Shown: in pieces, positions 1 through 64,000 of the stretch
Layout of the letters: each line of letters begins with the position of its first letter
How positions within the stretch are numbered: position 1 is the stretch's first letter
Assembly (NCBI GenBank): GCA_016930715.1
Contig: JAFGGC010000025.1
Span: 11,008 to 75,007, forward strand
From: Endomicrobiales bacterium
GTDB lineage: Bacteria > Elusimicrobiota > Endomicrobiia > Endomicrobiales > JAFGGC01
Direction of reading: 5' to 3'
DNA length: 64,000 nucleotides
Notes under the pieces: model-generated
Told to the model about the DNA's origin: nothing
Databases searched by the model: none
Seen by the model: only the letters and a program-made list of their open reading frames with translations
Made by a program: the position numbers and the translations under genes

Positions 1-1210
1 GCTGGCTCATCTCGAACATCGGCAGGAACATAGCAAGAACGATGGCCCCAACAACGACGCCCATGCCGACCATTATCAGCGGTTCTATCATGCTCGTCAG
101 GCTCTTGACCGCGACATCCACTTCCTGATCGTAAAAATCGGCTATTTTTGAAAGCATTGTGTCCAAGTTGCCCGTCTCTTCGCCAATGGCTATCATTTGA
201 ATGACCATGGGCGGGAAGACATTGGTCTTTCTTAGGGGTTCGGCCATCCTTTCGCCTTCTTTTATCGAGTTCCTCGCCGATTCGATGGCTGATTCAATCA
301 CCTTGTTGCCCGCCGTTTTCCCCACCGTATCCAGCGCCTGCAGTATAGGAACGCCGGACTTTATCAGGGTGCCGAGGGTCCTTGAGAACTTGGCCACCGC
401 CACTTTTTTAAGCAGTATCCCGAACAACGGAAGCTTGAGAGCGTAGGTATCGGTTATCTTCTGGCCCTTGTTGGTAGCCCTGAATTTATTAAAACCCACC
501 ACTAGTCCTACTATGGCGGCTGCGAGGACAAAGAAGTACTTCCTTAAGAACTCCGACAAACCGATCAACATGGCCGTCGGAAGAGGAAGCTCGGCGCCGA
601 AACTCTCGAATATGCCCTTGAAAGTCGGTATGACGAAAACAAGCAGGAACAGCGTTATGGTTCCCGCCACGCACGTTATGACCGCGGGATAGACCATGGC
701 CCCCATTACCTTGCCTTTAAGCTCCTCTGCTGACTCAAGGTAGGCCGAAAGGCGCTCAAGTATGGTGTCAAGTATGCCTCCGACCTCGCCGGCCTTTATC
801 ATTGAAACATACAGTTCGGAAAAAGCCGCGGGGTGCTTCCTCATAGCGTCCGTTATCGAGATGCCCTGTTCGATGTCTTCCCTAACCGTAGTCAGGATTT
901 TTTTGAACAAAGGCGTTTCGGCCTGGTCTACCAGTATCGACAATCCCTGGACGATCGGCACGCCTGCCGTCACGAGCGTCGAAAACTGGCGTGAAAACAG
1001 GACGAGCTCCTTAGAACCCACGCTTGGCTTGAACGGACTTATCTTCTTGAGTAACTCGTTGATCGGATTCGATTTGGCCTCGCCTATCTCCATCACGATA
1101 AGCTTCTGGCCCTTCAGCTTATCCATGGCGCTTTTCTGGTCGGTAGCTTCGATGGCCGCCGTGATGACGTTTCCGGTCGTTGAACGAGCCTTGTAGTTAA
1201 ACTGCGGCAT
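1..1210 (-). CDS. pilC: Type IV pilus/T2SS inner-membrane platform protein PilC (GspF family); stop codon just beyond window edge
   Basis: Hand translation of the minus strand from ATG at 1210: MPQFNYKAR...FSRQFSTLVTAGVPI...MIKAGEVGGILD...IGEETGNLDTML...LTSMIEPLI...AMFLPMFEMSQ. Adjacent to pilT. Confidence 0.95.
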   Translation of the reverse strand, partial: MPQFNYKARSTTGNVITAAIEATDQKSAMDKLKGQKLIVMEIGEAKSNPINELLKKISPFKPSVGSKELVLFSRQFSTLVTAGVPIVQGLSILVDQAETPLFKKILTTVREDIEQGISITDAMRKHPAAFSELYVSMIKAGEVGGILDTILERLSAYLESAEELKGKVMGAMVYPAVITCVAGTITLFLLVFVIPTFKGIFESFGAELPLPTAMLIGLSEFLRKYFFVLAAAIVGLVVGFNKFRATNKGQKITDTYALKLPLFGILLKKVAVAKFSRTLGTLIKSGVPILQALDTVGKTAGNKVIESAIESARNSIKEGERMAEPLRKTNVFPPMVIQMIAIGEETGNLDTMLSKIADFYDQEVDVAVKSLTSMIEPLIMVGMGVVVGAIVLAMFLPMFEMSQ

Positions 1211-1226
1211 TTTTCATCCTCCGGCC

Positions 1227-2294
1227 CTATATGGGGGTTTTTTGCATCATTCTTTTCAGATCGTCCGGGTCCGTGCTTGCCTCCAGCGCGGTCTGATAGG
1301 GTATCTGCCTTTTGGAGTAAAGGTCAAACAACGACTGGTTCATCGTCTGCATGCCGAACTTGCCGCCGGTCTGTATTGCGAGATATATCTGTTCAGTCTT
1401 CATCTCTCTGATGAGGTTCCTTATCGCGGGCGTGACCATTAGCGCTTCGCACGAAAGGACCCTGCCAGAACCGGAAGCGTGGGCAAGCAGCTGCTGGCAG
1501 AAAACCGACTGGAGCACCATCGACAGCTGGGCGCGCACCTGCGCCTGCTGATGGGGAGGAAACACGTCTATTATCCTGTTGATGCTCGATGAGGTATCCG
1601 TGGTGTGAAGCGTGGCGAAAACAAGATGACCTGTCTCGGCGAGGGTCAACGCGGCCGAAATCGTCTCAAGGTCTCTCATTTCGCCGACAAGGATAATGTC
1701 AGGGTCCTGCCTGAGCACGTATTTTAGGGCGTTGACGAATGAATTCGTGTCCGATCCGACCTCCCTCTGGTTGATGATGCTCTGCTTGTGCAGGTGCACG
1801 TATTCTATCGGGTCCTCGATAGTCACTATGTGCCCGGTCCTGTGGTCGTTCAAATAGTCTATCATCGAAGCCAGTGTCGTGGATTTTCCCGAACCGGTCG
1901 GTCCGGTGACGAGCACGAGCCCCTTCTGCAGCTTCATCAGCTCATAGACCACCGGCGGAAGGTTCAATTCCTCGAAAGTCATTATTTTCTGGGGTATCGA
2001 ACGAAGGGCCGCGGCGATCGAACCCCTCTGCCTGAAAACGTTCATCCTTACCCTGCCGACGCCCTTTATGCCGAAAGAGAGGTCAAGTTCGTTCGTCGCT
2101 TCGAATTTCTCCTTTTGAGCATCCGTAAGAAGCGAATACACGAGCCTCTGGCACACGTCAGACGTCAGTTTTTCGTACTGCGTCGGCATTATCTCGCCGT
2201 CGACCCTCAGCACCGGCGGAACGCCCACGGTTATGTGAAGGTCGGAAGCCTTTTTTTCCATCAGCATCAGCAATAAATCCTGCATGTTCAGCAT
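1227..2294 (-). CDS. pilT: Type IV pilus retraction ATPase PilT
   Basis: ASDLH, GPTGSGKST, TIEDPIE, LRQDPDIILVGEMRD, TGHLVFATLHT and the diagnostic AIRNLIRE motif. Confidence 0.97.
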   Translation of the reverse strand: MLNMQDLLLMLMEKKASDLHITVGVPPVLRVDGEIMPTQYEKLTSDVCQRLVYSLLTDAQKEKFEATNELDLSFGIKGVGRVRMNVFRQRGSIAAALRSIPQKIMTFEELNLPPVVYELMKLQKGLVLVTGPTGSGKSTTLASMIDYLNDHRTGHIVTIEDPIEYVHLHKQSIINQREVGSDTNSFVNALKYVLRQDPDIILVGEMRDLETISAALTLAETGHLVFATLHTTDTSSSINRIIDVFPPHQQAQVRAQLSMVLQSVFCQQLLAHASGSGRVLSCEALMVTPAIRNLIREMKTEQIYLAIQTGGKFGMQTMNQSLFDLYSKRQIPYQTALEASTDPDDLKRMMQKTPI

Positions 2295-2310
2295 ATCGTT
2301 CTCCCGTTCT

Positions 2311-3939
2311 TTATACAGAGATCTTAATTAGCCTCAGATATTCTTCGACCGTTGAAATCCCGGATGAGACTTTCTTATACGCGGCATCCTTGAGCAGGGC
2401 TCGTTTCGAGTGTGTCATCGCCTCGTTCATTGTCTTTTCAGAAGCCTTTTCGAGTATCATGTATTTTATTTTGTCGCCCACTTCTTCCATTTCGTAAATT
2501 CCAACCCTGCCTTGATAGCCCGTGTTCGAGCACGCCCGGCATCCCTTGCCCCTGTAAAACCTGGCCTTTTCGTTTTCTTCCAGGATCCCGGCGTTTTTCA
2601 GGAGGTTCTTCGGCAAAGCGTATGATTCCTTGCACGCCGGACATATGACCCTCATCAGGCGCTGGTTCAGAACGGTCGAAATCGAGGTCGAAAGGGCTCC
2701 CAGATCAACGCCCAGGCTCATGAACTGCCATATCGCGTCGTAAACTGACGTTGCGCACACGGAGGCAAAGACAAGCTTGCCCTCGATGGCGCACTTCAGG
2801 CAGAAATCGGCAAGCGCTTTCGTGGACGCTCCGTCAACTGCGACCACGTCCGGTTCCTGCCTCAAGACGAGGCGCGAAAGGTACTCATGCGTTTCGTCGC
2901 CGGCGTTCTGGAGCTGCACCTGCATCACCCCGGGAATGGAATACGATATCTTTTCGGCTATTGAAAGGATGCTCCTGTCGGAAAAGTTCAGCGAGGAAAT
3001 CACGGAATTAAGCGTGGTTGTCTTTCCGGAGTCTGGCGGACCCGCGACGATGACCAGCCCTCTGGGGATATCGATATTTTTCTTGAGCACCGACAGCGTT
3101 TCCGGTTCAAAACCCAGCTCTGAAAGCTCGAGAGGCGCGGTCTCGGGGTCGAGAATGTCTATGAAAGCGCTCTCGCCGGCGAAAGTCGTTATCATGGACA
3201 CTCTCGTGCGCACGCTCCGCCCTCCGTATTCCGACCTTACTTCTTTTTCCCTCATCAGGTAGGGTTTGTTGTCGAAATGCGCGAGGCTTTTGAGTTCATC
3301 AAGCATCTGGGGCAGGAGCTCTTTCTTGAAGTAGGACCTCTCCTGCAGGTATCCGTCCACCAGGAAGCGGACCCTGATCTTGTCCGAATACGGTTCTATC
3401 AGTATTTTTTTCGCCCTGGCGTCGATGGCGTCCTTTATCAGCCGGTCGACCATCTCGCGCTGCTGTTTCTGGCCCGCGGAAACCTCAAAATCCAGGGAAC
3501 GCGAATAGTACTTCTCTATCGCAACGTCTATCTCGCTTTCCGAAGCTATTACGACCTGCACGTCATAGCCGGTCATCAGCTTTATGTCGTCTATCGCAAA
3601 AATATTGAAGGGGTCGGACATCGCTACCGTTACGGTATTGTTGTCCTTTGAGATCGGTATCAGGTTCTGGTGCCTTACTATGCTTTCGGGTATGGACCTC
3701 AGGACTTCCGCGGGAATCGCGCCGTACTCCGACAGGGACACGTACGAAACCCCACACTGCTTGCCGAGGAACGCAAGCATCACCTCTTCGTTTATTATTC
3801 CCATCTGCGAGAGGATGGCCCCGAGCTTGCCGCCGTTTCTTTTCTGTATCTCAAGCGCTTCTTTAAGCTGCGCGGACGAGATTATACCTACGTCAACAAG
3901 TATGTCGCCAAGCCTCTTTTTTATGGATGTCAGTTTCAT
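2311..3939 (-). CDS. PilB/GspE-family protein with N-terminal MshEN domain; ATPase motifs degenerate
   Basis: MshEN motif RLGDILVDVGIISSAQLKEALEIQ, Walker A GPPDSGKTTT and tetracysteine CPAC...CRAC are present. Asp box, Walker B and His box are altered. Confidence 0.85.
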   Translation of the reverse strand: MKLTSIKKRLGDILVDVGIISSAQLKEALEIQKRNGGKLGAILSQMGIINEEVMLAFLGKQCGVSYVSLSEYGAIPAEVLRSIPESIVRHQNLIPISKDNNTVTVAMSDPFNIFAIDDIKLMTGYDVQVVIASESEIDVAIEKYYSRSLDFEVSAGQKQQREMVDRLIKDAIDARAKKILIEPYSDKIRVRFLVDGYLQERSYFKKELLPQMLDELKSLAHFDNKPYLMREKEVRSEYGGRSVRTRVSMITTFAGESAFIDILDPETAPLELSELGFEPETLSVLKKNIDIPRGLVIVAGPPDSGKTTTLNSVISSLNFSDRSILSIAEKISYSIPGVMQVQLQNAGDETHEYLSRLVLRQEPDVVAVDGASTKALADFCLKCAIEGKLVFASVCATSVYDAIWQFMSLGVDLGALSTSISTVLNQRLMRVICPACKESYALPKNLLKNAGILEENEKARFYRGKGCRACSNTGYQGRVGIYEMEEVGDKIKYMILEKASEKTMNEAMTHSKRALLKDAAYKKVSSGISTVEEYLRLIKISV

Positions 3940-3969
3940 GTTATTGTCAACGCTTGACGGCCCCGGCCG

Positions 3970-4449
3970 TCATCCGGATCTTTTCAGGCTTTTTTCGACG
4001 CTTTCCGGCACTAGGCCACTCACGGAGCCTCCGAGGGAAAAAACCTCTTTAACCAGGCTTGAAGACAGATACGTATAGGCTTCATCCGGCATAAGGAAAA
4101 CCGCCTCGATCCTTTTGTTCAGACGCCTGTTCATCAGCGCCATCTCGAATTCGTATTCGAAATCAGATATAGCCCTCAAGCCCCTTATTATTACGGACGC
4201 CTTCTTCCTGGTCATGTAATCTACCAGAAGACCGGAAAATGTATCCACCGTGACGGTGGGATACCTCCTGACGGCCTCGGCTATCATCTTCTTTCTTTCC
4301 TGTAAGGTGAAAGTGGGGTTCTTGTTCGAGTTGTCGGTTACTGCCACGATGACTTTTGGAAAAAGGTGCGTCGCCCGGACTATTATATCCAAATGTCCGT
4401 TTGTCGGGGGGTCGAAACTGCCAGGATATACTGCCACCGGCTGTCTCAT
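3970..4449 (-). CDS. coaD: Phosphopantetheine adenylyltransferase
   Basis: YPGSFDPPTNGH, IIRGLR, DFEYE and LSSSLVKE motifs. Confidence 0.97.
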   Translation of the reverse strand: MRQPVAVYPGSFDPPTNGHLDIIVRATHLFPKVIVAVTDNSNKNPTFTLQERKKMIAEAVRRYPTVTVDTFSGLLVDYMTRKKASVIIRGLRAISDFEYEFEMALMNRRLNKRIEAVFLMPDEAYTYLSSSLVKEVFSLGGSVSGLVPESVEKSLKRSG

Positions 4450-4456
4450 CTTTTAG

Positions 4457-4485
4457 AATATAGTAATTTTTGCATTTATTGTCAA
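4457..4485 (-). promoter_or_regulatory. sigma70-type promoter of coaD (probably leaderless transcript)
   Basis: TTGACA(4485-4480)-N17-TATATT(4462-4457), 7 nt before the ATG at 4449. No SD. Confidence 0.6.
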
Positions 4486-4665
4486 ATTTGACACTTTTGT
4501 TGAAGGCAAAAGCGCCGCCCTGAACGCAGTGAAGTATCTCAAAAATCGAACGAAAATGAGTATTAAGACCCATAACGACAACTCAGGGTGAGTCCGCTGA
4601 CTTCGTCAACAGCTTCATTTCGGACAGTTCAGAAACGCAAAAAGCGCGTTTAGCGCAAGGGAATG

Positions 4666-6765
4666 CTATCCTATGTTGGCGAGCCGTATCCTTGGGCCGT
4701 GGGTCTTGAGCACCGCCTTCTTCAAACCTTCGTTTTCAGGCGACTTAAGATCGGGGTCGCCGGCAATCATCTCCGCCGCCAGTCCTTTCGCGGCCTCAAT
4801 AAGACGCCCGTCCTTGACAATATTGCCCGCTTTGAAAACCGGTATCCCGTGCTGCGCGGTTCCCAAAAACTCGCCGGGCCCTCTTAAAACAAGGTCTTCT
4901 TCGGCGATATCAAAACCGCTGTTCGTGGCGGTCATTATCTCAATGCGCTTCTTCGCCTCTTCGGTTTTCGGCTCACCCAGAAGCACGCACCAGGATTTTT
5001 CCTTTCCCCGCCCCACCCTTCCCCTCAGCTGATGCAGCGTTGCCAGTCCGAACCTGTCGGCGTGCTCGATGATCATCAGAGTGGCGTTCGGTATGTCTAT
5101 GCCGACCTCTATCACCGTGGTCGTTATGAGGACGTCTATCCTGGCATCCCTGAATTCCGTCATTATACCGTCTTTTTCTTTCGTGCTCATCTGTCCGTGC
5201 AGCAGACCGACCCTGTAGCCCGAGAACTCAGACTTTGAAAGCGCCCGGGCCTCGGCGACGGCGCTTTTCAGCTCGCGCTTGTCGGATTCCTCCACTAGCG
5301 GATACACGATGAAGACCTGCCTTCCGCTTTTCATCTGTTTCTTCGCAAACTCGTAGGCGGAGGTCTCATCAAGATGCAGGGTCTCTACCGCCTGCCTGTT
5401 GGGAGGAAGCTCGTCTATTACCGAAGCTTCCATATCTCCGTAGAGCGTCATCGAAAGCGTCCTCGGGATCGGCGTCGCGGTAGTCAGAAGGACATCGGGC
5501 GTTCCGGCTTTTTGAGTCAACGATGCCCTCTGCAGAACCCCGAACCTGTGCTGTTCGTCTATGACGATGAGGGAGAGGTCCCCGAAAACGACGCTCTTTT
5601 CAAGCAGCGCGTGGGTCCCTACCACGAAATCCACCTTCCCGTCACCTATCTCATTGAGCAGTTTTTCCCTCTGTTTTTTTGCTTTCGGTTCTCCGGACGT
5701 AAGAAGCGCGGTCCTCACCGGCAGTCCGTCAAGCATCCTGTTTATGGTAAGAGCATGCTGTTCGGCCAGTATTTCCGTTGGAGCGAGCATTGCGCTCTGA
5801 TAGCCGTTTTCCGCGGCAAGGAGCATCGCGCATAGGGCCACGACCGTCTTTCCCGAGCCGACGTCACCCATCAGGAGTCTGTTCATGGGTTTCTTCGACT
5901 GCAGGTCGCGGAATATCTCGTTTATCGCTTTTTTCTGGGCACGGGTGAATTCGAATTTGAGTTTTTCGCGGAACGGTGTCAGTATGTCTTTTTTAACCCC
6001 GTATTCCTGACGTTTCCGGATATTTTCCGTGCCTTTTTTTGAGACCGCCAGCGCAGCGTGAAGCACAAGGAACTCGTCGAACGCCAGCCTTTCCCTTGAT
6101 TTTTGGACGCATTCCATGTCATCGGGAAAATGGATGCCGTTCAAGGCCTCTTTATAACCCGTCAAGCCGTACTTCTTCAATGTTCTTTCGGCAAGAATGT
6201 CGTTAAGGTCTTTTTCTGCGTTTTTTAAAGCACCGAAGACCGCTTCCCTCATCCATTTCTGCGACAGGCCTTCGGTCAGCGGATAGACTGGCACGACTTT
6301 CCTGAACGCCTTTTCCTCGCCTTCCTTCACGACCAGTTCATAATCGTCCGGCACGATCTTTTTAAGTCCGAATTCTTCTTCGACCTTGCCGAAAATAAAG
6401 ACCCGGTTCCCCTTTTCAAACGTCGCTTTAAGGCTTGAGAATATGTCGTGCTTGTGGTACGGGTTCGCTTTCCTGAAAAACTCGACCCACATAATACCGG
6501 AAGGGTCCTCCACCGCCGCCTTGAAGACCGAAAGCTTCATGTTGAGCGGCACTACGCTTGAGATTTTCACGGCTCCGCATATCGTCGCCTTTCGGCCGGA
6601 CAGGGCATCGGCTATCTTCGTCACGTTTCTTCTGTCGCTGTAGTCGCGGGGATAGTGTTCAATGAGGTCTCTAACCGTAAGAATCCCCATGCGCGCCAGG
6701 ATCTTCGCGCGGGAAGGCCCGACGCCTTTAAGGTACTGGACTTTTTCATCTAAAATAAATTTCAT
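4666..6765 (-). CDS. recG: ATP-dependent DNA helicase RecG
   Basis: GDVGSGKT, DEQHRFG, TATPIPR, QLRGRVGRG and N-terminal wedge/OB region. Confidence 0.97.
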   Translation of the reverse strand: MKFILDEKVQYLKGVGPSRAKILARMGILTVRDLIEHYPRDYSDRRNVTKIADALSGRKATICGAVKISSVVPLNMKLSVFKAAVEDPSGIMWVEFFRKANPYHKHDIFSSLKATFEKGNRVFIFGKVEEEFGLKKIVPDDYELVVKEGEEKAFRKVVPVYPLTEGLSQKWMREAVFGALKNAEKDLNDILAERTLKKYGLTGYKEALNGIHFPDDMECVQKSRERLAFDEFLVLHAALAVSKKGTENIRKRQEYGVKKDILTPFREKLKFEFTRAQKKAINEIFRDLQSKKPMNRLLMGDVGSGKTVVALCAMLLAAENGYQSAMLAPTEILAEQHALTINRMLDGLPVRTALLTSGEPKAKKQREKLLNEIGDGKVDFVVGTHALLEKSVVFGDLSLIVIDEQHRFGVLQRASLTQKAGTPDVLLTTATPIPRTLSMTLYGDMEASVIDELPPNRQAVETLHLDETSAYEFAKKQMKSGRQVFIVYPLVEESDKRELKSAVAEARALSKSEFSGYRVGLLHGQMSTKEKDGIMTEFRDARIDVLITTTVIEVGIDIPNATLMIIEHADRFGLATLHQLRGRVGRGKEKSWCVLLGEPKTEEAKKRIEIMTATNSGFDIAEEDLVLRGPGEFLGTAQHGIPVFKAGNIVKDGRLIEAAKGLAAEMIAGDPDLKSPENEGLKKAVLKTHGPRIRLANIG

Positions 6766-6798
6766 TATAGGCTCTTTTTCGTTTTGAAGCCTCTTTCC

Positions 6799-6827
6799 TT
6801 GACTTTAAATGAATATTATTGTATTAT
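6799..6827 (+). promoter_or_regulatory. sigma70-type promoter of rpmB
   Basis: TTGACT(6799-6804)-N17-TATTAT(6822-6827). Confidence 0.65.
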
Positions 6828-6853
6828 CTTTTTTCAACAAAACATTTTTAGAA

Positions 6854-6894
6854 GCCCGCCACAGAGACTTTGGCGGGCCCCGCCAATGGCGGGG
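6854..6894. repeat. Tandem GC-rich palindromes (CCCGCC...GGCGGG family) in rpmB leader
   Basis: GCCCGCCA-cagagactt-TGGCGGGC followed by CCCCGCCA-a-TGGCGGGG. Confidence 0.7.
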
Positions 6895-6904
6895 GAGGCG
6901 ACAA

Positions 6905-7096
6905 ATGTCATACAAATGCTCAATATGCGGCAAGGGCTCAAAAGCGGGCAAATCCGTGAGCCATTCACATAGAGCGTCCAACAGGCTTTTCAAACCCAAC
7001 CTTCAGCGCCAGAGAATCATGGTAAACGGCAAGATAACAAGGACCTATGTCTGCTCGAACTGCCTTAAATCCGGTCGCATAGTCAAGGTGGTCTAA
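6905..7096 (+). CDS. rpmB: 50S ribosomal protein bL28 (Zn-binding type)
   Basis: MSYKCSICGKG...SHSH...R.FKPNLQ...VCSNCLKSG. GGAGG SD upstream. Start placed at 6905 rather than the ORF-track 6809. Confidence 0.95.
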   Translation: MSYKCSICGKGSKAGKSVSHSHRASNRLFKPNLQRQRIMVNGKITRTYVCSNCLKSGRIVKVV

Positions 7097-8550
7097 GATT
7101 CCCCTCCGCTTTCCCTCAAGCTTTTCCTTATTTTGGATCTGGCTCTTGGCGTTATGACAAACTCAAGCCAGTCTTTCGTCGGACGCGCCGATTTCCTGGT
7201 AAGTATCTGGCACATCTCGCCGCTCCGGAGTCTATAGTCGAGCGGGACGAGCTTTTTGCCGATTTTCGCGCCGTAGCACCGGTCGCCTATCTCCGAATGC
7301 ACGGCGTATGCAAAATCAACCGGGGTCGAATCCTTGGGAAGCTTTATTACCCTTCCCTTGGGCGTGTAAACGAAAACCTGCTCGAACTCGCACTCAACTT
7401 TCAGACTCTCAAGGAACTCTTTCGGGTCCTTGAGCTCCTGCTGCCACTCAAGGACCTTTTTAAGCCAGTCAAGCTTATCCTCTATCTCTCCCGCCGCGGC
7501 AATTCCAGCGCCTGTGATTCCGACGCTTTCCTTGTACCTCCAGTGCGCGGCAATGCCGTATTCGGATCTCCTGTGCATCTCTTCCGTGCGTATCTGTATC
7601 TCAGCGATAGTGCCGGCGTCATCCCGAAGCGACAGGTGCAGGGACTGGTACATGTTCATCTTCGGCAGGTTTATGTAATCCGTGAACGACCCCTCCAGCG
7701 GCGTGAAACCGTCGTTTAAAAGCCCAAGCAGAGCGTAGCAGTTCTCGACCGAGTCCGTTATCAGGCGCAATCCTATCAGGTCCTGTATTTCCGAAAACCC
7801 CTTTTTCTGGCGCGCCATCTTCCTGTGAATGCCATAAAGGCTTTTCGGCCTTGCCGAAATCCTGTATCTTATGCCTGAACCGGCAAGTTTTTCGTTTATC
7901 GCTTTCTTCCACTTTTCCAGGCTTTTTACGCTGCTTTCCTGTCTTTTTTCCCACTGCCCGCGGAGGTCTTCGCATCCCCTCGGATCGAGTATCCCGAACG
8001 CCATGTCCTCGAGCTCGTTCTTCCATCTGTATATGCCCAGGCGCTGGGCAAAAGGCGCGTAGAGGTTCAGCGATTCCGTTGCCATTTTTTTTCGTTTTTC
8101 TTCCGGAAGGGCTGACGCCGTCCTCATGTTGTGTATCCTGTCGGCGAGCTTTACCAGGATGACCCGTATGTCTTTAGTTATCGCAAGAAGCATCTTCCTC
8201 CAGTTTTCGGCCTGCGCCGTTTCCTGGTCAGAAAAGTTGTAGGAACCGATCTTGGTCACGCCTTCGACCATAGAGGTGATTTCCTTCCCGAATTCCGCCT
8301 CAAGGTCATCCTTCTTCGTCTGCGTGTCCTCGAGAACGTCGTGCAGGAGCGCCGCGGCGACGGTCGGCACGTCGAGTTTCAGCTCCGTAAGTATCTTGGC
8401 CACTTCGAAACAGTGGCTGAAGTACGGCTCGCCGGAAAAACGCCTCTGGCCCCCGTGCGCATTCCTCGCGTAGATAAAAGCTTTCTCAACGGGTTTCAGG
8501 TCTTCTTCCGGAAGGTAGCTCTTTATTTGAGCCGTCAATTCGGATAGCAT
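7093..8550 (-). CDS. RelA/SpoT homolog (HD hydrolase + synthetase + TGS; no C-terminal ACT)
   Basis: LLHDVLED, KLADRIHNMRT, YQSLH, EIQIRT, GIAAHWRYK, TPVDFAYAVH. Confidence 0.92.
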   Translation of the reverse strand: MLSELTAQIKSYLPEEDLKPVEKAFIYARNAHGGQRRFSGEPYFSHCFEVAKILTELKLDVPTVAAALLHDVLEDTQTKKDDLEAEFGKEITSMVEGVTKIGSYNFSDQETAQAENWRKMLLAITKDIRVILVKLADRIHNMRTASALPEEKRKKMATESLNLYAPFAQRLGIYRWKNELEDMAFGILDPRGCEDLRGQWEKRQESSVKSLEKWKKAINEKLAGSGIRYRISARPKSLYGIHRKMARQKKGFSEIQDLIGLRLITDSVENCYALLGLLNDGFTPLEGSFTDYINLPKMNMYQSLHLSLRDDAGTIAEIQIRTEEMHRRSEYGIAAHWRYKESVGITGAGIAAAGEIEDKLDWLKKVLEWQQELKDPKEFLESLKVECEFEQVFVYTPKGRVIKLPKDSTPVDFAYAVHSEIGDRCYGAKIGKKLVPLDYRLRSGEMCQILTRKSARPTKDWLEFVITPRARSKIRKSLRESGGES

Positions 8551-8556
8551 AGGATA

Positions 8557-9537
8557 TCAGATGGGAAGATTCAGGCTGAAGATGTACTTCACGACGTCGT
8601 TGAAGTCCACCCTGTATTTTTCCGCGCACAAGGCGAACTCGTAACCCGCCCTGCTATACCCCAACCCGTAGGTAATCTTGGCCTTTTCCTTGTCGTTCAG
8701 ATCGTCGCCGTACATGCCCGCCCGGAGCACCATGGCACCGGCGAATTTCTGCTCCAGCCCGAAATGCGTTATCGTAACCGCGTCGACTTTCCGGTAGTAG
8801 CGTTTTTCCCAGTCGGTCGCGAAGACCATGAAACCGCCTATCTTGAACGCCAGCCCTCCCCTCATCACGAAGGGAAGCTGGTCCTTCTCGAAATCGTCCC
8901 ACCACACGTATCCGAGCAGGTTCTTGAATACTATGCCGATATTGACGAACGGGCTTGGCATGAAAAGGTAGCCCACGTCCGCGCTGAACCCGTATCCGTC
9001 GCTGAGGTTCAACGACGGCACGTTGTTATTGACTCCGGATATAGCCATCTGCGCGCTGAAGTAGGTGATGTTTATGCCCGAGAACGCCCTGTCCATATTC
9101 TTGTGGGAACCAGAAAGAGTATAGGCGTTAACCTTTATCTCGGTCTCCTGCCAGTCGCTGCCTGATGTTTCCCTTATCACGGTATTGGCCAGCGGCCTCC
9201 AGGACACCGCGCCTTTCTCGGAGGCGAAACAAATGTGCTGCACGCTCCTGTTCTTGAGCACCTCCTGCGCGAATACCTCGTCCGGCGTCAGTTCGCTCTG
9301 CCGCGCGCTCTCCAGGGTCATTGAAAGATACCCGCTTTTCAGAATCGCAAGGCCCGCGGGATTGTAATAAACGCAGGACGCGTCGTCTGCGACTGCCGTG
9401 AACGCGCCCCCCATCGCGCCCGCCTTCGCCCCGGGCATGTAGCCTTCGTACGAATTATACGGCGTCGGCGCCGGTTCCCCTGCGAATAAACTTACTGCTA
9501 CCAACATTGTCGCACAAAATACGGTTGCCTTTTTCAT
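8557..9537 (-). CDS. Outer-membrane beta-barrel, UPF0164/PorV/FadL-like superfamily
   Basis: Signal peptide MKKATVFCATMLVAVSLFA, plug motif GAKAGAMGGAFTAVADDASCVYYNPAGLA, amphipathic beta strands. Confidence 0.75.
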   Translation of the reverse strand: MKKATVFCATMLVAVSLFAGEPAPTPYNSYEGYMPGAKAGAMGGAFTAVADDASCVYYNPAGLAILKSGYLSMTLESARQSELTPDEVFAQEVLKNRSVQHICFASEKGAVSWRPLANTVIRETSGSDWQETEIKVNAYTLSGSHKNMDRAFSGINITYFSAQMAISGVNNNVPSLNLSDGYGFSADVGYLFMPSPFVNIGIVFKNLLGYVWWDDFEKDQLPFVMRGGLAFKIGGFMVFATDWEKRYYRKVDAVTITHFGLEQKFAGAMVLRAGMYGDDLNDKEKAKITYGLGYSRAGYEFALCAEKYRVDFNDVVKYIFSLNLPI

Positions 9538-9562
9538 ATCGTTTTCCACCCGCACATAAAAT

Positions 9563-9666
9563 AATTTCGAAACCGCAATTTCGAATCCCGAAATACTTCA
9601 ACGTCAAATATGTCTTTCAATCTCTGCCTGTTTTTTATCTTTTTCAAAATTCGAGCTTCGAAATTG
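9563..9666. repeat. TTCGAA-rich imperfect inverted repeat; left arm shared with 62541-62568
   Basis: AATTTCGAAACCGCAATTTCGAATCCCG ... AATTCGAGCTTCGAAATTG. Confidence 0.55.
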
Positions 9667-11382
9667 TCACAATAGCTGCAGCGAATGCAGCCTATGATAT
9701 ATTCCTTCGCGTTCCAGTAGCTGCTCGTGCGTCCCGTCCTCCACTATCACTCCCTTGTCAAGAACGATTATTCTGTCGGCTTTCTTCACTGTGGCAAGCC
9801 TGTGGGCTATCATTATGACGGTCCTGTTCTGCATGAGTTTCTCTATCGCCTCCTGGACCAGTTTCTCCGATTCCGCGTCGAGGGACGACGTCGCCTCGTC
9901 CAGCACCAATATGGGCGGGTTCTTCAGTATCGCGCGCGCTATAGCAAGCCGCTGCCGCTCGCCTCCCGATATCCTTACTCCCCTTTCGCCGATGTACGTG
10001 TCCATGCCCTTCGGCAGCCTTGAAATGAAATTATTGGCGTTGGCCGCCTTCAGGGCCGCGCTCACCTCTTCTTCGCTGGCGTCCCTTTTTCCGTATGCAA
10101 CGTTGTACTTCACCGTTTCGTTGAAAAGAAGCGTCTCCTGCGGCACTATGCCAACGAGTGAACGCAAGGAAGTTATTTTCATTTCTTTAACGTCTATGCC
10201 GTCTATCCTTATCGCTCCCGACTGCGCCTCGTAAAATCTCAACAGGAGGCTCGCAAGCGACGTCTTTCCCGAACCCGAAGGGCCGACCAGCGCCACGGCC
10301 TGGCCCTTTTTAATTTCAAGGTTCAGGTTCTTTATGACATCGTTCTTTTCCGGATAGTGGAAGGTCACTCCTTCAAAGGTGATCTTGTCCTTGAAATCGC
10401 CGGCTTCTTGCGGGTTTTGCGTTTCAACTATGGTCGGCTTCTCGTCAATTATCTCAAATATCCTCTCGGTACCGGCCACTGCAAGCTGTATATAGGAGTT
10501 GGTCTGCGAGAAGTTCTTCAGCGGCTGGTAGAGAGAAAACGCGGCCGTCAGGAACGCCACGAAAGAACCGGACGTCCAGACCCCGTCTATGACGTCCTTG
10601 CCTCCGTACCACAGTATGAAAGCGACGGCAAGCGAACCGATGAACTCCATTATCGGGCTTGAACGAGCGTCGACCCTGATAAAACGCTGCTGGGTGTGAT
10701 AGAACTCGTCGTTCTCCTTGTGAAACCTCGCGACTTCATCGGCCTCGCGCATGAAGGCCTTAATCACCGTCATGCCGTGCAGCGTTTCCTGCAGTGCGGC
10801 GTAGATTTCGCCCATCTGCTTCTGTCCTTCCCTTGAGGCCTGCCTCATCTTTCTCGAGAACTGCGCTATGGGAACAGCCGCAATCGGAAATATCAGGAGC
10901 GATATTATCGCGAATTTCCAGTGCAGGTAAAAAAGTATGACTATCATCACCAGGACCGTCAGCCCGTCGCGTATTATGGCAGGCGGAACCCTGAAAAGCG
11001 CGAGCTGAAGCGCCATCACGTCGTTCGTCACGCGCGCCATCAGTCTTGCCGTGGAATTTTTCGAATAAAAATCGTGGGAAAGCGATATCAGCTTCTCGTA
11101 TAGTTCGTTCCTGATCTTCAACACCACGTTCTGGGTTATGAAGTAAAGAAGATAGTTCTGGCCGTAACCCGCGATCCCCTTGACTATGAAAAGCACCGGT
11201 ATCAGCCAGGTGATAAGATAGAGCATCTGAACGTCTTTGGCGACAAAAATCCTGTCGAAGATGTTTTTTATGATCCACATGGTTGCGCCCGTGAGCGCGG
11301 AAAAAACGGCCATGCATAACATGGACACAATGAAACGCGGCACGTGCGGCCGCAGGTATGATAAAAGACGCTTGAATATCAT
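9667..11382 (-). CDS. msbA: Lipid A-core flippase MsbA (ABC, TMD+NBD)
   Basis: GPSGSGKT, ISGGERQR, LVLDEATS. Directly follows lpxB. Confidence 0.9.
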   Translation of the reverse strand: MIFKRLLSYLRPHVPRFIVSMLCMAVFSALTGATMWIIKNIFDRIFVAKDVQMLYLITWLIPVLFIVKGIAGYGQNYLLYFITQNVVLKIRNELYEKLISLSHDFYSKNSTARLMARVTNDVMALQLALFRVPPAIIRDGLTVLVMIVILFYLHWKFAIISLLIFPIAAVPIAQFSRKMRQASREGQKQMGEIYAALQETLHGMTVIKAFMREADEVARFHKENDEFYHTQQRFIRVDARSSPIMEFIGSLAVAFILWYGGKDVIDGVWTSGSFVAFLTAAFSLYQPLKNFSQTNSYIQLAVAGTERIFEIIDEKPTIVETQNPQEAGDFKDKITFEGVTFHYPEKNDVIKNLNLEIKKGQAVALVGPSGSGKTSLASLLLRFYEAQSGAIRIDGIDVKEMKITSLRSLVGIVPQETLLFNETVKYNVAYGKRDASEEEVSAALKAANANNFISRLPKGMDTYIGERGVRISGGERQRLAIARAILKNPPILVLDEATSSLDAESEKLVQEAIEKLMQNRTVIMIAHRLATVKKADRIIVLDKGVIVEDGTHEQLLEREGIYHRLHSLQLL

Positions 11383-12461
11383 GTTCTGTCTTCCATTATA
11401 GCCGCCGCGGCCCTGACCCCTGCTCCGGGCCCGCCCAGCAGCTTCTTTACCTTCCTGAAACCCTCAACAGCTTCAGCAATCCTGTTCTTGTCGTTCAACA
11501 GCGCAGTTGCCTCATCCGCAATCTTCTCGGGAACCGCCATTGCCTGTATCAGCTCCGGGACAAGTTCCCTGCCGAGAATTATATTGACCATGGTTATAAA
11601 CCGGACGTTCGCTATGAGCTTTGCCACGAGATAATTGAACCAGGAAAGCCGGTAATATACCACCATCGGTATTTCCATAAGAGCGTTCTCGAGACTCACC
11701 GTGCCCGACGTGGTTATGGCAAGGTCAAGCCCGCCGCGCTCCCTGTATTCTCCGTCAACCACCGTTTTATGCCGACCGGCGTACATACCCGCGACATTTT
11801 CGGTAAGAAAAAAAACGAATTCGGCTCCCGGCAGTCTCTGTTTTATCCGGTCGGCCGTTCTTTCCAGAAGCCCCGCGTGCCGTCTGAAAACATTCGGCCT
11901 TGAACCCGGAAAAAGCCCGATCCTGATGTTCCCATCTTTCTTTTCGGCTCGTTCCCTCTCGGGTATCCTGTCGAGGAGGGGATGGCCCACGAACAAAACG
12001 TCGATGCCTGCTTTCCTGTATATTTCTTCTTCGAACGGCAGTATTACGAGCATCTTTTTTACGCAGTCGGCAAGTTTGTCCACCCTCCCGGGCCTGGAGG
12101 CCCATACCTGCGGGCTGACGTAGTAATAGACCGGTATGCCCCTTCTCTTCGCTTCCCTGGCCACGTGCAGGTTAAAACCGTAATAGTCGACGAGAATAAC
12201 TTTTCCCGGGGGGTTTTCATCCCAGGCCTTCCCGATTTCCGCGAGTATGCCCTTAAGCCTGAAATACTGCTTTACCGGCTGCCAGAAACCGAAAGCCGAA
12301 AGCTTCGTGAGGTCGTGATAGAAAACATCCGCGCTTTTCTTCAGCTCTTTTCCGCCCAGCGCGCCAACAACCGTATCCGGATGAATCGCTTTTATCGTTC
12401 TTGCGAGGCTCGCGGCGTGCATGTCCCCTGAAACGTCTCCGGCCACGATAAAAATGTTCAT
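11379..12461 (-). CDS. lpxB: Lipid A disaccharide synthase
   Basis: AGDVSGD, VSPQVWASR, ILPFE, VGHP, FPGSR, TSGT, VPELIQ. Confidence 0.95.
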   Translation of the reverse strand: MNIFIVAGDVSGDMHAASLARTIKAIHPDTVVGALGGKELKKSADVFYHDLTKLSAFGFWQPVKQYFRLKGILAEIGKAWDENPPGKVILVDYYGFNLHVAREAKRRGIPVYYYVSPQVWASRPGRVDKLADCVKKMLVILPFEEEIYRKAGIDVLFVGHPLLDRIPERERAEKKDGNIRIGLFPGSRPNVFRRHAGLLERTADRIKQRLPGAEFVFFLTENVAGMYAGRHKTVVDGEYRERGGLDLAITTSGTVSLENALMEIPMVVYYRLSWFNYLVAKLIANVRFITMVNIILGRELVPELIQAMAVPEKIADEATALLNDKNRIAEAVEGFRKVKKLLGGPGAGVRAAAAIMEDRT

Positions 12462-12475
12462 CTGATTGGCAGCCC

Positions 12476-13411
12476 CTAAAAAGTGTTCAGTTTTTTCAAG
12501 ACTTCGTAGGCTATCTCGAGCGCGTCCCTGCCGTGTTCGCCGGTTACGGACGGTTGTTTTCCTTCCTTGACGCAGTTCAGGAAATGGTCTATTTCGCAGT
12601 ATAGAGGCTCATCGGTCTTTAATTTCGGCTTCAAAACGTCAACATCCGAAAGACTCTTCACCACTTCTTTCCTTTTCCTGTAAACCTTCAGGCTTTTCCC
12701 CGCGTAATCTATCGAAATGTAGCTGTCGGGCTGGAATATCCTTATCTTCCTGTATTTCTCAAGCGATACGCGGCTGGCGGAAACATCTGCTACGCATCCG
12801 CCGGCGAATTTTATCCTTACCTTAGCTATATCCTCGTGGTCCGAGAGTATCTTCGCCCCGTGCGCTTCAAGCGATACTATTTTGTCCTTGACGAGCGATA
12901 GAAGGATGTCCAGGTCGTGTATCATCAGGTCCAGCACGACACCTATGTGGCTTGTCCTCGGGTCATAGGGACCCAGCCGGTTAACTTCGATGAACTTCGG
13001 ATTCTTGACGTAGGGTTCCGACGCTATGACGGCCGGATTGAACCGCTCAACGTGGCCTACCTGGAGCACGGTATTTTTTGCCGTTGAAAGCGAAATCAGA
13101 TCCTGCGCCTCTTCGACCGTCGTGGTAAACGGCTTTTCCACGAGGCAGTGAATCCCCGCGGATATGAGGTCTTTTGTTATTTTATAGTGCTCGGGCGTCG
13201 GTACCGCGATGACGCAGGCGCCAGCCCTGTTTATCACGTCCCTGTGCGAAAACAACGGTTCCTTCTTGCAGGCTGCGGCTATTTTCCTTGCCTGGTTTTC
13301 GTCGATGTCGACGATGCCCACGAGGTCCGAGCCCGGATGCGACGCCAGTATCCGCGCGTGGTGCTGTCCGAGGGATCCCGCCCCTATTATCGCCGTTCTG
13401 ATTTTTTCCAT
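12476..13411 (-). CDS. Gfo/Idh/MocA oxidoreductase, GnnA-like (putative UDP-GlcNAc 3-dehydrogenase)
   Basis: GAGSLG, LVEKP, GHVERFNP, DLMIHDLD. Located inside the lpx run. Confidence 0.8.
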   Translation of the reverse strand: MEKIRTAIIGAGSLGQHHARILASHPGSDLVGIVDIDENQARKIAAACKKEPLFSHRDVINRAGACVIAVPTPEHYKITKDLISAGIHCLVEKPFTTTVEEAQDLISLSTAKNTVLQVGHVERFNPAVIASEPYVKNPKFIEVNRLGPYDPRTSHIGVVLDLMIHDLDILLSLVKDKIVSLEAHGAKILSDHEDIAKVRIKFAGGCVADVSASRVSLEKYRKIRIFQPDSYISIDYAGKSLKVYRKRKEVVKSLSDVDVLKPKLKTDEPLYCEIDHFLNCVKEGKQPSVTGEHGRDALEIAYEVLKKLNTF

Positions 13412-13418
13412 TTCTTTT

Positions 13419-14219
13419 TTATACCGCCACTATAGTGACCTGATTCCGCCTTGCCTTCTCGAGCAGGATGTCTTTGTCTATGAAAAGAGTATTTTTCGCT
13501 TCAACGGCAAGGGCCCTCGCCTTGTTCTCTAAAAGCGCTTCAACGGTCCCGGGCCCCACCACGGGCACGTCAAACCTCCAGTCCTGGGCGGGCTTGGCGA
13601 CTTTGACCACTATCACGTTCTCTCCCGCTAACTTGCCCGCGCGCCTTATGCATTCATCCGTGCCTTCTATAGATTCGACGGCAACCACGGCCTTGTCCTT
13701 TACGACGACGGTCTGTCCTATGTCAAGCCCCGCTATCTGCTTCGCCGTCTTGAAACCGAACTCAACGTCCGCCTTTTCCGCGGCGCTGAGCTTTTTACCC
13801 GCCAGCAATCCCGCGTCCGGCATGAGGTGTTTTAAGTAAATATGCGAAGGCAGGAGGGTGACGCCGTCCTTTTGAAGCTCTTCGGCTATCGCCCCCAGAA
13901 TAGTGTCGGTTTTTTTATTGACGATTTTACCCATCAGTTTTATCAGTCTGAAGTCAAGATTCAAATTCCTGAATATCTGCGCGTGCTTCACCTGGCCTGC
14001 CATCACGGCGGTTTTGATGCCGTTATCGCGCAAATAGTCTATTAATTTTTGGAATTGCCCCAGAGAGAACCATGCTATGGTATCGGCGTGTTTTTGCAGG
14101 TCCGGGTCAGTTTCTTCCTTTATCCCTACGGCGGCGACGCTGTCGCCGCGCTTTTTTATCTCTTCAGCCACGAGGAACGGGAACCTGCCGTTCCCGGCTA
14201 TGAGCCCAATCTTTTCCAT
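13419..14219 (-). CDS. lpxI: UDP-2,3-diacylglucosamine diphosphatase LpxI
   Basis: GLIAGNGRFP, LDIGQ, ESIEGTD, DVPVVG. Follows lpxA. Confidence 0.92.
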   Translation of the reverse strand: MEKIGLIAGNGRFPFLVAEEIKKRGDSVAAVGIKEETDPDLQKHADTIAWFSLGQFQKLIDYLRDNGIKTAVMAGQVKHAQIFRNLNLDFRLIKLMGKIVNKKTDTILGAIAEELQKDGVTLLPSHIYLKHLMPDAGLLAGKKLSAAEKADVEFGFKTAKQIAGLDIGQTVVVKDKAVVAVESIEGTDECIRRAGKLAGENVIVVKVAKPAQDWRFDVPVVGPGTVEALLENKARALAVEAKNTLFIDKDILLEKARRNQVTIVAV

Positions 14220-14235
14220 GTTTTCCGCCGAAGCG

Positions 14236-15030
14236 CTAAAGTTCTTCTATTTCCTCTTCTTTTTTCCTTGGACGCGCTATGCCTCTTTTGGAAGCGTGTA
14301 TGAAATCCAGCATCTCCCTGACCTCTTTTTTGGGGTTCATTGCTTCGAGTTGATCGAGTGCCTCTTCCATTGGAATGCCGGTAAGAAAAAGCGTCCTATA
14401 GACCGTTTTTATATCCTCCATCGCTTCCGCAGACAATTTTCGCCTTTTCATTCCCACAAGGTTAAGGCCGAGAAGCCTCGCCCTGTCGCCCTGGACCTGC
14501 GTGTAAGGCAATATATCAAGCGTCACGCATGACCCTCCCCCTATCATGGCAAGCCTTCCGATCCTCACGAACTGGTGAACGGCCGCGAGACCGCCGACAA
14601 AAGCGTAATCCCCTATCTCGACATGCCCGCCCAGTGTGGCGACGTTCGCCATTATGACATTGTCGCCTATCCTGCAGTCATGGGCCACGTGGGAATAGGC
14701 CATAAACATGCAATCCGAACCTATAACGGTTTTGCCCGTAGCGGTCGTGCCTCTATTGAGCGTCGTGAACTCGCGAACAATGCAATTATCCCCGATGACA
14801 AGCTTGCTGTCTTCATTTTTGTATTTAAGGTCCTGCGGCGCCGTTCCCACGGCGGCGTGACTGAATATTCTGCAGTTCTTGCCTATCTCGGCATGTTCGA
14901 TTACCGTGTGCGAGTCCACCTTCACGCCCGAATGTATCGTCACTCCGTCCCCTATTATGCTGTAAGCGCCGATTACGACGTCCTTGGCTATGTGAGCGTT
15001 CTTACTGATTATCGCCGTTTCATGAATCAT
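14236..15030 (-). CDS. lpxA: UDP-N-acetylglucosamine acyltransferase
   Basis: Hexapeptide repeats, PQDLKY, HVAHDC, VHQFVRIG. Confidence 0.96.
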   Translation of the reverse strand: MIHETAIISKNAHIAKDVVIGAYSIIGDGVTIHSGVKVDSHTVIEHAEIGKNCRIFSHAAVGTAPQDLKYKNEDSKLVIGDNCIVREFTTLNRGTTATGKTVIGSDCMFMAYSHVAHDCRIGDNVIMANVATLGGHVEIGDYAFVGGLAAVHQFVRIGRLAMIGGGSCVTLDILPYTQVQGDRARLLGLNLVGMKRRKLSAEAMEDIKTVYRTLFLTGIPMEEALDQLEAMNPKKEVREMLDFIHASKRGIARPRKKEEEIEEL

Positions 15031-16367
15031 TTCTGCTCCTCTTTGTCCACTATCGCGAACATGAACTCAGCTTCCGCGACGAGATTATCGTTGACATAGG
15101 CGTCGCCCCTCACCTTGCCCCCCTTTTCCCTTACCCTGAGCGCCTCAACCCTGAATTCAAGCACGTCCCCGGGAACGACCGGTTTTCTGAATTTCGCGCT
15201 GTCTATGGACATAAAATACGCCAGTTTGTCCTTCATTCCTGACTGTGAAAGAAGAAGCACGCAGGACGTCTGTGCTATGGCTTCGACTATCAGGACGCCC
15301 GGCATTATAGGCCAGCCGGGAAAATGACCCTGAAAGAAATTTTCGTTGCCGCTCACGCACTTGTACCCCACCGCGCTCTTGTTCACCTCTTTTATCACGA
15401 CCTTGTCGATCATGAGGAAAGGATAACGGTGCGGGATCGTTCTTTTAATGGCGTTGATGTCAAATACCTGGCCTTCCTTCGGATACTGCGCTTCCATTTT
15501 TCCTACCTCCGTTGCCGCCGAATTCGTTTTAACCGCTTTCTTGATTATTTCTCTCGCAAAATTTATGTTGCTGTTATGGCCGCACCTGTACGCGATCACG
15601 TGCGCTTTCAGCGGCGCCCCCAGCAGGTACAGGTCTCCTATCAAATCCAGCGCCTTATGCCTCGCGAACTCGTTATCGAACCGCAGGCTCTTGTTCTGAT
15701 TGTGTATGCCGTTTAAGCCCACCACTATCGCGTTGTTGAAATCCCCGCCTTTCGCGAGGCCCTTTCCCTTCAACGCCTCAATTTCGTAATCAAAACAGAA
15801 AGTCCTCGCGGGAGCGATCTCTTTCGAGAATGTTCCCCCGTCCAGCACCGCCGAATAGGACTGTTTCTTCAGGAACGGATGGTCGTATTCGACGACGCAG
15901 TCTATCCTGAACTCATCGCTCGGATGGGCCTCTATCTTTGTCTTTCCTGACTGATACACGACCGGCTCGTTCAGCGTTAAATACCGCCTCTGCGCCTCCT
16001 GCTCCGAAAGGCCAGCGGAACCCAGCAGTTCTGCGAACTTCGAAGCGCTGCCGTCAAGTATCGGGGGTTCGTTGTTCGATATATGTATCTCAAGGTTGTC
16101 AATGCCGAGCGCGAAGCAGGTAGCCATTATGTGCTCTATCGTGGAAACGGTCGTCTCGCCCTCTCCTATCGTGGTGCCGCGGACGGCCGTGCCGCTCACG
16201 TGTTCCGTCGAAGCGCGTATTACCGGCCTGCCCTCAATGTCCGTGCGGATGAACCTTATCCCGTAATCGGCTGGCGCCGGCTTGAAGATCACCGTGCTGA
16301 CGTTCCCCGTGTGCAGTCCCACGCCTTCTACCCTGCATTCCTTTGCTATCGTCCTTTGTTTTTCCAT
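15027..16367 (-). CDS. lpxC/fabZ: Bifunctional LpxC-FabZ fusion
   Basis: QRTI...GVGLHTG, TIEH, HKALDLIGD and GH (LpxC), followed by IPHRYPF and HFPGWPIMPGVLIVEA (FabZ). Alternative start at 16385. Confidence 0.95.
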   Translation of the reverse strand: MEKQRTIAKECRVEGVGLHTGNVSTVIFKPAPADYGIRFIRTDIEGRPVIRASTEHVSGTAVRGTTIGEGETTVSTIEHIMATCFALGIDNLEIHISNNEPPILDGSASKFAELLGSAGLSEQEAQRRYLTLNEPVVYQSGKTKIEAHPSDEFRIDCVVEYDHPFLKKQSYSAVLDGGTFSKEIAPARTFCFDYEIEALKGKGLAKGGDFNNAIVVGLNGIHNQNKSLRFDNEFARHKALDLIGDLYLLGAPLKAHVIAYRCGHNSNINFAREIIKKAVKTNSAATEVGKMEAQYPKEGQVFDINAIKRTIPHRYPFLMIDKVVIKEVNKSAVGYKCVSGNENFFQGHFPGWPIMPGVLIVEAIAQTSCVLLLSQSGMKDKLAYFMSIDSAKFRKPVVPGDVLEFRVEALRVREKGGKVRGDAYVNDNLVAEAEFMFAIVDKEEQK

Positions 16368-16381
16368 TATTTTAAGGCCCC

Positions 16382-17395
16382 TCATTTCTTTTCTTTCAGT
16401 TTTTTCACTTCTTCGAACAGCTTTGGAAGCTTGTGTATGAGCGCCTGGATCCTGAGGTTTTCCTTGTGGGGCCTTGCGGGAAATCCGGAAAGAACGGAGT
16501 TATCTTCGACATTATTTGATATCACGGTTTTTCCGGCCATCATAACGTTATTGCCTACCTTGACGTGCCCGGTTATGCCTACCTGACCGGCGGTTATCAC
16601 GTTATTGCCGATCCTGGTAGAACCAGCTATGCCGGTTTGCCCGGCAAGCATGCAGTTTTCGCCTATCTGAACGTTGTGCGCCACGTGCACCAGGTTGTCA
16701 AGTTTGGTGCCGCGACCTATTTTCGTGGCCCCGACTGTGGCTCTGTCAATTGAAACGTTCGCCCCCAGTTCCGCGTCATCGCCTATTTCGACCGTGCCCG
16801 TCTGTGGTATCTTCATTATGCCGTTTTTTCCTGTAATGAAACCGAAACCGTCGGAACCCACTACCGCGCCCGAATGAATAATGACCCTGTCGCCTATCCT
16901 GACGCTCTCCCTGACTGTCACGTTCGGATAAATAAGGCAGTCTTTGCCGATACTCGCTCCCCTGCCCACGAAAACCTGTGCCATTATCCTGGTGTTTTCC
17001 CCTATCGCCGCGTTTTCGTCAACGACAACGTGAGGCCCGAGATGGACGTTCTTGCCGATCGACACGCCTTGCGAAACGACCGCGGTAGGATGAATGCCGT
17101 CGAACGAGGTCGTCTTCCTTTCTTTTTCCACCAGTTGCAGCACCATCGCGAAAGCCGTCTGGGCTTCCTTCACCACTATTTTGTTTCCCGGCGCCTTTTT
17201 CCTGAACTCTTCGGTCATTATAACCACGCCGGCTTTCGTTGAAGCAAGAAGGTCCTCGTATTTCCGGTTCGATATGAAAGAAACATCGTTTTGTCCGGCG
17301 TCTTCCAGGCTAGTCGCGCCCCTTATCACTACCGCACCGTCGCCTTCAAGCGCTCCGCCGACAAGCTTAGCCAGATCGGACGTTTTTATTTCCAT
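16382..17395 (-). CDS. lpxD: UDP-3-O-acylglucosamine N-acyltransferase
   Basis: GSDGFGF, IDRAT, KLDNLVHVAHNV and hexapeptide repeats. Confidence 0.96.
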   Translation of the reverse strand: MEIKTSDLAKLVGGALEGDGAVVIRGATSLEDAGQNDVSFISNRKYEDLLASTKAGVVIMTEEFRKKAPGNKIVVKEAQTAFAMVLQLVEKERKTTSFDGIHPTAVVSQGVSIGKNVHLGPHVVVDENAAIGENTRIMAQVFVGRGASIGKDCLIYPNVTVRESVRIGDRVIIHSGAVVGSDGFGFITGKNGIMKIPQTGTVEIGDDAELGANVSIDRATVGATKIGRGTKLDNLVHVAHNVQIGENCMLAGQTGIAGSTRIGNNVITAGQVGITGHVKVGNNVMMAGKTVISNNVEDNSVLSGFPARPHKENLRIQALIHKLPKLFEEVKKLKEKK

Positions 17396-18147
17396 TACCT
17401 GCCCCGTATCCTTTCCCTTACATCATCGGTGAGGTCTTTTACCGTTTTTCCGTATAGAAGATTGTTCTTGTCAAGTATGACCGTTATCCCCTCTTCTTCC
17501 GCGAGTTTTTCCAGTATCTCGTTGATGTCTTTCAGTATCTCGCCGGTCTGCCTTTCCTCGAGAAGCATCAGCTCCTCCTTGTTCTGCCTGACCCTGGCGT
17601 CTATTTCGCTCCTTTTGTCTTCCACTTCTTTTTTCATCATTTCCAGGTCCGTCTTCTTGGCCATTATCGTCTTTTCCTTTTCAGCTATCAGGCCCGGTAT
17701 CACCGCCGTCGGCGTCGAAGCAGCTATCTGAGCCGGCGTTTTTTTCATTTCCACGTATTCGGTCGTCCCGGGAAGGAGCATCATCTTCGGCCCCGCTTTT
17801 TCCTCTTCAAGTATATTTTTCAGGGTTGCGACGTCGTTTTCCAGCCCCTTTATTTCCGTTGAGGTGGAAATGTAAACGTCCTGCATCGCGCACATGACCG
17901 CTTCCATGTCCGCTATTTCTTTTCTCTTGTTTTCTATCTCGCTAATGAATTTTTTCTTCAATCTTTCGGTCATCGGATGTTCCCTGAATATTTTCTCTAT
18001 ATCCACGTACCCGATAGCGCCGCCGCCGGATTCCGATTTCGAGCCACCGTATACCCCGTCAACAGGTATCTCGAAACCGTGCACATATGCCGACGGAACC
18101 GACAGAACCGCCAGAACGACAGAATACTTCAGGAGTTTCATGCTCAT
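17395..18147 (-). CDS. skp: OmpH/Skp periplasmic chaperone, elongated
   Basis: IGYVDIEKIF ... VILDKNNLLYG...DLTDDV. Lies between bamA and lpxD. Confidence 0.8.
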   Translation of the reverse strand: MSMKLLKYSVVLAVLSVPSAYVHGFEIPVDGVYGGSKSESGGGAIGYVDIEKIFREHPMTERLKKKFISEIENKRKEIADMEAVMCAMQDVYISTSTEIKGLENDVATLKNILEEEKAGPKMMLLPGTTEYVEMKKTPAQIAASTPTAVIPGLIAEKEKTIMAKKTDLEMMKKEVEDKRSEIDARVRQNKEELMLLEERQTGEILKDINEILEKLAEEEGITVILDKNNLLYGKTVKDLTDDVRERIRGR

Positions 18148-18165
18148 TTTCCCTCCCGCGACGCT

Positions 18166-20415
18166 TTAGAAAATATTGCCTATCGTGAAATAGAACTGAC
18201 TCAACTCTTCTCCGGGTTTATGGTTGAGGCCGTATCCCCAGTCCAGGCGAAGCGGGAAGACCGGCGTCGTGAACCTTATGCCGAAACCGAACCCGGCTTT
18301 GAGCTTTGTTTCCTCCTCGCCCAGGCTTAACTCGAAATCATTTGCCGTGCGCCACGCCCCGCCGATGTCGTAAAAGAAGGCGCCTTGAAGGATAGTCCTC
18401 TTTTTCTCCTGCACTATCGGGAACTTGTACTCAACGTTCCCTATCGCCATGAACTTGCCGCCCTCAACCGGGCCTATCTCGCTTCTGTACTGGTAGCCGC
18501 GTATCGAATCGGCCCCCCCGACGTAAAATTTCTCGTATATCGGAACTTCCGTTGAGGGCGGGAAGCTTTCGACGGCGCCCATGGTCACGTTGCATGACAG
18601 GACAAACTTCCAGAACGTCGGAAAAAACCACGAACTCCTTGCCGTGGGCTTGACGAAATTCACGTCTCCGCCGAGCACTCCGCCGGCATACTGCACGGTA
18701 AGCGCCTGACGGTTTCCCGTAGACGGGTCAAAGATATTGTCCCTCGTGTCCCACACGACCGAAGACGACAGACTCGATGTAATGTCCTTTGAAGCGCTGA
18801 TGGTCGAAACAAGGTCGGGGTCTATTTCAAAAACCTCGATATCCTCGTAACTGTACGCGAACAGAAGGCTCAAATTGTCGCTCAGTCTCGGACCTACTCT
18901 GACAGACCCCCCCTTTCTTCCTTCCTTGTAGGCGTTATAAACCGTGCCGTAATCCCTTCTTCGTTCCATGTTAAAAAGACCGAGCCCCAGGCTCATCGGC
19001 TTGTTCAGAAACCAGGGTTCGGTCCAGTCGATCTCGTAATTCTGCCTTCTTGCGCCGAATTCCCAAAGGACGTTAAGCCTCTGAGCCCGGCCGAAAAGGT
19101 TGATATGCTGAACCTGGAGCGAACCGACCAGCTTGTCGATCGATGAATAACCCGCGCCTGCCGTCAGCACGCCTGGTTTGCCCTCGGTGATGTTGAAGGA
19201 GAGGTCCATCACGTCCTTTCTTTCGGTAGGCAGTATTTCCGGCTCAACAGCGTCAATAAAACCCAGGTTGTATATCTTTTCCATGCTGCGCCTGACCCTG
19301 CCCGCAGCGAAAATATCGCCTTCTTTCAGCGTCACTTCGCGTCGTATCACGAACTCCTTCGTGAAGTTCAGACCGTCGATATATATCTGCCCCACGTACA
19401 CGATGTTGTTCTCGGTTATGTCGAAATTTATGTTCATCTTTTCCTTTTGCACGTCGGGAGTGAACACCGGTTCCACCCTGCAGTTGAGGTAACCCTTGTC
19501 CGAATACATCTCAAGCACCGCCTGGCGGCTTTCGTTTAGTTTTTCCTCCTTGTATATCATACCCGTCTTTATAAGCATGGCTTTTGCCAGTTGCTTTTCG
19601 CCGTATTCCTTGTTGCCAGAAAATGATATCCTGCCCACCCTGTATTTGGGACCTTCCGTTATGGGGATCTCGATGAACATCTTGGTCCTTTCTTCGTTGT
19701 AGGTTATCGAAGGCTCCCCGACCTGCACGTCGACATATCCGTTGTTTTTGTAGAATTTGGCCACTTCCCGGAGGTCTTCCCGTATGGTTTCGTCCTTGTA
19801 GACTTTCTTGCGGCGGGTCTTCATCAGTTTCAGTATCTTCTTCGGTTTGTAAGCATTGACTCCCTTGACTTTAACTTTGCCTATGAGTATCCTGTTGCCT
19901 TCGGACAGGATGTAGGTTATCGTTATCTTGTTCTCAAGCTCGTTCAAAGTAGGGTATATCTCGAGCTTTAGGTCCGCGTAGCCCTTGTCGTGGTACAGCG
20001 TGATTATCTTCGAACGGGATTCCTCGAGCTTCGCGACGTCATAATACTCTTTTTCTTTCATTTCACTGGTGCTTCTAAGTTTCCCTTGTGAAAAAACCTT
20101 GTTGCCCTTGAAGTTCACCTTCTTTATCTGCGGTTTTTCTTTCACGATGAACGTGATCCGCATCGCGGCCGGGTCAAAAGCGACCTCGACGTTGTCGAAG
20201 TAGCCCTGCTCCAGGATCCTTTGAACGTCTTCGCGTACCTTTTCCTCCGAGTAGGCCTTGCCCTTCTTGGATTTTATCGCCTTGTAGACGACCTTTGTCT
20301 TCACGTTTTTCGTGCCTTCTACTATTATTTCCCGTATGGGGTTCGTTACTTTCTTTGCCCAGGCAGAACCCGCCAAAAGGAGCAATATACCCAGAAACAA
20401 GGCCGCTTTTTTCAT
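18166..20415 (-). CDS. bamA: Outer membrane protein assembly factor BamA
   Basis: POTRA repeats, GAGYSS, NLFGR, SIRGY loop, GFGIRFTTPVFPLRLDWG, C-terminal F. Confidence 0.96.
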   Translation of the reverse strand: MKKAALFLGILLLLAGSAWAKKVTNPIREIIVEGTKNVKTKVVYKAIKSKKGKAYSEEKVREDVQRILEQGYFDNVEVAFDPAAMRITFIVKEKPQIKKVNFKGNKVFSQGKLRSTSEMKEKEYYDVAKLEESRSKIITLYHDKGYADLKLEIYPTLNELENKITITYILSEGNRILIGKVKVKGVNAYKPKKILKLMKTRRKKVYKDETIREDLREVAKFYKNNGYVDVQVGEPSITYNEERTKMFIEIPITEGPKYRVGRISFSGNKEYGEKQLAKAMLIKTGMIYKEEKLNESRQAVLEMYSDKGYLNCRVEPVFTPDVQKEKMNINFDITENNIVYVGQIYIDGLNFTKEFVIRREVTLKEGDIFAAGRVRRSMEKIYNLGFIDAVEPEILPTERKDVMDLSFNITEGKPGVLTAGAGYSSIDKLVGSLQVQHINLFGRAQRLNVLWEFGARRQNYEIDWTEPWFLNKPMSLGLGLFNMERRRDYGTVYNAYKEGRKGGSVRVGPRLSDNLSLLFAYSYEDIEVFEIDPDLVSTISASKDITSSLSSSVVWDTRDNIFDPSTGNRQALTVQYAGGVLGGDVNFVKPTARSSWFFPTFWKFVLSCNVTMGAVESFPPSTEVPIYEKFYVGGADSIRGYQYRSEIGPVEGGKFMAIGNVEYKFPIVQEKKRTILQGAFFYDIGGAWRTANDFELSLGEEETKLKAGFGFGIRFTTPVFPLRLDWGYGLNHKPGEELSQFYFTIGNIF

Positions 20416-20598
20416 TAAAAACTCTCCGTTCTAAATGGTTATTATGAACGTTAATTATATTAAAAAATTGCGAAATAATCAAATAGAAAAAGCTTATTAA
20501 TTCAAAGCGTTTGGCGCATTTGCGGATATCGGCGCAAATGGGCGGGCTTTTTGGCGTTTTTTGTGATATAATATGCAATAAAACAAGAGGCGCAAAGA

Positions 20599-22044
20599 AT
20601 GAAATACACGGAATTTATCGCTAAAAACCGGAAGCTTCTGCCTTTCATCGTGCTGGCGGTATGCGCGGTGGTCATCTTCCACAGACTGGCGGACTCCCCT
20701 CTCGGGGGGGACGACTGCTACTATGCGGAAGTCTCCAAGGAAATGTCCATGTACGGTGATTACCTGACCCCGAGAAACGGTCACCTGATAGACTTCCACA
20801 CCAGCAAACCCCCGGTTCTTTTCTGGATGAACGCGCTTTCAGGCAACCTGCTCGGCTTTGACACCTTCGCGATGAGGCTGCCTTCGGCCATACTGGGTTT
20901 TCTGTGCGTCGCAGGGGTCTTCTTCTTCGCCTGGCGCTATTTCGGCCTGGCCACGGCGGTCCTGGCCGCTATCATACTTACTTTCACCCAGCAATATCTC
21001 TACCACGTCAGGAGCTCCGTCACCGACGGCCCGTTCGCGGTATTCTTCGCTTTTTCAATGATGGGCTTCTGGGTAGCCAGGGCCGAAAAAATGAACGCCT
21101 TCTACTATCTATCCGGATTATTCCTGGGCCTCGCGGTAATGACGCGCCAGATCCCCGGGCTGTTCATAATCCCTCCCATTCTGGTCTATCTGGCGCTGAA
21201 AAAGGATATTTCACCGCTCAAAAACACCCATCTTTGGGGCGGGCTCCTGCTTGCCGCGGCCGTCATCGCCCCCTGGCACCTGATCATGTACGAAAAATAC
21301 GGAGCTTCCTTTGTCGACCAGTACACGAGGGTAGCGCTGAAAACGGCCGTTCACGGCTATCCGCTGAGCGAATACGCCAATCCTTCGCTCAATCCGTGGT
21401 ACGCTTACTTCGAGATAATTCTCTCTAATTACGAACCGTGGCTGATACTTCTGCTGGCAGGCGTGTTTTTCTTTTTTAAACGGCTTAAAAACATGCCTTT
21501 TGAAAAAAGGGACATACTCATCTTCCTGATGTCCTACGCGTTCGTCACGATTCTGCTTTTTCAGCTTGCCAGGGTGAAACAATACCACTACATAGTCCCC
21601 GTTTACGTGCCTTTTGCCGTTATTTCGGCCTGGGCGGTGGAAAACTTCGGGGAAAGGCTGAAAACCGCGGTCACCCTGACCGTTTGCTTTTCCGCCTGCC
21701 TGCTCGCCGCCGTATACATCGCATATCCCGTAATACCAAAAACCCTCGACAGCAGGGAATTTTCCGACACGATAAAGCTTGTTCCCGAGCTTAAAAAACT
21801 CAGTTTCGAAGCGCAGGTTCTCGCAAAAGGATTCAGCCATTACAATAACTGCTTCTGGTTTTACGCCGACAGGAAGGCCGTTAGGAACACCGAAGAAGAG
21901 CTCGCGCGAAAAATTGGCTCAGGAAAAAAATACTATTTCGTGCTTTTTAAGGATGCCTTTGAAAGGATTATCAGGAAGACCGGACCTGAAAAGATAAGTA
22001 TCATCAAGACCACTGACGATTCAGTGTTGTTCAAGAACTACTGA
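20599..22044 (+). CDS. ArnT/PMT-family (GT-C) membrane glycosyltransferase
   Basis: DDCYYAEVSKEM, KPPVLFW, RLPSA, multiple TM helices. TATAAT box near 20567. Confidence 0.85.
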   Translation: MKYTEFIAKNRKLLPFIVLAVCAVVIFHRLADSPLGGDDCYYAEVSKEMSMYGDYLTPRNGHLIDFHTSKPPVLFWMNALSGNLLGFDTFAMRLPSAILGFLCVAGVFFFAWRYFGLATAVLAAIILTFTQQYLYHVRSSVTDGPFAVFFAFSMMGFWVARAEKMNAFYYLSGLFLGLAVMTRQIPGLFIIPPILVYLALKKDISPLKNTHLWGGLLLAAAVIAPWHLIMYEKYGASFVDQYTRVALKTAVHGYPLSEYANPSLNPWYAYFEIILSNYEPWLILLLAGVFFFFKRLKNMPFEKRDILIFLMSYAFVTILLFQLARVKQYHYIVPVYVPFAVISAWAVENFGERLKTAVTLTVCFSACLLAAVYIAYPVIPKTLDSREFSDTIKLVPELKKLSFEAQVLAKGFSHYNNCFWFYADRKAVRNTEEELARKIGSGKKYYFVLFKDAFERIIRKTGPEKISIIKTTDDSVLFKNY

Positions 22045-22048
22045 CGGC

Positions 22049-25000
22049 TCACTTCTTTTTTTCCTTCTTCCCTCCGAAACGCCACTGCTGCTCCAGAGTT
22101 ATGCGCTTGTCCGTCTGCCTCAGCAGATCCCCCGCGCCCAGTTCGTACGAGCCCTTTAGATACAGGTTTTTTCTGAGGTTATACGAAAGTTCAAGCTCGT
22201 GCCTCAGGTCAAGCTTGTTGCGCAGCATATCGAATGTCATCGAATAACCAAACAACACGTCGCTGGTCACGTACTTCTCGAGGGAGTATTTTGTCCCCTG
22301 CATGAGCTCCGTTAAAGTCGGCTTCGTCGGATCTTGCGGCTTGACCGGCTCTTTGTTGACGTACTGCACGCGGAACGTGTCCACCACTCCGCTTCGGCGC
22401 AGGATATTGCGCGCCAGCGGCGTCGTCAGGGTCGAGTCCACGAACCTGATTATGGACTTCCTGAGGTTGTACGATATCTCCGTCTGCGATAGTGAATCGG
22501 GGTCAAGCCCTGTAGCCCTGGCCATCGCTCGCTCCGGCGACAGGTTAGGGTTGTTCTTTGATATGAACTTCGGCTGTATCTTGCTTATCTCGGATTTTTC
22601 TATTATCAGCCTTATCGTATCGCTTTCATTTACGCTTGTTGCCTTTATTTCCGTCTCCGCCTCCCCTTCGATGAAAACTTCATCTTTCACTATTTCAATG
22701 ACCGCGCGTCTTATCTTGAATTCCGTCCCGAAATAAACGACGCTTCCCCTGAGGGCTTCGATATGCCCGTCCACGGTCGGTTCCGAACCCCGGCCGGAGA
22801 ACTTGACGCCGCCCGTTATGTTCACGCTCACAAGATCGTTGTCATACCACGTGTTCTTGCCGGCCTTGAGCTCAAGGTCCCACGAGAGCTTCGGCCAAAG
22901 GTCGTCGAGTATCGACTCCCTGTCCGAAGGCTTCGCGAGCGAAGGATAGGTAAAATGCGTGTTCGCTATCTCTATCCAACCGGAGAGCTTCGGATTCTTG
23001 AATGTCCCTGTCATTCGCAGGTCGAATTTGGGCCTTCCGTTCGACAGGTTGGTAAGGAGCCAGTCGTCCGACTTGAACAGGGGGTTTGGTATCGGAAGCT
23101 CCGGCACCTTGATCGGCACGCCTTCCTTGCCGGTCGTGAGCCACCTCAAATCGTACGTTTTTGGCCTGAACCCAGCGAATCTGACGGAACCGTAGAGCTT
23201 CATGTTTCCCTCGCCGACTTTCCCTGTGATCTCCCTTATCGACAGGAAATTGTTCCTGAAAACCGCGTCGATGTTTATTTGTGTCATTTTATCGAAGTAC
23301 CTTTTCGAATTTATTTCCCCCTCCGCTACCTTCAGGTACCCGTTTATCATCGGTCTTTCGTACGTTCCCGTTACGTGAGTCTGCATCCGGAGTATCCCTT
23401 TGCCGGATTTTATGTCCGAGCTTATAAGCCTTATTACATCCAGGCTGCCTTCTTCCATGTTAATCGAAATGTCCATCGGATTTTTCACAACGCGTTCCCT
23501 GCTTTTTTGCGTCAGGAAAAATGGCATGTAACCGGTCACCACGCTCGTGAACAGCTTCTCCGAGAACAGCCTTCCCTGCACCACGCTAAGCACGTTCTGG
23601 CGCACGCTCAGTTGAAAATTGATGTTGTCATACGCCAGGTCGGACACGTTCCCGTTAGAAAGGTTGATGCTTGCTTCTATCTGCGGATTGTCCAGTGTTC
23701 CTTTACCCACTATATTGAAATCGCCGTTCCCTCCGAACGGAAACTGCAGGTTAGTAAGCTCGGTTATTGTTGCCACGGACGTGTTTTTGCCTGTGGCAAG
23801 AAAATCCCATTTGTCTCCGCCTACCGCTCCGTCCAGCACGAATTTTGCCGTAAGTCCTGTTGAAATCGAGAACCTGTAAAATACCGGGCTCGAAAGACTG
23901 GTTATATCCACCTGTCCGCTTACCTTCACCGCGCTTTTTTCCACGGGTATGAAGGTCAATACCCTGTTTGAATAATTCATGTCAACGGCAAAATCTTCAA
24001 GATTGAACTGGTTCATCCACAAGTCATCTGTCTCTATTCTTGTAATCACCATCGCCGTAGCATCAGAGCCCGTGCTCCAGCCGCCTTTCAATTTCACCGG
24101 CCCGAATATCTCTATCGGCCCGGCCGACACGTTACGCAGTTCCAATTTCCCGTCGAAGTTTCCGTTCAATATGTCAACACGAGTATCAGGCAGTATTTTT
24201 ATCTCGGAATCAAGGTATTTTATCAATGCATCTTTCACCGCAAGCTTATTCTCCTCGTATTCTATCTTTGCGTTGACCTCGCTCAGCGTTTTTCCAGAAA
24301 CCATTATGTTCTTGCCCAGTATTTCAGCTTCTATGCTCGGAGCGCTGTATTCGCCTTTCGCAGAAAATTTTCCCCTGAAATACCCCGACGTTTTTTCGGG
24401 AAGTTCCTGGAATTTTCCGATTAAATCCGTAGAAAGGTTCCTTATAATGCCCGTTATCTCCGGTTTTGGCCACAATTGCCCCGCTACCCTTACCGTGTTG
24501 GTTCCGCTTCTGACTTCCACCCCGTCCGCCGCCAAAACGCCGAACAAGTACTTTATTCTTCCCGAATGCGAGTATTCCACTTCGCCGTATCTAGCGTTGA
24601 TGCAGTCATAATTTAAAGTAACCTGGGGATTGTGAAGGTATCCGCCCAGCGCTATGTTCCCGTTTAATATACCGTTCACTCGTTTTTCAAAATACCACAG
24701 AGGAAAGTCCGTTACCGTTATGTTGCCCTCGAGGGCCTTCGTGGGCTGATAGTACGAAAGCATGCCTCCGAAAAACGGGAACCACATCATTTCTTTCATT
24801 TCCATCTTCTTTTTCGACACGTAGATGTAGGACGAGAACTTCTTCGTGCGCCATCTTCCGGCTTTCAGTTCATTGCTTCTTATCTGGCCCGACAGGTTCC
24901 AGTCGCCACCCCTGTAAAATGTTCCGGTAAACGCGGCCCTGCCGCTGAGTTTGTTCCTGCCAGAAAGAGGAAAATCCTTGAACTCAAGGTCTATCCTGCA

Positions 25001-26674
25001 TTCATTCGATATATCCTTCAATCCCGTTCTTCCTTGGGCGCTCACGCTTCCGTCGTTGACTTTCGCGCTCACGTATTTCGCTATCAGGTATTCAGGCGTC
25101 ATTGACAGGCTCAATTTAACGTCATTTAGGATCGTGTCCTTGTACTTTATGCTCTCCGAGTCAAATTTTGCCGTGCCGTATTTTGAAGACGAATACGAAG
25201 CCGTCCCGCTTATCTTGCCTTCCAGATGACTCATCCTCTTGTCCATTCTGTTCAAGTAAGCCAGATTAAAACGTTTTACCATAGCCTTGATCTGCCAGCT
25301 CTCCGGATCATCGCTGTATTTGAAATTCACGCCGGCCTGTTTCGAGTCTATCCTGAAAAGCCTGCCCTTCGCGTTTTTCTTGCAAACGATTAAAAAATCC
25401 GCGGGCTCCAACCCGCCGTACTTCAGCCTTTCCAATCCTACTTTTAAAGTCGCGGTGGTCTGCCTTATCGACCCTTCCGCGCTGAGAACTCCGCTCATCT
25501 CTCCCAGCATGTCCCTGACGAAAGGAAGCCGTCCGACCGGCATACTTTTCACGGACAAAGACAAATCAAGCGGCCTTAAAGTACCCTCCAGCCTGCCTTT
25601 GCTGATTTTTCCAGTGGTCAGGTCCACGTTCAGCCGGCTAGAACCGTTGAGCTCGGCTTTAACGGCGCATCTTTCCCTGCCGAAGTCGGTATTAAATATC
25701 CAGGATCCCTTTGCGTCACGCGCGACATCGGCTTTCAAGTCTTTGAACTCCATGCCCTCCACTGCTATGCTCGTGCTTTTTAGCGTGCCCTTCATCTGTC
25801 CGTCTTTTATTTTCGCGTAAAATTCCACGTAACCGCTTGTTTTCCGGTTCAACTCGTCGGCTTTTATGCCGCCTTCCAGAGTTATGTCGTCGCTGCCAGA
25901 ACTTTTCGCCTCCACCCGACCGGCCCTGCTCTTGAAAACAGCGTACATCCCGCTTTTGTTGTAAAGGACCGTCAATGCCGCCTTGTCCAGTGAATAATCC
26001 TTCCATCTGAACGTATCGAATGACACGTCAGCGCTGTAATTCTGCCCCATCATTTTTCTTACCCTCGCCTGCCACAGAGCATTGAAGCTTTCTCCTGATG
26101 ACTTGACAATCACGCTGGTAAACGTTTCCACGCCCGCTTTCTCCGACGTAATGTCCACGTCAACTGGATTGGAGGCCAGCTCGCCCCGGATCTTTCCGGC
26201 GAGTATTCCGTCAATCGATATCCTGCCCGAGAATTTCTTAAAGCTTACTTTTCTGTAAAGTATCTTTCCTTTTTCCCAATATATATTCAGATCCGTCTTC
26301 CCCTTTGCTTTGGCGGGCCCGGCCAGCGGCAAAAGGGATTTTCTCGCATCGTCAAGTATTATGATAGGCGAATCGAAGTACAAGTTTGATATCCAAGAGG
26401 ACGGGTCATTGATTCTGGTTATGGCTTTCAGAACGCTTATCCGGACCGCGGCGGACTTGGCGCTGAAATGTTTGCCCACGCAAAGGTTCTCTATTGAGAG
26501 GCGGTCAAGGGGTTTATACGTGATTTTTTCGAATGTTACCTGCTGTCCGGTGAGATTCTGGAGCAGATTCCTGACGGGCGAATCAAATACTTTGTATTTG
26601 AAGCTTAAATACCCCGCCAGCATAACCGCCGCAATCAGGGCAAGCGTTGTTAATATTAAAAGGCGTTTCCACAT
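22049..26674 (-). CDS. tamB: TamB/AsmA-like translocation and assembly module protein
   Basis: N-terminal TM anchor, long beta-rich repeats (GxxxxP motifs), C-terminal DUF490-like region. Next to bamA. Confidence 0.8.
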   Translation of the reverse strand: MWKRLLILTTLALIAAVMLAGYLSFKYKVFDSPVRNLLQNLTGQQVTFEKITYKPLDRLSIENLCVGKHFSAKSAAVRISVLKAITRINDPSSWISNLYFDSPIIILDDARKSLLPLAGPAKAKGKTDLNIYWEKGKILYRKVSFKKFSGRISIDGILAGKIRGELASNPVDVDITSEKAGVETFTSVIVKSSGESFNALWQARVRKMMGQNYSADVSFDTFRWKDYSLDKAALTVLYNKSGMYAVFKSRAGRVEAKSSGSDDITLEGGIKADELNRKTSGYVEFYAKIKDGQMKGTLKSTSIAVEGMEFKDLKADVARDAKGSWIFNTDFGRERCAVKAELNGSSRLNVDLTTGKISKGRLEGTLRPLDLSLSVKSMPVGRLPFVRDMLGEMSGVLSAEGSIRQTTATLKVGLERLKYGGLEPADFLIVCKKNAKGRLFRIDSKQAGVNFKYSDDPESWQIKAMVKRFNLAYLNRMDKRMSHLEGKISGTASYSSSKYGTAKFDSESIKYKDTILNDVKLSLSMTPEYLIAKYVSAKVNDGSVSAQGRTGLKDISNECRIDLEFKDFPLSGRNKLSGRAAFTGTFYRGGDWNLSGQIRSNELKAGRWRTKKFSSYIYVSKKKMEMKEMMWFPFFGGMLSYYQPTKALEGNITVTDFPLWYFEKRVNGILNGNIALGGYLHNPQVTLNYDCINARYGEVEYSHSGRIKYLFGVLAADGVEVRSGTNTVRVAGQLWPKPEITGIIRNLSTDLIGKFQELPEKTSGYFRGKFSAKGEYSAPSIEAEILGKNIMVSGKTLSEVNAKIEYEENKLAVKDALIKYLDSEIKILPDTRVDILNGNFDGKLELRNVSAGPIEIFGPVKLKGGWSTGSDATAMVITRIETDDLWMNQFNLEDFAVDMNYSNRVLTFIPVEKSAVKVSGQVDITSLSSPVFYRFSISTGLTAKFVLDGAVGGDKWDFLATGKNTSVATITELTNLQFPFGGNGDFNIVGKGTLDNPQIEASINLSNGNVSDLAYDNINFQLSVRQNVLSVVQGRLFSEKLFTSVVTGYMPFFLTQKSRERVVKNPMDISINMEEGSLDVIRLISSDIKSGKGILRMQTHVTGTYERPMINGYLKVAEGEINSKRYFDKMTQINIDAVFRNNFLSIREITGKVGEGNMKLYGSVRFAGFRPKTYDLRWLTTGKEGVPIKVPELPIPNPLFKSDDWLLTNLSNGRPKFDLRMTGTFKNPKLSGWIEIANTHFTYPSLAKPSDRESILDDLWPKLSWDLELKAGKNTWYDNDLVSVNITGGVKFSGRGSEPTVDGHIEALRGSVVYFGTEFKIRRAVIEIVKDEVFIEGEAETEIKATSVNESDTIRLIIEKSEISKIQPKFISKNNPNLSPERAMARATGLDPDSLSQTEISYNLRKSIIRFVDSTLTTPLARNILRRSGVVDTFRVQYVNKEPVKPQDPTKPTLTELMQGTKYSLEKYVTSDVLFGYSMTFDMLRNKLDLRHELELSYNLRKNLYLKGSYELGAGDLLRQTDKRITLEQQWRFGGKKEKKK

Positions 26675-26685
26675 TAAACGTATTT

Positions 26686-29163
26686 TTATGATACGACTTT
26701 GGGTTTTTCCTTGAGCTTCAATTCAAGCTTTTTCCCATCGCTATGAATATCGACATTGGCCTTTATGGGGGTTTCCCCGTGGCGCTTCACGAAGTGTTTG
26801 GACAGTATCTCTTCCGCGAGCATGTCCTCGAGGTACTTCTGGATGGTTCTGTGCAGGGGCCTTGCGCCGAAATTGGGATCAAATCCTTTTTCGAGAAGAA
26901 AATCTTTCGCCTTATCGGTGAGTTCCAGCGCGATGCCCTGAGACAGCGTTTTTTCCCTTCCTCTTTCGATCAAAAGGTCGAGGATCTTCCTCATCTCGGG
27001 CTTGTCAAGCGGATGAAAAACGATCGTTTCGTCTATTCTGTTCAAGAACTCCGGGTTAAATGTCTTCTTGATCTCCTCCATCACGGTTTCCTTGATATTC
27101 ATATACTCCTGGTGCATGTTGTCTTGCACCAAAAACCCGAGCGATTTGCCCCGCGATATCAGCCTGGCTCCTATGTTCGACGTCATTATGAGTATGGTGT
27201 TCTTGAAATTGACCTTATGGCCAAGATTGTCGCTGAGCACGCCGTTATCAAGGATTTGAAGCAGTATGTTGAAGACGTCTGCGTTGGCTTTCTCTATCTC
27301 GTCAAGCAGCACGACCGAATACGGCTTGCGCCTGACCTGCTCCGTCAGCTGGCCGCCCTCGTCGTATCCCACGTAGCCCGGAGGGGCGCCTATGAGGCGC
27401 GACACCGAGAATTTCTCCATAAACTCGGACATATCCACTCTTATGAGAGAATTCTCGTTCCCGAAAAGAAATTCCGCTATTGTCCTTGCCAGCTCCGTTT
27501 TGCCAACGCCGGTCGGGCCCAGAAAAAGAAAACTTCCGATTGGCTTCCTGGGGTCCTTCAGGCCCGTCCTTCCCCGGCGGATGGCGTGAGAAAGCACTTT
27601 GATGGCCTCGTCCTGGCCTATGATGTGTTTCTTGAGCTCCTCTTCCATGTGGAGAAGCTTGTCCGACTCGCTCTCCGTGAGTTTCGTCACGGGTATCTTG
27701 GTCCACTTGGATATCAACAGAGCTATGTCTTCCTGCGTGATCTTTGTGCGCACGTCTTCCCTCGTGTTTTTCCATTTTCTCGTGGCTTCCTCGAAGGACT
27801 TCCTCATCTCCTTTTCCTTGTCCCTGAGGCGCGCCGCCTTTTCGTATTCCTGTTTTGCTATGGATGATTCCTTTTCGGAGGTTATTTTTTCAAGTTCATC
27901 TTCCTTCTCCCTTAAATGCGCCGGCGGCTGTGTCGATTCAAGCCTGGCCTTTGCGCCCGCTTCGTCCAGCAGGTCTATCGCCTTGTCTGGAAGGTAACGG
28001 TCCGATATGTACCTGTCCGAAAGCTCAGCCGCGGCTCGGATCGCTTCGTCCGTGTAGCTCACCTTATGATGGCTTTCGTACCTTTCCTTGAGCCCGTTTA
28101 GTATCTCAACGGTTTCGGAGATGTTCGGAGGCTCGACGGTTATCGGCTGGAATCTTCGCTCGAGGGCGGCGTCATGCTCTATGTGCTTGCGGTACTCGTC
28201 GAGCGTGGTCGCTCCTATGCACTGCAGCTCGCCGCGAGAAAGGGCGGGCTTTAGCATGTTCGATGCGTCTATCGCGCCTTCCGCGGCGCCGGCCCCTATC
28301 ACGGTATGCAGTTCGTCGATGAAGAGTATTATCTGGCTTTTTGATTTCCTGATTTCTTCCATTATGTTCTTCAGGCGCTGCTCGAACTCGCCGCGATATT
28401 TTGTTCCGGCAACGACACTGGCAAGGTCAAGGGTCAGGACCCTCTTGGAAACTAGTATTTCAGGCACCTCGGCGGAGGCGATACGCTGAGCGAGGCCTTC
28501 GACTATCGCGGTCTTGCCGACGCCGGGGTCGCCTATGAGCACCGGATTGTTCTTCGTGCGCCTGGAAAGTATTTGTATCAGCCTTTCGATCTCCTCGTTG
28601 CGCCCTATCACGGGGTCGAGTTTGCCCTCTCTCGCCTGGTAGGTAAGGTCCCTGCCGAATTCATCGAGGTTCGGGGTCTTGGTCTTGGTTCGGGGATGAT
28701 GCGCGTGGGTAGCGGGCAGGTCATTACCCTCACCGAGAAGGCTTATGATCTCGTCTTTGACGTCGATAAGGCGGATCCCGAGATTCTCAAGAACCCGCGC
28801 CGCTATGCCCTCTTCCTCGCGAAGGAGCCCCATCAGCAGATGCTCCGTTCCCACGTAAGTATGGCCGAGGTTCTGGGCCTCTTCTACCGCCAGCTCAAGC
28901 ACCTTCTTCGCCCTGGGGGTAAAGGGTATCTCGCCCAGAAGCATAACATTATCGCCAGTTCCTACGAGTTTCTCCACTTCGTTCCTCACCCTTCTCAAGT
29001 CAACACCCAGATTTGACAGGATTTTAGCCGCTACTCCCTCACCCAGGGCCACCAGGCCCAGGAGTATGTGTTCCGTGCCGACATAGTCGTGGTTGAGTCT
29101 TTTAGCTTCTTCCTGGGCGATTATGATCACCCTTTGAACTCGTTCGGTGAACCGGTTTGACAT
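26686..29163 (-). CDS. clpC: ATP-dependent Clp protease ATPase ClpC
   Basis: Clp_N repeats, [11 protein letters not shown]-type M domain ([10 protein letters not shown]), GPTGVGKT. Confidence 0.96.
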
Positions 29164-29179
29164 TTTGGACTCCTTAAAT

Positions 29180-30340
29180 TTAATTTTCCCTGAAATGCTT
29201 TTTTAAAACCGAGATTATCGCGGCATTCGGCGTATAGTTCTTCGTCCGCCAGAAACCGGCTATTTTTTTCTTTTCTTTCCTCCACGTATCGTAATAGGCC
29301 TCAAAACCCTGCTTCAAACCGCCTCTTCTGATATACGGGCTGTTCGGTATGTACTGGTATATCCCGTCCGGCCACTGCGAATTGGCCACCGCCTTATAGG
29401 TCCAGTAAGTGTAGTCAAACCCGTATTCGTCGCATACACTGAAAAAATCCTTGAGGTACTTGGTCTCGCCGTAATGTCCTCCTCGCCAGTTGATGCCGCA
29501 CTCGCCGAGGAAAAGCGTTATGCCGTTTCTTTTTGAAAACTCATGATACGGTTTTAAATAGCTCCGAATCTTTTTGTAATCCCACGAAACGCCGTCCACC
29601 TTGCCCGGATAGGAAAGAAAAGGCGTGAAATTGTACGTATAGTTCAGGGGCTCGTACGCGTGAAAGCTCACGGAAACGTTTTCGTCCAGAAGGTCCTCGA
29701 GAAATCCTATTTGCTGGGCCCATATGTTGCCTTCAAGATATATCGTGCGCTTCCTGTCGACGGCTCTTATGCGCCTTATTAGCTCGGCGTAGAAAGTTTT
29801 CAAAACGCTTATTTTCCCTTTTTCGAGAATAACAGGCTCGTTTATAAGGTCGTAGCCAATCACGCATTTCCTGCCCGCTACCCTCGATACTATGTAGTCC
29901 CACAGCGCGTACGTCCTCTTCCTGTAATTCTCGTAATTCCAAAGATCGGCCTTGCCCGAACTGTCCGAATGCCAGTCGTGGTTCTGGCACCCGGGCGCCG
30001 CGTGCAGGTCAAGTATCACGTAAAGACCGTGCCTTTCGGCCCAGCAGAGCGCTTTTTCGATATAGGCGAACCCCTCATCGGAATACCTGAAGGGCGCTTT
30101 TTCAATGAGCTTGTGGTTAAAAGGCAGTCTGACGAGGTTCGCGCCCAGTTTCGCGATATTCGAAAAATCCTTCTCCGTTATGAAATTATCCCTGAAAAGC
30201 CCCGAGAACTCCTCCAGGGCCTTCCTGGAATATATCCTTTCAAACCTCTTTTTCAATACCGACTCGGCGATGTTGCCTCCGTGAAGGATATAGCCCTCCA
30301 TGTTCAGCCATCCGCCTAAATTCACGCCCTTATATCGCAT
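29180..30340 (-). CDS. Glycoside hydrolase family 5, no signal peptide
   Basis: GVNLGGWL.E, VRLP, LDLHAAPG.QN, LINEP (acid/base), FHAY, LGECG (nucleophile), WTYK. Confidence 0.88.
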   Translation of the reverse strand: MRYKGVNLGGWLNMEGYILHGGNIAESVLKKRFERIYSRKALEEFSGLFRDNFITEKDFSNIAKLGANLVRLPFNHKLIEKAPFRYSDEGFAYIEKALCWAERHGLYVILDLHAAPGCQNHDWHSDSSGKADLWNYENYRKRTYALWDYIVSRVAGRKCVIGYDLINEPVILEKGKISVLKTFYAELIRRIRAVDRKRTIYLEGNIWAQQIGFLEDLLDENVSVSFHAYEPLNYTYNFTPFLSYPGKVDGVSWDYKKIRSYLKPYHEFSKRNGITLFLGECGINWRGGHYGETKYLKDFFSVCDEYGFDYTYWTYKAVANSQWPDGIYQYIPNSPYIRRGGLKQGFEAYYDTWRKEKKKIAGFWRTKNYTPNAAIISVLKKHFREN

Positions 30341-31219
30341 CTATTTCTCGTAAATGGGAACTCCCGTGAGACTTGTCAGTTCCCTGAACTCCTTTATGAG
30401 TTTAAGCGTCAATTTTCCGGGTCTTCCGTCGCCGATGACGCGCTCGTCCACCCTGACAACCGGAACGACTTCGGCCGCGGTACCGGTCAGGAAGCATTCG
30501 TCGGCCGTATACACGTGATAAGTCGCCAGCATGTCTTCCCTGACAAGAAGCTTAAGCTTGTTCTTGGCAAGTTCCATCACGGCGCCCCTCGTTATTCCTT
30601 CGAGAGCGCCCGCCCAAGTGGGCGGCGTTATCAGCGCGTTCTCCTTAAGGACAAAGAGGTTATCGCCGGTACATTCGGCGATGTAGCCTTCGGCGTTGAG
30701 CATTATGGCTTCCTGCACGCCGGCGCGTTTTGCTTCCATCTTCGCCATGATGTTGTTGAGGTAGTTCAGCGATTTGACGCAAGGGCTCAAGGAGTTCGGC
30801 GTGAACCTCCTCGTGGAAGTCGTTATGAGCTCAAGCCCCTGAGTGTACATTTCCTCGGGATACAGCTTAATCTTGTCGGCAATGATAAAGATCGACGCCT
30901 TGGGACATTTTTCCGGATCAAGTCCGAGGTCGCCGACACCCCTGGTGACGACAAGCCTTATGTAGGCGTCCTTGAGCCTGTTGGCCCTGAGCGTTTCGAT
31001 TATCGCGGCCTCTGTTTCCTTTTTCGACATCGGGACTTCAAGCATTATTCCTTTCGCGGAATTGAACAGCCTGTCCAGATGTTCGCGAAGCCTGAAAACG
31101 CGCCCGTTATACGCGCGAATGCCCTCGAAAACCCCGTCGCCGTATAATAAGCCGTGGTCGAAAACGGATATTCTGGCGTCCTCTTTTTCAACAAGTTTAC
31201 CGTCGATATAAATCTTCAT
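30341..31219 (-). CDS. ilvE: Branched-chain amino acid aminotransferase
   Basis: HGLLYGDGVFEGIRAY, KSLNYLNN, LEGITR, TGTAAEV. Confidence 0.96.
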   Translation of the reverse strand: MKIYIDGKLVEKEDARISVFDHGLLYGDGVFEGIRAYNGRVFRLREHLDRLFNSAKGIMLEVPMSKKETEAAIIETLRANRLKDAYIRLVVTRGVGDLGLDPEKCPKASIFIIADKIKLYPEEMYTQGLELITTSTRRFTPNSLSPCVKSLNYLNNIMAKMEAKRAGVQEAIMLNAEGYIAECTGDNLFVLKENALITPPTWAGALEGITRGAVMELAKNKLKLLVREDMLATYHVYTADECFLTGTAAEVVPVVRVDERVIGDGRPGKLTLKLIKEFRELTSLTGVPIYEK

Positions 31220-31270
31220 TTCAGCACCTCTGTATTTAAATAAGAAAATTTTAAAATAAAAATTTTCTTT

Positions 31271-31347
31271 GATTACAGCGATTACTAAAGGAGATTACAC
31301 AGATTGAATCCTTTGATCGCTGTAATCTTTTTATAATCCGTGTAATC
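31271..31347. repeat. Four-unit GATTAC inverted-repeat element, copy 1
   Basis: GATTACAGCGAT / GATTACACAGATT ... ATCGCTGTAATC / AATCCGTGTAATC. Confidence 0.75.
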
Positions 31348-31379
31348 AAGACCGTTGTGCCGTCAGGGATACAACAGTC

Positions 31380-32042
31380 TTAGTTGACTATTTGTCCGTC
31401 TTTCATTTTCACTATTCTGCCGGCCTTTGCGGCCAGCTCCGCGTTATGCGTCACAAGCATGAGTCCTATTCGTCTTCTGGCGCACTCCTTGAACATTATA
31501 TTCTCCACGATCTCTCCCGTTTCACGGTCAAGGTTTCCAGTGGGTTCGTCTGCAAAAAGCACTTGCGGTTCGTTTATCAGCGCCCTGGCGAGGGCTACCC
31601 GCTGCTGTTCCCCTCCCGAAAGCTCGCTCGGAAAATGCGTCGTCCTGGATTCAAGACCGAGTTCTCCGAGCAGTTCCTTTGCCTTCCGCGTTCTTCCTTC
31701 CCGTTTTTCCCACGCGGGAAGGATAATGTTTTCCCACACCGAAAACTCTGGCAACAGGTAATGGAACTGGAATATGAAACCCAGTTTTTGATTCCTCATG
31801 TCTGAATGGTCCTTTTCCTTGAAAATACTCATATCGTTTCCGTCTATCGTGAGAGTACCGCCGTCCGGCCTGTCCATTAGCCCCAGAATATGCAGAAGCG
31901 TGCTCTTGCCGGCTCCCGAAGGACCAATGATCGCTATGCTTTCCCCGGTCTTGACGGAAAGGTCCACGCCTTTAAGGGCCTTAACCTCCACACCGCTGTC
32001 CGAAAAGTAACTTTTCTCTATGCCTTTTGCCAATATCTCCAT
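31380..32042 (-). CDS. lolD: Lipoprotein-releasing ABC ATPase LolD
   Basis: GPSGAGKST, GFIFQFHYLL, LSGGEQQR, DEPTGNLD. Confidence 0.92.
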   Translation of the reverse strand: MEILAKGIEKSYFSDSGVEVKALKGVDLSVKTGESIAIIGPSGAGKSTLLHILGLMDRPDGGTLTIDGNDMSIFKEKDHSDMRNQKLGFIFQFHYLLPEFSVWENIILPAWEKREGRTRKAKELLGELGLESRTTHFPSELSGGEQQRVALARALINEPQVLFADEPTGNLDRETGEIVENIMFKECARRRIGLMLVTHNAELAAKAGRIVKMKDGQIVN

Positions 32043-32043
32043 A

Positions 32044-33246
32044 TCATCCGTACCTTATCGCCTCGAGCGGGTCAAGTTTGGTCACCTGATACGCGGGATA
32101 GACTGCCGAAACAACCGTAATGATGAGCGCGGCGCCCGCCACCATCGCTATGTCCGCCGGTATTATCCTCACCGGCAGGGTGTCTATGTAATAAACATCG
32201 GCCGGAAGATGGATGAACTGGTATTTCTTGAGCGCAAGGCTCAGACCCAGGCCCAGGAACAGGCCGGAGAATATCCCCGAAAGGCCGATTATCAGCCCCT
32301 CGAAGAGAAATACCCTGGCAATCTTCGCCTTCGCGAAACCCATCGCCGAAAGTATGCCGATATCCCGCGTTTTCTCTATCGTCAGCAATATAAGGTTCGA
32401 TATTATGTTGAATGCCGCGACTATGATTATGAGCGCTAGTATTATGAACATCATTATCTTTTCGAGTTTGAGCGCGGCAAAAAGGCTCCTGTTCATCCTC
32501 TGCCAGGAGCGCACGTAATAAGGAAACATGAGCCGTTCCTGCAGTTTTTTCTCGATTTCAGACGCGTCGTTGAAGTCCTTCAGGGAAACGCCGATCCCCG
32601 TGACCGCCTCTCCCAGCGAGAATATCTTTCTGCCGCTGGAAAGGTTCACGTAAGCGAGATTGGCGTCGTATTCGTACATCCCGGAACGGAATATGCCCGA
32701 AACCGTAAGCTTTTCCATCCTGGGAACGGCAGCGCTCGGTCCCGGCGCCATTACGATTATCTCGGAACCCGTTATGGCCCCGAGGTTCGCCGCGAGCTCG
32801 TTGCCTAAAAGTATTTCCTTGTCAGCCGGGCCCTGTTTCTTTCCGTCGATTATCCTTGAGTTCAGCCCGACCACTTCGTTCTCGCCGGCCGGGTCTACAC
32901 CTTTAAGCACGACTCCCGATGTCAGGCGGTTGTTCCTCAAAACGGCCTGCCCGTAGACGAAAGGCGAAGAGGCTCTGACCTGTTTCTCGGCGGATACAGT
33001 TTCACGGACCTTTGAATGTTCAGCGAAAGGCGACGATGCTTCTTTCAATATTATCAGGTGCGGCTGTATGCCGAGTATTTTTTCCTTGATATCCCTGTGG
33101 AAACCGCTCATCACTGCAAGCGTTATCACGAGTGCCGCCACGCCAAGCGTCGTGCCTCCGACCGCAATTACGGTGGTGAGGAGCGTGAAAACACCTTTCC
33201 TTCGCGCTTTCAGGTAACGCAATGCTATGAAAAGCTCAATCGGCAT
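32044..33246 (-). CDS. lolE: Lipoprotein-releasing permease LolC/E
   Basis: IALRYL, AVMSGF, AALKLEK, VYYID.LP, LDPLEAIRYG. Confidence 0.9.
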   Translation of the reverse strand: MPIELFIALRYLKARRKGVFTLLTTVIAVGGTTLGVAALVITLAVMSGFHRDIKEKILGIQPHLIILKEASSPFAEHSKVRETVSAEKQVRASSPFVYGQAVLRNNRLTSGVVLKGVDPAGENEVVGLNSRIIDGKKQGPADKEILLGNELAANLGAITGSEIIVMAPGPSAAVPRMEKLTVSGIFRSGMYEYDANLAYVNLSSGRKIFSLGEAVTGIGVSLKDFNDASEIEKKLQERLMFPYYVRSWQRMNRSLFAALKLEKIMMFIILALIIIVAAFNIISNLILLTIEKTRDIGILSAMGFAKAKIARVFLFEGLIIGLSGIFSGLFLGLGLSLALKKYQFIHLPADVYYIDTLPVRIIPADIAMVAGAALIITVVSAVYPAYQVTKLDPLEAIRYG

Positions 33247-33248
33247 GA

Positions 33249-34709
33249 TTATTTATCTTCCGGCCTCAATACCGGGAAAAGAATTACTTCTCTTATGGAA
33301 TCCGTCGACGTCAGGACCATCGCGAGCCTGTCTATCCCGATGCCCAACCCTCCCGTAGGAGGAAGACCGTGTTCAAGGGCAACAACAAAATCTTCATCGT
33401 ACGGCTGGGCCTCGTCATCGCCCTTTTTCCTTGCTTCGACCTGCTCGAGGAACCTTTTCCTCTGCTCCTGCGGGTCGTTGAGCTCTGAATAGGCGTTGGC
33501 GACCTCCATCCCCTTGATGTAAAGCTCGAAACGTTCCGCTATTTCCGGCGCTTCGGGGCTGGATTTGGCAAGCGGCGAAAAGACCGAGGGGTAGTCCGTC
33601 ACGAACGTCGGTTCGGCAAGCTTCGGCACCACGTACGTATCGAACATCTGGTCGATTATCTTCTTGTCCGAAGCGTCCTTCGGGACATCCAGTTTCCTCT
33701 TCTTCGCGTATCCGGATATCTCGCCATCGAAAAATATTTTTTTCACGTCGTCGCCCGCCGCTTTGTTCAGCAGGTCGAACAGCTTCTCTCGCTTGAACGG
33801 ACGCTTGACTTCAACGCCGAGCCTGCCGGCGCAATTAACTATAAGCGCCTCGCAGAGGTCCATCATCTCGTTATATCCGGCGTAGGCCTGGTACAGCTCC
33901 AGCATCGTGAATTCCGGATTGTGGTTCCTGTCTATTCCCTCGTTCCTGAAATTCCTGCCTATCTCATACACCTTTTCAAGCCCGCCCGCTACGAGGCGTT
34001 TCAGGTACAGTTCCGGCGCTATCCTAAGGAAAAGGTCCATGTCGAGCGTGTTGTGGTGCGTTATGAACGGTTTTGCCGCGGCGCCGCCCGCGAGCGTCTG
34101 CATCATCGGGGTTTCCACTTCAAGGAAACCCTTCGCGTCGAGTTCCTGCCTCAGCGACGATATGATCCTTCCCCTCTTGACGAAAACCTCCCTGACTTCC
34201 GGGTTAGACATGAGGTCCAGGTAGCGCTGGCGGTACCTCGTCTCGACGTCTTTAAGCCCGTGCCATTTCTCCGGAAGAGGCCTCAGGGCCTTCGACAGAA
34301 AAACCCATTTCTCGGCCTTGACGCTCAGCTCTCCCGTCCTCGTCCTGAAGGGGACGCCGCTGACACCTACGAAATCCGCTATGTCCACAAGCTCTTTGAA
34401 AACCCTGAACGAGTCCTGGCCTATTTCGTCCGACTTGAAGTACACCTGTATCCTGCCGGTGAAATCCGAAATATCTGCGAAAGTGGCCTTGCCCATCTCG
34501 CGCCTTGAGATTATGCGCCCGGCAATGGAAATCCTTTCCTCCGACATCTGTCCCGTTTCAAGAGAAGCGTATTTCTTCAACGCCTCGCCTATGCCGGTCG
34601 ATGCCTCGTACCCGGCCGGATAGGGGTTTATTCCGGCGTCCCTCATTTTCTGCAGTTTCTCTTTCCTTATTTCGATAATTTGTTCTATCGGTGTCGTCGT
34701 TTCGCTCAT
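33249..34709 (-). CDS. lysS: Lysine--tRNA ligase (class II)
   Basis: [47 protein letters not shown]. Confidence 0.97.
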
Positions 34710-34710
34710 T

Positions 34711-35094
34711 TTATTTCTTCAGCAATTGATTTACCTTGTCCCTCAACAGCTTGGGGTCGAAAGGTTTTTCCACGTATTCCACGACATTCTTTGCCATTCC
34801 GAAGAGGTCCTTCATCTGGCCCTTGGCGGTCAGTATAAGCACCGGTATACCGCTGGTCGATTCGTTTTCCATCAGCTTCGTCTGCACGCTGTATCCGTCA
34901 ATCTCCGGCATCATTATGTCAAGTATGATGAGGTCGGGCTTTTCCGGCGGCAGGTGATATTCAAGAAGCCCGATCTTTTCAAGGGCCTCGCGCCCGTTGA
35001 AAGCCTGTATTACCTGGTAGCCCTCTTTCGAAAGTATGAATGTTACAAGTTCTACCACGTCGTTTTCATCATCCACAATCATTACTTTAGGCAT
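34711..35094 (-). CDS. Stand-alone response-regulator receiver
   Basis: [21 protein letters not shown]. Confidence 0.9.
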
Positions 35095-35172
35095 AGCCCA
35101 CCTCTTTTAATTCGGTCCCGCCCGGCATAGCAGGCGAAATCACAGGGTCAGACTTATTGAAAAATCAATGAA

Positions 35173-35201
35173 ATTATAGCGGTTTTTCGGTATTTTGTCA
35201 A
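35173..35201 (-). promoter_or_regulatory. Perfect-consensus sigma70 promoter for the receiver-lysS-lolED unit
   Basis: TTGACA(35201-35196)-N17-TATAAT(35178-35173). Confidence 0.75.
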
Positions 35202-35251
35202 ACAGAGAAAGGTCTTTGAAACGCTCTTTTTCTAGCTTGGCGCCTGTGGGC

Positions 35252-36295
35252 CTATTCTACATAAGTTTTCAGCCACTCGCTACGGTCCTTCATCATATAA
35301 TCGTAGATCTTCCGCCCGATGATTCTGTGTCCTCTTTCTGAAGGGTGAATATGGTCTGCAGGAGACTTACGCCAGGACACATCGTCGATATTTTCAAAAC
35401 TGCCGTGCAAATCAACGAACGTAATACCCTTGCTTCCAAGAAGATCCTTCATACTTTCATACTGTGATTTTTCTGTATCATCATATTTGCTTTTGAGATA
35501 CGGAAGGATGACGGCCAGCATTGGTATCCTTTTTTCTTCTGTCAACGTCATAATTTTTTCGAGCGCCAGGTTTGCTATTTTTCTATCGTCGCCGTTTTCC
35601 ACCTCCTGATCCTTCAATGAACACCGCGCAAGGGCGAAGACGATGTACCTGTACGCATTTGAGTGGAAAAAAAGCGTCTTATTCAATTTCACAGCCGGAT
35701 CCTTCTCTTTCCTGAATGAGAAGGGATTCCGGTAAACAATAAATTCTCCGTCCTCTCCCATGGAAACTACCGGCATAAGCATAAAATCATTAAGACAAAA
35801 CCCTATCATTACCATATCAGGATGAAACGCAAGAGCCTTGTCCCTGAGAAGATAGTAATACTGCATCACTGAATAACCCCCGACACCGCAGTTCCAGACT
35901 TCGAATCTTTTCGGAAGACCGGATTCGTTAAGCAGTTTTTCCAGGTGTTTCGCGTACCATCCTTGTTCCGTTACTGAGTCGCCGAGAACAACTATGCGAT
36001 ATGTATTTTTACCTTTTTCAAGCGGATATTCCTTGTCGACTAAACCACGTGAATTCACCCTGTGACCGGCATCGTTTTCTGAATAGTGGTCCGGGTCGTA
36101 TTCCCACCCCAAGAATATGTTTTCCGAAACCCTAAATCTCTGCAAAGGGATATCATTCAACCCGTGATGGAATGTCCTTTGTAGCCGAGCCATACCCGTC
36201 CATCTCAAGAAAAGTTCGAAACTGACGAGAATCAGAAATAACGTGCAAATTCCGACGATACAGATCTTTATCAGCAGAAATGCAGTTTTCCCCAT
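35252..36295 (-). CDS. Membrane-anchored SGNH/GDSL hydrolase
   Basis: N-terminal TM, blocks LGDSV, NCGVGGY, GFCLND, DHIHP. Confidence 0.88.
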   Translation of the reverse strand: MGKTAFLLIKICIVGICTLFLILVSFELFLRWTGMARLQRTFHHGLNDIPLQRFRVSENIFLGWEYDPDHYSENDAGHRVNSRGLVDKEYPLEKGKNTYRIVVLGDSVTEQGWYAKHLEKLLNESGLPKRFEVWNCGVGGYSVMQYYYLLRDKALAFHPDMVMIGFCLNDFMLMPVVSMGEDGEFIVYRNPFSFRKEKDPAVKLNKTLFFHSNAYRYIVFALARCSLKDQEVENGDDRKIANLALEKIMTLTEEKRIPMLAVILPYLKSKYDDTEKSQYESMKDLLGSKGITFVDLHGSFENIDDVSWRKSPADHIHPSERGHRIIGRKIYDYMMKDRSEWLKTYVE

Positions 36296-36313
36296 AGGTT
36301 ATTGAGAGTTTTT

Positions 36314-37403
36314 TTAAGAGATTCTCTTAGCGATTTTCCATTCAAGAAAGGCCGATATGAACGGGTCGATTTCGCCGTCCATCACGTTGTCTACCTGCGG
36401 GATTTCCCTGCCTGTCCTGTGGTCCTTCACGAGCTGATACGGCATGAAGACGTAAGAGCGTATCTGGTTGCCCCAGGCGATATCGCCTTTCTCGTCGTAA
36501 TGCTTTTCTATCGCCTTGCGTTTCTTCTCCTGCTCAAGCTCATAGAGCTTCACCTTCAGGAGCTTCATTGCGGTGACCCTGTTCTTGAGCTGGGACCTCT
36601 CGCTCTGCGACTGTGTCACTATCCCCGTGGGAAGATGGGTTATCCTGACCGCCGAATCCGTCTTGTTTATGTACTGCCCACCGTGACCCGAGGCCCTGTA
36701 GGTGTCGATCCTGAGGTCCTTGTCCTCTATCTTTATCTCTATGTCGTCGTCAAGTTCAGGCAGCACGTCGACAGATGAAAATGAAGTGTGCCTTCTTTTG
36801 TTGGCGTCAAACGGCGATATCCTCACAAGCCTGTGCACGCCCAGTTCCGACTGCAGGAAGCCGTACGCGTACTCCCCCTTGATTATGAAGGTCACGCTCT
36901 TTACGCCCGCTTCCTCCCCTGAAAGTATATCGACAATCTCGGACTTGAAGCCCTTTTTTTCAGCCCACCTCGTGTACATGCGCAGCAGCATCTCGGCCCA
37001 GTCGCACGACTCCGTGCCGCCCGCCCCGGCGTGTATGGCCACGATCGCGTTCCTCGCGTCGTGTTCTCCAGAAAGCTTTGTTTCTATTTCAAGGTTCTGT
37101 ATTTCCCTGGCAAGCGCGGCTTCGGCTTTTTCGATGTCGGACGCCACGCTGTCGTCCCGTTCCTGTTTCGCTATTTCCTTCAATTCCCTGATATCGGAAA
37201 GCTCCTTGTCCATCTTTTCCCAAAGGCCGACCGTTTTCTTGAGATGATTTAGCTTGGTCATCGTCTTCTTGGCGTTCGCGTTGTTGTTCCAGAACTCCGG
37301 CGCCGAAGCCTCTTTCTCAAGAAGTTCCGCTTCTTTCTTTTTCTTTTCTATTTCAAAGAGACCTCCGCAAAAATTCGATCTTTTCCTTCATTTCGTCCGT
37401 CAT
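36314..37403 (-). CDS. prfB: Peptide chain release factor 2 with programmed +1 frameshift
   Basis: ATG 37403 gives MTDEMKEKIEFLRRSL, then CTT TGA A (37358-37352) preceded by internal SD GGAGG. The +1 frame continues EIEKK...FWNN...SPF...GGQ. Confidence 0.95.
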
Positions 37404-38917
37404 TTTTTCCTCCGGTAAAATGGAGCGACAATACTGGCCGCTCCGATTAACACGGTGAATATTATACATAATATTGCGAAAATATCCCCGTGTTTGGCGT
37501 AAAAGGTAATCGTTTTTGAAAGTGGAAGCGTTTCGGTGAAATACTTTCTATCAAAAAGCCCGGTTGTTCTTGCCGTGCTTCCGTCCGGGAACACCACTCC
37601 CGAAACACCGGTGTTGGCGCTCACGGCGACGGCGCGCCTGTTTTCCACGGCCCGGAAAACGTTCATTATGAAATGCTGCTGCGCCGCAGAAGTTTTAAAG
37701 TACCAGGCGTCGTTCGTCTGGTTAGTCAGCAACTCGGCACCGTTCAGGACAAGTCTCCGCGAAATCGACCCGAAAAAATTCTCCGAACATATCGTTGCGC
37801 CTATGACGGCGTTTCGCGCTTCCAGTGGCGCGAACTCCGCGCCTCTTTTGAAATCTCCCAGCGTGTTCAGTATCCCGAAATACGGCTCAAGATACTTCCT
37901 GAAAGGCACGTACTCTCCGAACGGTACTAGATGGGTTTTGACGTGCGTGGCTGACAATTTTCCATCCGGCGTGAAAAGGAAAGCCGCGTTAGCAGAATCC
38001 CCGCCTTCTTCGTAATAAGGCGCGCCGACAAGGTTGAAAGCCTTCGTCCCGCGTGACAGCGATTTCACCCATTCGAAAAGATCGCTTCTCCACGGTATGT
38101 AGCCCGGCAGAGCGGTTTCAGGCCATATTATCAGGTCCGGTTTTTCCGCCGCCGCCTTGACAGAGAGCTCCTCGTAAGTGTCCAATATCTCGCTTTCATA
38201 CGCATTATCAAACTTCTTGTACTGGTCGATACTGCCCTGAAGCACCGAAACCCTGATGCTATCGGCTTGCGTGCGGGAATTGTTTTTCATCAAAACGAAA
38301 CCGGCCGCGTAGACCGCCAGAATTATCCCCAACAGAGGAACAACCTTCGGGGTCCTTCTTTTTTCAATGAGCTTGACAAACACGGCATAATTGAATAGTA
38401 CCAGGACAAACGACACGCCGTATACGCCCGCATACTCGCTTATCTGAATCACTGGCAGATTGTTCCACTGCGAATATCCCGCCAGCGCCCAGGGAAAACC
38501 CGTCAAGGCGTACGTCCTGGCGTATTCAACAGCCACCCAGCCTGCCGACGCGAACAGCGCGCCCGATACAGCGTTTGAAAACCTGAAATACGACGTTAAA
38601 AAAGCCCACAAGCCGAAGTACAAAGCGAGATATGAACACATTACGAGAAGACATACCAATGCCTGGAGCTTCGATCCGGTGTTGAAATCGATAAGCGGAA
38701 ATATCCAGTACATTATGCCGGCGTAGGCAAAAATCCCGTAAAAAAAACTCCATAGAGCCGAATCCAGGGGTTTCGACCGGAGGACCACCGATATAAGCGG
38801 CACCAAAGAGAACCACGCCAGGACCGAATAGCCGGCTTTCGGGAACGAAAGGACGTAGCCGGCCGCGCCGGCCGCCAGAAAAAGCGCTTTGATAATCACG
38901 GGATTTTTTTTGAGCAT
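37400..38917 (-). CDS. lnt: Apolipoprotein N-acyltransferase
   Basis: TGFPW, WPETA, KTHLVPFGEY, ICSE, TNDAWY, RAVEN, NTGVS. Confidence 0.95.
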   Translation of the reverse strand: MLKKNPVIIKALFLAAGAAGYVLSFPKAGYSVLAWFSLVPLISVVLRSKPLDSALWSFFYGIFAYAGIMYWIFPLIDFNTGSKLQALVCLLVMCSYLALYFGLWAFLTSYFRFSNAVSGALFASAGWVAVEYARTYALTGFPWALAGYSQWNNLPVIQISEYAGVYGVSFVLVLFNYAVFVKLIEKRRTPKVVPLLGIILAVYAAGFVLMKNNSRTQADSIRVSVLQGSIDQYKKFDNAYESEILDTYEELSVKAAAEKPDLIIWPETALPGYIPWRSDLFEWVKSLSRGTKAFNLVGAPYYEEGGDSANAAFLFTPDGKLSATHVKTHLVPFGEYVPFRKYLEPYFGILNTLGDFKRGAEFAPLEARNAVIGATICSENFFGSISRRLVLNGAELLTNQTNDAWYFKTSAAQQHFIMNVFRAVENRRAVAVSANTGVSGVVFPDGSTARTTGLFDRKYFTETLPLSKTITFYAKHGDIFAILCIIFTVLIGAASIVAPFYRRKK

Positions 38918-38936
38918 CAGGATATCTGCGTACGGC

Positions 38937-40154
38937 CTATTGTTTCAGGCCTTCGGAAAGAAGTATCGCCTCTGCGACCTCGCGCATCGTCCTGCGCAGG
39001 TTCATGGCCTGTTTTTGTATGAACTGGAAGGCATCCTGCTCGGTCATGTTTTTCTGCTTCATCAGCAGGCCTTTAGCTCTTTCGATCAGTTTCCTGGTCT
39101 CTAGCGCGTCCCTTGCCGCCCTGGATTCCTCGATCAGCCTCGTGTTCTCGATGGCCACGGCCGACTGGTTCGCGATTGTCTGCAGTATATCGAGTTCTTC
39201 CTCGGTAAAGTTATGGAACGCGGTCGTGTAACAGTTTATCACGCCTATGGGTTTGTCCTTGATAAGCATCGGAACGGCGAGCATCGAAACAAGCCCCTCT
39301 TTTTTGGCAATATCGGGATAGCTGTAAAGCGGCTCCTTGAGCACGTCTGGTACCACTACGGTTTTTTTCGTTATGACCGCCCTTCCGGAAATCGATTTCT
39401 CTATCTTCACGTGCGGTTTCTTCCTGTATTCTTCCGAAAGGCTCTGCGTCGCTTCGATCCTGAGTTCCTTGGCATCCTTGTCAAGAAGCATAAGCGAACA
39501 TATTTTAGAATTCATCATCTGCGCCGTCATTGTTACTATCAGCTGAAGGATCTCGTAGAGATAATTCGAGGAAACGATGCTCGACGACAGGTGCGATATC
39601 GTTTCGAGCTGCCTCGCCTTCAAGGCCGCGGTTTTTATCAGGCGCGATTTTTCTATGGCACCCGAGATCTGGCAGGCAATTGCGTTCAGAAGCTTTATTT
39701 GGTTCTTGGTGAAATCCTTGGCTTTTTTATTCTGTATGTTTATGACGCCTATCGATTCGTCCTTGAGAAGTATCGGAACGGATAGGAAGGCCTCGTACCT
39801 GTCTTCTGGAAGGTTATGGAAGTACTTAAAGCGGGCGTCCTTGTAGGCGTTCTTGTTTATGATAAGGTTTTTCTTGTGGCTCAAGACCCACCCGGTCAGG
39901 CCCTCGTTTGTCCCCATCTTTATTTTCCCTATCTGGTAGGGATGAGGCGGCCACGCGCCGAGAAGTGTCAAACCGAGCGTCGAAGTCTCGATGAGGTAGA
40001 TGAAACAACTGTCGCCTTTGAAATGCTCGGCGAGGACCCTTGCTATCTGCTGAAGCAGGGCGTTATGGTCCGTCGAGAGACTTATTATCTCGATTATTTG
40101 ATGAAGCAGGTCGACTTCGTTCTTCAGTTCCTTCAGACTTCCGGTTTTCGGCAT
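38937..40154 (-). CDS. GAF-GAF-ANTAR RNA-binding antitermination regulator
   Basis: Two GAF domains, then ANTAR LETRKLIERAKGLLM...EQDAF..IQKQAMN.R..MREVAE. Start placed at MPKTG (40154). Confidence 0.9.
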   Translation of the reverse strand: MPKTGSLKELKNEVDLLHQIIEIISLSTDHNALLQQIARVLAEHFKGDSCFIYLIETSTLGLTLLGAWPPHPYQIGKIKMGTNEGLTGWVLSHKKNLIINKNAYKDARFKYFHNLPEDRYEAFLSVPILLKDESIGVINIQNKKAKDFTKNQIKLLNAIACQISGAIEKSRLIKTAALKARQLETISHLSSSIVSSNYLYEILQLIVTMTAQMMNSKICSLMLLDKDAKELRIEATQSLSEEYRKKPHVKIEKSISGRAVITKKTVVVPDVLKEPLYSYPDIAKKEGLVSMLAVPMLIKDKPIGVINCYTTAFHNFTEEELDILQTIANQSAVAIENTRLIEESRAARDALETRKLIERAKGLLMKQKNMTEQDAFQFIQKQAMNLRRTMREVAEAILLSEGLKQ

Positions 40155-40194
40155 CTTGCGCCGCCCTTTCGGTAAGTATTGATGATTTACGGGC

Positions 40195-42825
40195 TCAAGC
40201 TCCGCAGCACTTCTTGTATTTTTTCCCGCTCCCGCAGGGACACGGGTCATTCCTGCCTATTTTTTCTATGTGCCTGGGTTTGTCACCCGCGAGGTTCTGC
40301 GTCCTTTGGCCTCCCCCGCCGCCGCCGGCACCGACGGCCGCCATTTCTCTCGACTCGACCGTCCTCTGCACGCGCCTGACGGGTTCCGGGGCTATCTTGA
40401 TCTTGAAGATATACTCTATCGAAGCTTCTCTTATCCTTCTTATCATGTTCTCGAACATCGCGAACGACTCCTTCTGGTACTCTATCTTCGGGTCCTTCTG
40501 CCCGTACGCCCTGAGCCCTATCCCCTTTTTTATCTGGTCGAGGTCATACAGGTGCTCTTTCCACGCCGTGTCTATCATCTGAAGGAGTATCATCCTCTGT
40601 ATGTGGTGCAGGAGCGGCGTGGAAAGCTCCTCTTCCCTCTTTTTATAGGATTGTTCGATTTGTTCCTCCAGCAGGGCTCTCAACGTTTCCTGCTTGGATT
40701 CTAGTTTTTCGTTCTCCGCAAGTTCAATCTTGGAATTAAAATTCCTCTGGAGCCAAACGTCAAGACTCGGCCAGTCCCATTGTTCGGGATAGAGCTTCGC
40801 CGGCGCCCACAGCTCCAGTTTTTCTTCCACGGATTCCGCGAGCATGTCTTTTATCGTCTGCGATATGTCCTCGCCTTCAAGTATCTCGTTTCTCATCCTG
40901 TAGACGGCTTCCCTCTGCTTGTTCATCACGTTGTCGTATTCAAGAAGGTGTTTTCTTATGTCAAAATTCATGGCTTCGACTTTTCTCTGCGCGTTCTCTA
41001 TCGCCTTTGATATCCACGGATGCTGTATCTCTTCGCCCTCCTGCATGCCGAGCTTCTGCATTACCATAGATATACGCTCCGAACCGAAAAGGCGCATGAG
41101 CTCGTCTTCCAGCGAGAGATAGAATCTTGAGCTTCCCGGGTCGCCCTGCCTGCCCGAACGCCCGCGGAGCTGGTTGTCTATGCGCCTTGCCTCATGCCGT
41201 TCCGTGCCGAGTATATGCAGGCCGCCGAGCGACTTGATAAGCGAGGATTCCTCTTCCGTGCACGGGTTGCCGCCGAGGACTATGTCCGTTCCGCGGCCCG
41301 CCATGTTCGTGGCTATCGTCACGGCGCTCTTTTTCCCTGCCTGGGCTATTATCTGGGCTTCCATCTCGTGGTACTTGGCGTTCAGGACCTGGTGAGGCAC
41401 GCCTTTCCTGCGGAGCATCGCCGATATCTTTTCGGACTTTTCTATGGAACGCGTGCCAACGAGCACCGGCTGGCCTTTTCTCCACAGCGCGTCTATCTCG
41501 TTTATTATCGCGTCGTATTTTTCCTTTTCCGTCCTGTATATGACGTCGGCGTTGTCGGCGCGCACCATAGGGTTATGGGTCGGCACCTCAATGCTGTCAA
41601 GCTTGTATATCTCCCAGAACTCGGAAGCCTCGGTCATCGCGGTTCCGGTCATCCCGGAAATCTTCTTGTACATCCTGAAAAAGTTCTGGAAGGTTATCGT
41701 GGCAAGGGTTTGGTTCTCCTCGGCTATTCTCATGTTCTCTTTTGCCTCGACCGCCTGATGGAGCCCGTCTGACCATCTCCTGCCCGGCATCAGCCGGCCG
41801 GTAAATTCGTCAACTATTATTATCTGCCCCTCTTTGACCACGTAATCCACGTCGCGCTCGAAAAGGTTGTGCGCCTTGAGCGCCTGCGTGATGTGGTGGA
41901 CCCACTCGGATTGAAGGTCATCGTATATGTTTTTCACGCCAAGGAGCTTTTCCGCCTTTGTCACGCCCTGCTCGGTAAGCACTACCGTGTGGTTCTTTTC
42001 GTCGACGAGGTAATCGTAGCCGGCGCTGAGGTCTATGTTCTTGTACTTGGCCTCTATCTCCTCGGCCTCGGTTACTTTCCTGCCCTTCAAGTGCGGGATT
42101 ATCCTGTTGCACGTGTAGTATTTATCTGTGGATTCCTCGGCGGGCCCGGATATTATCAGCGGGGTCCTTGCTTCGTCTATCAGTATGGAGTCTACTTCGT
42201 CGACGATGGCGTAGTTTAATTCGCGGAGCACCCTGTCTTCTTTCATTATCACCATGTTGTCGCGAAGGTAGTCAAACCCTATCTCGTTGTTGGTGACGTA
42301 AGTGACGTCGCAGTTATACGCCGCCCGGCGCTCGGCGTTGGGCATGTCGTGCTGGACGAAACCGACCGTAAGGCCCAGGAACTCGTAGACCGGCCCCATC
42401 CAGTGCCTGTCCCTTTTTGCGAGGTAGTCGTTTACCGTAACGACGTGCACGCCCTTTCCCTCCAGGGCGTTCAAATAAACCGGCAGGGTCGCTACCAGGG
42501 TCTTCCCTTCGCCGGTCTTCATCTCTGCGATCTTTCCGGTGTGAAGCACGTATCCGCCGAGTATCTGAACGTCGAAATGTCTTAGTTTTATGGCCCTTTT
42601 CGCGGCTTCCCTGACGACCGCGAACGCTTCCGGAAGAAGGTCATTCAAGGCCTCGCCTTTCGAAAGACGTTCCCTGAACTGCAGGGTTTTGCCCTTCAAT
42701 TCATCGTCGGAAAGCGCGGATATCCCCGCTTCGAAACCGTTCACGGATTCAACTAAGGGCTTTATTTTCTTGAGAGTCCGTTCGTTCTGCGAACCGAATA
42801 TGGAATTCATCAGCATCTTTAACAT
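40195..42825 (-). CDS. secA: Preprotein translocase ATPase SecA
   Basis: [53 protein letters not shown]. Confidence 0.98.
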
Positions 42826-42925
42826 TTATTTCTTACCTCATTTCGATGCCTGGATATCCGTGCATTATACCAAATAAAGACGATATTTCAAAATATCCCT
42901 CTAAAATACCGCTCTTTTTCAGAAA

Positions 42926-42960
42926 ATAGAAAACCCTCCCCGACAGGGAGGGTCTTCTAT
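42926..42960 (-). terminator. Intrinsic terminator after the cold-shock gene
   Basis: Minus strand ATAGAAGACCCTCCC-tgtcg-GGGAGGGTTTTCTAT followed by T-rich tail. Confidence 0.75.
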
Positions 42961-42989
42961 TATCGTGTCAAAGACTGCTAAGGTTCAGT

Positions 42990-43193
42990 TTAAGCTTTCT
43001 GCACGTTCGAGGCCTTCGGACCCTTATCGGAATCGATGACGTCGAACTCCACCGCGTCGCCTTCCGCCAGAGATTTGAAACCCTCGCCCTGGATGGAAGA
43101 AAAATGCACGAACACGTCGCCGCTTCCGTCATCCTTGGCTATGAAACCGTAACCCTTCTGGTCATTGAACCACTTGACTTTTCCGCGTACCAT
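42990..43193 (-). CDS. Cold-shock protein (CspA family)
   Basis: GKVKWFN..KGYGFI, DVFVHFS. Confidence 0.96.
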
Positions 43194-43316
43194 TTCGCTG
43201 CTTCACCTGCCCTTTTACTCCGCTTTTTTCGCGGGTTTAATAACGAACCGGGCCGAGCCCGGACTCGCACGACATTTTATATCAACCGCATTTAATTTTC
43301 AATACTTATCGTTTAT

Positions 43317-44006
43317 TCAAAATTTCCTGTTCCACGCGGGGTCATGGTACTTTTCCCGCCTAAGCTGCCCGGCACTTTCCGATTCCCTTTTGGTGGGATT
43401 CTGCTTCGTCAAATCCGCCCCGAGGACGTTCCGGAAACCGTTCATTATGCGCTGTACCATTTCTTCTACATTGAATTTTTTATCGAAGTGTATCGAACCC
43501 TGCTGCAGTAGCGTCCTGCCGCGCCTCCTCTGGCAGGAGCCGAGCACTTTTTTTCCGGAAGCAACAAGATCATGCGGAAAGAAGCTCTCGACGCACAGGG
43601 CCCCCTTCCGGCTCTTCAGATCCCTGCCAGGACCCGCGAAATCCACTTGCTCGCCCATTTCCTCGAACGCTTTTTTCACCGCCGTGTGTATTATCTCGTA
43701 AGTCTTGAGCTGGTCATAAACGAAAGGACAATCCTTGCTGTTGGCGATAAAGGAGTATGACAGATCCCTGTCGTGCACGACCGACAATCCGCCCGTCATC
43801 CTTCTGGTGACGGGCAGCTTCATGCGGGCGAACTCCTCGTACTTTTGAAAATACCCAATCGTGACGCACTTCGCATTCCACGTGTAGAGCCTCAACGTCG
43901 CCGGCGTGCTGTCATTTTCGCTCTTCGCAATGAAAAGCGCTTCATCCATTGCCATGTTTTCCGGGCCGTCGCCCCGCTCCGAAAGGATAAACCTTAAAGT
44001 CTTCAT
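43317..44006 (-). CDS. Lipoate-protein ligase A/LipM-type catalytic domain
   Basis: NMAMDEAL, LRLYTW, RRMTGG..V.H, GKKVLGSCQRR, LQQGSI. Confidence 0.85.
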   Translation of the reverse strand: MKTLRFILSERGDGPENMAMDEALFIAKSENDSTPATLRLYTWNAKCVTIGYFQKYEEFARMKLPVTRRMTGGLSVVHDRDLSYSFIANSKDCPFVYDQLKTYEIIHTAVKKAFEEMGEQVDFAGPGRDLKSRKGALCVESFFPHDLVASGKKVLGSCQRRRGRTLLQQGSIHFDKKFNVEEMVQRIMNGFRNVLGADLTKQNPTKRESESAGQLRREKYHDPAWNRKF

Positions 44007-44305
44007 TGCTTTTCCTTTTTAAGCAGTTGTTTCTTCCTTTTTATTCCGCCTTTCGCGGAATACCCTCCGAGGGAACCGTCGGAACTGACAACCCTGTGGC
44101 ACGGAACAAATGGCGCGAAAGGGTTTTTTTTCAGCGCCTGTCCTACCGCCCTCGCCGCACCGGGTTTTCCGACGCGCCTGGCTATCTGGCCGTAAGTCGC
44201 GGTACTCCCCTTGGGGATTTTAAGGCATTCAAGCCACACCTGACGGCAGAATTTTGGGTATTTGAAAAATTTTTTTCTGATAGGATAAGGAAGGTTAACG
44301 GTCAT
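44003..44305 (-). CDS. O6-alkylguanine DNA alkyltransferase (MGMT family, C-terminal domain only)
   Basis: TYGQIA, AARAVG, NP...VPCHRV, LGGYS. Confidence 0.88.
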   Translation of the reverse strand: MTVNLPYPIRKKFFKYPKFCRQVWLECLKIPKGSTATYGQIARRVGKPGAARAVGQALKKNPFAPFVPCHRVVSSDGSLGGYSAKGGIKRKKQLLKKEKQ

Positions 44306-45044
44306 TGTAAATGTTCAGGCGGCCCTCTTCGTCCACGAAGGTATAAATCTCTTTGTTCCCCTTGTACTGCCTGTAATACCTGTTTATTTTTCTGATGTAT
44401 TCCCTCGTCTCCCTGTAGGGCGGAACGGAATTGTAACGCCTTACTGCCCCCGGCCCGGCGTTATAGGCGGCAAGCGCAAGCTCCGTGTCTCCGTTGAAAA
44501 GATCCAGCATGTCGCTGAGGTATCTCGTACCACCCCGAATATTCTGTTCGGGATCGAACATCTCTTCAACTTCAAGGACCCTGGCCGTCCGTGGCATCAA
44601 CTGCATGAGCCCGCACGCTCCCTTGCACGAAACGTCACAATTATTGAAGTTTGATTCAGCTTTTATCACGGCTTTGACTAGCGCGGGGTCAATACTGTTC
44701 CTTTTGGCTTCCCTGTTTATTATGTGGTCGTACGGGCTGGCTTTCCTGACGGCAGAACCGCCCCTTCCGGGCGTTACCTTGTAAGAAGACAAGAACCTTT
44801 CACTCACCCGGTCCGTGGTCGAATGTATCCTGACCTTTTTTATCTCTTCCCTCTCGAACTTTATCGAACCGTTTTTCATCGTCACCCAGCAGCTGCCGTC
44901 CGGATTTTTCACGATGTCGCCTTCCAGCACGCTGCCGTTGGACAGCACGACCTTTCCGGTCATACCGAAGGCTGGCGCGGCAAACACCGCCACAAAGACC
45001 AGGACCTTGAAACCGCGCGTGAAATCAAACATTGAACGTCGCAT
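44295..45044 (-). CDS. Secreted lytic transglycosylase (SLT domain)
   Basis: Signal-like N-terminus, AVIKAESNF, GACGLMQLMP, ALAAYNAGPG, PPYRETREY. Confidence 0.92.
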   Translation of the reverse strand: MRRSMFDFTRGFKVLVFVAVFAAPAFGMTGKVVLSNGSVLEGDIVKNPDGSCWVTMKNGSIKFEREEIKKVRIHSTTDRVSERFLSSYKVTPGRGGSAVRKASPYDHIINREAKRNSIDPALVKAVIKAESNFNNCDVSCKGACGLMQLMPRTARVLEVEEMFDPEQNIRGGTRYLSDMLDLFNGDTELALAAYNAGPGAVRRYNSVPPYRETREYIRKINRYYRQYKGNKEIYTFVDEEGRLNIYNDR

Positions 45045-46299
45045 TGTTCGCCTGCTCCTGCGCCTTTACCGGTTCAACCGGTTCCTGTTTCGCCATCATA
45101 CCCATCGACGCCCTCTTCTGGAAAACCTTCAGGAAAGCGTCAACGACCCTGGGATGAAACTGTTTGCCCCTGTTACGCCTTATTTCCTCGACTGCCTCCG
45201 CCAGGGTAAGCGCCTTGCGGTAAGGCCTGTCCGTGGTCATCGCGTCAAACGCGTCCGCCACCGCTATTATGGAAGCCGCGAGAGGTATCTTTTCGCCCGA
45301 AAGCTTGAACGGGTATCCCCGGCCGTCATATCTCTCGTGGTGGTACTTGACCCCCAACAAGACGTCCTTGAACTCGTTTATGGGGTTCAGTATCTCGACA
45401 CCCATCATCGGATGCTGTTTTATCGACTCCTTTTCCTTCATACTCAGCGGTTTTTTCTTGTTGAGGACTTTTTCCGGTATTCCGATCTTGCCGATGTCGT
45501 GCATCAGCGCCGCAGTGCGGAGGTTGTCTTCGAAAACCCGCATGTCGCCGACATCGGCCGTGTCGAGGTTCCTTGCTATCTCGATGGAATACCTCACGAC
45601 CCGTTCCGTGTGGCCCTTGGTGTACTTGTCCTTGGCCTCTATCGCCGTCGCGAGCGCTATAACCGTGTTCAGGAACAACCTCTTGTTTATCTCGAGCTGC
45701 TTGTTCAGGTCTTCGAAGAGCCACGCGTTCTGCATGGCCATGACCACGTCCGAAGCAAGCACCGAAAGGAAACCAAGCTCGTCTTTCCTGAAGGCAGTCT
45801 TGTTTATCTTCTCCCCAATGAACAGCACGCCTATCAGGTTGTGCCTGTAGAAACCCGGGACGAAAGCTTTCGCCTGGTAGTACGAAAACTCGTTTTTAAG
45901 GTCTTCCAGATATTTGCGCATTTCGCCGGCTTTTCTGCCGCCGTATTTTTTCTGCAGGTAATGCACGTTGTTATACAGAAGGAAGTCCTGCTTGATGCTT
46001 TTCAGGTTCTTGTCCGTGAAATACTTTATGAGCGGGTTATCAAGCTTTACTTTTGTGAATCCCACGGGGACCTTTATCCCCTTTTTGCCGCGGGAGATCT
46101 TGACTATGTATTCGCCGCTGTTCTTGTCAAGGAGCAGTATCCCGGCGTGCCTCACAGGAATGTTGCGCATTATGGTACGCACTATCAGACGGGCAAGGGT
46201 GTCAACCCGGCGGACAAGTATCATCTGACGCGCGGCTTTCTCCAGATCGCTTTTAAAATTCCTTCCCACCGGCAAAAGCTCCTTTTGGTTCTGCTTCAA
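45025..46299 (-). CDS. GAF + HD-GYP cyclic-dinucleotide phosphodiesterase
   Basis: KDKYTKGHTERV, LMHDIGK, HHERYDGRGYP, ADAFDAMTTDRPYRK. Confidence 0.92.
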   Translation of the reverse strand: MKQNQKELLPVGRNFKSDLEKAARQMILVRRVDTLARLIVRTIMRNIPVRHAGILLLDKNSGEYIVKISRGKKGIKVPVGFTKVKLDNPLIKYFTDKNLKSIKQDFLLYNNVHYLQKKYGGRKAGEMRKYLEDLKNEFSYYQAKAFVPGFYRHNLIGVLFIGEKINKTAFRKDELGFLSVLASDVVMAMQNAWLFEDLNKQLEINKRLFLNTVIALATAIEAKDKYTKGHTERVVRYSIEIARNLDTADVGDMRVFEDNLRTAALMHDIGKIGIPEKVLNKKKPLSMKEKESIKQHPMMGVEILNPINEFKDVLLGVKYHHERYDGRGYPFKLSGEKIPLAASIIAVADAFDAMTTDRPYRKALTLAEAVEEIRRNRGKQFHPRVVDAFLKVFQKRASMGMMAKQEPVEPVKAQEQANNATFNV

Positions 46300-46667
46300 C
46301 CCTTTAGTACGTACTTCTCTATTTTTTCCTTCAGATCCCTGAGATCGAGGGGCTTCGAGATATAGTCGATAGCGCCGAGCGCCTTTGCCCGTTCCCTGGG
46401 TTCCTTCTCCGGGCTTCCCGCGATTATGATTACCTTCGCCTCCGGATCCTCTTGTTTGATGCGCTTTAAAACCTTGAACCCGTCGATGCCCTCCATGTGT
46501 ATGTCAAGGAAGACACAGTCGATCTTATCCTTGTCATAAAGGGCCAGCGCTTCCTCGCCGGAAGTAGCTATCGTGCTTGCTATCTTCATCCTCTTTAGGA
46601 AGTTCTGCATGAAGCTTACTATTTCTTCTTCGTCGTCAACTACCAGGATGTGCGTTCCTTTAGCCAT
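46296..46667 (-). CDS. Stand-alone response-regulator receiver
   Basis: LVVDDE, FLDIHMEGIDG (phospho-Asp), YISKP. Overlaps HD-GYP start by 4 nt. Confidence 0.92.
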   Translation of the reverse strand: MAKGTHILVVDDEEEIVSFMQNFLKRMKIASTIATSGEEALALYDKDKIDCVFLDIHMEGIDGFKVLKRIKQEDPEAKVIIIAGSPEKEPRERAKALGAIDYISKPLDLRDLKEKIEKYVLKG

Positions 46668-46668
46668 T

Positions 46669-48843
46669 TTATATTACCCCGTCTATAGTTTTCCCTCCGA
46701 CTATCTTTTTGGGAAGCTGAATCGTGAAAGCCGTCCCTTCCCCGAAGCTTGACTCGAACCATATCTTCCCCCGATGGTTCTCCTCTATCATTCTCTTGAC
46801 CACGTACATCCCTATCCCTGTTCCGGATTTCGTGGATGACTTTGTCGTGAAGAATGGCGCGAATATCTTGTGTTTGTTCTCCGGTTTTATCCCCATACCG
46901 TTGTCTTCTATCCTTATTTGAGATGTCAATGAATCCTGAGACACCGTGAGCTTGACCGCCGGGCTGAATTTCTTCAGATCGTCATCGTTCATTCCGTCGA
47001 TTTTCTCCTGTATCGCCTCGTAAGCGTTGTCCAGTATGTTATACACCGTTTCCATTACCTGCGCCTTGACGCCGTAGATTATATCGTTTGAAAGTTTTTC
47101 AATTGCAAGCGGATATTTCGTTAGCCCGTGTTTTATCTTCAAAAGTTCCAGGGAAAGGTCTATAACCTCGTCCAGGAAGAAGTTCGAGCACAGCGTTTCC
47201 TTTGCTTCCACGCGGGCATAGTTCAGTATCCCTTTCACGATTCCGTCGGTCCGCTTCACGTTGTTTATTATCGAATCCGATATTTTCGCCAAATACTCGA
47301 AGGTCTTCTTGAAATCCTGGTTGTTTTCTATCACGTCCTGATGATTCGACGTGAAATTCTCGATCTCAAACCGAAGTTCCCCCGAAACCATCGAGAAATG
47401 GTTCAGCCGGTTGTTTATCTGGTGCGCCACACCTTCCGCCAACCCGCCGATCGAGGCTAGCTTTTCCGCCGCGAAGATCTTTTCCTGCGCCTTGGCGAAC
47501 TCCTCCACGAACAGGCAGTTCTCTATCGCCATCGACGTCTGGCGCGAGAGTATATTAAAAACATTAATATCGTCAATCGAATATGCTTTTTGATTAATTT
47601 TTTCACCAAGCAACATAAAACCCAATGACGAATCTTCGTAAAAGGACGGCACCACCAGCGACACGTGCATCGGAAAATTGATGGTCTTTACCACGTCGTG
47701 AGGTATTTCTTCGTAAAGGAATGGTTCTCGGTGCTTTTTCACGAACTCTACAAACGGGTTTTTTAAAGGAAATATGAAATCGTCGACTATCTTTTTATTC
47801 GACCTTATGGCCCTTAACCTGTAAAATCCATTCTCCCTGTCTTCTAGAAACAATGCAGCATACTCTATTTTAACTGATTTTGTCACTATCCTCACGATAA
47901 GATTTAGAAGCTTGCCTAGATTATGTTCCTTCGTCATACCGCTGGCCGCCTGAATGAGTATCTTCTGATACCTCCTCTGCTCTGCAAGAATAAGGTCTTC
48001 AGCTTTTCTTTGAAGCAATCTGTATCCGAGTGGGCCAAGTGTCGCAAATATCACGGCGTAAGTTGTTGAAAGCAGCCATGAATTTGTGTAATATCCAACA
48101 AAAAATGGCACTCCAAGGACAAGCGCGTAAAGAGTCAGAAATATTCCGAGACGTGTCACTATAACTTGTATTGATAATAAACGGTATTTAATTATGGCGT
48201 ATGAAATGAATATAACATATGCGGAAACCAGTCCATTTAAAATCGGAGGTATGGGGATATTATACCAGAGAAAATAATTTGTGGACCCCCCGACATATCC
48301 TAATAACGTTCCGAACATAATACTTGATATCTGGTTATGTAGAACACCGACGGTTATCGTCCAATGCTTTGCAATAACTATGAAAGCATATATTACATAC
48401 GACAAATAGTATATTACTCCGACATGAAATCCCACGCCTCCTATAGGCCAAAACGCAAACAACATCTTCTGCTCTACACCTGTCACGAAATATTCTGTAT
48501 ATACCGTTGTCGATATGACGATACTCAATAAATAACCTATGTAAATAACATTCTTCTTTTCCTTAAGTACGCCCAAAAATGCACTGATAAAATGCAAAAA
48601 TGTTACTGGCATAAATAATACACCTATCATACATGTTCTTACCAAATAGTCAGCAAGTTTTAAGTTATTTACAGTCATCATCCACAAACAATAGAAAAAT
48701 GACCACCATGCAATTGAAAGACAAAAAAGTGTGAACGTTATGTTCTTAGTATTCTTTCTGTCCCTTGTAAGCACAAACATACCAAGCAAGAAAGAAGTGA
48801 GGAAGTTTATTGCGGCTGAATAAATGTAATATTTTATTCCCAT
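46669..48843 (-). CDS. Membrane sensor histidine kinase: multi-TM (HisKA_7TM-like) input + GAF + HisKA + HATPase
   Basis: About 270 aa of successive TM helices, GAF, H-box GVAHQINN, N-box NILDNA, DNGMGI, PFFTTK, GTGIG. Confidence 0.92.
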   Translation of the reverse strand: MGIKYYIYSAAINFLTSFLLGMFVLTRDRKNTKNITFTLFCLSIAWWSFFYCLWMMTVNNLKLADYLVRTCMIGVLFMPVTFLHFISAFLGVLKEKKNVIYIGYLLSIVISTTVYTEYFVTGVEQKMLFAFWPIGGVGFHVGVIYYLSYVIYAFIVIAKHWTITVGVLHNQISSIMFGTLLGYVGGSTNYFLWYNIPIPPILNGLVSAYVIFISYAIIKYRLLSIQVIVTRLGIFLTLYALVLGVPFFVGYYTNSWLLSTTYAVIFATLGPLGYRLLQRKAEDLILAEQRRYQKILIQAASGMTKEHNLGKLLNLIVRIVTKSVKIEYAALFLEDRENGFYRLRAIRSNKKIVDDFIFPLKNPFVEFVKKHREPFLYEEIPHDVVKTINFPMHVSLVVPSFYEDSSLGFMLLGEKINQKAYSIDDINVFNILSRQTSMAIENCLFVEEFAKAQEKIFAAEKLASIGGLAEGVAHQINNRLNHFSMVSGELRFEIENFTSNHQDVIENNQDFKKTFEYLAKISDSIINNVKRTDGIVKGILNYARVEAKETLCSNFFLDEVIDLSLELLKIKHGLTKYPLAIEKLSNDIIYGVKAQVMETVYNILDNAYEAIQEKIDGMNDDDLKKFSPAVKLTVSQDSLTSQIRIEDNGMGIKPENKHKIFAPFFTTKSSTKSGTGIGMYVVKRMIEENHRGKIWFESSFGEGTAFTIQLPKKIVGGKTIDGVI

Positions 48844-48846
48844 AAT

Positions 48847-49953
48847 TTACAGAAGCTTGTGCGCTTTGACCTTTTTAGTTAGTATCAAATAGAATATGTC
48901 TTCCGTCTTGATCCATTGAAGCTCAAGCTTATACTTTCTGTCGACATCAATATTGTTGTCCCTTAGCAGGCAAAGAATATCATGCAGGTTTCTATGCACG
49001 AACACCCAGTTACAGAACCAGTCCGGCGATACAAAATTCCATATATCAAAATCCTTATAGCTTACTACAAATTTACCTCCTGGATTTAGGATACCCATGC
49101 AAAAGATTATGAACTCAATCAATATATTGCTCGGCAAATAGTCTGCTACCCCTATGTTATAAATGAGATCTTTTTTTCCAAAAACACTGGCAAAATGCTC
49201 CTTTTTATTGGATATATTCCGTATGCTCTCCTTCTTGAATCCAAATCTGACTTTTCTATTCCTATATTTTCCTAAATATCGTCTTGCATAATCCAAGGCA
49301 AGGTCGTCCTGATCTACGTTTGTGCAATTCAGCATACCTGAATATTCTTTGTGGAATCCTTTTTCAAAATATGTTCTGAGTATCCTGGCTCCACCGCAAC
49401 CTATATCAAGCATTTCAATCCGCGGCTTTTTAGTTTTATTTACGAAATCCCTCATTATTTCGACCATCTTATCGCGCCTGTGTCGCACAGACACTACGCT
49501 ATCGACTGACAAAAGATAATTGTCAAGATATTGACCTATTCCTTTCGACAATATTCTATTATCATACATCATTTCAAGCATTTTAAAATCCCCTGGATAC
49601 CCTCTTGGTTTTTCTGAAGCCCACTTCATTATACAACTATGCTTCGTCACTTCCTTAATTACTTCCCTGAATTTCCTTTTAATTTCCTTTATTAGTAACC
49701 TTGTCTTCAAACCTTTCCTTTCTATTTTTTTCTCAAGTTCCCTTCCTTTAAAAACGACATGATCACATCTCTCATTAATCTGTCTTTGAAGATATTTGGG
49801 CCTCATTTTATACTTTTTATATACCTGCTTAATACCTTCAATAAATCCTACTACATCTTTTAAAAAAAATCCTGCAACAAGCTCCCTCTGCTTGCTGTTT
49901 TCAGTAAGTTCCATAATTGAATTGATCGCAACTTCCATTATTGACCTTTCCAT
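48847..49953 (-). CDS. Class I SAM-dependent methyltransferase, PhcB-like
   Basis: KPRGYPGDF.M motif, SAM motif MLDIGCG, VDQD..AL, DLIYNIGVADYL, LNPGG. Confidence 0.75.
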   Translation of the reverse strand: MERSIMEVAINSIMELTENSKQRELVAGFFLKDVVGFIEGIKQVYKKYKMRPKYLQRQINERCDHVVFKGRELEKKIERKGLKTRLLIKEIKRKFREVIKEVTKHSCIMKWASEKPRGYPGDFKMLEMMYDNRILSKGIGQYLDNYLLSVDSVVSVRHRRDKMVEIMRDFVNKTKKPRIEMLDIGCGGARILRTYFEKGFHKEYSGMLNCTNVDQDDLALDYARRYLGKYRNRKVRFGFKKESIRNISNKKEHFASVFGKKDLIYNIGVADYLPSNILIEFIIFCMGILNPGGKFVVSYKDFDIWNFVSPDWFCNWVFVHRNLHDILCLLRDNNIDVDRKYKLELQWIKTEDIFYLILTKKVKAHKLL

Positions 49954-49963
49954 TTACCCTCCA

Positions 49964-51166
49964 TTATATGGCCTGCAGTACCACGCAGCAGTTATTGCCG
50001 CCAAAGGCGAAGCCATTGTTTATTGCGGCATCTACTTCCTGTTTCCTTGCGGAATTCGGCACGCAATCTATCCCGCATTCGGGATCGGGCGTTTCGAAAT
50101 TAACGGTGGGAGGTATCACCCCGTCGCGCATGGCAAGACAGCATGATATTGCCTCGATTGCCGAAGCCGCACCCATCGTGTGGCCTATCATAGATTTTAT
50201 GGAGCTGACAGGAACTTTTTTCCCGTGTTCCCCGAACACGTCAATTATCGCCTGTGATTCGTTTTTATCGTTCGCCACCGTGCCGGTTCCGTGAGCGCTG
50301 ATATAGTCGATATCCGCACCCGAAAGCCCTGAATCCTCAAGAGCTTTTTTCATTGCTTTTGCCACGCCTTCTCTTTTCGGTATCGTCATATTGTAGGCGT
50401 CCGACGACATTCCATAGCCGGATATCTCGCAGTACATTTTGGCATTTCTTCTTTCTGCGTGTTCGGCGCTTTCCAAAATCAATATCCCGGCCCCTTCGCC
50501 GAGCAGCATTCCCTTCCTGTTTTTGTCAAATGGCGCGCACTTTTCAGGCGCCATCGCGTACAGCCGCTGAAATCCCTGAAAACCTATCCTCGACAGTGAT
50601 TCCGTGCCGCCTACTATAGCTGTTTCAATTTCCCCTTTCTTTATCAGGTCATATCCATAACCCAAAGCGAAATTTCCCGCGCCGCAGGCGTTAGGCACCA
50701 GAAGGCTCATACCCTTGACTCCGAAATAATAGCCGACGTTCCTGACGATTGAAATGGGCAGGACATTGAGTATGGATTTTGTTTCCAACCCCTTATACCT
50801 TTTTTCGATAGCGTTGCGGGATGAATAATCAATTTCGCTGTCTTCTGGCAACGTGGTGCCTATTATTACGGCCGTCCTGTGCTTGCGATTGTCTCCGAAC
50901 TCCGCGTCATCAAGCGCCATTTTCGTGGCCGCGATGGCGAACTGCGACGCCCTACCGAAATGCTTTGAGAGTTTTTTCGGCATGAACCGCGAAGGGTCAA
51001 AATCCCTTATTTCTCCGGCAAAGTGCCTGTTGTATTTCGACGTATCGAACATGGACACTTTGTTTATTCCTGATTTTCCGGCAATCAGGTTCTGCCAGAA
51101 AACGTCCGTGCCGATTCCGATAGAAGAAACGACCCCCAATCCTGTCACGACGACTCTATTATCCAT
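49964..51166 (-). CDS. beta-ketoacyl-ACP synthase (FabF/KS-alpha type), intact Cys-His-His
   Basis: PNACGAG, SAHGTGT, SIKSMIGH, NGFAFGG. Confidence 0.92.
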   Translation of the reverse strand: MDNRVVVTGLGVVSSIGIGTDVFWQNLIAGKSGINKVSMFDTSKYNRHFAGEIRDFDPSRFMPKKLSKHFGRASQFAIAATKMALDDAEFGDNRKHRTAVIIGTTLPEDSEIDYSSRNAIEKRYKGLETKSILNVLPISIVRNVGYYFGVKGMSLLVPNACGAGNFALGYGYDLIKKGEIETAIVGGTESLSRIGFQGFQRLYAMAPEKCAPFDKNRKGMLLGEGAGILILESAEHAERRNAKMYCEISGYGMSSDAYNMTIPKREGVAKAMKKALEDSGLSGADIDYISAHGTGTVANDKNESQAIIDVFGEHGKKVPVSSIKSMIGHTMGAASAIEAISCCLAMRDGVIPPTVNFETPDPECGIDCVPNSARKQEVDAAINNGFAFGGNNCCVVLQAI

Positions 51167-51199
51167 ATTTGATCTTTCTTTATACCAAAATACCCGTAA

Positions 51200-52489
51200 C
51201 TAAAAATTGTATGTGGCGCCCAGCCTGAAAATGTTCAACGGATACTCATAGCTCCTGCCGTCTTTTGAAGGGCTGTTTGAGGGACAGAAAGCGTAACAAA
51301 AATCAATATTCACCTTTCCTGCCTTATACCCTGCTCCTATGGAATAGTACACGAAATCATACTGGTTTATCTCAGTAAGAGCCAGCATATCGGTCGAAAA
51401 CGGCACAGGGTCCGTCTGTATGCCGGCTCTCAACGCAAGCTTTTCGCTCTGCCTGTATTCGGCTCCCAAACGCACCTGCGTCGTATCTTTCCAGTCCCTG
51501 TTGTCGAGTTTGCGGTCAACATCCGGAAACGCGGCGTCCTTGTATTTGATCGTCTCATGCATGACTGAATAGTTGTTCTGGTCAACGCACAGCCCGACAG
51601 TGACGTCATCCTGCGGCAGGTACGAAAATCCCAGACCGTACGTCATCGGATATTTGTAGTCCTCGTCATAGTCGGCTTCGGTCGGCGCCAGCTTGCTCGT
51701 GCCGGTCAGCTTTATCGTCGTGCCGCTTCTGAACACAAAGCCGCTGTTGACCTTTTCGCTAAGCTTATACATCACGCCCGTTACCAGCTGCATCCCGTAG
51801 CCAGAGGCGCTTTTTTCGTACAAAACGCTGTAGTCTGCGGGCATTGCCGACCCCGTTCCTCTCGTATAATCCTTCTTGATCGTCAGCGTGTCCGTCATAT
51901 TGACAACGTCAATCCCGACGCCCAGCGAAAGCTCCGAATTCATTTCCTTCGCGACGCTGAAGTTATACACTATGAAAGCGTAAGCGGCTTCAAGGCTCGC
52001 GTCGATCGTGTCTGTGCCTGTGAGCGCATCACTCACCGAATCCTCCCACTTGCCTCCCCCGCCGCCTATGCCGTACATGTTCAACGAATACGTGATGCCG
52101 CCGCTGTGCTTGTATCCGCCCACGAAGGGTATGAGAGCGGACGTTTTGAATTTCTTGCTCTGAAACTCAGCCGGCTCGCTCGGCATCTGCGCGGCGATGG
52201 GAAAATCCCCGTCCTGCGACACGGGCGCGGAAACGTTCATCATGGACCGGTTGCTCTTGGCGTCATCCGCCAGATAAAAAACGGAAGCCTCCACGGCGGC
52301 TTCCTTCTGAAGCGCGAGGCCTGCGGGGTTATAGTACGCCGCTGTCGGCCCGTCCGCGACCGCTATTACCGCGGACCCCATGCCTCCGTCCCTGGCGCCG
52401 GGAAGTATGAATATCCCTTTCGCCCACAAAGACTGCCCAAAAACCGATAAAACAAACAGAAGCGTGCATGTCAATCTTAGCTGTTTCAT
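51200..52489 (-). CDS. FadL/TodX-family outer-membrane hydrophobic-compound channel
   Basis: Signal peptide, GARDGGMGSA..AVADGPTAAYYNPAGL plug, W.DT...RLGAEY, C-terminal ...GATYNF. Confidence 0.8.
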   Translation of the reverse strand: MKQLRLTCTLLFVLSVFGQSLWAKGIFILPGARDGGMGSAVIAVADGPTAAYYNPAGLALQKEAAVEASVFYLADDAKSNRSMMNVSAPVSQDGDFPIAAQMPSEPAEFQSKKFKTSALIPFVGGYKHSGGITYSLNMYGIGGGGGKWEDSVSDALTGTDTIDASLEAAYAFIVYNFSVAKEMNSELSLGVGIDVVNMTDTLTIKKDYTRGTGSAMPADYSVLYEKSASGYGMQLVTGVMYKLSEKVNSGFVFRSGTTIKLTGTSKLAPTEADYDEDYKYPMTYGLGFSYLPQDDVTVGLCVDQNNYSVMHETIKYKDAAFPDVDRKLDNRDWKDTTQVRLGAEYRQSEKLALRAGIQTDPVPFSTDMLALTEINQYDFVYYSIGAGYKAGKVNIDFCYAFCPSNSPSKDGRSYEYPLNIFRLGATYNF

Positions 52490-52496
52490 TTTTTTA

Positions 52497-52520
52497 ATGT
52501 TATATCTTCCGATATAACAT
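52497..52520. promoter_or_regulatory. Perfect 10-bp hairpin between SD and start codon of the FadL-like gene
   Basis: ATGTTATATC-ttcc-GATATAACAT. The mRNA loop is GGAA. Confidence 0.6.
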
Positions 52521-52534
52521 ATCCTCCTTTGTTA

Positions 52535-53002
52535 TTATTGCCCCAATTTCACTCCGAAACCCAGAACCGCCTCGGCGATGATATCTTCCCCCACCTTCGC
52601 CCTGACCTTTACGATTCCGCCGGTGTCTATCACCTTGTCGGCGCTCGCTTCTATGACAAGCGTGTCCCCCGGCACCGCCGGCCTCTTGAAAACTGCCTCG
52701 ACCTTCCCCAAAAAAAACTGCGGGTTTTTCTTCATGTTGTCCGATTTCACGTGCGCGTAAAGGAGTATGCCGGCCTGCGCCATCGCCTCTATGATGATGA
52801 CGCCCGGCATTATGGGGTTTTCCGGAAAGTGCCCCTGAAAATAGTCCTCGTTGGCTGTGATGTGCTTAAGGCAGGTTATCGAGGAACCCGTTTTGTCGAA
52901 TTCCACGACCCTATCGATGAACACGAAAGGATACTTCTGAGGAAGGACCTTCTTTACATCGCAGGAAAAAAATTGGCCGTTTTTCTGGTCTTGATGCGAC
53001 AT
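52535..53002 (-). CDS. 3-hydroxyacyl-ACP dehydratase (second FabZ-type copy)
   Basis: LPQKYPFVFIDRV, HFPENPIMPGVIIIEAMAQ. Confidence 0.92.
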   Translation of the reverse strand: MSHQDQKNGQFFSCDVKKVLPQKYPFVFIDRVVEFDKTGSSITCLKHITANEDYFQGHFPENPIMPGVIIIEAMAQAGILLYAHVKSDNMKKNPQFFLGKVEAVFKRPAVPGDTLVIEASADKVIDTGGIVKVRAKVGEDIIAEAVLGFGVKLGQ

Positions 53003-53059
53003 GAAATCCTTTTGAAAACAAGAAAGTTAAAACCGCCCTTTAATTCTAAAGGGTTTCCT

Positions 53060-53317
53060 TTATTTTTTCAATAGTTTTTCAATTAATTCATAAACGTCAT
53101 TTGGCGAGCGAATGGTGGGTATTTGTTCTTCCGGAATCGCGACTTTGAACTTCTTTTCCACCGCGGCGACTATCTCAAGCGCCTTCATGCTGTCAACCCC
53201 CATATCCTCGGCAAATTTTGCGTCATCCTTCAATTCCTTTTCCGGAATCTCGGATATGTCGGAGATGAGTTTCCTTATCCCCTTGCGCATCGCACCCGCA
53301 TCCTTAACTTTCGGCAT
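53060..53317 (-). CDS. Acyl carrier protein
   Basis: DMGVDSMKALEI phosphopantetheine Ser motif. GGAGG SD before ATG at 53317. Confidence 0.9.
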   Translation of the reverse strand: MPKVKDAGAMRKGIRKLISDISEIPEKELKDDAKFAEDMGVDSMKALEIVAAVEKKFKVAIPEEQIPTIRSPNDVYELIEKLLKK

Positions 53318-53399
53318 CTTGAAAACCTCCTTTTGGATTTTTAGCCCCCCCTCCGGGGACCGTTTTTGTTTCTTTAACCTTTGAACTCTTGAACCTGCC

Positions 53400-54134
53400 C
53401 TATATCGCCAATCCACCGTCAATCTTTATTACCTCGCCCGTAATGTATCCCGCTTTTCCCGACGCGAGAAAAACGCAGAGATCCGCCACTTCTTCCGGCT
53501 CTCCGAGTCGCTTCTGCGGCACCGACTCCAGTATCTTTTTTTTGACGTCTTCGCCCAGCGAATCCACCATATCCGTCTTTATGTACCCCGGGCATACCGT
53601 GTTCACCCGCACGTTGTAGCCGGCAACCTCCTTGGCGAGCGCTTTCGAAAAACCGATTATCCCGGCTTTCGAAGCGCTGTAATTCGTCTGTCTCGGCAGG
53701 CCCGTTATCCCGCTGACGGAACTCATGTTGATAACGCATCCGCCCTTCTGCTTCATAAAGGTCGTTATGGCCGCCCTCGTCATGTTGAACGTGCCGTTGA
53801 GGTTGGTGTCTATCACGGTCTTCCAGTCGTCGTGCGTCATCATCACGAGCGCCTTGTCGATATTCACGCCGGCGTTGTTGACGACGACATCGAGTTTCTT
53901 GAATTTTTTCAGGGCCTCGTTCACTACCGCCCTGCACTGCTCGTATTCCCGAACGTCGGTTTTCACGCTGACGACGTTCTTCGCGGATTTTTGAAGAGCA
54001 TCTGCCTCGTCCTTGCTCCTGTTATAGGTGAAAACCACGTTGGCCCCGGCTTTCGAGAAAGCCAGAACGCAGGCTCTCCCGATGCCCCTTGAACCGCCGG
54101 TTATTATGGCTGTCTTTCCCTTTAAAACGTTCAT
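53400..54134 (-). CDS. 3-oxoacyl-ACP reductase (FabG type)
   Basis: TGGSRGIG, NNAG, YSASK, PGYIKT, IDGGL. Confidence 0.93.
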   Translation of the reverse strand: MNVLKGKTAIITGGSRGIGRACVLAFSKAGANVVFTYNRSKDEADALQKSAKNVVSVKTDVREYEQCRAVVNEALKKFKKLDVVVNNAGVNIDKALVMMTHDDWKTVIDTNLNGTFNMTRAAITTFMKQKGGCVINMSSVSGITGLPRQTNYSASKAGIIGFSKALAKEVAGYNVRVNTVCPGYIKTDMVDSLGEDVKKKILESVPQKRLGEPEEVADLCVFLASGKAGYITGEVIKIDGGLAI

Positions 54135-55363
54135 ACTTTCTCCAGTATGCAGGCGCTGTTGTATCCGCCGGGCCCGAATGAAGTCACGAGAACGGTCTTT
54201 ATCCTCTTTTTTCTGGCCCTGTTCGGCACGCAGTCAATGTCGCAATCCGGGTCCTTCTGCTTGTAGTTTATCGTAGGAGGTATGAACCCTTTGTGCATCG
54301 CTCCGGCGGACGATATTATCTGCAGGATACCAGACGCAGAGAAGGTCTCCCCGAGCATCGATTTTATGGAGCTTGCCGGTATTGTCTTCAGGCTCTCGCC
54401 GAAGATTTTCTTGAGAACCAAGACCTCTATCCCGTCCATCTCCCGGGAGGAGTTCGCGCAGGTCGATATGTAATCTATGTCTTCGGGAAGCACGTCGGCC
54501 TGCTCCAGCGCGGACCTCACCGCTTTTTCAAGGCCTAACCCTTGAGGGTGGATCCTCGCGATGCCTCTGGCGTCAAAGTAATTCGCGACTGCCCTGACCC
54601 TGGCGTATACTTTCGCCTTTCTGGCAAGCGCGGTTTTTTCGTCCTCCATCACCACCACTCCCGCGCCTTCACCCAGGACCGGGCCATTGCGCCTCTTGTC
54701 GTACGGGCACATAACTTCTTTGCCTTTTAGCCCTGCCAGGTACCCAAGCTTATTGAACCCGAAAAGCACCGGATAAGACAGGGTGTCCACGGCCCCGCAG
54801 AGGACGGTTTTTGCCCTGCCTGTTTCTATTGTGTTTTCAGCGTATTTTATTGCGTCAAGCGATGAAGTGTAGCCGGTGGAAACTGTGGTGTTGAAACCCT
54901 GCATGTTGAACTTTATCGAAACCTGGCTTGAGGCTGCGTTTATGACGGTTGAAGGGAACAGCGCGGGATTGGAAAAATTTAGGCCTTCCTTCAACACCTG
55001 CCTGTCGAACTGGACTATCGGTACGAGGTGCGAAAACGACGTCCCGGTGACCATGCCGATGTCGTCGGTGTTCTCTCCGGTTATCGATAGCTTCGCGTCG
55101 TCGATAGCCATTTTTGAGGCGGCGATCAGAAATAGGGCGCTCCTGTCGAGGTTCCGCAGGCCCTTTTCGTCGCCGAAAAAAAACATAAGTTTCGAGTCGT
55201 CGACTTCGCCAGCTGTTTTCGCCTTGATTTTTCCGACAGAAAAGTTCCGGATAGGTTTAACGCAATTCCTGCCTGCCCTAAGATTCCCCCAAAACTCTTC
55301 TTTCCCCACAGCCCCTGAAGTAACTACGCCGAGGCCCGAAATGACAAGTTTGACAGTTTTCAT
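54131..55363 (-). CDS. Ketosynthase-like protein lacking the catalytic triad (chain-length-factor-like)
   Basis: KS fold (LGEGAG, SSIKSMLG, SFGPGG) but STGYTSS (no Cys), STCANSS (no His), LGET (no His). Confidence 0.85.
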   Translation of the reverse strand: MKTVKLVISGLGVVTSGAVGKEEFWGNLRAGRNCVKPIRNFSVGKIKAKTAGEVDDSKLMFFFGDEKGLRNLDRSALFLIAASKMAIDDAKLSITGENTDDIGMVTGTSFSHLVPIVQFDRQVLKEGLNFSNPALFPSTVINAASSQVSIKFNMQGFNTTVSTGYTSSLDAIKYAENTIETGRAKTVLCGAVDTLSYPVLFGFNKLGYLAGLKGKEVMCPYDKRRNGPVLGEGAGVVVMEDEKTALARKAKVYARVRAVANYFDARGIARIHPQGLGLEKAVRSALEQADVLPEDIDYISTCANSSREMDGIEVLVLKKIFGESLKTIPASSIKSMLGETFSASGILQIISSAGAMHKGFIPPTINYKQKDPDCDIDCVPNRARKKRIKTVLVTSFGPGGYNSACILEKV

Positions 55364-55406
55364 GGTTAAGGCATCGAGAGCAAGATTGACCCGCTGCTTA
55401 CTTGGT

Positions 55407-55436
55407 ATTCTATCTAAAATAAAAGGGATTTGTCAA
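55407..55436 (-). promoter_or_regulatory. sigma70-type promoter heading the PKS/FAS-signalling cluster
   Basis: TTGACA(55436-55431)-N18-TAGAAT(55412-55407). Confidence 0.6.
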
Positions 55437-55483
55437 GGATGGAGACCTAAGGAAAAAGTTGCACAAAAATTTTACTGGAGCAT

Positions 55484-57592
55484 TTAACCGGAGTTTCTTG
55501 ACCCGTTCCCGTTCCTGCGGAAATACACGAAAGCATATACCAAGAAACCGGCGAACGCGGCCCCTGATACGGCCAGACCAGCCTTGACAGGCCAAGGGTC
55601 GTAGTACATCCGGATCTTATGGCGTCCCGGTTTAACGGCGAGCGCCCTCAGCGCGTAATCCGCAAGCAGAATCTCGCTGTTTTTTCCGTCAATTTCGGCC
55701 TTCCATCCGGGGTAGTAATTTTCGCTGAAAACAAGCCATCCGGCGTCTTGCGAATCGACCGAAACCCGTATTTCGTTAAAGGAGTAATTCCCGATGCTGA
55801 CTATCCACCTGTTATCCTTTTTTACTGAACTTGCGTCGGGTTTGAAATCCCCCGGCTTCCTTTCTGCACTGAATATGACCTCGTTCCACGGGTCAAAACG
55901 GTTTGACGACATATAATCGAGAATCCCGCTCTCCGGCAAATACAACGCCTTCGGCGCGAAGAACACCCTGGGCAGGTGCCGGTTGTTCTTGTACACGTTC
56001 ACGTGTCCTTTTTTAATCAGCCGGTACGACGGGTCGCTTATTTCGCGCATTGTCAACAGGTACTTGACGTTCAAAAGGTCCAGCACCGGAGTGTACGGAG
56101 TATCTATCGTCCTCAGCAGCGAATCGTACCTCGCCGGCGTGAACGATTCCCTGCCGTCTATGTCAAAAAGCATGTAGGCACCGCCGGTGTTCCTGTGGAG
56201 CATATCCTTGTGATTGAGCCATCTTTTTAGATAGTCTTCGTCGAACTCCGGCCTGCCCGACGCCGCCTCCGGCGTAACGACGTACCTGAACAGGTCGCCG
56301 TCGCCGGCCAATAGTTCGATGTTGCCGGTCTTCGTTTCGTAGTAGGAATCGTCTATCAGCTGGTGCGCTTTGGCCCCGAACAGGAACAGTTCGGCCACGA
56401 TCAGCGCAACTACAACCGTTTTAAGGCGCGTGCTTCTCATATTTCCGACGGAGTATCCCGCGAGCAGCGCGAAGGCGAACGCGCTCATCGAATTTACCTG
56501 GGCCGGGAACCTGAAATATTTCCAGCCCGGCACCGCGTGATAGAACAGCTTGTACACCGGCAGGTAACTGCCCAGGGACAGCGCCAGCGAAACGATGAAA
56601 ACCCACAAGAAAAACGATATCTCGCCTTTCATCAGTTTTTTGACGGAGACAAATACCAACACTAAGGCAACGACCGAAAAATAGAACCCGGTTATGTGCG
56701 GGTCGTCGGGCCAGAAGGGTTTGAACCAGTCCCACAGAGGCAGGAAGATGAACTTGGCGAAGATTTCCGGGCTTATCGAATAAACCGCCGCGTGTTCAAA
56801 CCCCATCCCGCCACCCCTGACCGAATTTTTCACCACTTCCAGCGCGGGCAGCACCTGCGCCATTGAAAAAACGGCGGTCGACGCGGCAAACAAGGCAAGA
56901 TATCCCGCTTTTTTCACGATACCAGGCCCGGTGCGAGCAAAGACGGCGTAGAAAAACATCACCACCGCGCAGTAATAGGTGAACTGCGGGAATCCCGCGA
57001 AGACCTGCACCGCGGCGAAAAGCGCCGCCAGGAGCGCGTAGAACACCTTCTGGTCGGCAAGCGCCTTGCGGAAGAACAGAAAAACAAGCGGCGTCCAGGC
57101 GTACGAGCTCGCGTTGCTCAATATCCCCGCGTGCAGGACGAAGAACCCGTTGAACATGTAGACCGCCGCGGAAAGAACCGCTGCCGCCGTGCCGAATTTC
57201 ATCGAACGCGAAAGAAAATACATGAAAAGCCCAGCCATGAACGCGTGCAGAACGATGCTTATCTTGATTGCGGCGGCAAAACCCGTCAGGGCATATACAA
57301 TGTTGAAGGGATAATAGCATCCGGCCTGGGGATTGGCGAGAAACGGCATACCGCACAGTACGAATGGGTTCCAGAGGGGTATGGTTTTTGCGGCAAGTGC
57401 GCTCTTGTACAGCGCGAAACTCGGAAAGAAAAGTTTTTCCGTCAGGTCGAAGAACAGGACCTGGCCGGTGAAAACTATTTTATGCCAGAAGGCGGCCGAC
57501 AGCAGGAAAAGAACCGCGGCCCACTTGATGTGGACGCGCGCGCCGTCCCCCCGCATTTCCAGAACCGTTTTCAGCAGACTTTTGAGCATCAT
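55484..57592 (-). CDS. YfhO-family membrane protein (GT-C-like)
   Basis: PLWNP...GMPF.ANPQ...YYP, many TMs, FRFP, C-terminal SENYYPGWKA.IDG...G.H.I...Y.P. Confidence 0.85.
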   Translation of the reverse strand: MMLKSLLKTVLEMRGDGARVHIKWAAVLFLLSAAFWHKIVFTGQVLFFDLTEKLFFPSFALYKSALAAKTIPLWNPFVLCGMPFLANPQAGCYYPFNIVYALTGFAAAIKISIVLHAFMAGLFMYFLSRSMKFGTAAAVLSAAVYMFNGFFVLHAGILSNASSYAWTPLVFLFFRKALADQKVFYALLAALFAAVQVFAGFPQFTYYCAVVMFFYAVFARTGPGIVKKAGYLALFAASTAVFSMAQVLPALEVVKNSVRGGGMGFEHAAVYSISPEIFAKFIFLPLWDWFKPFWPDDPHITGFYFSVVALVLVFVSVKKLMKGEISFFLWVFIVSLALSLGSYLPVYKLFYHAVPGWKYFRFPAQVNSMSAFAFALLAGYSVGNMRSTRLKTVVVALIVAELFLFGAKAHQLIDDSYYETKTGNIELLAGDGDLFRYVVTPEAASGRPEFDEDYLKRWLNHKDMLHRNTGGAYMLFDIDGRESFTPARYDSLLRTIDTPYTPVLDLLNVKYLLTMREISDPSYRLIKKGHVNVYKNNRHLPRVFFAPKALYLPESGILDYMSSNRFDPWNEVIFSAERKPGDFKPDASSVKKDNRWIVSIGNYSFNEIRVSVDSQDAGWLVFSENYYPGWKAEIDGKNSEILLADYALRALAVKPGRHKIRMYYDPWPVKAGLAVSGAAFAGFLVYAFVYFRRNGNGSRNSG

Positions 57593-58887
57593 TTCCCCAG
57601 AAGCGCCTTTTTACGTCTAAGGCGGTGGTACGAAACCGCGAAACGGTGGGCCTCGTCGCGCACCTTGCGCAGGTGCCTGACCGCAGCGGAGTCCTTGTCG
57701 ATTTCAAGAGGCCCGCTCTTTAAAGGCGTGAAGACCTCTTCCTCTTTTTTCGCAAGCGAGATAACGGGCACTTCCAAACGTAGGGTCTTGAGCGCCGATA
57801 CCGCCGCCGAAAGCTGGCCTTTGCCGCCGTCTATCAGAATCAGGTCCGGAAACGCGCTGCCTTTGCCGGATTTTGCGTACCTTCGCAGGACCACTTCCTT
57901 AATCATCGAAAAATCGTCCTGACCGGATACGCTTTTTATCCTGTATTTTCTGTAACCGCTCCTGTCCGGTTCGGCGCCCGCGAAGCGCACGAGCGAGCCG
58001 ACCGGCTCAAAACCGGAGATATTGGATATGTCTATGGCCTCTATGGAATACGGAAGGTCTTTCAGGCCCAGCGTTTTCTGGAGCTCAAGCATCGCGTCGG
58101 TAGTCTTAATGGACAGGGCGAGGTCCCCTGGCCTGACCTCTTTCACGGTCACCCTTTCTTCCATCGAACCCACGGCCAGAAGCCGGTCCCTGAGCTCCGC
58201 GGCTTTTTCGTAATCGAGATCTTTGCTCGCCGAGGCCATCTCCCTTTCCCAGCGCTTCTTGAGCTCTGAATACCTGCCTTTCAGGAACATCTTCACGCCC
58301 GATATGCCGTCTTTGTATTCCTTCGACGATATTTTGCCGAGGCAGGGCGCGGGGCATCTCTTCGTGTGGTAGTATATGCAGGACTTGACCTTGGATTCCT
58401 TCGGAAGCGCGGTTCCGGAAAACTGCATGCGGCACGGCCGCCACTTGAATACCTTCCTGAGCCACCTCAAAAGCCCCTTCACCGGCATGACGTTAGGGTA
58501 AGGCCCGAAATAAAGGCTTCCGTCCCTGACTATCTTTCTCGTCAAAAAAAGCCGCGGAAAGTCCTCCCTGACGGTGAGTCTCAGGTAAGGGTAGGACTTG
58601 TCGTCCCTCCACATCGAGTTGTAGTAGGGCTTGTGAAGATTTATCAGCTGACGTTCAAGCACAAGCGCTTCGCGCTCGGAAGAGGCCGCCACGAAATCGA
58701 CGTGGCGCAGGGCGCCTACCAGCGCGGCGACCTTTCCTTCGACGTCCTTCCGGAAGTACGACGCCACGCGTTTCTTCAGGTTCTTCGCCTTTCCTATGTA
58801 GATTATGCGCGCGGCCGAATCGCGCATCACGTAAACGCCGGGGCGCGGCGGGATTTCTTTTAGCCGTTCGTCAAGGGAGGTAATCAT
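57589..58887 (-). CDS. uvrC: Excinuclease ABC subunit C, compact form
   Basis: GIY-YIG (PGVY...IYIGKAKNL..R), Cys cluster, UVR (YEKAAELRD), DIS, LIDGGKGQL, RDEAHRFA. Confidence 0.92.
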   Translation of the reverse strand: MITSLDERLKEIPPRPGVYVMRDSAARIIYIGKAKNLKKRVASYFRKDVEGKVAALVGALRHVDFVAASSEREALVLERQLINLHKPYYNSMWRDDKSYPYLRLTVREDFPRLFLTRKIVRDGSLYFGPYPNVMPVKGLLRWLRKVFKWRPCRMQFSGTALPKESKVKSCIYYHTKRCPAPCLGKISSKEYKDGISGVKMFLKGRYSELKKRWEREMASASKDLDYEKAAELRDRLLAVGSMEERVTVKEVRPGDLALSIKTTDAMLELQKTLGLKDLPYSIEAIDISNISGFEPVGSLVRFAGAEPDRSGYRKYRIKSVSGQDDFSMIKEVVLRRYAKSGKGSAFPDLILIDGGKGQLSAAVSALKTLRLEVPVISLAKKEEEVFTPLKSGPLEIDKDSAAVRHLRKVRDEAHRFAVSYHRLRRKKALLGK

Positions 58888-58900
58888 AAGGGATTTCCGT

Positions 58901-60460
58901 TCAGTCTTCTATGGTCGGTTCTTTTTTAAGGACTATGGCAAGCAGAGGTTTTCTTTCTTCAATTTTCAGCACGGCCGACACCGCGAAAAACACTACAAGC
59001 CCGCCTATTATGGAGGTTGAAACGCCGAGCAGGAGGTGGTCCCTGAACAATATGAACGCCGACCACCACGCGAACGCGCCCATCGCGGCGGAGGCGGCAA
59101 GCGACTTGACGAACGTGACCCCTATTCTCCTCAGGCCTAGCGCGCCGATCCTTTTCCTCAATATTACGGCGAGTATCGAAAAGTTCACGCAGGAGGACAC
59201 GGCAGTAGCGAGGGCAAGCCCTCCGACCCTCATCGGCCACATAAGCGCTATGTTGAGAATAACGTGCAGCGCAACGGCGACCGCCGCGGCCTTGACCGGG
59301 GTCTTGGTGTCCTTGAGCGAATAGAAGGCGCTGGCGAATATCTTCGTGACGGCGTACGCCGGAAGCCCGAGCGAATAATAGAAAAGGGCGCTGTTCGTCA
59401 TCAGCGAAGCCGTGCGGTCGAAATTTCCCCTTTCGAAAAGGAGCGATATCACGGGAAGTCCCACTATCATCAGGCCGACGGCCGAGGGCAGCATTATGAA
59501 AACGACGAGCCGTATGGAATAATTCAGGGTGTCCTTGACGGCCGACAGGTCCTTGACCGCCGCGGACTTTGACATCGCCGGCAGCGCCGCGCTCGAAAGC
59601 GCGAGGCCGAATATCGCAAGAGGCAGCTGCATAAGGCGGTTGGAGTAATACAGCGCCGTTATCGAGCCCAGTTCAAGGAAAGACGCGCATATCGTGTCGA
59701 CGAAAGCGTTTATCTGGTCGACGGAAAGGCCGAGCATCGCCGGAACCATGAGAACCATTATCTGTTTCAGGCCCGGATGCTTGAAATCCATCTTCCAGCC
59801 GAGCTTCCATCCCATCGACGCCATCTTCGGCCATTGGACGGCGAACTGACCGAGCCCGCCGACTATCACGCTGATGGCAAGGCCCTTAATCTGGTCGCCC
59901 GGCGCGAACATCGGCGCGAGGGCAAGGATGTAGGTGATCTCCGAAACGCTGAGAGACGCCGACGATATGGCCGGTATGAAAAATGAATTAAGGGTGTTCA
60001 GTATCCCCAGCACGAGGGCCGCAAGGCATATGAAAAGCATGAACGGGAACATCAGGCGCGTCAGGGTTATCGTGAGCTCGAGTTTCTCCGGGTCGTCGGT
60101 GAAACCCCACGCAATAAGGTGGACTATCTGCGGGGCGAAAATGATGCCGAGGGCCGTGAGGACGACAAGAATTATCGTCAGCCCCGTTAAAACCACGTTT
60201 ATCAGCTTCTGGGTTTCTTCTTTAGATTTCGTGTGAAGGTATTCGCTCAATACCGGAATGAACGAAGCCGAGAGCGAACCCTCCCCCAGGAGTCTTCTCA
60301 GGAGGTTCGGTATCCTGTAGGCTGCGTAGAAGGCGTCCGCGAACATCCCGGCGCCGAAGGCGTGAGCGACGAGCATGTCGCGCAAATACCCGAGGATCCT
60401 TGAGATCATCGTCCCGACGGCCACCCTGCTCGCGCTTTTGGTGAGTTTTTCCCGGCTCAT
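58901..60460 (-). CDS. murJ: Lipid II flippase MurJ
   Basis: SRILGYLRD, IPNLLRRLLGEG, RLMQLP, FERG.F, DTKTP. Confidence 0.96.
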   Translation of the reverse strand: MSREKLTKSASRVAVGTMISRILGYLRDMLVAHAFGAGMFADAFYAAYRIPNLLRRLLGEGSLSASFIPVLSEYLHTKSKEETQKLINVVLTGLTIILVVLTALGIIFAPQIVHLIAWGFTDDPEKLELTITLTRLMFPFMLFICLAALVLGILNTLNSFFIPAISSASLSVSEITYILALAPMFAPGDQIKGLAISVIVGGLGQFAVQWPKMASMGWKLGWKMDFKHPGLKQIMVLMVPAMLGLSVDQINAFVDTICASFLELGSITALYYSNRLMQLPLAIFGLALSSAALPAMSKSAAVKDLSAVKDTLNYSIRLVVFIMLPSAVGLMIVGLPVISLLFERGNFDRTASLMTNSALFYYSLGLPAYAVTKIFASAFYSLKDTKTPVKAAAVAVALHVILNIALMWPMRVGGLALATAVSSCVNFSILAVILRKRIGALGLRRIGVTFVKSLAASAAMGAFAWWSAFILFRDHLLLGVSTSIIGGLVVFFAVSAVLKIEERKPLLAIVLKKEPTIED

Positions 60461-60473
60461 AAAGTGAACCCTT

Positions 60474-60553
60474 GATTACACAGATAACTACAGGATTACA
60501 CGGATTTACCGAAGAGAATAATCCGTGCAATCAGCGTTATAATCCGCGTAATC
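60474..60553. repeat. Four-unit GATTAC inverted-repeat element, copy 2
   Basis: GATTACACAGAT / GATTACACGGATT ... AATCCGTGCAATC / AATCCGCGTAATC. Confidence 0.75.
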
Positions 60554-60585
60554 AGAAACTACTGGGTTTTTCAGTAGCCCCTAAT

Positions 60586-60614
60586 TTGACTTTACGGGTA
60601 TTTTTTTATATTAT
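60586..60614 (+). promoter_or_regulatory. sigma70-type promoter of rpsT
   Basis: TTGACT(60586-60591)-N17-TATTAT(60609-60614). Confidence 0.65.
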
Positions 60615-60680
60615 TATGCTTCGTTGTTTTTTTAGTCAAGACCAAATACTGCCCGCCGCCGGCGGGAAAAGGAACGAAAA

Positions 60681-60956
60681 ATGGCTAAACTCAAAACAGG
60701 CAGGCACACATCGGCGCTTAAAGCGGCGCGCCAGGCGCTCCGCCGCAGGACGGTCAACCTTTCCATCAGAAGCGGCATAAAGAGCATCAGGCAAAAGGTC
60801 CAGATCGCCGTAGAAAAAAAAGACAAGACACAGGCTTCTCAACTACTGAAACTCGCCTTCTCGGAATGGGACAAGGCGGTCAAGAAGGGCGTCATACATT
60901 CCAACGCCGCGGCCCATCAGAAAGCCCGCCTTTCCAAGATGGTTCACGCGCTGTAG
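60681..60956 (+). CDS. rpsT: 30S ribosomal protein bS20
   Basis: SALKAARQ...N...RS..KS, DKAVKKGVIH.N.AA..KARL. Confidence 0.95.
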   Translation: MAKLKTGRHTSALKAARQALRRRTVNLSIRSGIKSIRQKVQIAVEKKDKTQASQLLKLAFSEWDKAVKKGVIHSNAAAHQKARLSKMVHAL

Positions 60957-61957
60957 CCGCAAAGCGAAATAATCAGCCTTTCAAACACCATTTCTTCCGG
61001 GAGCGATGAGCTTTTCAGCTCCAAATCCGCTTCAAGCACATCCTCAAGACCTTTCTCCAGCCCTCTCATCGTGTGCTTTGACAGCCGCGCGAAAAAATTC
61101 CTGTCAAAATAGGGGTTGAGGTTCAATTCCTGCCTTATCTCCTGCTGGCTCATTCCTCTTTCCTCGGCGAGGCTCTTGGCCACGGCGAGCCGCTTGACCG
61201 TCCTGTGGATGGTGGCGATAAGCCTCAACGGGATCTCGCCTTCGGACAGGAGTTTCTCTGATATTTTCAGCGCGCTCCTGCAGTCGGACGATTCCACCGC
61301 GTCGGCAAGGCCGTTCAGGTTCGCCTGTTTGGTATGTCCGCTCAGCGCCTCCACGTCGTCAACGCCTATCTCCTGGCGCTTGCCGCAGAAAAGCACGAGT
61401 TTCTCTATCTCGTTTTCCAGGTCGAGAAGGTTCGAACCGGACTCGTTCGCCAGGTATTTTATCGCTCCCGCCGAGATTTTTTTTCCCCTGGACCTTACCT
61501 GCCCAATTATCCATCCCGGAAGTTCGCTGTCATAAAGCGCCCTGAACTCCATAACGTCCCCTGATTCTCCCGCGGCCCTGAAAAGCGAATGCTTCCTGTC
61601 GTCCTTGCGGACCCTTTCCGGCCACACAAGCACGAGGCAGACGCTCTCCGTGGGAAATTTCAGGAACTCGACGAATTTATTCAGGTCCGCGGATTTGAGC
61701 CTGTTGACGTTTTTGACTATCACGAGGCGCCTGCCGGCGAGGAAGGGCATCGTCTGGGCGGCAAGCATCACGTCATTGAGGTCCGCTTCGGGGAACGAGA
61801 ATGTTTCAGTGTTCAGGGAATCTATCTTGAGGTTATCGGAAAGCGCCCGCACCGCTTCTTCAATCAAATAAATCTCTTCCCCGGCAAGCAGGTACAAATC
61901 CCTGAACTTCCCGTTTTTCCACTGGCTTAGGGCTTCCGCGTACTTGATATTTGCCAT
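60944..61957 (-). CDS. holA: DNA polymerase III delta subunit
   Basis: LYLLAGEE.YL, PFLAGRRLVIV, NEIEKL, ADLELK. Canonical leuS-lptE-holA order. Confidence 0.92.
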   Translation of the reverse strand: MANIKYAEALSQWKNGKFRDLYLLAGEEIYLIEEAVRALSDNLKIDSLNTETFSFPEADLNDVMLAAQTMPFLAGRRLVIVKNVNRLKSADLNKFVEFLKFPTESVCLVLVWPERVRKDDRKHSLFRAAGESGDVMEFRALYDSELPGWIIGQVRSRGKKISAGAIKYLANESGSNLLDLENEIEKLVLFCGKRQEIGVDDVEALSGHTKQANLNGLADAVESSDCRSALKISEKLLSEGEIPLRLIATIHRTVKRLAVAKSLAEERGMSQQEIRQELNLNPYFDRNFFARLSKHTMRGLEKGLEDVLEADLELKSSSLPEEMVFERLIISLCGYSA

Positions 61958-61964
61958 GGCGGCC

Positions 61965-62519
61965 CTATTTTGTCGGTACTTTTTTCTCCGAAGCTCCGCT
62001 CACGGAACCGAAACCTTCGTAAGTCCTCTTGATTATGTCCCTGGCGAAAAGGTCCCACAGCTCCTCACGGACCTCCTCCTCGGGCTTTCCGCCCCTTGAA
62101 GGGTCGTAGAATATCTGGATACCTTCCATGTTGGACTCGGTCCACATTGTAACGTTGTTGACCTTATCTACGAAATGGACGTTCAGCAGCACCCAGAGCT
62201 TGTATTGCTCAGCCACCATGTTGGAGTCATAGGTGAGCGGCTGGAGGATATACTTGGTTATCTCGCCGACCACGACGCCGTCGGCATTTTCCTCGTTCAT
62301 TGCGTACTTGATCCTTCCGTCTCTGACGAACTCATCCACGACCTTGAGCGTCAGCTTGTCTTCGATGCCGAACTGGTTCGTCATGTTGACGAACTGCCTA
62401 ACGTAAATCGCCTTGATGTGCGACGGTATTATCTGCGGGGCCGGAGTGTAGGGCGCCGCGCAGCCCAAAAACACCACCGCCGAAAATAGAACCGCCTTCA
62501 ACAGACCTTTTACCTTCAT
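61965..62519 (-). CDS. lptE: LptE-family lipoprotein
   Basis: Lipobox FLGC, I.V..F.N.T, ADGVVVGEI. Between leuS and holA. Confidence 0.8.
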   Translation of the reverse strand: MKVKGLLKAVLFSAVVFLGCAAPYTPAPQIIPSHIKAIYVRQFVNMTNQFGIEDKLTLKVVDEFVRDGRIKYAMNEENADGVVVGEITKYILQPLTYDSNMVAEQYKLWVLLNVHFVDKVNNVTMWTESNMEGIQIFYDPSRGGKPEEEVREELWDLFARDIIKRTYEGFGSVSGASEKKVPTK

Positions 62520-62540
62520 AAACCCTCCTTTTAATAACTT

Positions 62541-62603
62541 AATTTCGAAACAACAATCTCGAATTTCGCCACCGCTTTCAGCGGGGTCCCGCCAAAGGCG
62601 GGA
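62541..62603. repeat. Composite intergenic repeat: TTCGAA element + tandem palindromes CCGCT..AGCGG and TCCCGCCaaaGGCGGGA
   Basis: 62541-62568 matches 9563-9590 at 23/28 positions (hand alignment). Hairpin at 62587-62603. Confidence 0.6.
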
Positions 62604-62617
62604 AAATTTTAATTTTA

Positions 62618-64000
62618 CTACTTTACGATCAGGTTCGCTATCCTCTTCTGAACGTATATGAACTTCACGAGCCTGCCTTTTTCAAGATAGGGCGTAATCT
62701 TTGGGTCTACCGAAACAATCTCCTTCAGTTTTTCCTCCGTTATGTCGGCCACGACGCTTACCGTAGCGCGCAGCTTGCCGTTCACCTGCACGGGAATCTC
62801 TATGGTGTCGTCTATCAGGTATTTCTCGTCGCTTTCAGGCCAACTTTCTTCAAGAAGACTCTTCTTATGCCCCATCTTTTCCCAAAGTTCTTCGCACATA
62901 TGCGGGGCAAACGGCATAAGGAGCAGCACTACCGTCTCCTGCGCCGTTTCAAGGACTCCGTCAGAGCAGGAATCTATCGACGAATAACACTCGTTGACGA
63001 GCTCCATTATCGAGGATATCGCCGTATTCAGCTGGTGCTCCCTTACTATATCGTTGGTTACTTTTTTTATTGTCTGATGAGTCTTTTTCAAGACCGCCGC
63101 GTCGGCCGAGCCTCGTTCCTGCCGCTGGCCGGACTTCTGTTTCGTCGATTTAAGCTCATCCTTCCGGGCTATGAGCCTCCATACCCTGTTGAGGAACCTC
63201 CAGCATCCCTCAAGGCCTTCCTGCGACCAGTCGAGCTGCTTTTCGGGCGGCGCGGCGAAAAGTATGAAAAGACGCGCGGTATCCGCTCCGAACTTTTCTA
63301 TTATCTCGTCTGGCGTCACGATGTTGCCCCGCGATTTCGACATTGCGGCCCCGCCGAGCGTCACCATTCCCTGCGTCAGGAGCTTCTCGAAAGGCTCGCT
63401 GCTTTTGAGAAGGCCTATGTCCCTCATGAACTTGTGCCAGAAACGCGAATATATCAGGTGCATGCAGGCGTGCTCCACCCCGCCCACGTACTGGTCGATC
63501 GGCAGCCAGTAATCGGCTGTCTTTTTATCGAACGGCGTTTTTAAATTTTTTGCGTCCGTGTACCTCGCGAAGTACCACGAGGAATCCACGAACGTGTCCA
63601 TCGTGTCCGTTTCCCGTTTAGACGGCGCGCCGCACTTCGGGCACTTCACTTCGATGAAATCCTTGATGCGGGAAAGAGGCGACTTCCCCTCTCCGGTCAG
63701 CTCGACGTTTTCCGGAAGAACGACTGGCAGGTCCTTTTCCGGCACAGGCACTGCGCCGCATTTTTCGCAGTGGATCACGGGTATGGGCGTTCCCCAGTAC
63801 CTCTGGCGCGATATGAGCCAGTCTTTCAGCCGGTAATTGACGGCCTTCTTGCCTAGTTTTTTGGATTCGAGCCACTTCGTGACCTTTTCGGCGCCCTCTA
63901 CCGACGGCGTTCCGTCGAACTCGCCCGAGTTGACCATCACGCCTTCGCCTTCATATGCGCATTTCGCGATGGACGAATCCTTGCTGTGAATGACCTCAAC
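62618..64000 (-). CDS. leuS: Leucine--tRNA ligase (C-terminal part; 5' end outside window)
   Basis: DWLISRQRYWGTPIP, RETDTMDTF, GGVEHA, AMSKS, QVNGKLR. Confidence 0.97.
   Translation of the reverse strand, partial: VEVIHSKDSSIAKCAYEGEGVMVNSGEFDGTPSVEGAEKVTKWLESKKLGKKAVNYRLKDWLISRQRYWGTPIPVIHCEKCGAVPVPEKDLPVVLPENVELTGEGKSPLSRIKDFIEVKCPKCGAPSKRETDTMDTFVDSSWYFARYTDAKNLKTPFDKKTADYWLPIDQYVGGVEHACMHLIYSRFWHKFMRDIGLLKSSEPFEKLLTQGMVTLGGAAMSKSRGNIVTPDEIIEKFGADTARLFILFAAPPEKQLDWSQEGLEGCWRFLNRVWRLIARKDELKSTKQKSGQRQERGSADAAVLKKTHQTIKKVTNDIVREHQLNTAISSIMELVNECYSSIDSCSDGVLETAQETVVLLLMPFAPHMCEELWEKMGHKKSLLEESWPESDEKYLIDDTIEIPVQVNGKLRATVSVVADITEEKLKEIVSVDPKITPYLEKGRLVKFIYVQKRIANLIVK

Follow-up and report, generated by a model that had tools for sequence, protein, structure and literature searches.

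A methyltransferase-kinase locus with its own ketosynthase set, a possible undescribed relative of Phc signalling in Ralstonia

In the Phc system of Ralstonia and Cupriavidus (phcBSRQ), PhcB produces methyl 3-hydroxymyristate or methyl 3-hydroxypalmitate, PhcS is the sensor, and PhcR and PhcQ act on PhcA. The Rpf/DSF system of Xanthomonas consists of the crotonase-type enzyme RpfF, the hybrid kinase RpfC and RpfG, while CqsA/CqsS and LqsA/LqsS are alpha-hydroxyketone autoinducer systems in which a PLP-dependent acyl-CoA transferase, rather than a methyltransferase, acts as the synthase. An excerpt of PMC10653808 describes LqsA/LqsS/LqsR and gives the phc cluster as restricted to Betaproteobacteria. 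For the anammox Cluster I (amxFabF2/amxFabFmut, amxACP, amxFabZ), the preprint 10.64898/2026.05.19.726425 reports, in the part available, a KS/CLF-like heterodimer that decarboxylates malonyl-ACP and prefers C6-C8 substrates.

The window analysed here is a stretch of 64,000 nt, for which the initial annotation had described ten co-oriented and tightly packed genes. This arrangement is confirmed: all ten are present on the minus strand where they had been placed (45025-55363), with domains assigned by Pfam, and encode in 5′ to 3′ order a CLF-like ketosynthase (KS), a reductase (KR), an acyl carrier protein (ACP), a FabZ-type dehydratase (DH), a FadL/TodX barrel, an active KS, a methyltransferase (MT), a HisKA_7TM-GAF kinase, a receiver and a GAF-HD-GYP protein, with −4 to about 82 nt between neighbouring genes. 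Co-orientation by itself says little, because minus-strand ORFs make up nearly all of the long ones in the window. A candidate σ70-like promoter, TTGACA-N18-TAGAAT (55407-55436, minus strand), is located 44 nt 5′ of the CLF gene and is the top of 32 promoter-like sites between 43800 and 56000, with 11/12 matches; the site itself had been noted correctly, and its control of all ten genes is a prediction. The HD-GYP gene shares 20 nt with the next gene, which encodes an SLT transglycosylase (44295-45044), and a search for minus-strand terminators between genes found none, so transcription may continue past the HD-GYP gene. The separate FabZ, fused to LpxC, that had been noted elsewhere in the window was found at 15027-16385.

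The active KS (400 aa, 49964-51166) and its CLF-like partner (410 aa, 54131-55363) both have the Pfam KS N- and C-terminal domains; the former keeps the C161/H292/H329 triad, and in the latter the whole Cys-His-His triad is missing, with Y165, C302 and E339 at those positions. Their top PDB matches are 9s5h_B (E 6.3e-129, followed by the ishigamide KS 6kxd_A) and 9s5h_C (E 4.5e-94), respectively. The 3-oxoacyl-ACP reductase is a FabG-type KR (244 aa, 53400-54134; Pfam adh_short/KR, adh_short_C2 E 4.4e-69), scoring 294.9 bits with NCBIfam 3oxo_ACP_reduc, slightly below the cut-off of 297.75. The dedicated ACP (53060-53317; Pfam PP-binding, DSM serine motif) has 85 aa if translated from the ATG at 53317, its likely start in an ORF (53060-53422) open to a TTG at 53422, and its top PDB matches are 7auf_A, 9s5i_E and 7qv0_D. 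The FabZ-type 3-hydroxyacyl-ACP dehydratase (155 aa, 52535-53002; Pfam FabA/FabZ) scores 136.4 bits with the NCBIfam FabZ model PRK00006 (cut-off 113) and best matches 7qv0_A and 8ayb_A (E 3e-38). The codes 7qv0 and 8ayb both appear in the amxFabZ paper (PMC10139942, in part), and we infer that 9s5h/9s5i are the structures of the above preprint, the main text of which gives no PDB codes.

The locus thus resembles anammox Cluster I in its pair of an active and a triad-less KS, its dedicated ACP and FabZ, and the top PDB matches of KS, CLF, ACP and DH (9s5h/9s5i, 7auf, 7qv0 and 8ayb), but the window has neither a B12 radical SAM enzyme nor a phytoene dehydrogenase homologue (PDH), and the KR, FadL barrel, MT and signalling genes are additions relative to Cluster I. 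The set had been annotated as a type II PKS/FAS, of which the FAS part holds: the KS/CLF pair is nearest to the anammox FAS-type heterodimer rather than to an aromatic type II PKS. The acyl chain made is not predictable, because the gene set contains no enoyl reductase, acyltransferase, thioesterase or PPTase. The FadL/TodX-family outer-membrane β-barrel (429 aa with signal peptide, 51200-52489) scores 87.6 bits with Pfam Toluene_X (cut-off 29.7), along with weak PorV/BamG matches under their cut-offs.

The MT (368 aa, 48847-49953) is a class-I SAM methyltransferase for which all Pfam class-I methyltransferase matches were sub-threshold (best 21.2 bits versus 30). Profile comparison with hhalign identifies its family as a remote homologue of the PhcB family (alignment A3 versus A2, 99.8%, E 5.6e-28, 234 columns; alignment A1 versus a PhcB-type protein, 99.7%, E 1.7e-25), which bears out the PhcB-like assignment made initially. 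A Paraburkholderia MT-kinase-REC-REC operon served as the anchor for the PhcB family; homologues of its MT are named 'extracellular factor (EF) 3-hydroxypalmitic acid methyl ester biosynthesis protein' in the source and include Cupriavidus proteins with 67-69% identity. The homology covers the catalytic region, and a KP(R/L)GY(P/A)GD(F/Y) motif is shared (KPRGYPGDF here, preceding the Rossmann fold), but identity is only 19% over aligned columns, and the conserved N-terminal region of PhcB-family proteins (~190 aa) is absent from this short form. Longer members of the MT family have an N-terminal PilZ (8/10 sampled) or REC domain (1/10), the former likewise lacking here. The solved folds closest to the AF2 model (pLDDT 92.2) are mostly natural-product or small-molecule O- and C-methyltransferases and cyclopropane fatty acid synthase; NTMT1, a protein N-terminal methyltransferase, is among them too, and every match is modest, with TM-scores of 0.35-0.47.

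The gene downstream of the MT encodes a HisKA_7TM-GAF-histidine kinase (724 aa, 46669-48843; Pfam HisKA_7TM 43.2 versus 28.6, a weak GAF match, HATPase_c), and a paralogous kinase with 44% identity is located among nucleoside-salvage genes. The kinase of the locus is followed by a stand-alone receiver (123 aa, 46296-46667; Pfam Response_reg E 8.5e-29), in which D11, D55 and K105 are invariant across alignment A5, and by a GAF-HD-GYP phosphodiesterase-type protein with a TTG start (424 aa, 45025-46299; Pfam HD_5/HD, HD_5 E 5.8e-36) with intact HDIGK and HHERYDGRGYP motifs. The N-terminal 200 aa of the latter are a GAF paralogue of the kinase GAF (BLASTP 24% identity, E 8e-12). Modelling supports docking of the receiver on this GAF domain, with a score of 0.74 versus 0.00 for the best control, a mark reached by 58/80 solved complexes and 2/110 mismatched pairs; at least 91% of contacts were common to the runs and partner pLDDT was at least 84, but the predicted contact could instead reflect a generic REC-GAF likeness.

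As in Phc, the PhcB-family MT gene is directly 5′ of a gene for a multi-pass membrane histidine kinase, with receiver genes next. The sensor is however HisKA_7TM plus GAF and showed no similarity to the PhcS-type sensor, the kinase core alone aligning at 26%, and the output is a stand-alone REC with GAF-HD-GYP in place of PhcR/PhcQ and PhcA; the locus also has its own KS/CLF-KR-ACP-DH set and FadL barrel, and the MT-kinase arrangement occurs outside Proteobacteria. With Rpf/DSF it would share a fatty-acid-derived signal passed via a two-component relay to an HD-GYP phosphodiesterase, but Pfam detected no RpfF-type crotonase among the ten gene products, the kinase is not of the hybrid RpfC type, and REC and HD-GYP are separate proteins, the latter carrying a GAF domain. 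The Phc/Rpf-like hybrid originally proposed is partly supported: the PhcB homology remains, without a PhcS-type sensor or the RpfF/RpfC/RpfG architecture. Cqs and Lqs similarly have a synthase gene adjoining a multi-pass sensor kinase for a hydrophobic, fatty-acid-derived signal, as is presumed here, but lack an HD-GYP output and a dedicated FAS set.

We compared 80 loci with MT relatives from other genomes, 76 of them with enough flank. The 7TM kinase started within 400 nt downstream of the MT gene in 36/76 (37/76 allowing a short overlap), rising to 22/30 among the closest loci, and the MT-kinase-REC-GAF-HD-GYP order recurred in L031, L038, L051, L058, L061 and L083. Distant MT members were found near REC-HD-GYP genes, with an HD-GYP catalytic domain in 19 of the 30 most distant loci. 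CLF orthologues were present in 4/401 sampled genomes of the phylum, that of the window included (3/400 others), with identities of 56% (G003), 41% (G001) and 42% (G010). The initial annotation had staked its reading in advance on linkage of the biosynthetic and signalling halves elsewhere, and such linkage was found: among the relatives, G003 and G010 have contigs long enough to tell, and in both the KS set adjoins an orthologous kinase (52% and 47% identical, respectively) in the same order, and the KS set-MT-kinase order occurs in other phyla (L061, L067, L083). In G003 the HD-GYP protein (65%) and the FadL barrel (52%) also have orthologues, the barrel gene being rare otherwise, with weak tblastn matches in L021 and L075 only among the 80 loci. 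At the MT position, G003 and G010 have lipid-tailoring redox enzymes (an FAD oxidase, either alone or together with a thioester reductase), and FAD oxidases of the broad phytoene-dehydrogenase class are found in G003, G010, L061 and L083. The conserved core is the MT plus 7TM kinase, and the KS set is accessory, being present in 2 and absent from 16 of the 18 MT-kinase loci with at least 6 kb of upstream flank.

The MT gene and the kinase gene part for sensor residues 1-200 (48244-49953, minus strand) form a recently imported low-GC cassette, with a GC content of 35.9% and 35.2%, respectively, where the genome averages 51.4%; among 4120 genome windows of 1.1 kb, both rank in the lowest 0.4%. 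Compared with the G003 kinase, identity amounts to 28% and 16% within residues 1-200 and to 47-74% beyond. In trees, residues 1-200 group with four kinases that are each downstream of an MT gene, whereas residues 291-724 are sister to G003 (SH-aLRT 99 for both), and AU tests, for groups named only after viewing a first tree, rejected each grouping on the data of the other part (p 0.00017 and 1e-35); by these sequence comparisons the kinase is a phylogenetic mosaic. Across 19 MT-kinase pairs, MT distance correlated with sensor distance (Mantel r 0.41, p 0.002) and not with distance over the remaining kinase sequence (r −0.01, p 0.50). Enzyme and sensor region change together: G003 has an FAD oxidase plus thioester reductase in place of the MT, and its kinase differs in residues 1-200 only. 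Because MT and sensor region are physically contiguous, this co-variation could stem from recombination breakpoints alone.

The locus may alternatively serve envelope-lipid homeostasis rather than cell-to-cell signalling, which we regard as unlikely although it deserves attention. The KS/CLF set would then make a specialised lipid for the membrane or outer membrane, in line with proposals for the related clusters of anammox bacteria and Desulfotalea; the MT would tailor this lipid, the FadL-type barrel would place it in the outer membrane, and the 7TM kinase would gauge its amount in the membrane of the producing cell and adjust c-di-GMP to match. The anammox Cluster I proteins being the best solved relatives of KS, CLF, ACP and DH would fit, as would the FAD amine-oxidase-type oxidoreductase (~480 aa) of the relatives, which is of the broad class of the Cluster I PDH, the envelope genes nearby (YfhO, MurJ, SLT and the LpxC-FabZ fusion), and a 7TM sensor with few loops, suited to within-membrane sensing; similar Desulfotalea clusters have been tied to polyunsaturated hydrocarbons (Rattray et al., PMC2649909, in part). 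However, the MT-kinase pair mostly occurs without the KS set, the MT has a known signal synthase in its family, the cluster is rare in the phylum, and joint exchange of enzyme and sensor region is the pattern of a signal and its receptor, not of a housekeeping lipid.

It is less probable still that the MT is a regulatory, CheR-like enzyme acting on the kinase or another protein, with the KS set an unrelated neighbour or a regulated target. The PilZ and REC domains of longer family members, by which the enzyme would therefore be an output of signalling, the immediate adjacency of the kinase and the HD-GYP genes near distant members are in keeping with such a role, but its homologue PhcB is a small-molecule methyl-ester synthase, the nearest folds, NTMT1 aside, point mostly to natural products, and lipid-tailoring redox enzymes occupy the same position in G003 and G010. 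Chance neighbourhood of two functionally untied halves in one long minus-strand run is disfavoured and seems very improbable. The strand bias of the window would allow it, and G000 (the window genome) and G003 have the whole neighbourhood from UvrC to SLT-Ogt in common, unrelated flanking genes included, such that inherited gene order could account for the synteny of this pair; against it, the G010 KS set adjoins the kinase in a different neighbourhood (TrmD, L19 and RNase HII follow), KS set, MT and kinase are together in other phyla, and MT and kinase adjoin across many phyla.

The explanation that we prefer, with about an even chance of being correct, is a Phc-like system that uses a hydrophobic methyl ester as its signal and c-di-GMP as its output, for which we infer the product, what senses it, its diffusibility and the direction of the effect on c-di-GMP. 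Together with the KR, ACP and FabZ of the set, the anammox-type KS/CLF heterodimer would supply a dedicated acyl-ACP, the chain of which is probably short or medium in length and of the 3-hydroxy or enoyl type, and the PhcB-family MT would convert the acyl product to a methyl ester. This hydrophobic product may cross the outer membrane via the FadL-family barrel, and the HisKA_7TM kinase may sense it inside the membrane with its first transmembrane helices, which would lead to phosphorylation of the stand-alone receiver and, with the receiver docked on the GAF domain of the HD-GYP enzyme, to altered c-di-GMP turnover. The locus of this small uncultured bacterium hence looks like an apparently undescribed relative of the Ralstonia Phc signalling system, in an arrangement that occurs in several phyla.

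All ten genes listed in the initial annotation were present at the positions it had assigned, on the minus strand between 45025 and 55363. Pfam and NCBIfam matches identified a CLF-like ketosynthase (KS1, 54131-55363), a FabG-type ketoreductase (KR, 53400-54134), an ACP (53060-53317, in an ORF open to 53422), a FabZ-type dehydratase (DH, 52535-53002), a second ketosynthase (KS2, 49964-51166), a HisKA_7TM-GAF histidine kinase (46669-48843) and a stand-alone, REC-only receiver of 123 aa (46296-46667). The FadL/TodX barrel (51200-52489; Pfam Toluene_X, 87.6 bits with a cut-off of 29.7) has an N-terminal signal-like sequence in its translation, and the last of the ten genes encodes a GAF-HD-GYP protein (45025-46299; Pfam HD_5, 124.2 bits with a cut-off of 27.2). 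The gene preceding the kinase (48847-49953) gave sub-threshold class-I methyltransferase matches in Pfam and belongs to no NCBIfam family; it is referred to below as the methyltransferase (MT). The labels 'CLF-like' and 'active' given to the two ketosynthases were right, since KS1 carries Y165, C302 and E339 where KS2 has C161, H292 and H329. The sequence TTGACA-N18-TAGAAT (55436-55407) ranked first among 32 promoter-like sites in the region 43800-56000, and the LpxC-FabZ fusion named earlier as the housekeeping dehydratase is real (15027-16385, minus strand, Pfam LpxC and FabA). Nearly all long ORFs in the window (1-64000) are on the minus strand, with one clear exception at 20599-22044 on the plus strand, so the shared orientation of the ten genes in itself says little. 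The SLT transglycosylase gene that comes next shares 20 nt with the HD-GYP gene and no terminator was found between the two, so the transcription unit may extend further in the 3' direction. Elsewhere in the window, the region 22049-29163 (minus strand) holds a pair of very long ORFs, of 1541 and 825 aa, upstream of the lipid A/BamA region.

A word-based protein search returned four relatives of the MT, one of them fused to PilZ, and this low number reflects the sensitivity limit of such a search, as an exhaustive profile search gave 5954 cluster representatives at E <= 0.001, of which 1460 reached E <= 1e-30. The motif KPRGYPGD(F/Y), ahead of the Rossmann fold, is common to all members of the family. 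Fusions to PilZ or a receiver are common among its long forms (proteins P0006-P0076), whose PilZ parts carry RxxxR and SxxG-type motifs; ten sampled long forms had an N-terminal PilZ domain in eight cases, a receiver in one and neither in one. We found no description of PilZ-methyltransferase fusions in literature searches. The AF2 model of the MT (pLDDT 92.2) matched mostly small-molecule O- and C-methyltransferases in Foldseek, with varied and moderate matches (TM 0.35-0.47) that assigned no substrate. With the MT profile as query, the best sequence match in the PDB had E 0.002, and the ESM Atlas returned generic methyltransferase cluster names only.

A weak tblastn match on a Paraburkholderia plasmid pointed to an operon encoding a methyltransferase (468 aa), a membrane kinase and two receivers. 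The homologues of this methyltransferase, which include Cupriavidus proteins at 67-69% identity, carry the source name 'extracellular factor (EF) 3-hydroxypalmitic acid methyl ester biosynthesis protein'. A profile-profile comparison of the window's MT family (40 sequences) with 14 sequences of the PhcB family, the latter identified through source annotations rather than by assay, matched at 99.8% (E 5.6e-28, 234 columns, 19% identity). The earlier description of the MT as PhcB-like stands as a remote homology covering the catalytic region only: alignments begin near residues 188-196 of the PhcB-type protein (column 231 of the PhcB-family profile), the N-terminal region of about 190 aa conserved in the PhcB family is not shared by the window's MT, and the MT's own N-terminus (about 90 aa, helical) is unrelated to it. 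The idea that PhcB is a degenerate PilZ-methyltransferase was unsupported, with the PilZ domains of the long forms failing to align to the PhcB N-terminus. Literature searches gave no description of PhcB-like genes outside Betaproteobacteria.

The surroundings of the MT were compared in other genomes by a motif scan with one genome per species, which gave 276 relatives; the 80 loci retained come from Omnitrophota, Planctomycetota, Thermodesulfobacteriota, Patescibacteria, Nitrospirota, Elusimicrobiota and others. Of the 76 loci that extend 600 nt or more downstream, 36 have a same-strand kinase with a matching N-terminal 7TM region that begins no more than 400 nt downstream of the MT (37/76 when a short overlap was allowed, and 22/30 among the closest loci); the MT and kinase genes of the window are 3 nt apart. 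A receiver was present in 45/80 loci and a full GAF-HD-GYP protein in 8/80, while the HD-GYP catalytic domain occurred in 30/80, and in 19/30 among the most distant. A ketosynthase was detected in nine of the 80 loci, with a CLF-like ketosynthase of at least 38% identity in three, and the set of KS, CLF, KR, ACP and DH genes (the KS set) accompanied two of the 18 MT-kinase loci that extend 6 kb or more upstream. These neighbour counts identify MT and 7TM kinase as the conserved core, with the receiver and HD-GYP proteins as frequent and the KS set as occasional companions. Loci combining the halves include L067 (KR-CLF-ACP-DH-KS-MT-nitroreductase-kinase), L083 (KR-CLF-KS-ACP-FAD oxidase-MT-kinase-REC-REC-x-GAF-HD-GYP) and L061 (DH-KS-FAD oxidase-MT-kinase-REC-HD-GYP). 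In L083, a Planctomycetia locus, the receiver and HD-GYP genes are separated by a gene for a '23S rRNA-intervening sequence protein' (13966-14325).

With the KS set as the starting point, CLF orthologues were found in three of 60 relatives of the same order (G003, 56%; G001, 41%; G010, 42%), the others having ketosynthases at FabF level (at most 36%), and in four of 401 genomes of a phylum sample, the window's own counted. A metagenome scan with the CLF protein gave 24 loci, all at FabF level with at most 36% identity. The G003 locus reads UvrC-CLF-KR-FadL-ACP-DH-KS and has, at the place of the MT (L013, 13641-17012), a ParB/HTH-like gene, an FAD enzyme of the amine-oxidase type (475 aa) and a thioester reductase with a NAD_binding_4 domain (368 aa), which suggests an aldehyde or alcohol product there; downstream follow the orthologous kinase (52%), REC (62%) and HD-GYP (65%) proteins, SLT and Ogt. 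The order in G010 is KR-CLF-DH-KS-ACP, a third (split) KS, a FAD oxidase and the kinase (47%), followed by unrelated genes, and G016 has MT-kinase-REC without the KS set. G001 was left out of the judgement on linkage, its contig ending beside the ACP gene. The initial annotation had named a failure to find the biosynthetic and signalling halves linked in any other genome as grounds for abandoning its proposal, and the locus survived this search because loci of other genomes do contain both.

GC content is 35.9% in the MT gene and 35.2% in the stretch encoding kinase residues 1-200, compared with a genome mean of 51.4% (sd 3.9), and both values rank among the lowest 0.4% of the 1.1-kb windows (n = 4120). 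Identity between the kinases of the window and G003 is 28% over residues 1-100 and 16% over 101-200, then 57% (201-290), 62% (291-370), 68% (371-450), 74% (451-550), 47% (551-640) and 70% (641-724). Residues 1-200 group the window with L031, L047, L059 and L022 (SH-aLRT 99), in each of which the kinase is preceded by an MT gene, and residues 291-724 place it as sister to G003 (SH-aLRT 99). In AU tests each data set rejected the competing grouping (p 0.00017 and 1e-35), and the sensor part rejected window plus G003 alone (p 0.0135); these p-values are weakened because the groups had been chosen once an initial FastTree run was in hand. Among 19 MT-kinase pairs, MT distances correlated with those of the sensor (residues 1-200; Mantel r 0.41, p 0.002) and not with those of residues 201-290 (r 0.03) or 291-724 (r -0.01), a correlation that shared recombination history alone could explain, since the MT and sensor pieces are contiguous DNA. 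The picture is of an enzyme and a sensor head that would have been exchanged as a unit, with a predicted methyltransferase accompanying one sensor type in the window and a predicted oxidase and reductase accompanying another in G003. Mosaicism recurs in this kinase family: L083 and L052 have nearly identical cytoplasmic parts (branch lengths 0.15 and 0.20), but the sensor head of the L083 kinase clusters with the G003 head.

On the output side, the receiver retains D11, D55 and K105, and a GAF domain paralogous to that of the kinase (E 8e-12) occupies the first 200 residues of the HD-GYP protein. HD-GYP phosphodiesterases are defined by the motifs HD and HHExxDGxGYP, and the translation retains HDIGK and HHERYDGRGYP, as would be expected of such an enzyme. 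The complex model supports docking of the receiver on the GAF domain of the HD-GYP protein, with the predicted interface formed by the receiver alpha1 and beta5-alpha5 face and GAF residues 63-88 and 133-142. The docking score was 0.74 versus 0.00 for the best control, and this level was reached by 58/80 solved complexes and 2/110 mismatched pairs, rough counts obtained with own alignments; runs shared at least 91% of contacts, with a partner pLDDT of at least 84.

For the biosynthetic half, the closest solved relatives were 9s5h_C for the CLF (E 4.5e-94), 9s5h_B for the active KS (E 6.3e-129, followed by the ishigamide KS 6kxd), 7qv0/8ayb for the dehydratase (E 3e-38; 7qv0_A, E 3.1e-38), and 7auf_A, 9s5i_E and 7qv0_D for the ACP. 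Both 7QV0 and 8AYB appear in the amxFabZ paper (PMC10139942). A 2026 preprint shows the two FabF homologues of anammox Cluster I to be a KS/CLF-like heterodimer that decarboxylates malonyl-ACP and favours C6-C8 substrates, and calls the cluster unique to ladderane producers (10.64898/2026.05.19.726425). Its main text lists no PDB codes; from the two KS chains with an ACP chain, and the Val at the Cys position of 9s5h_C, we infer that 9s5h and 9s5i are the structures of this heterodimer. Similar clusters are noted in Desulfotalea, Geobacter and Pelobacter, with polyunsaturated hydrocarbons in Desulfotalea, by Rattray et al. (PMC2649909). The window's set resembles Cluster I in having amx proteins as the nearest solved relatives of KS, CLF, DH and ACP, and in its predicted pairing of an active KS with a KS homologue lacking Cys-His-His, a pattern also present in G003, G010, L067 and L083. 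It differs in that the ladderane-specific cobalamin radical SAM enzyme and phytoene-dehydrogenase homologue are absent from the ten genes, and for this reason nothing in the set points to ladderanes. FAD amine-oxidase-type enzymes occur in the G003, G010, L061 and L083 loci, and no radical SAM enzyme was found among the subset of their ORFs scanned with Pfam. Enoyl reductase, acyltransferase, thioesterase and PPTase are also absent from the window's set, so the chain made is not predictable. Homologues of the Cluster I KS/CLF, ACP and FabZ proteins are encoded beside a putative sensor in non-anammox genomes, in organisms without the ladderane-specific genes, which bears on the product of the core.

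Three other readings were weighed and set aside. Aromatic type II PKS and aryl polyene clusters combine KS-CLF with cyclases/aromatases, or with an adenylating starter enzyme and LolA/MMPL export genes, and these accessory domains are absent from the locus. The KR scored 244 bits with the flexirubin FlxB model (cut-off 340). For cispentacin, the AmcF, AmcB and AmcE models were far under their cut-offs and the accessory genes are missing.

Paralogues elsewhere in the genome, on contigs C37, C24 and C4, have neighbours unrelated to the locus. An orphan 7TM-GAF kinase (C37, 146728-148872, 44% identical) lies among nucleoside salvage genes (phosphopentomutase-like, PNP, pyrimidine nucleoside phosphorylase, PfkB kinase, cytidine deaminase), with no MT or KS gene nearby. 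An ACP 69% identical to that of the locus is located in a low-GC island (33-36%; C24, about 9350-16500) beside HNH and T5orf172 genes, and may be a carrier-protein copy on a mobile island. C4 carries a second, small cluster of lipid type (5498-9559), with a KS (375 aa), a GDSL lipase, a KR and a BioB-like radical SAM enzyme, which may be tied to biotin precursor synthesis.

The earlier proposal of a Phc/Rpf-like hybrid held for part of its Phc side: the predicted synthases are homologous and the synthase gene is directly upstream of the sensor kinase gene, an order also found in the Paraburkholderia phcBS-like operon. In contrast, BLASTP aligned the kinase core alone with the PhcS-like protein (26% over 266 aa) and gave no alignment of the transmembrane region, Pfam detecting HisKA_7TM in the window's kinase and a weak MASE8 in the PhcS-like protein, and in place of a PhcR/PhcQ/PhcA output the locus has a REC-only protein and then a GAF-HD-GYP protein. 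The locus thus falls outside Phc on its sensor domain, PhcB N-terminus and output. The likeness to Rpf is limited to the idea of an HD-GYP output, as no enoyl-CoA hydratase Pfam match (the RpfF crotonase family) was found in the ten proteins, and REC and GAF-HD-GYP are separate genes, unlike the fused RpfG type. One study (PMC10653808) places Phc-type signalling in Betaproteobacteria only, where the phc cluster has a restricted distribution. The accessible literature on HisKA_7TM names no ligand for the domain, and our searches found no description of such loci or of quorum sensing in Omnitrophota.

A Phc-like system is the explanation best supported by these comparisons, and we hold it with moderate confidence. 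A dedicated acyl chain would be methyl-esterified by the PhcB-family enzyme, the methyl ester would cross the outer membrane through the FadL barrel and be sensed within the membrane by the 7TM head of the kinase, and the signal would be relayed via the receiver to the GAF-HD-GYP enzyme. The chief alternative uses the same parts for a different purpose, with the kinase monitoring an envelope lipid from within the cell's own membrane and no diffusible signal; we regard this as rather unlikely. A regulatory methyltransferase with a protein substrate would also be found beside a kinase and fits the data less well, which makes it improbable, and chance adjacency of the genes, poorly compatible with the recurrent pairing of MT and kinase, is very improbable indeed.

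Beyond the window, the Phc-like reading extends, tentatively and with some doubt, to an undescribed and widespread class of lipid-ester signalling in uncultured phyla (Omnitrophota, Planctomycetota, Patescibacteria, Nitrospirota and others). The PhcB-family MT and the first transmembrane helices of the HisKA_7TM kinase would then form exchangeable, pherotype-like signal-receptor cassettes, with output to c-di-GMP via REC and GAF-HD-GYP, a feedback loop closed by PilZ-fused synthases, and a general module for the short-chain precursors of such signals. If Omnitrophota, Planctomycetota and further groups that are largely uncultured have a distant yet recognisable Phc relative, this would extend the known range of fatty-acid-ester signalling and link it directly to c-di-GMP. 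The PilZ- and REC-fused MT forms offer a testable tie between second messengers and signal synthesis, and the swaps of enzyme plus sensor, with an MT here and an oxidase and reductase in G003, are natural chimeras for probing HisKA_7TM ligands.

Follow-up and report, generated by a model that had tools for sequence, protein, structure and literature searches.

A methyltransferase gene (MT) and the first 431 codons of the sensor kinase gene that follows it share a synonymous-site composition that is foreign to the rest of the genome, and by sequence comparison the membrane sensor of this kinase has another ancestry than its GAF domain and kinase core. The features are collected in Table 1; the window means the whole stretch of DNA that was analysed, 64 kb in length. 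We consider the AT-rich block to be probably an in-frame enzyme-plus-sensor cassette, placed in a conserved operon of the order KS/CLF-KR-ACP-DH, FadL-like channel, KS2, MT, 7TM-GAF kinase, response regulator (RR) and HD-GYP protein. Three observations support a swap of the cassette: the 7TM sensor is discordant in ancestry, the MT/7TM pair is conserved and co-varies, and the AT-rich step is present in many unrelated loci.

Table 1. The AT-rich block and the surrounding operon, in window positions.
Feature	Position	Strand	Basis
HD-GYP domain protein, 424 aa	45025..46299	-	PF13487 HD_5 at 5.8e-36
Stand-alone response regulator receiver (RR), 123 aa	46296..46667	-	PF00072 at 8.5e-29
Kinase residues 431-724, DHp and HATPase core	46669..47553	-	HATPase_c
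AT-rich block (low-GC3 segment: MT gene and kinase codons 1-431)	47551..49967	-	Likelihood scan
Kinase residues 229-430, linker and GAF domain	47554..48159	-	Orthologue alignment, GAF tree
Kinase residues 1-228, HisKA_7TM membrane sensor, MT-linked type	48160..48843	-	PF16927
MT gene, 368 aa, class I SAM-dependent fold, N-terminal helical domain	48847..49953	-	Pfam (weak), model, structure match
KS2, FabF-like ketosynthase, Cys/His/His intact	49964..51166	-	Pfam ketoacyl-synt N and C, NCBIfam NF005589
Lipid or polyketide-type gene set	51200..55363	-	Pfam, NCBIfam
FadL-like outer-membrane channel	51200-52489	-	Pfam/NCBIfam
FabZ	52535-53002	-	Pfam/NCBIfam
ACP	53060-53422	-	Pfam/NCBIfam
FabG-type KR	53400-54134	-	Pfam/NCBIfam
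KS1, without catalytic residues	54131-55363	-	Pfam/NCBIfam

In 300-base sliding windows, GC was 0.32-0.42 over positions 47550-49949 and roughly 0.45-0.60 on either side, and 1-kb windows across the entire 64 kb fell below 0.43 nowhere but in the block. To place the edges, 4360 codons from 12 co-directional genes were scanned for two boundaries by likelihood. The low-GC3 segment comprised 802 codons, with GC3 of 0.389 inside and 0.671 outside (LLR 107). Its low-coordinate edge is sharp (2-LL interval 47542-47560, that is kinase codon 431), and its high-coordinate edge is imprecise (49921-50681) because the GC3 of KS2 is intermediate. Gene by gene, GC3 is 0.388 in MT, 0.32-0.50 over kinase codons 1-420 and 0.58-0.73 from codon 421 onward, while the neighbouring genes lie at 0.64-0.74, with the exceptions of KS2 (0.571) and ACP (0.537). 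On the scale of the genome, 2.4-kb windows have a mean GC of 0.514 (sd 0.034) and a 0.5% quantile of 0.380, and the block reaches a minimum of 0.369, under that quantile. It is one of 15 merged genome regions with GC below 0.42, and GC3 below 0.45 occurs in just 14 of the 796 genome ORFs of at least 350 aa.

The initial annotation had described, from hand counts, an abrupt drop in composition inside the kinase gene, a block made of the whole MT gene and about 430 kinase codons, and a HisKA/HATPase part of ordinary composition. All of this was borne out by the GC3 edge at codon 431, by the extent of the scanned segment and by kinase residues 431-724, where GC3 is 0.660 against an expected 0.638. 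Since window GC, GC3 and the scan agree, those counts and coordinates are right within a few bases.

The expected GC3 was derived from amino-acid composition and the core codon usage of the genome. For the block it is 0.645-0.659, and the observed values are 0.389 for MT, 0.364 for the 7TM sensor and 0.426 for GAF (z of the shortfall -10.3, -9.4 and -6.7, respectively); KS2 shows 0.573 against 0.668 (z -4.1). GC3 of the block thus differs from that of the flanks beyond any effect of amino-acid content. If low GC simply followed from the amino-acid make-up (Ile, Lys, Phe, Asn) or from a codon preference of membrane proteins, one would point to codon positions 1+2, whose GC is 0.32 in kinase codons 1-145 as against 0.35-0.40 elsewhere in the gene. 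However, the observed 0.36-0.43 lies far from the expected GC3, the soluble MT and the cytoplasmic GAF domain drop too, and a paralogous 7TM-GAF kinase of the same genome is flat in GC3, at 0.72-0.73 over its 7TM and GAF parts without a step inside the gene (p 0.43). The expected GC3 and the flat paralogue refute this explanation, which we hold to be extremely improbable.

A chimera of DNA from two organisms, created during assembly or binning, is likewise very hard to credit. The genome assembly has 45 contigs, and the DNA of the block was found in the source sample alone, where its contigs show one form. Nevertheless, both edges are covered by a 14,371-base contig that was assembled separately from the source run and extends over 45485-53000 at single depth and with 0 differences. 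The reading frames across the block are all intact and colinear with full-length homologues, both edges lie in or beside such frames, and a matching pattern is present in many other assemblies. Despite its atypical composition, the block lacks the marks of a classical genomic island (mobility gene, tRNA target, direct repeats): between 44295 and 57592 the 12 scanned proteins included no mobility gene, 40000-60000 is free of tRNA genes, and the repeats flanking the block edges were just short ones at chance level.

From its sequence, the kinase is predicted to be a HisKA_7TM-GAF histidine kinase with 7TM, GAF, phospho-accepting His and HATPase. The sensor matches PF16927 with 43.2 bits (cut-off 28.6) and the core matches HATPase_c at 1.8e-21 (77.1 bits), with H474, N606 and the G-box glycines invariant in the kinase alignment (A3). 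The GAF matches in Pfam stay under the cut-offs, and the region aligns with GAF-positive relatives. Identity to the kinase's own orthologues (G003, P0009 and P0010) is 64-67% in GAF and 65-67% in the core, and 22-27% in the 7TM part. The latter is 35-43% identical to the 7TM regions of MT-linked kinases (best match 43-44%).

The trees of the kinase parts are incongruent, the 7TM tree standing against those of GAF and the C-half; all of them come from quick searches, with SH-aLRT as the sole measure of support and with long branches for several rows. In the 7TM tree (54 rows), the window falls into a 14-row clade (SH-aLRT 98) of 12 MT-linked rows and two of unknown context, and its relatives are sensors of kinases located behind MT genes, mostly from Omnitrophota. 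In the C-half tree (45 rows) it belongs to an 11-row clade (support 97) that includes six non-MT kinases of its own order and in which it is the sole MT-linked row, and the GAF tree (47 rows) unites the window with G003, P0009 and P0010 in one clade (support 97). AU tests reject the grouping of the C-half partition on 7TM data (p 1.1e-72) and that of the 7TM partition on C-half data (p 1.0e-45). These comparisons indicate that the 7TM sensor has an ancestry different from that of the GAF domain and kinase core. The closest kinase core found was 69% identical, and the set of relatives that was searched contained no genome from the window's own family or genus.

Although AT-rich, the GAF domain is not phylogenetically foreign and varies in composition only. 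Its GC3 is inseparable from that of MT and 7TM (LLR 0.7) and separable from that of residues 431-724 (LLR 13.4), and at synonymous sites it is as close to G003 (identity 0.50) as the core is (0.52). The initial annotation had proposed that the block is a swapped specificity ('pherotype') cassette, a name that would imply alternative alleles inside one species. A swap is supported for MT and the 7TM sensor, but not for GAF, which groups with the core's own orthologues. Since GAF is both AT-rich and orthologous, a single import would need a donor as far from G003 as the host is, or else another cause for the composition of GAF.

On both sides the block is bordered by conserved sequence. The flanks (KS2, kinase core, RR and HD-GYP) share 60-65% identity with their syntenic counterparts in G003, with 60% for KS2 and 62% for RR, and KS2, which scores 403 bits against NF005589 (cut-off 387), is the upstream anchor of the block. 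Inside the kinase, identity to the orthologues is 90-93% over residues 441-480 and 80-88% over residues 281-320, and the block ends just before the most conserved stretch. The cassette may have been exchanged by recombination with crossovers in such anchors, one at the 3' end of KS2 and the other in the linker after TM7 or, in this window, at the start of the DHp helix. The AT-richness would then mark imported DNA, or a segment no longer recombining with the host population.

MT is predicted with high confidence to adopt a class I SAM-dependent fold nearest to small-molecule methyltransferases. Its model has a pLDDT of 93.6. The best structural match is 3ocj (Z 19.3, rmsd 3.2, 254 residues aligned), and class I methyltransferases match with Z of 17-19 over 190-254 residues. 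All nine invariant residues of the family alignment (A1) are present in the window MT, and G187, D214 and D216 are conserved across the alignment, fitting the glycine-rich motif and the acidic residue after strand 2 that are expected of a Rossmann-like SAM-binding fold. Pfam methyltransferase matches are all under the curated cut-offs (e.g., 21.2 against 30), NCBIfam gave no family match, and a PilZ domain is absent from the window MT. The window MT has 2101 relatives at E<=1e-3, the best of them 38% identical. In the MT tree the window MT sits on a long branch (1.45) in no well-supported set, in a weak pair (support 89) with the MT of a kinase of a different 7TM type, and it is not placed beside the MTs partnered with its own 7TM type. 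The MT tree thus gives no support to the idea that this MT and this 7TM came in together. A donor of the cassette was not found, with identities of at most 38% for MT matches and 43-44% for 7TM matches.

Across phyla, MT and this 7TM type emerge from sequence comparison as a conserved, tightly linked gene pair. In the window, 3 bases separate the MT stop from the start of the kinase. Among species genomes, a 7TM kinase is directly downstream of MT in 27 of the 73 evaluable loci, with gaps of -11 to +66 bases, and such a kinase follows 25 of the 32 closest MTs compared to 2 of the 41 distant ones. When metagenome loci were found by alignment to the 7TM part only, an MT-family gene was directly upstream in 23 of 25 evaluable cases. 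MT is present in 5 of the 401 genomes of the window's phylum, and in the loci of that phylum outside the window a kinase is downstream of MT in five of six, the sixth ending at a contig end. Other kinases of the family are found behind PilZ-fused HMG-CoA reductase, thioesterase or aminotransferase genes.

The divergence of MT also appears to track that of 7TM, and not that of the GAF or kinase parts. Over 19 pairs, the distances of MT and 7TM correlate modestly (r 0.33, Mantel p 0.023; the rows are mutually related), those of MT and GAF (r -0.05) or MT and core (r -0.12) do not, and GAF and core correlate with r 0.50 (p 0.001). Labels of 7TM type require 12 changes on the MT tree against 16.1 in shuffles, a value as low being reached in 0 of 200 shuffles.

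Many unrelated loci show this AT-rich MT+7TM step as well. Of 18 genome loci, 8 have a significantly lower GC3 in MT and 7TM than in the remainder of the kinase, as do 9 of 12 metagenome loci, and the reverse was seen in none. In locus L080, GC3 is 0.83 and 0.68 in the KS genes, 0.30 in MT, 0.29 in 7TM, 0.71 in GAF, 0.85 in the core, 0.81 in RR and 0.85 in HD-GYP. The low segment ends at the equivalent of window residue 279 in L080 and L085 and 268 in L078, and in all three loci this is where a conserved kinase stretch begins. The syntenic G003 locus has other enzymes in the MT slot, an FAD oxidase (GC3 0.33) and an NAD_binding_4 reductase (0.34), followed by kinase codons 1-272 at 0.33 between flanks of 0.45-0.57. 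Since the step is found in more than half of the loci, it looks like a standing property rather than the outcome of many recent events.

A standing property could also arise with no transfer at all, if the block were a long-resident, recombination-cold (hypervariable) segment of the operon drifting to AT. Mutation is usually AT-biased, and such a segment would escape whichever recombination-linked process may keep third positions GC-rich elsewhere in the genome. This would account for a GAF domain that is AT-rich yet orthologous and that equals the core in synonymous identity to G003, for a step that is common and always of one direction, and for the absence of mobility signatures. However, it leaves unexplained why the 7TM part has its closest groupings among MT-linked sensors from other phyla when the remainder of the kinase falls with its own order, and why MT occurs in so few genomes of the phylum; moreover, related MT-kinase loci such as L063 and L088 have no GC3 step. 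We regard drift without transfer as unlikely.

The gene order around the cassette suggests what it may do. RR starts 1 base after the kinase stop and its gene overlaps that of the HD-GYP protein by 4 bases. The latter is likely, judging from its domain, to be the c-di-GMP phosphodiesterase output of the kinase, and the HK-RR-HD-GYP string recurs in L066, L078, L080, L081 and L085. Upstream, KS1 is without the Cys and both His of KS2 in a pairwise alignment of the two, and a FadL-type channel is part of the operon in the window, G003 and L063. The operon is flanked by a YfhO-like membrane protein and an envelope gene set. In the mechanism we propose, MT would most likely methylate a hydrophobic product of the adjacent KS/ACP enzymes, the 7TM domain would sense that methylated product in the membrane, the two together would set chemical specificity, and the signal would pass through the GAF-kinase core, RR and HD-GYP to c-di-GMP. 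That MT makes the signal sensed by 7TM we infer from linkage, co-variation and analogy.

The cassette may also be real without serving communication, as a private feedback loop on lipid metabolism through c-di-GMP in which MT tailors an envelope lipid or binds the sensor, and 7TM monitors the cell's own membrane or the enzyme. An N-terminal PilZ domain, present in 14 of the 27 kinase-linked MTs and in 12 of 16 sampled family members, would make MT a regulated target of c-di-GMP. A receiver domain on one family member, the HD-GYP output here and in five other loci, the other family kinases behind PilZ-fused enzyme genes and the envelope genes around the operon point the same way. On the other hand, the FadL-type channel for hydrophobic molecules fits export or uptake, and frequent joint replacement of sensor and enzyme would be the product of diversifying selection on a shared signal. 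We view the private loop as a serious possibility, somewhat short of an even chance.

A signal exchanged between cells would have parallels in known systems. In staphylococcal agr and Bacillus comQXP, the gene that makes the signal varies in concert with the receptor kinase's input part, and the sequence on either side is conserved. In CqsA/CqsS of Vibrio, LqsA/LqsS of Legionella and RpfF/RpfC/RpfG (the DSF system of Xanthomonas), the synthase gene for a hydrophobic, fatty-acid-derived signal adjoins that of a multi-pass membrane kinase sensor, and the Rpf output is an HD-GYP c-di-GMP phosphodiesterase, like the one in the window. Their synthase families (aminotransferase-like, crotonase) and sensor folds differ from those described here and include no methyltransferase, and we know of no report of a cassette-like compositional block in them. 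For Bacillus comQXP, striking polymorphism with pherotypes has been described (PMC4408185). As in agr and comQXP, the window has an enzyme gene adjoining a receptor kinase gene, and its variable segment consists of the enzyme and the receptor input, with conserved flanks. However, those are peptide systems of Firmicutes with within-species alleles defined by cross-activation tests, whereas here the partner is a small-molecule methyltransferase and the evidence comes from comparisons between phyla and families.

A parallel in gene order is Ralstonia phcBSRQ, described as comprising the methyltransferase PhcB, which makes a methylated fatty-acid signal, and the sensor kinase PhcS; according to the same reports, strains fall by their PhcB and PhcS sequences into two groups that match the signal type and do not depend on phylotype (PMC11960443, PMC8578825). 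The window likewise has MT directly ahead of a membrane sensor kinase and a receiver in one operon (gaps of 3 bases and 1 base), and in the relative G016 the order is MT, kinase, receiver-kinase hybrid and receiver protein. No Ralstonia record was found among the best 80 of at least 576 MT-family loci. Differences from phcBSRQ are a HisKA_7TM-GAF kinase as sensor, an HD-GYP protein in place of a LysR regulator as output, adjacent KS/ACP genes that suggest a dedicated lipid, and a variable unit that cuts through the kinase gene and is compositionally foreign. The HisKA_7TM domain itself is listed in a census of archaeal kinases, where the passage on it gives neither ligand nor partner enzyme (PMC5847659). 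In open-access papers and preprints we found no ligand or partner enzyme named for the domain and no linkage to a methyltransferase family.

One 7TM type is thus tied to one enzyme family, as seen from the sensor side in almost every locus. Enzyme and sensor seem to evolve as a unit, apart from the GAF-kinase core, which provides a concrete candidate for what these kinases sense. The recurrent step, running from near the end of the KS gene to conserved stretches inside the kinase gene, marks an exchange of modules within a gene, and such a within-gene compositional step can be searched for elsewhere. Tentatively, and with considerable doubt, we suggest a widespread, undescribed lipid signalling in uncultivated phyla (Elusimicrobiota, Omnitrophota, Planctomycetota, Nitrospirota and others), in which MT would define a hydrophobic KS/ACP-made signal, HisKA_7TM would be its membrane receptor, HD-GYP would pass it to c-di-GMP, and the MT+7TM cassette would be repeatedly replaced by recombination inside the kinase gene. 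If this is true, pherotype-like diversification would reach beyond the peptide systems of Gram-positive bacteria and Ralstonia phc, to the lipid signals of candidate phyla that lack cultured models, and HisKA_7TM domains would gain their first ligand class. If the cassette instead serves a private lipid-feedback loop, c-di-GMP would still be linked to lipid tailoring, through PilZ on the enzyme and the HD-GYP output.

The low-GC stretch in which the methyltransferase gene (MT) and the input half of the adjoining histidine kinase lie had been read in the initial annotation as a swapped specificity ('pherotype') cassette carrying a cognate signal/receptor pair. In sliding windows, GC falls to 0.32-0.42 across 47550-49949, no second stretch of such low GC is present within the 64-kb window, and the drop is carried by the third codon positions. 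When 4360 codons were scanned by likelihood, the low segment came out at 47551-49967, with a GC3 of 0.389 inside versus 0.671 outside (LLR 107), which confirms the block where it had been noted. Its edge within the kinase is sharp (47542-47560, codon 431), and the other, near the end of the ketosynthase gene KS2, is loose. A composition artefact is ruled out as the cause, since the observed GC3 is 0.36-0.43 versus 0.645-0.659 predicted from amino-acid composition and the core codon usage of the genome, and a paralogous 7TM-GAF kinase at another site of the same genome has a flat GC3 of 0.72-0.73; the departure from the flanks thus goes beyond any amino-acid effect. The kinase core (residues 431-724) matches the composition-based prediction, and KS2 lies mildly below it (0.573 vs 0.668). 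An assembly join is likewise ruled out, because one contig obtained when the source run was assembled separately spans 45485-53000 with 0 differences. From the GC3 scan, the prediction, the paralogue and this contig we conclude that the block is real and accurately placed, and a compositionally distinct, in-frame segment is shown at the locus.

A GC3 below 0.45 occurs in 14 of the 796 long ORFs of the genome. In 2.4-kb windows, 14 more merged regions below 0.42 GC lie on contigs C2, C3, C5, C6, C8, C9, C24, C30, C36, C39 and C40, the lowest reaching 0.325 (C30 78401-89000) and 0.331 (C3 29201-34400). One run, the probable source, contains the stretch, and its contigs show one form of the locus, which does not speak against the existence of other alleles. 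Another run from that study contains next to none of its words, and the short skips and low-likeness variant letters in the run contigs are conserved parts of other organisms. Scans of the locus for flanking repeats, promoters and terminators, tRNA genes and Rfam families gave nothing notable.

The genes around the block are listed in the table below.

Features of the operon and its chromosomal surroundings in the window
Feature	Coordinates	Strand	Remark
murJ, uvrC, YfhO-like membrane protein, KS1, FabG-type KR, ACP, FabZ, FadL-like outer-membrane protein, KS2, MT, kinase, RR (stand-alone receiver), HD-GYP, SLT transglycosylase, lplA, secA		-	tightly packed
MT	48847-49953	-	
HisKA_7TM-GAF histidine kinase	46669-48843	-	724 aa
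KS1	54131-55363		
KS2	49964-51166		

The kinase has occupied its chromosomal position since ancient times. In two loci of one family of the same order, L027 (genome G024) and L028 (G032), the order is murJ-uvrC-kinase, with lplA after the kinase in L028. Because the kinase directly follows uvrC there, the YfhO-KS1-KR-ACP-FabZ-FadL-KS2-MT set between the two genes represents either an insertion in the window or a loss in L027 and L028. In G003, a genome of another family, KR-FadL-ACP-FabZ-KS2-[slot]-kinase-RR-HD-GYP-SLT-lplA-secA are all syntenic with the window. The slot is occupied by MT in the window and, in G003, by a ParB-like gene, a FAD amine-oxidase-type gene and a NAD_binding_4 reductase; it is AT-rich in G003 too, with a GC3 of 0.33 and 0.34 in the FAD oxidase-type and reductase genes and 0.33 in kinase codons 1-272, the flanks having 0.45-0.57. 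MT itself is scarce in relatives (2/41 genomes in the order sample and 5/401 in the phylum sample, the window's genome counted).

Judged from its alignments and trees, the kinase is a mosaic in which the ancestry of the 7TM domain differs from that of the rest of the protein. When the protein was split in two at residue 430/431 (1-430 vs 431-724), the trees were weakly discordant (support for the N-half placement 89, AU p 0.043), and BLAST ranking by kinase halves seemed congruent, with kinases P0009 and P0010 and that of G003 at the top in both. Both outcomes arise because the orthologous GAF dilutes the 7TM signal, and a three-way split resolved the matter. Identity to the kinases of G003, P0009 and P0010 is 22-27% in the 7TM domain (1-228), 64-67% in the linker and GAF (229-430) and 65-67% in the core (431-724), while the window's 7TM reaches 41-43% identity with P0011 and P0018 and 35-43% with the sensors of MT-linked kinases. 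In the 7TM tree (54 rows) the window's kinase belongs to a clade (support 98) made up of 12 MT-linked kinases plus 2 whose context is unknown; in the C-half tree (45 rows) it is the sole MT-linked row among the 11 of a clade (support 97) that unites it with non-MT kinases from its order. These trees are quick searches with some long rows, whose fine order within clades is unreliable, and rows without the relevant part were excluded, which removed 9 in the case of the C-half tree and 7 in that of the GAF tree. In AU tests, each partition's clade was rejected on the other partition's data (p 1.1e-72 and 1.0e-45), so that the expected incongruence among the kinase parts is found. The GAF had also been assigned to the swapped unit, but in its tree (47 rows) it groups with G003, P0009 and P0010 (support 97); the unit swapped by ancestry is, on these phylogenies, MT plus 7TM and not MT plus 7TM plus GAF.

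Shuffling occurs generally in the 7TM-GAF kinase family. The kinases P0008, P0012 and P0014 are 72-82% identical in 7TM, 37-43% in GAF and 35-52% in the core, which looks like a recent sensor-module exchange among very different kinases. In two loci (L066 2099-4690, L068 8250-10808) the MT-linked kinase stands in tandem with a further 7TM-GAF kinase that has a receiver of its own, and in genome G022 two kinases of the family share a contig at a distance of about 1.6 kb.

The MT family is large (2101 proteins at E<=1e-3) and keeps a KPRGYPGD[YF]-type motif. A PilZ fusion is present in 12/16 sampled proteins and 14/27 kinase-linked ones, the window's MT being without it. The search for a donor of MT gave 4 other relatives at 32-35% identity by word index and a best match of 38% in the full search, and that for the kinase N-half gave best matches of 43-47%; no donor was found in either. 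Among the best 80 of at least 576 MT loci, scanned with an 8-row MT alignment, a 7TM kinase starts -11 to +66 bases past the MT stop in 27 of the 73 evaluable species-genome loci; this arrangement follows 25/32 of the closest MTs versus 2/41 of the distant, mostly planctomycete ones. Metagenome contigs were scanned with a 7TM-only alignment to remove ascertainment by MT, and an MT-family gene lay directly upstream in 23 of 25 evaluable loci. Within the phylum, a kinase comes next in 5/6 MT loci outside the window; in the sixth, the contig breaks off. In 19 complete pairs, the distances between MTs correlate with those between 7TM domains (r 0.33, Mantel p 0.023) and not with those of the GAF (r -0.05) or core (r -0.12), which correlate with each other (r 0.50, p 0.001). 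The 7TM types also cluster on the MT tree, with 12 label changes versus 16.1 when shuffled and a count as low in 0/200 shuffles. MT and 7TM are hereby shown to form a conserved gene pair that appears to co-vary, but the window's own MT, on a long branch of the tree, is placed only weakly (support 89), next to an MT whose kinase has a different type of 7TM.

Other PilZ-fused enzymes precede 7TM-GAF kinases directly or closely: HMG-CoA reductase (genomes G006, G011), a thioesterase (G014) and an aminotransferase (G012), at loci L023 6392-7981, L026 6464-8008, L025 7058-7963 and L019 4030-5697. The sensors of G006 and G011, which belong to different families and both stand behind the PilZ-HMG-CoA reductase, pair as sisters in the 7TM tree (support 99) and do not in the C-half tree. 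Like the pair G016/G373, in which MT is the upstream gene, they hint that the type of 7TM goes with the enzyme encoded upstream, across families. Further upstream partners are FAD oxidases (G001, G010) and aldehyde dehydrogenases (G035, G038).

The AT-rich step recurs. GC3 of MT plus 7TM is significantly lower than that of the rest of the kinase in 8/18 genome loci and 9/12 non-redundant metagenome loci, and the reverse occurs in 0; the 12 were chosen from 26 for having an MT match and a kinase of 500 codons or more (L152, with no MT, and L157, with no upstream DNA, were excluded). The separate change-point test on kinase genes did not include that of G012. The full operon (KS, MT, kinase, RR, HD-GYP) is also present in L080, L081 and L085, from Omnitrophota and Planctomycetota records. 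In L080, GC3 is 0.83 and 0.68 in the KS genes, 0.30 in MT, 0.29 in 7TM, 0.71 in GAF, 0.85 in the core, 0.81 in RR and 0.85 in HD-GYP, the low segment running from the last KS codons to kinase codon 287. Small extra genes interrupt these operons: a HigB-like/HTH pair separates the KS genes, and members of the '23S rRNA intervening sequence protein' family adjoin RR (L080 1693-2339 and 8006-8368; L085 8070-8447). The downstream edge in L078, L080 and L085 corresponds to window residues 268-279, right before a conserved linker (281-320, 80-88% identical among orthologues); the window's edge comes later, at residue 431, shortly ahead of residues 441-480, where conservation in the protein is highest (90-93% identical). 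Homologous crossovers would be expected to leave their edges at conserved sequence of this kind. That the step is so widespread across loci speaks for a standing property of the cassette and against a single recent event.

These results give good support to a swapped enzyme-plus-sensor cassette, and what survives of the original proposal is MT with 7TM, through the discordant 7TM ancestry, the conserved and apparently co-varying pair and the recurrent step; the GAF is not foreign by ancestry. The AT-rich yet orthologous GAF, whose synonymous-site identity to G003 is not distinguishable from that of the core, is the main loose end of this interpretation. The cassette may be exchanged by recombination, and its AT-richness would point either to import of the DNA or to its exclusion from recombination.

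The classical cassette is agr, alongside comQXP, and Cqs/Lqs and Rpf/DSF are functional analogues. The nearest precedent for the MT/7TM-kinase pair seems to be the Ralstonia phc operon. According to excerpts of two papers (PMC11960443, PMC8578825), the PhcB methyltransferase produces methyl 3-hydroxy fatty-acid signals sensed by the PhcS kinase, and strains are sorted by signal type via PhcB/PhcS sequences. In G016 (L024 6932-12963), MT, a 7TM kinase, a receiver-HATPase hybrid (507 aa) and a receiver-HATPase protein (364 aa) resemble the phcB-phcS-phcR-phcQ layout, as far as those excerpts describe it. Polymorphism of comQXP is covered in an excerpt of PMC4408185. In searches of open-access papers and preprints, HisKA_7TM came up in censuses alone, and nothing relevant was found on a PilZ-methyltransferase architecture or on such a system in Omnitrophota.

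Modelled at pLDDT 93.6, MT has the fold of a class I SAM enzyme and a helical domain at its N-terminus. The structures closest to it are an uncharacterised protein from Bordetella (3ocj, Z 19.3) and small-molecule methyltransferases; a PDB profile search gave generic methyltransferases alone, at E 1.5e-5 or weaker. KS1 and KS2 are 33% identical, and the catalytic Cys and both His are present in KS2 and absent from KS1 in the alignment. KS1 therefore resembles a chain-length-factor-like partner of KS2, and the two are reminiscent of a ketosynthase/chain-length-factor heterodimer as known from type II polyketide or aryl-polyene-like pathways. Because of the MT fold, the KS1/KS2 residues and the FadL-type channel encoded within the operon, we favour a model in which the KS/ACP set would make a hydrophobic acyl product, MT would methylate it and the 7TM domain would sense the methylated product in the membrane. 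The GAF-kinase core, RR and HD-GYP would relay sensing to a change in c-di-GMP, and PilZ on the relatives' MTs may close the loop. We regard this pairing of enzyme product and sensor as a tentative reading, somewhat short of an even chance, and a between-cell, pherotype-like role as rather unlikely. The enzyme-plus-sensor cassette itself proves to be general to the MT/7TM pair across phyla.
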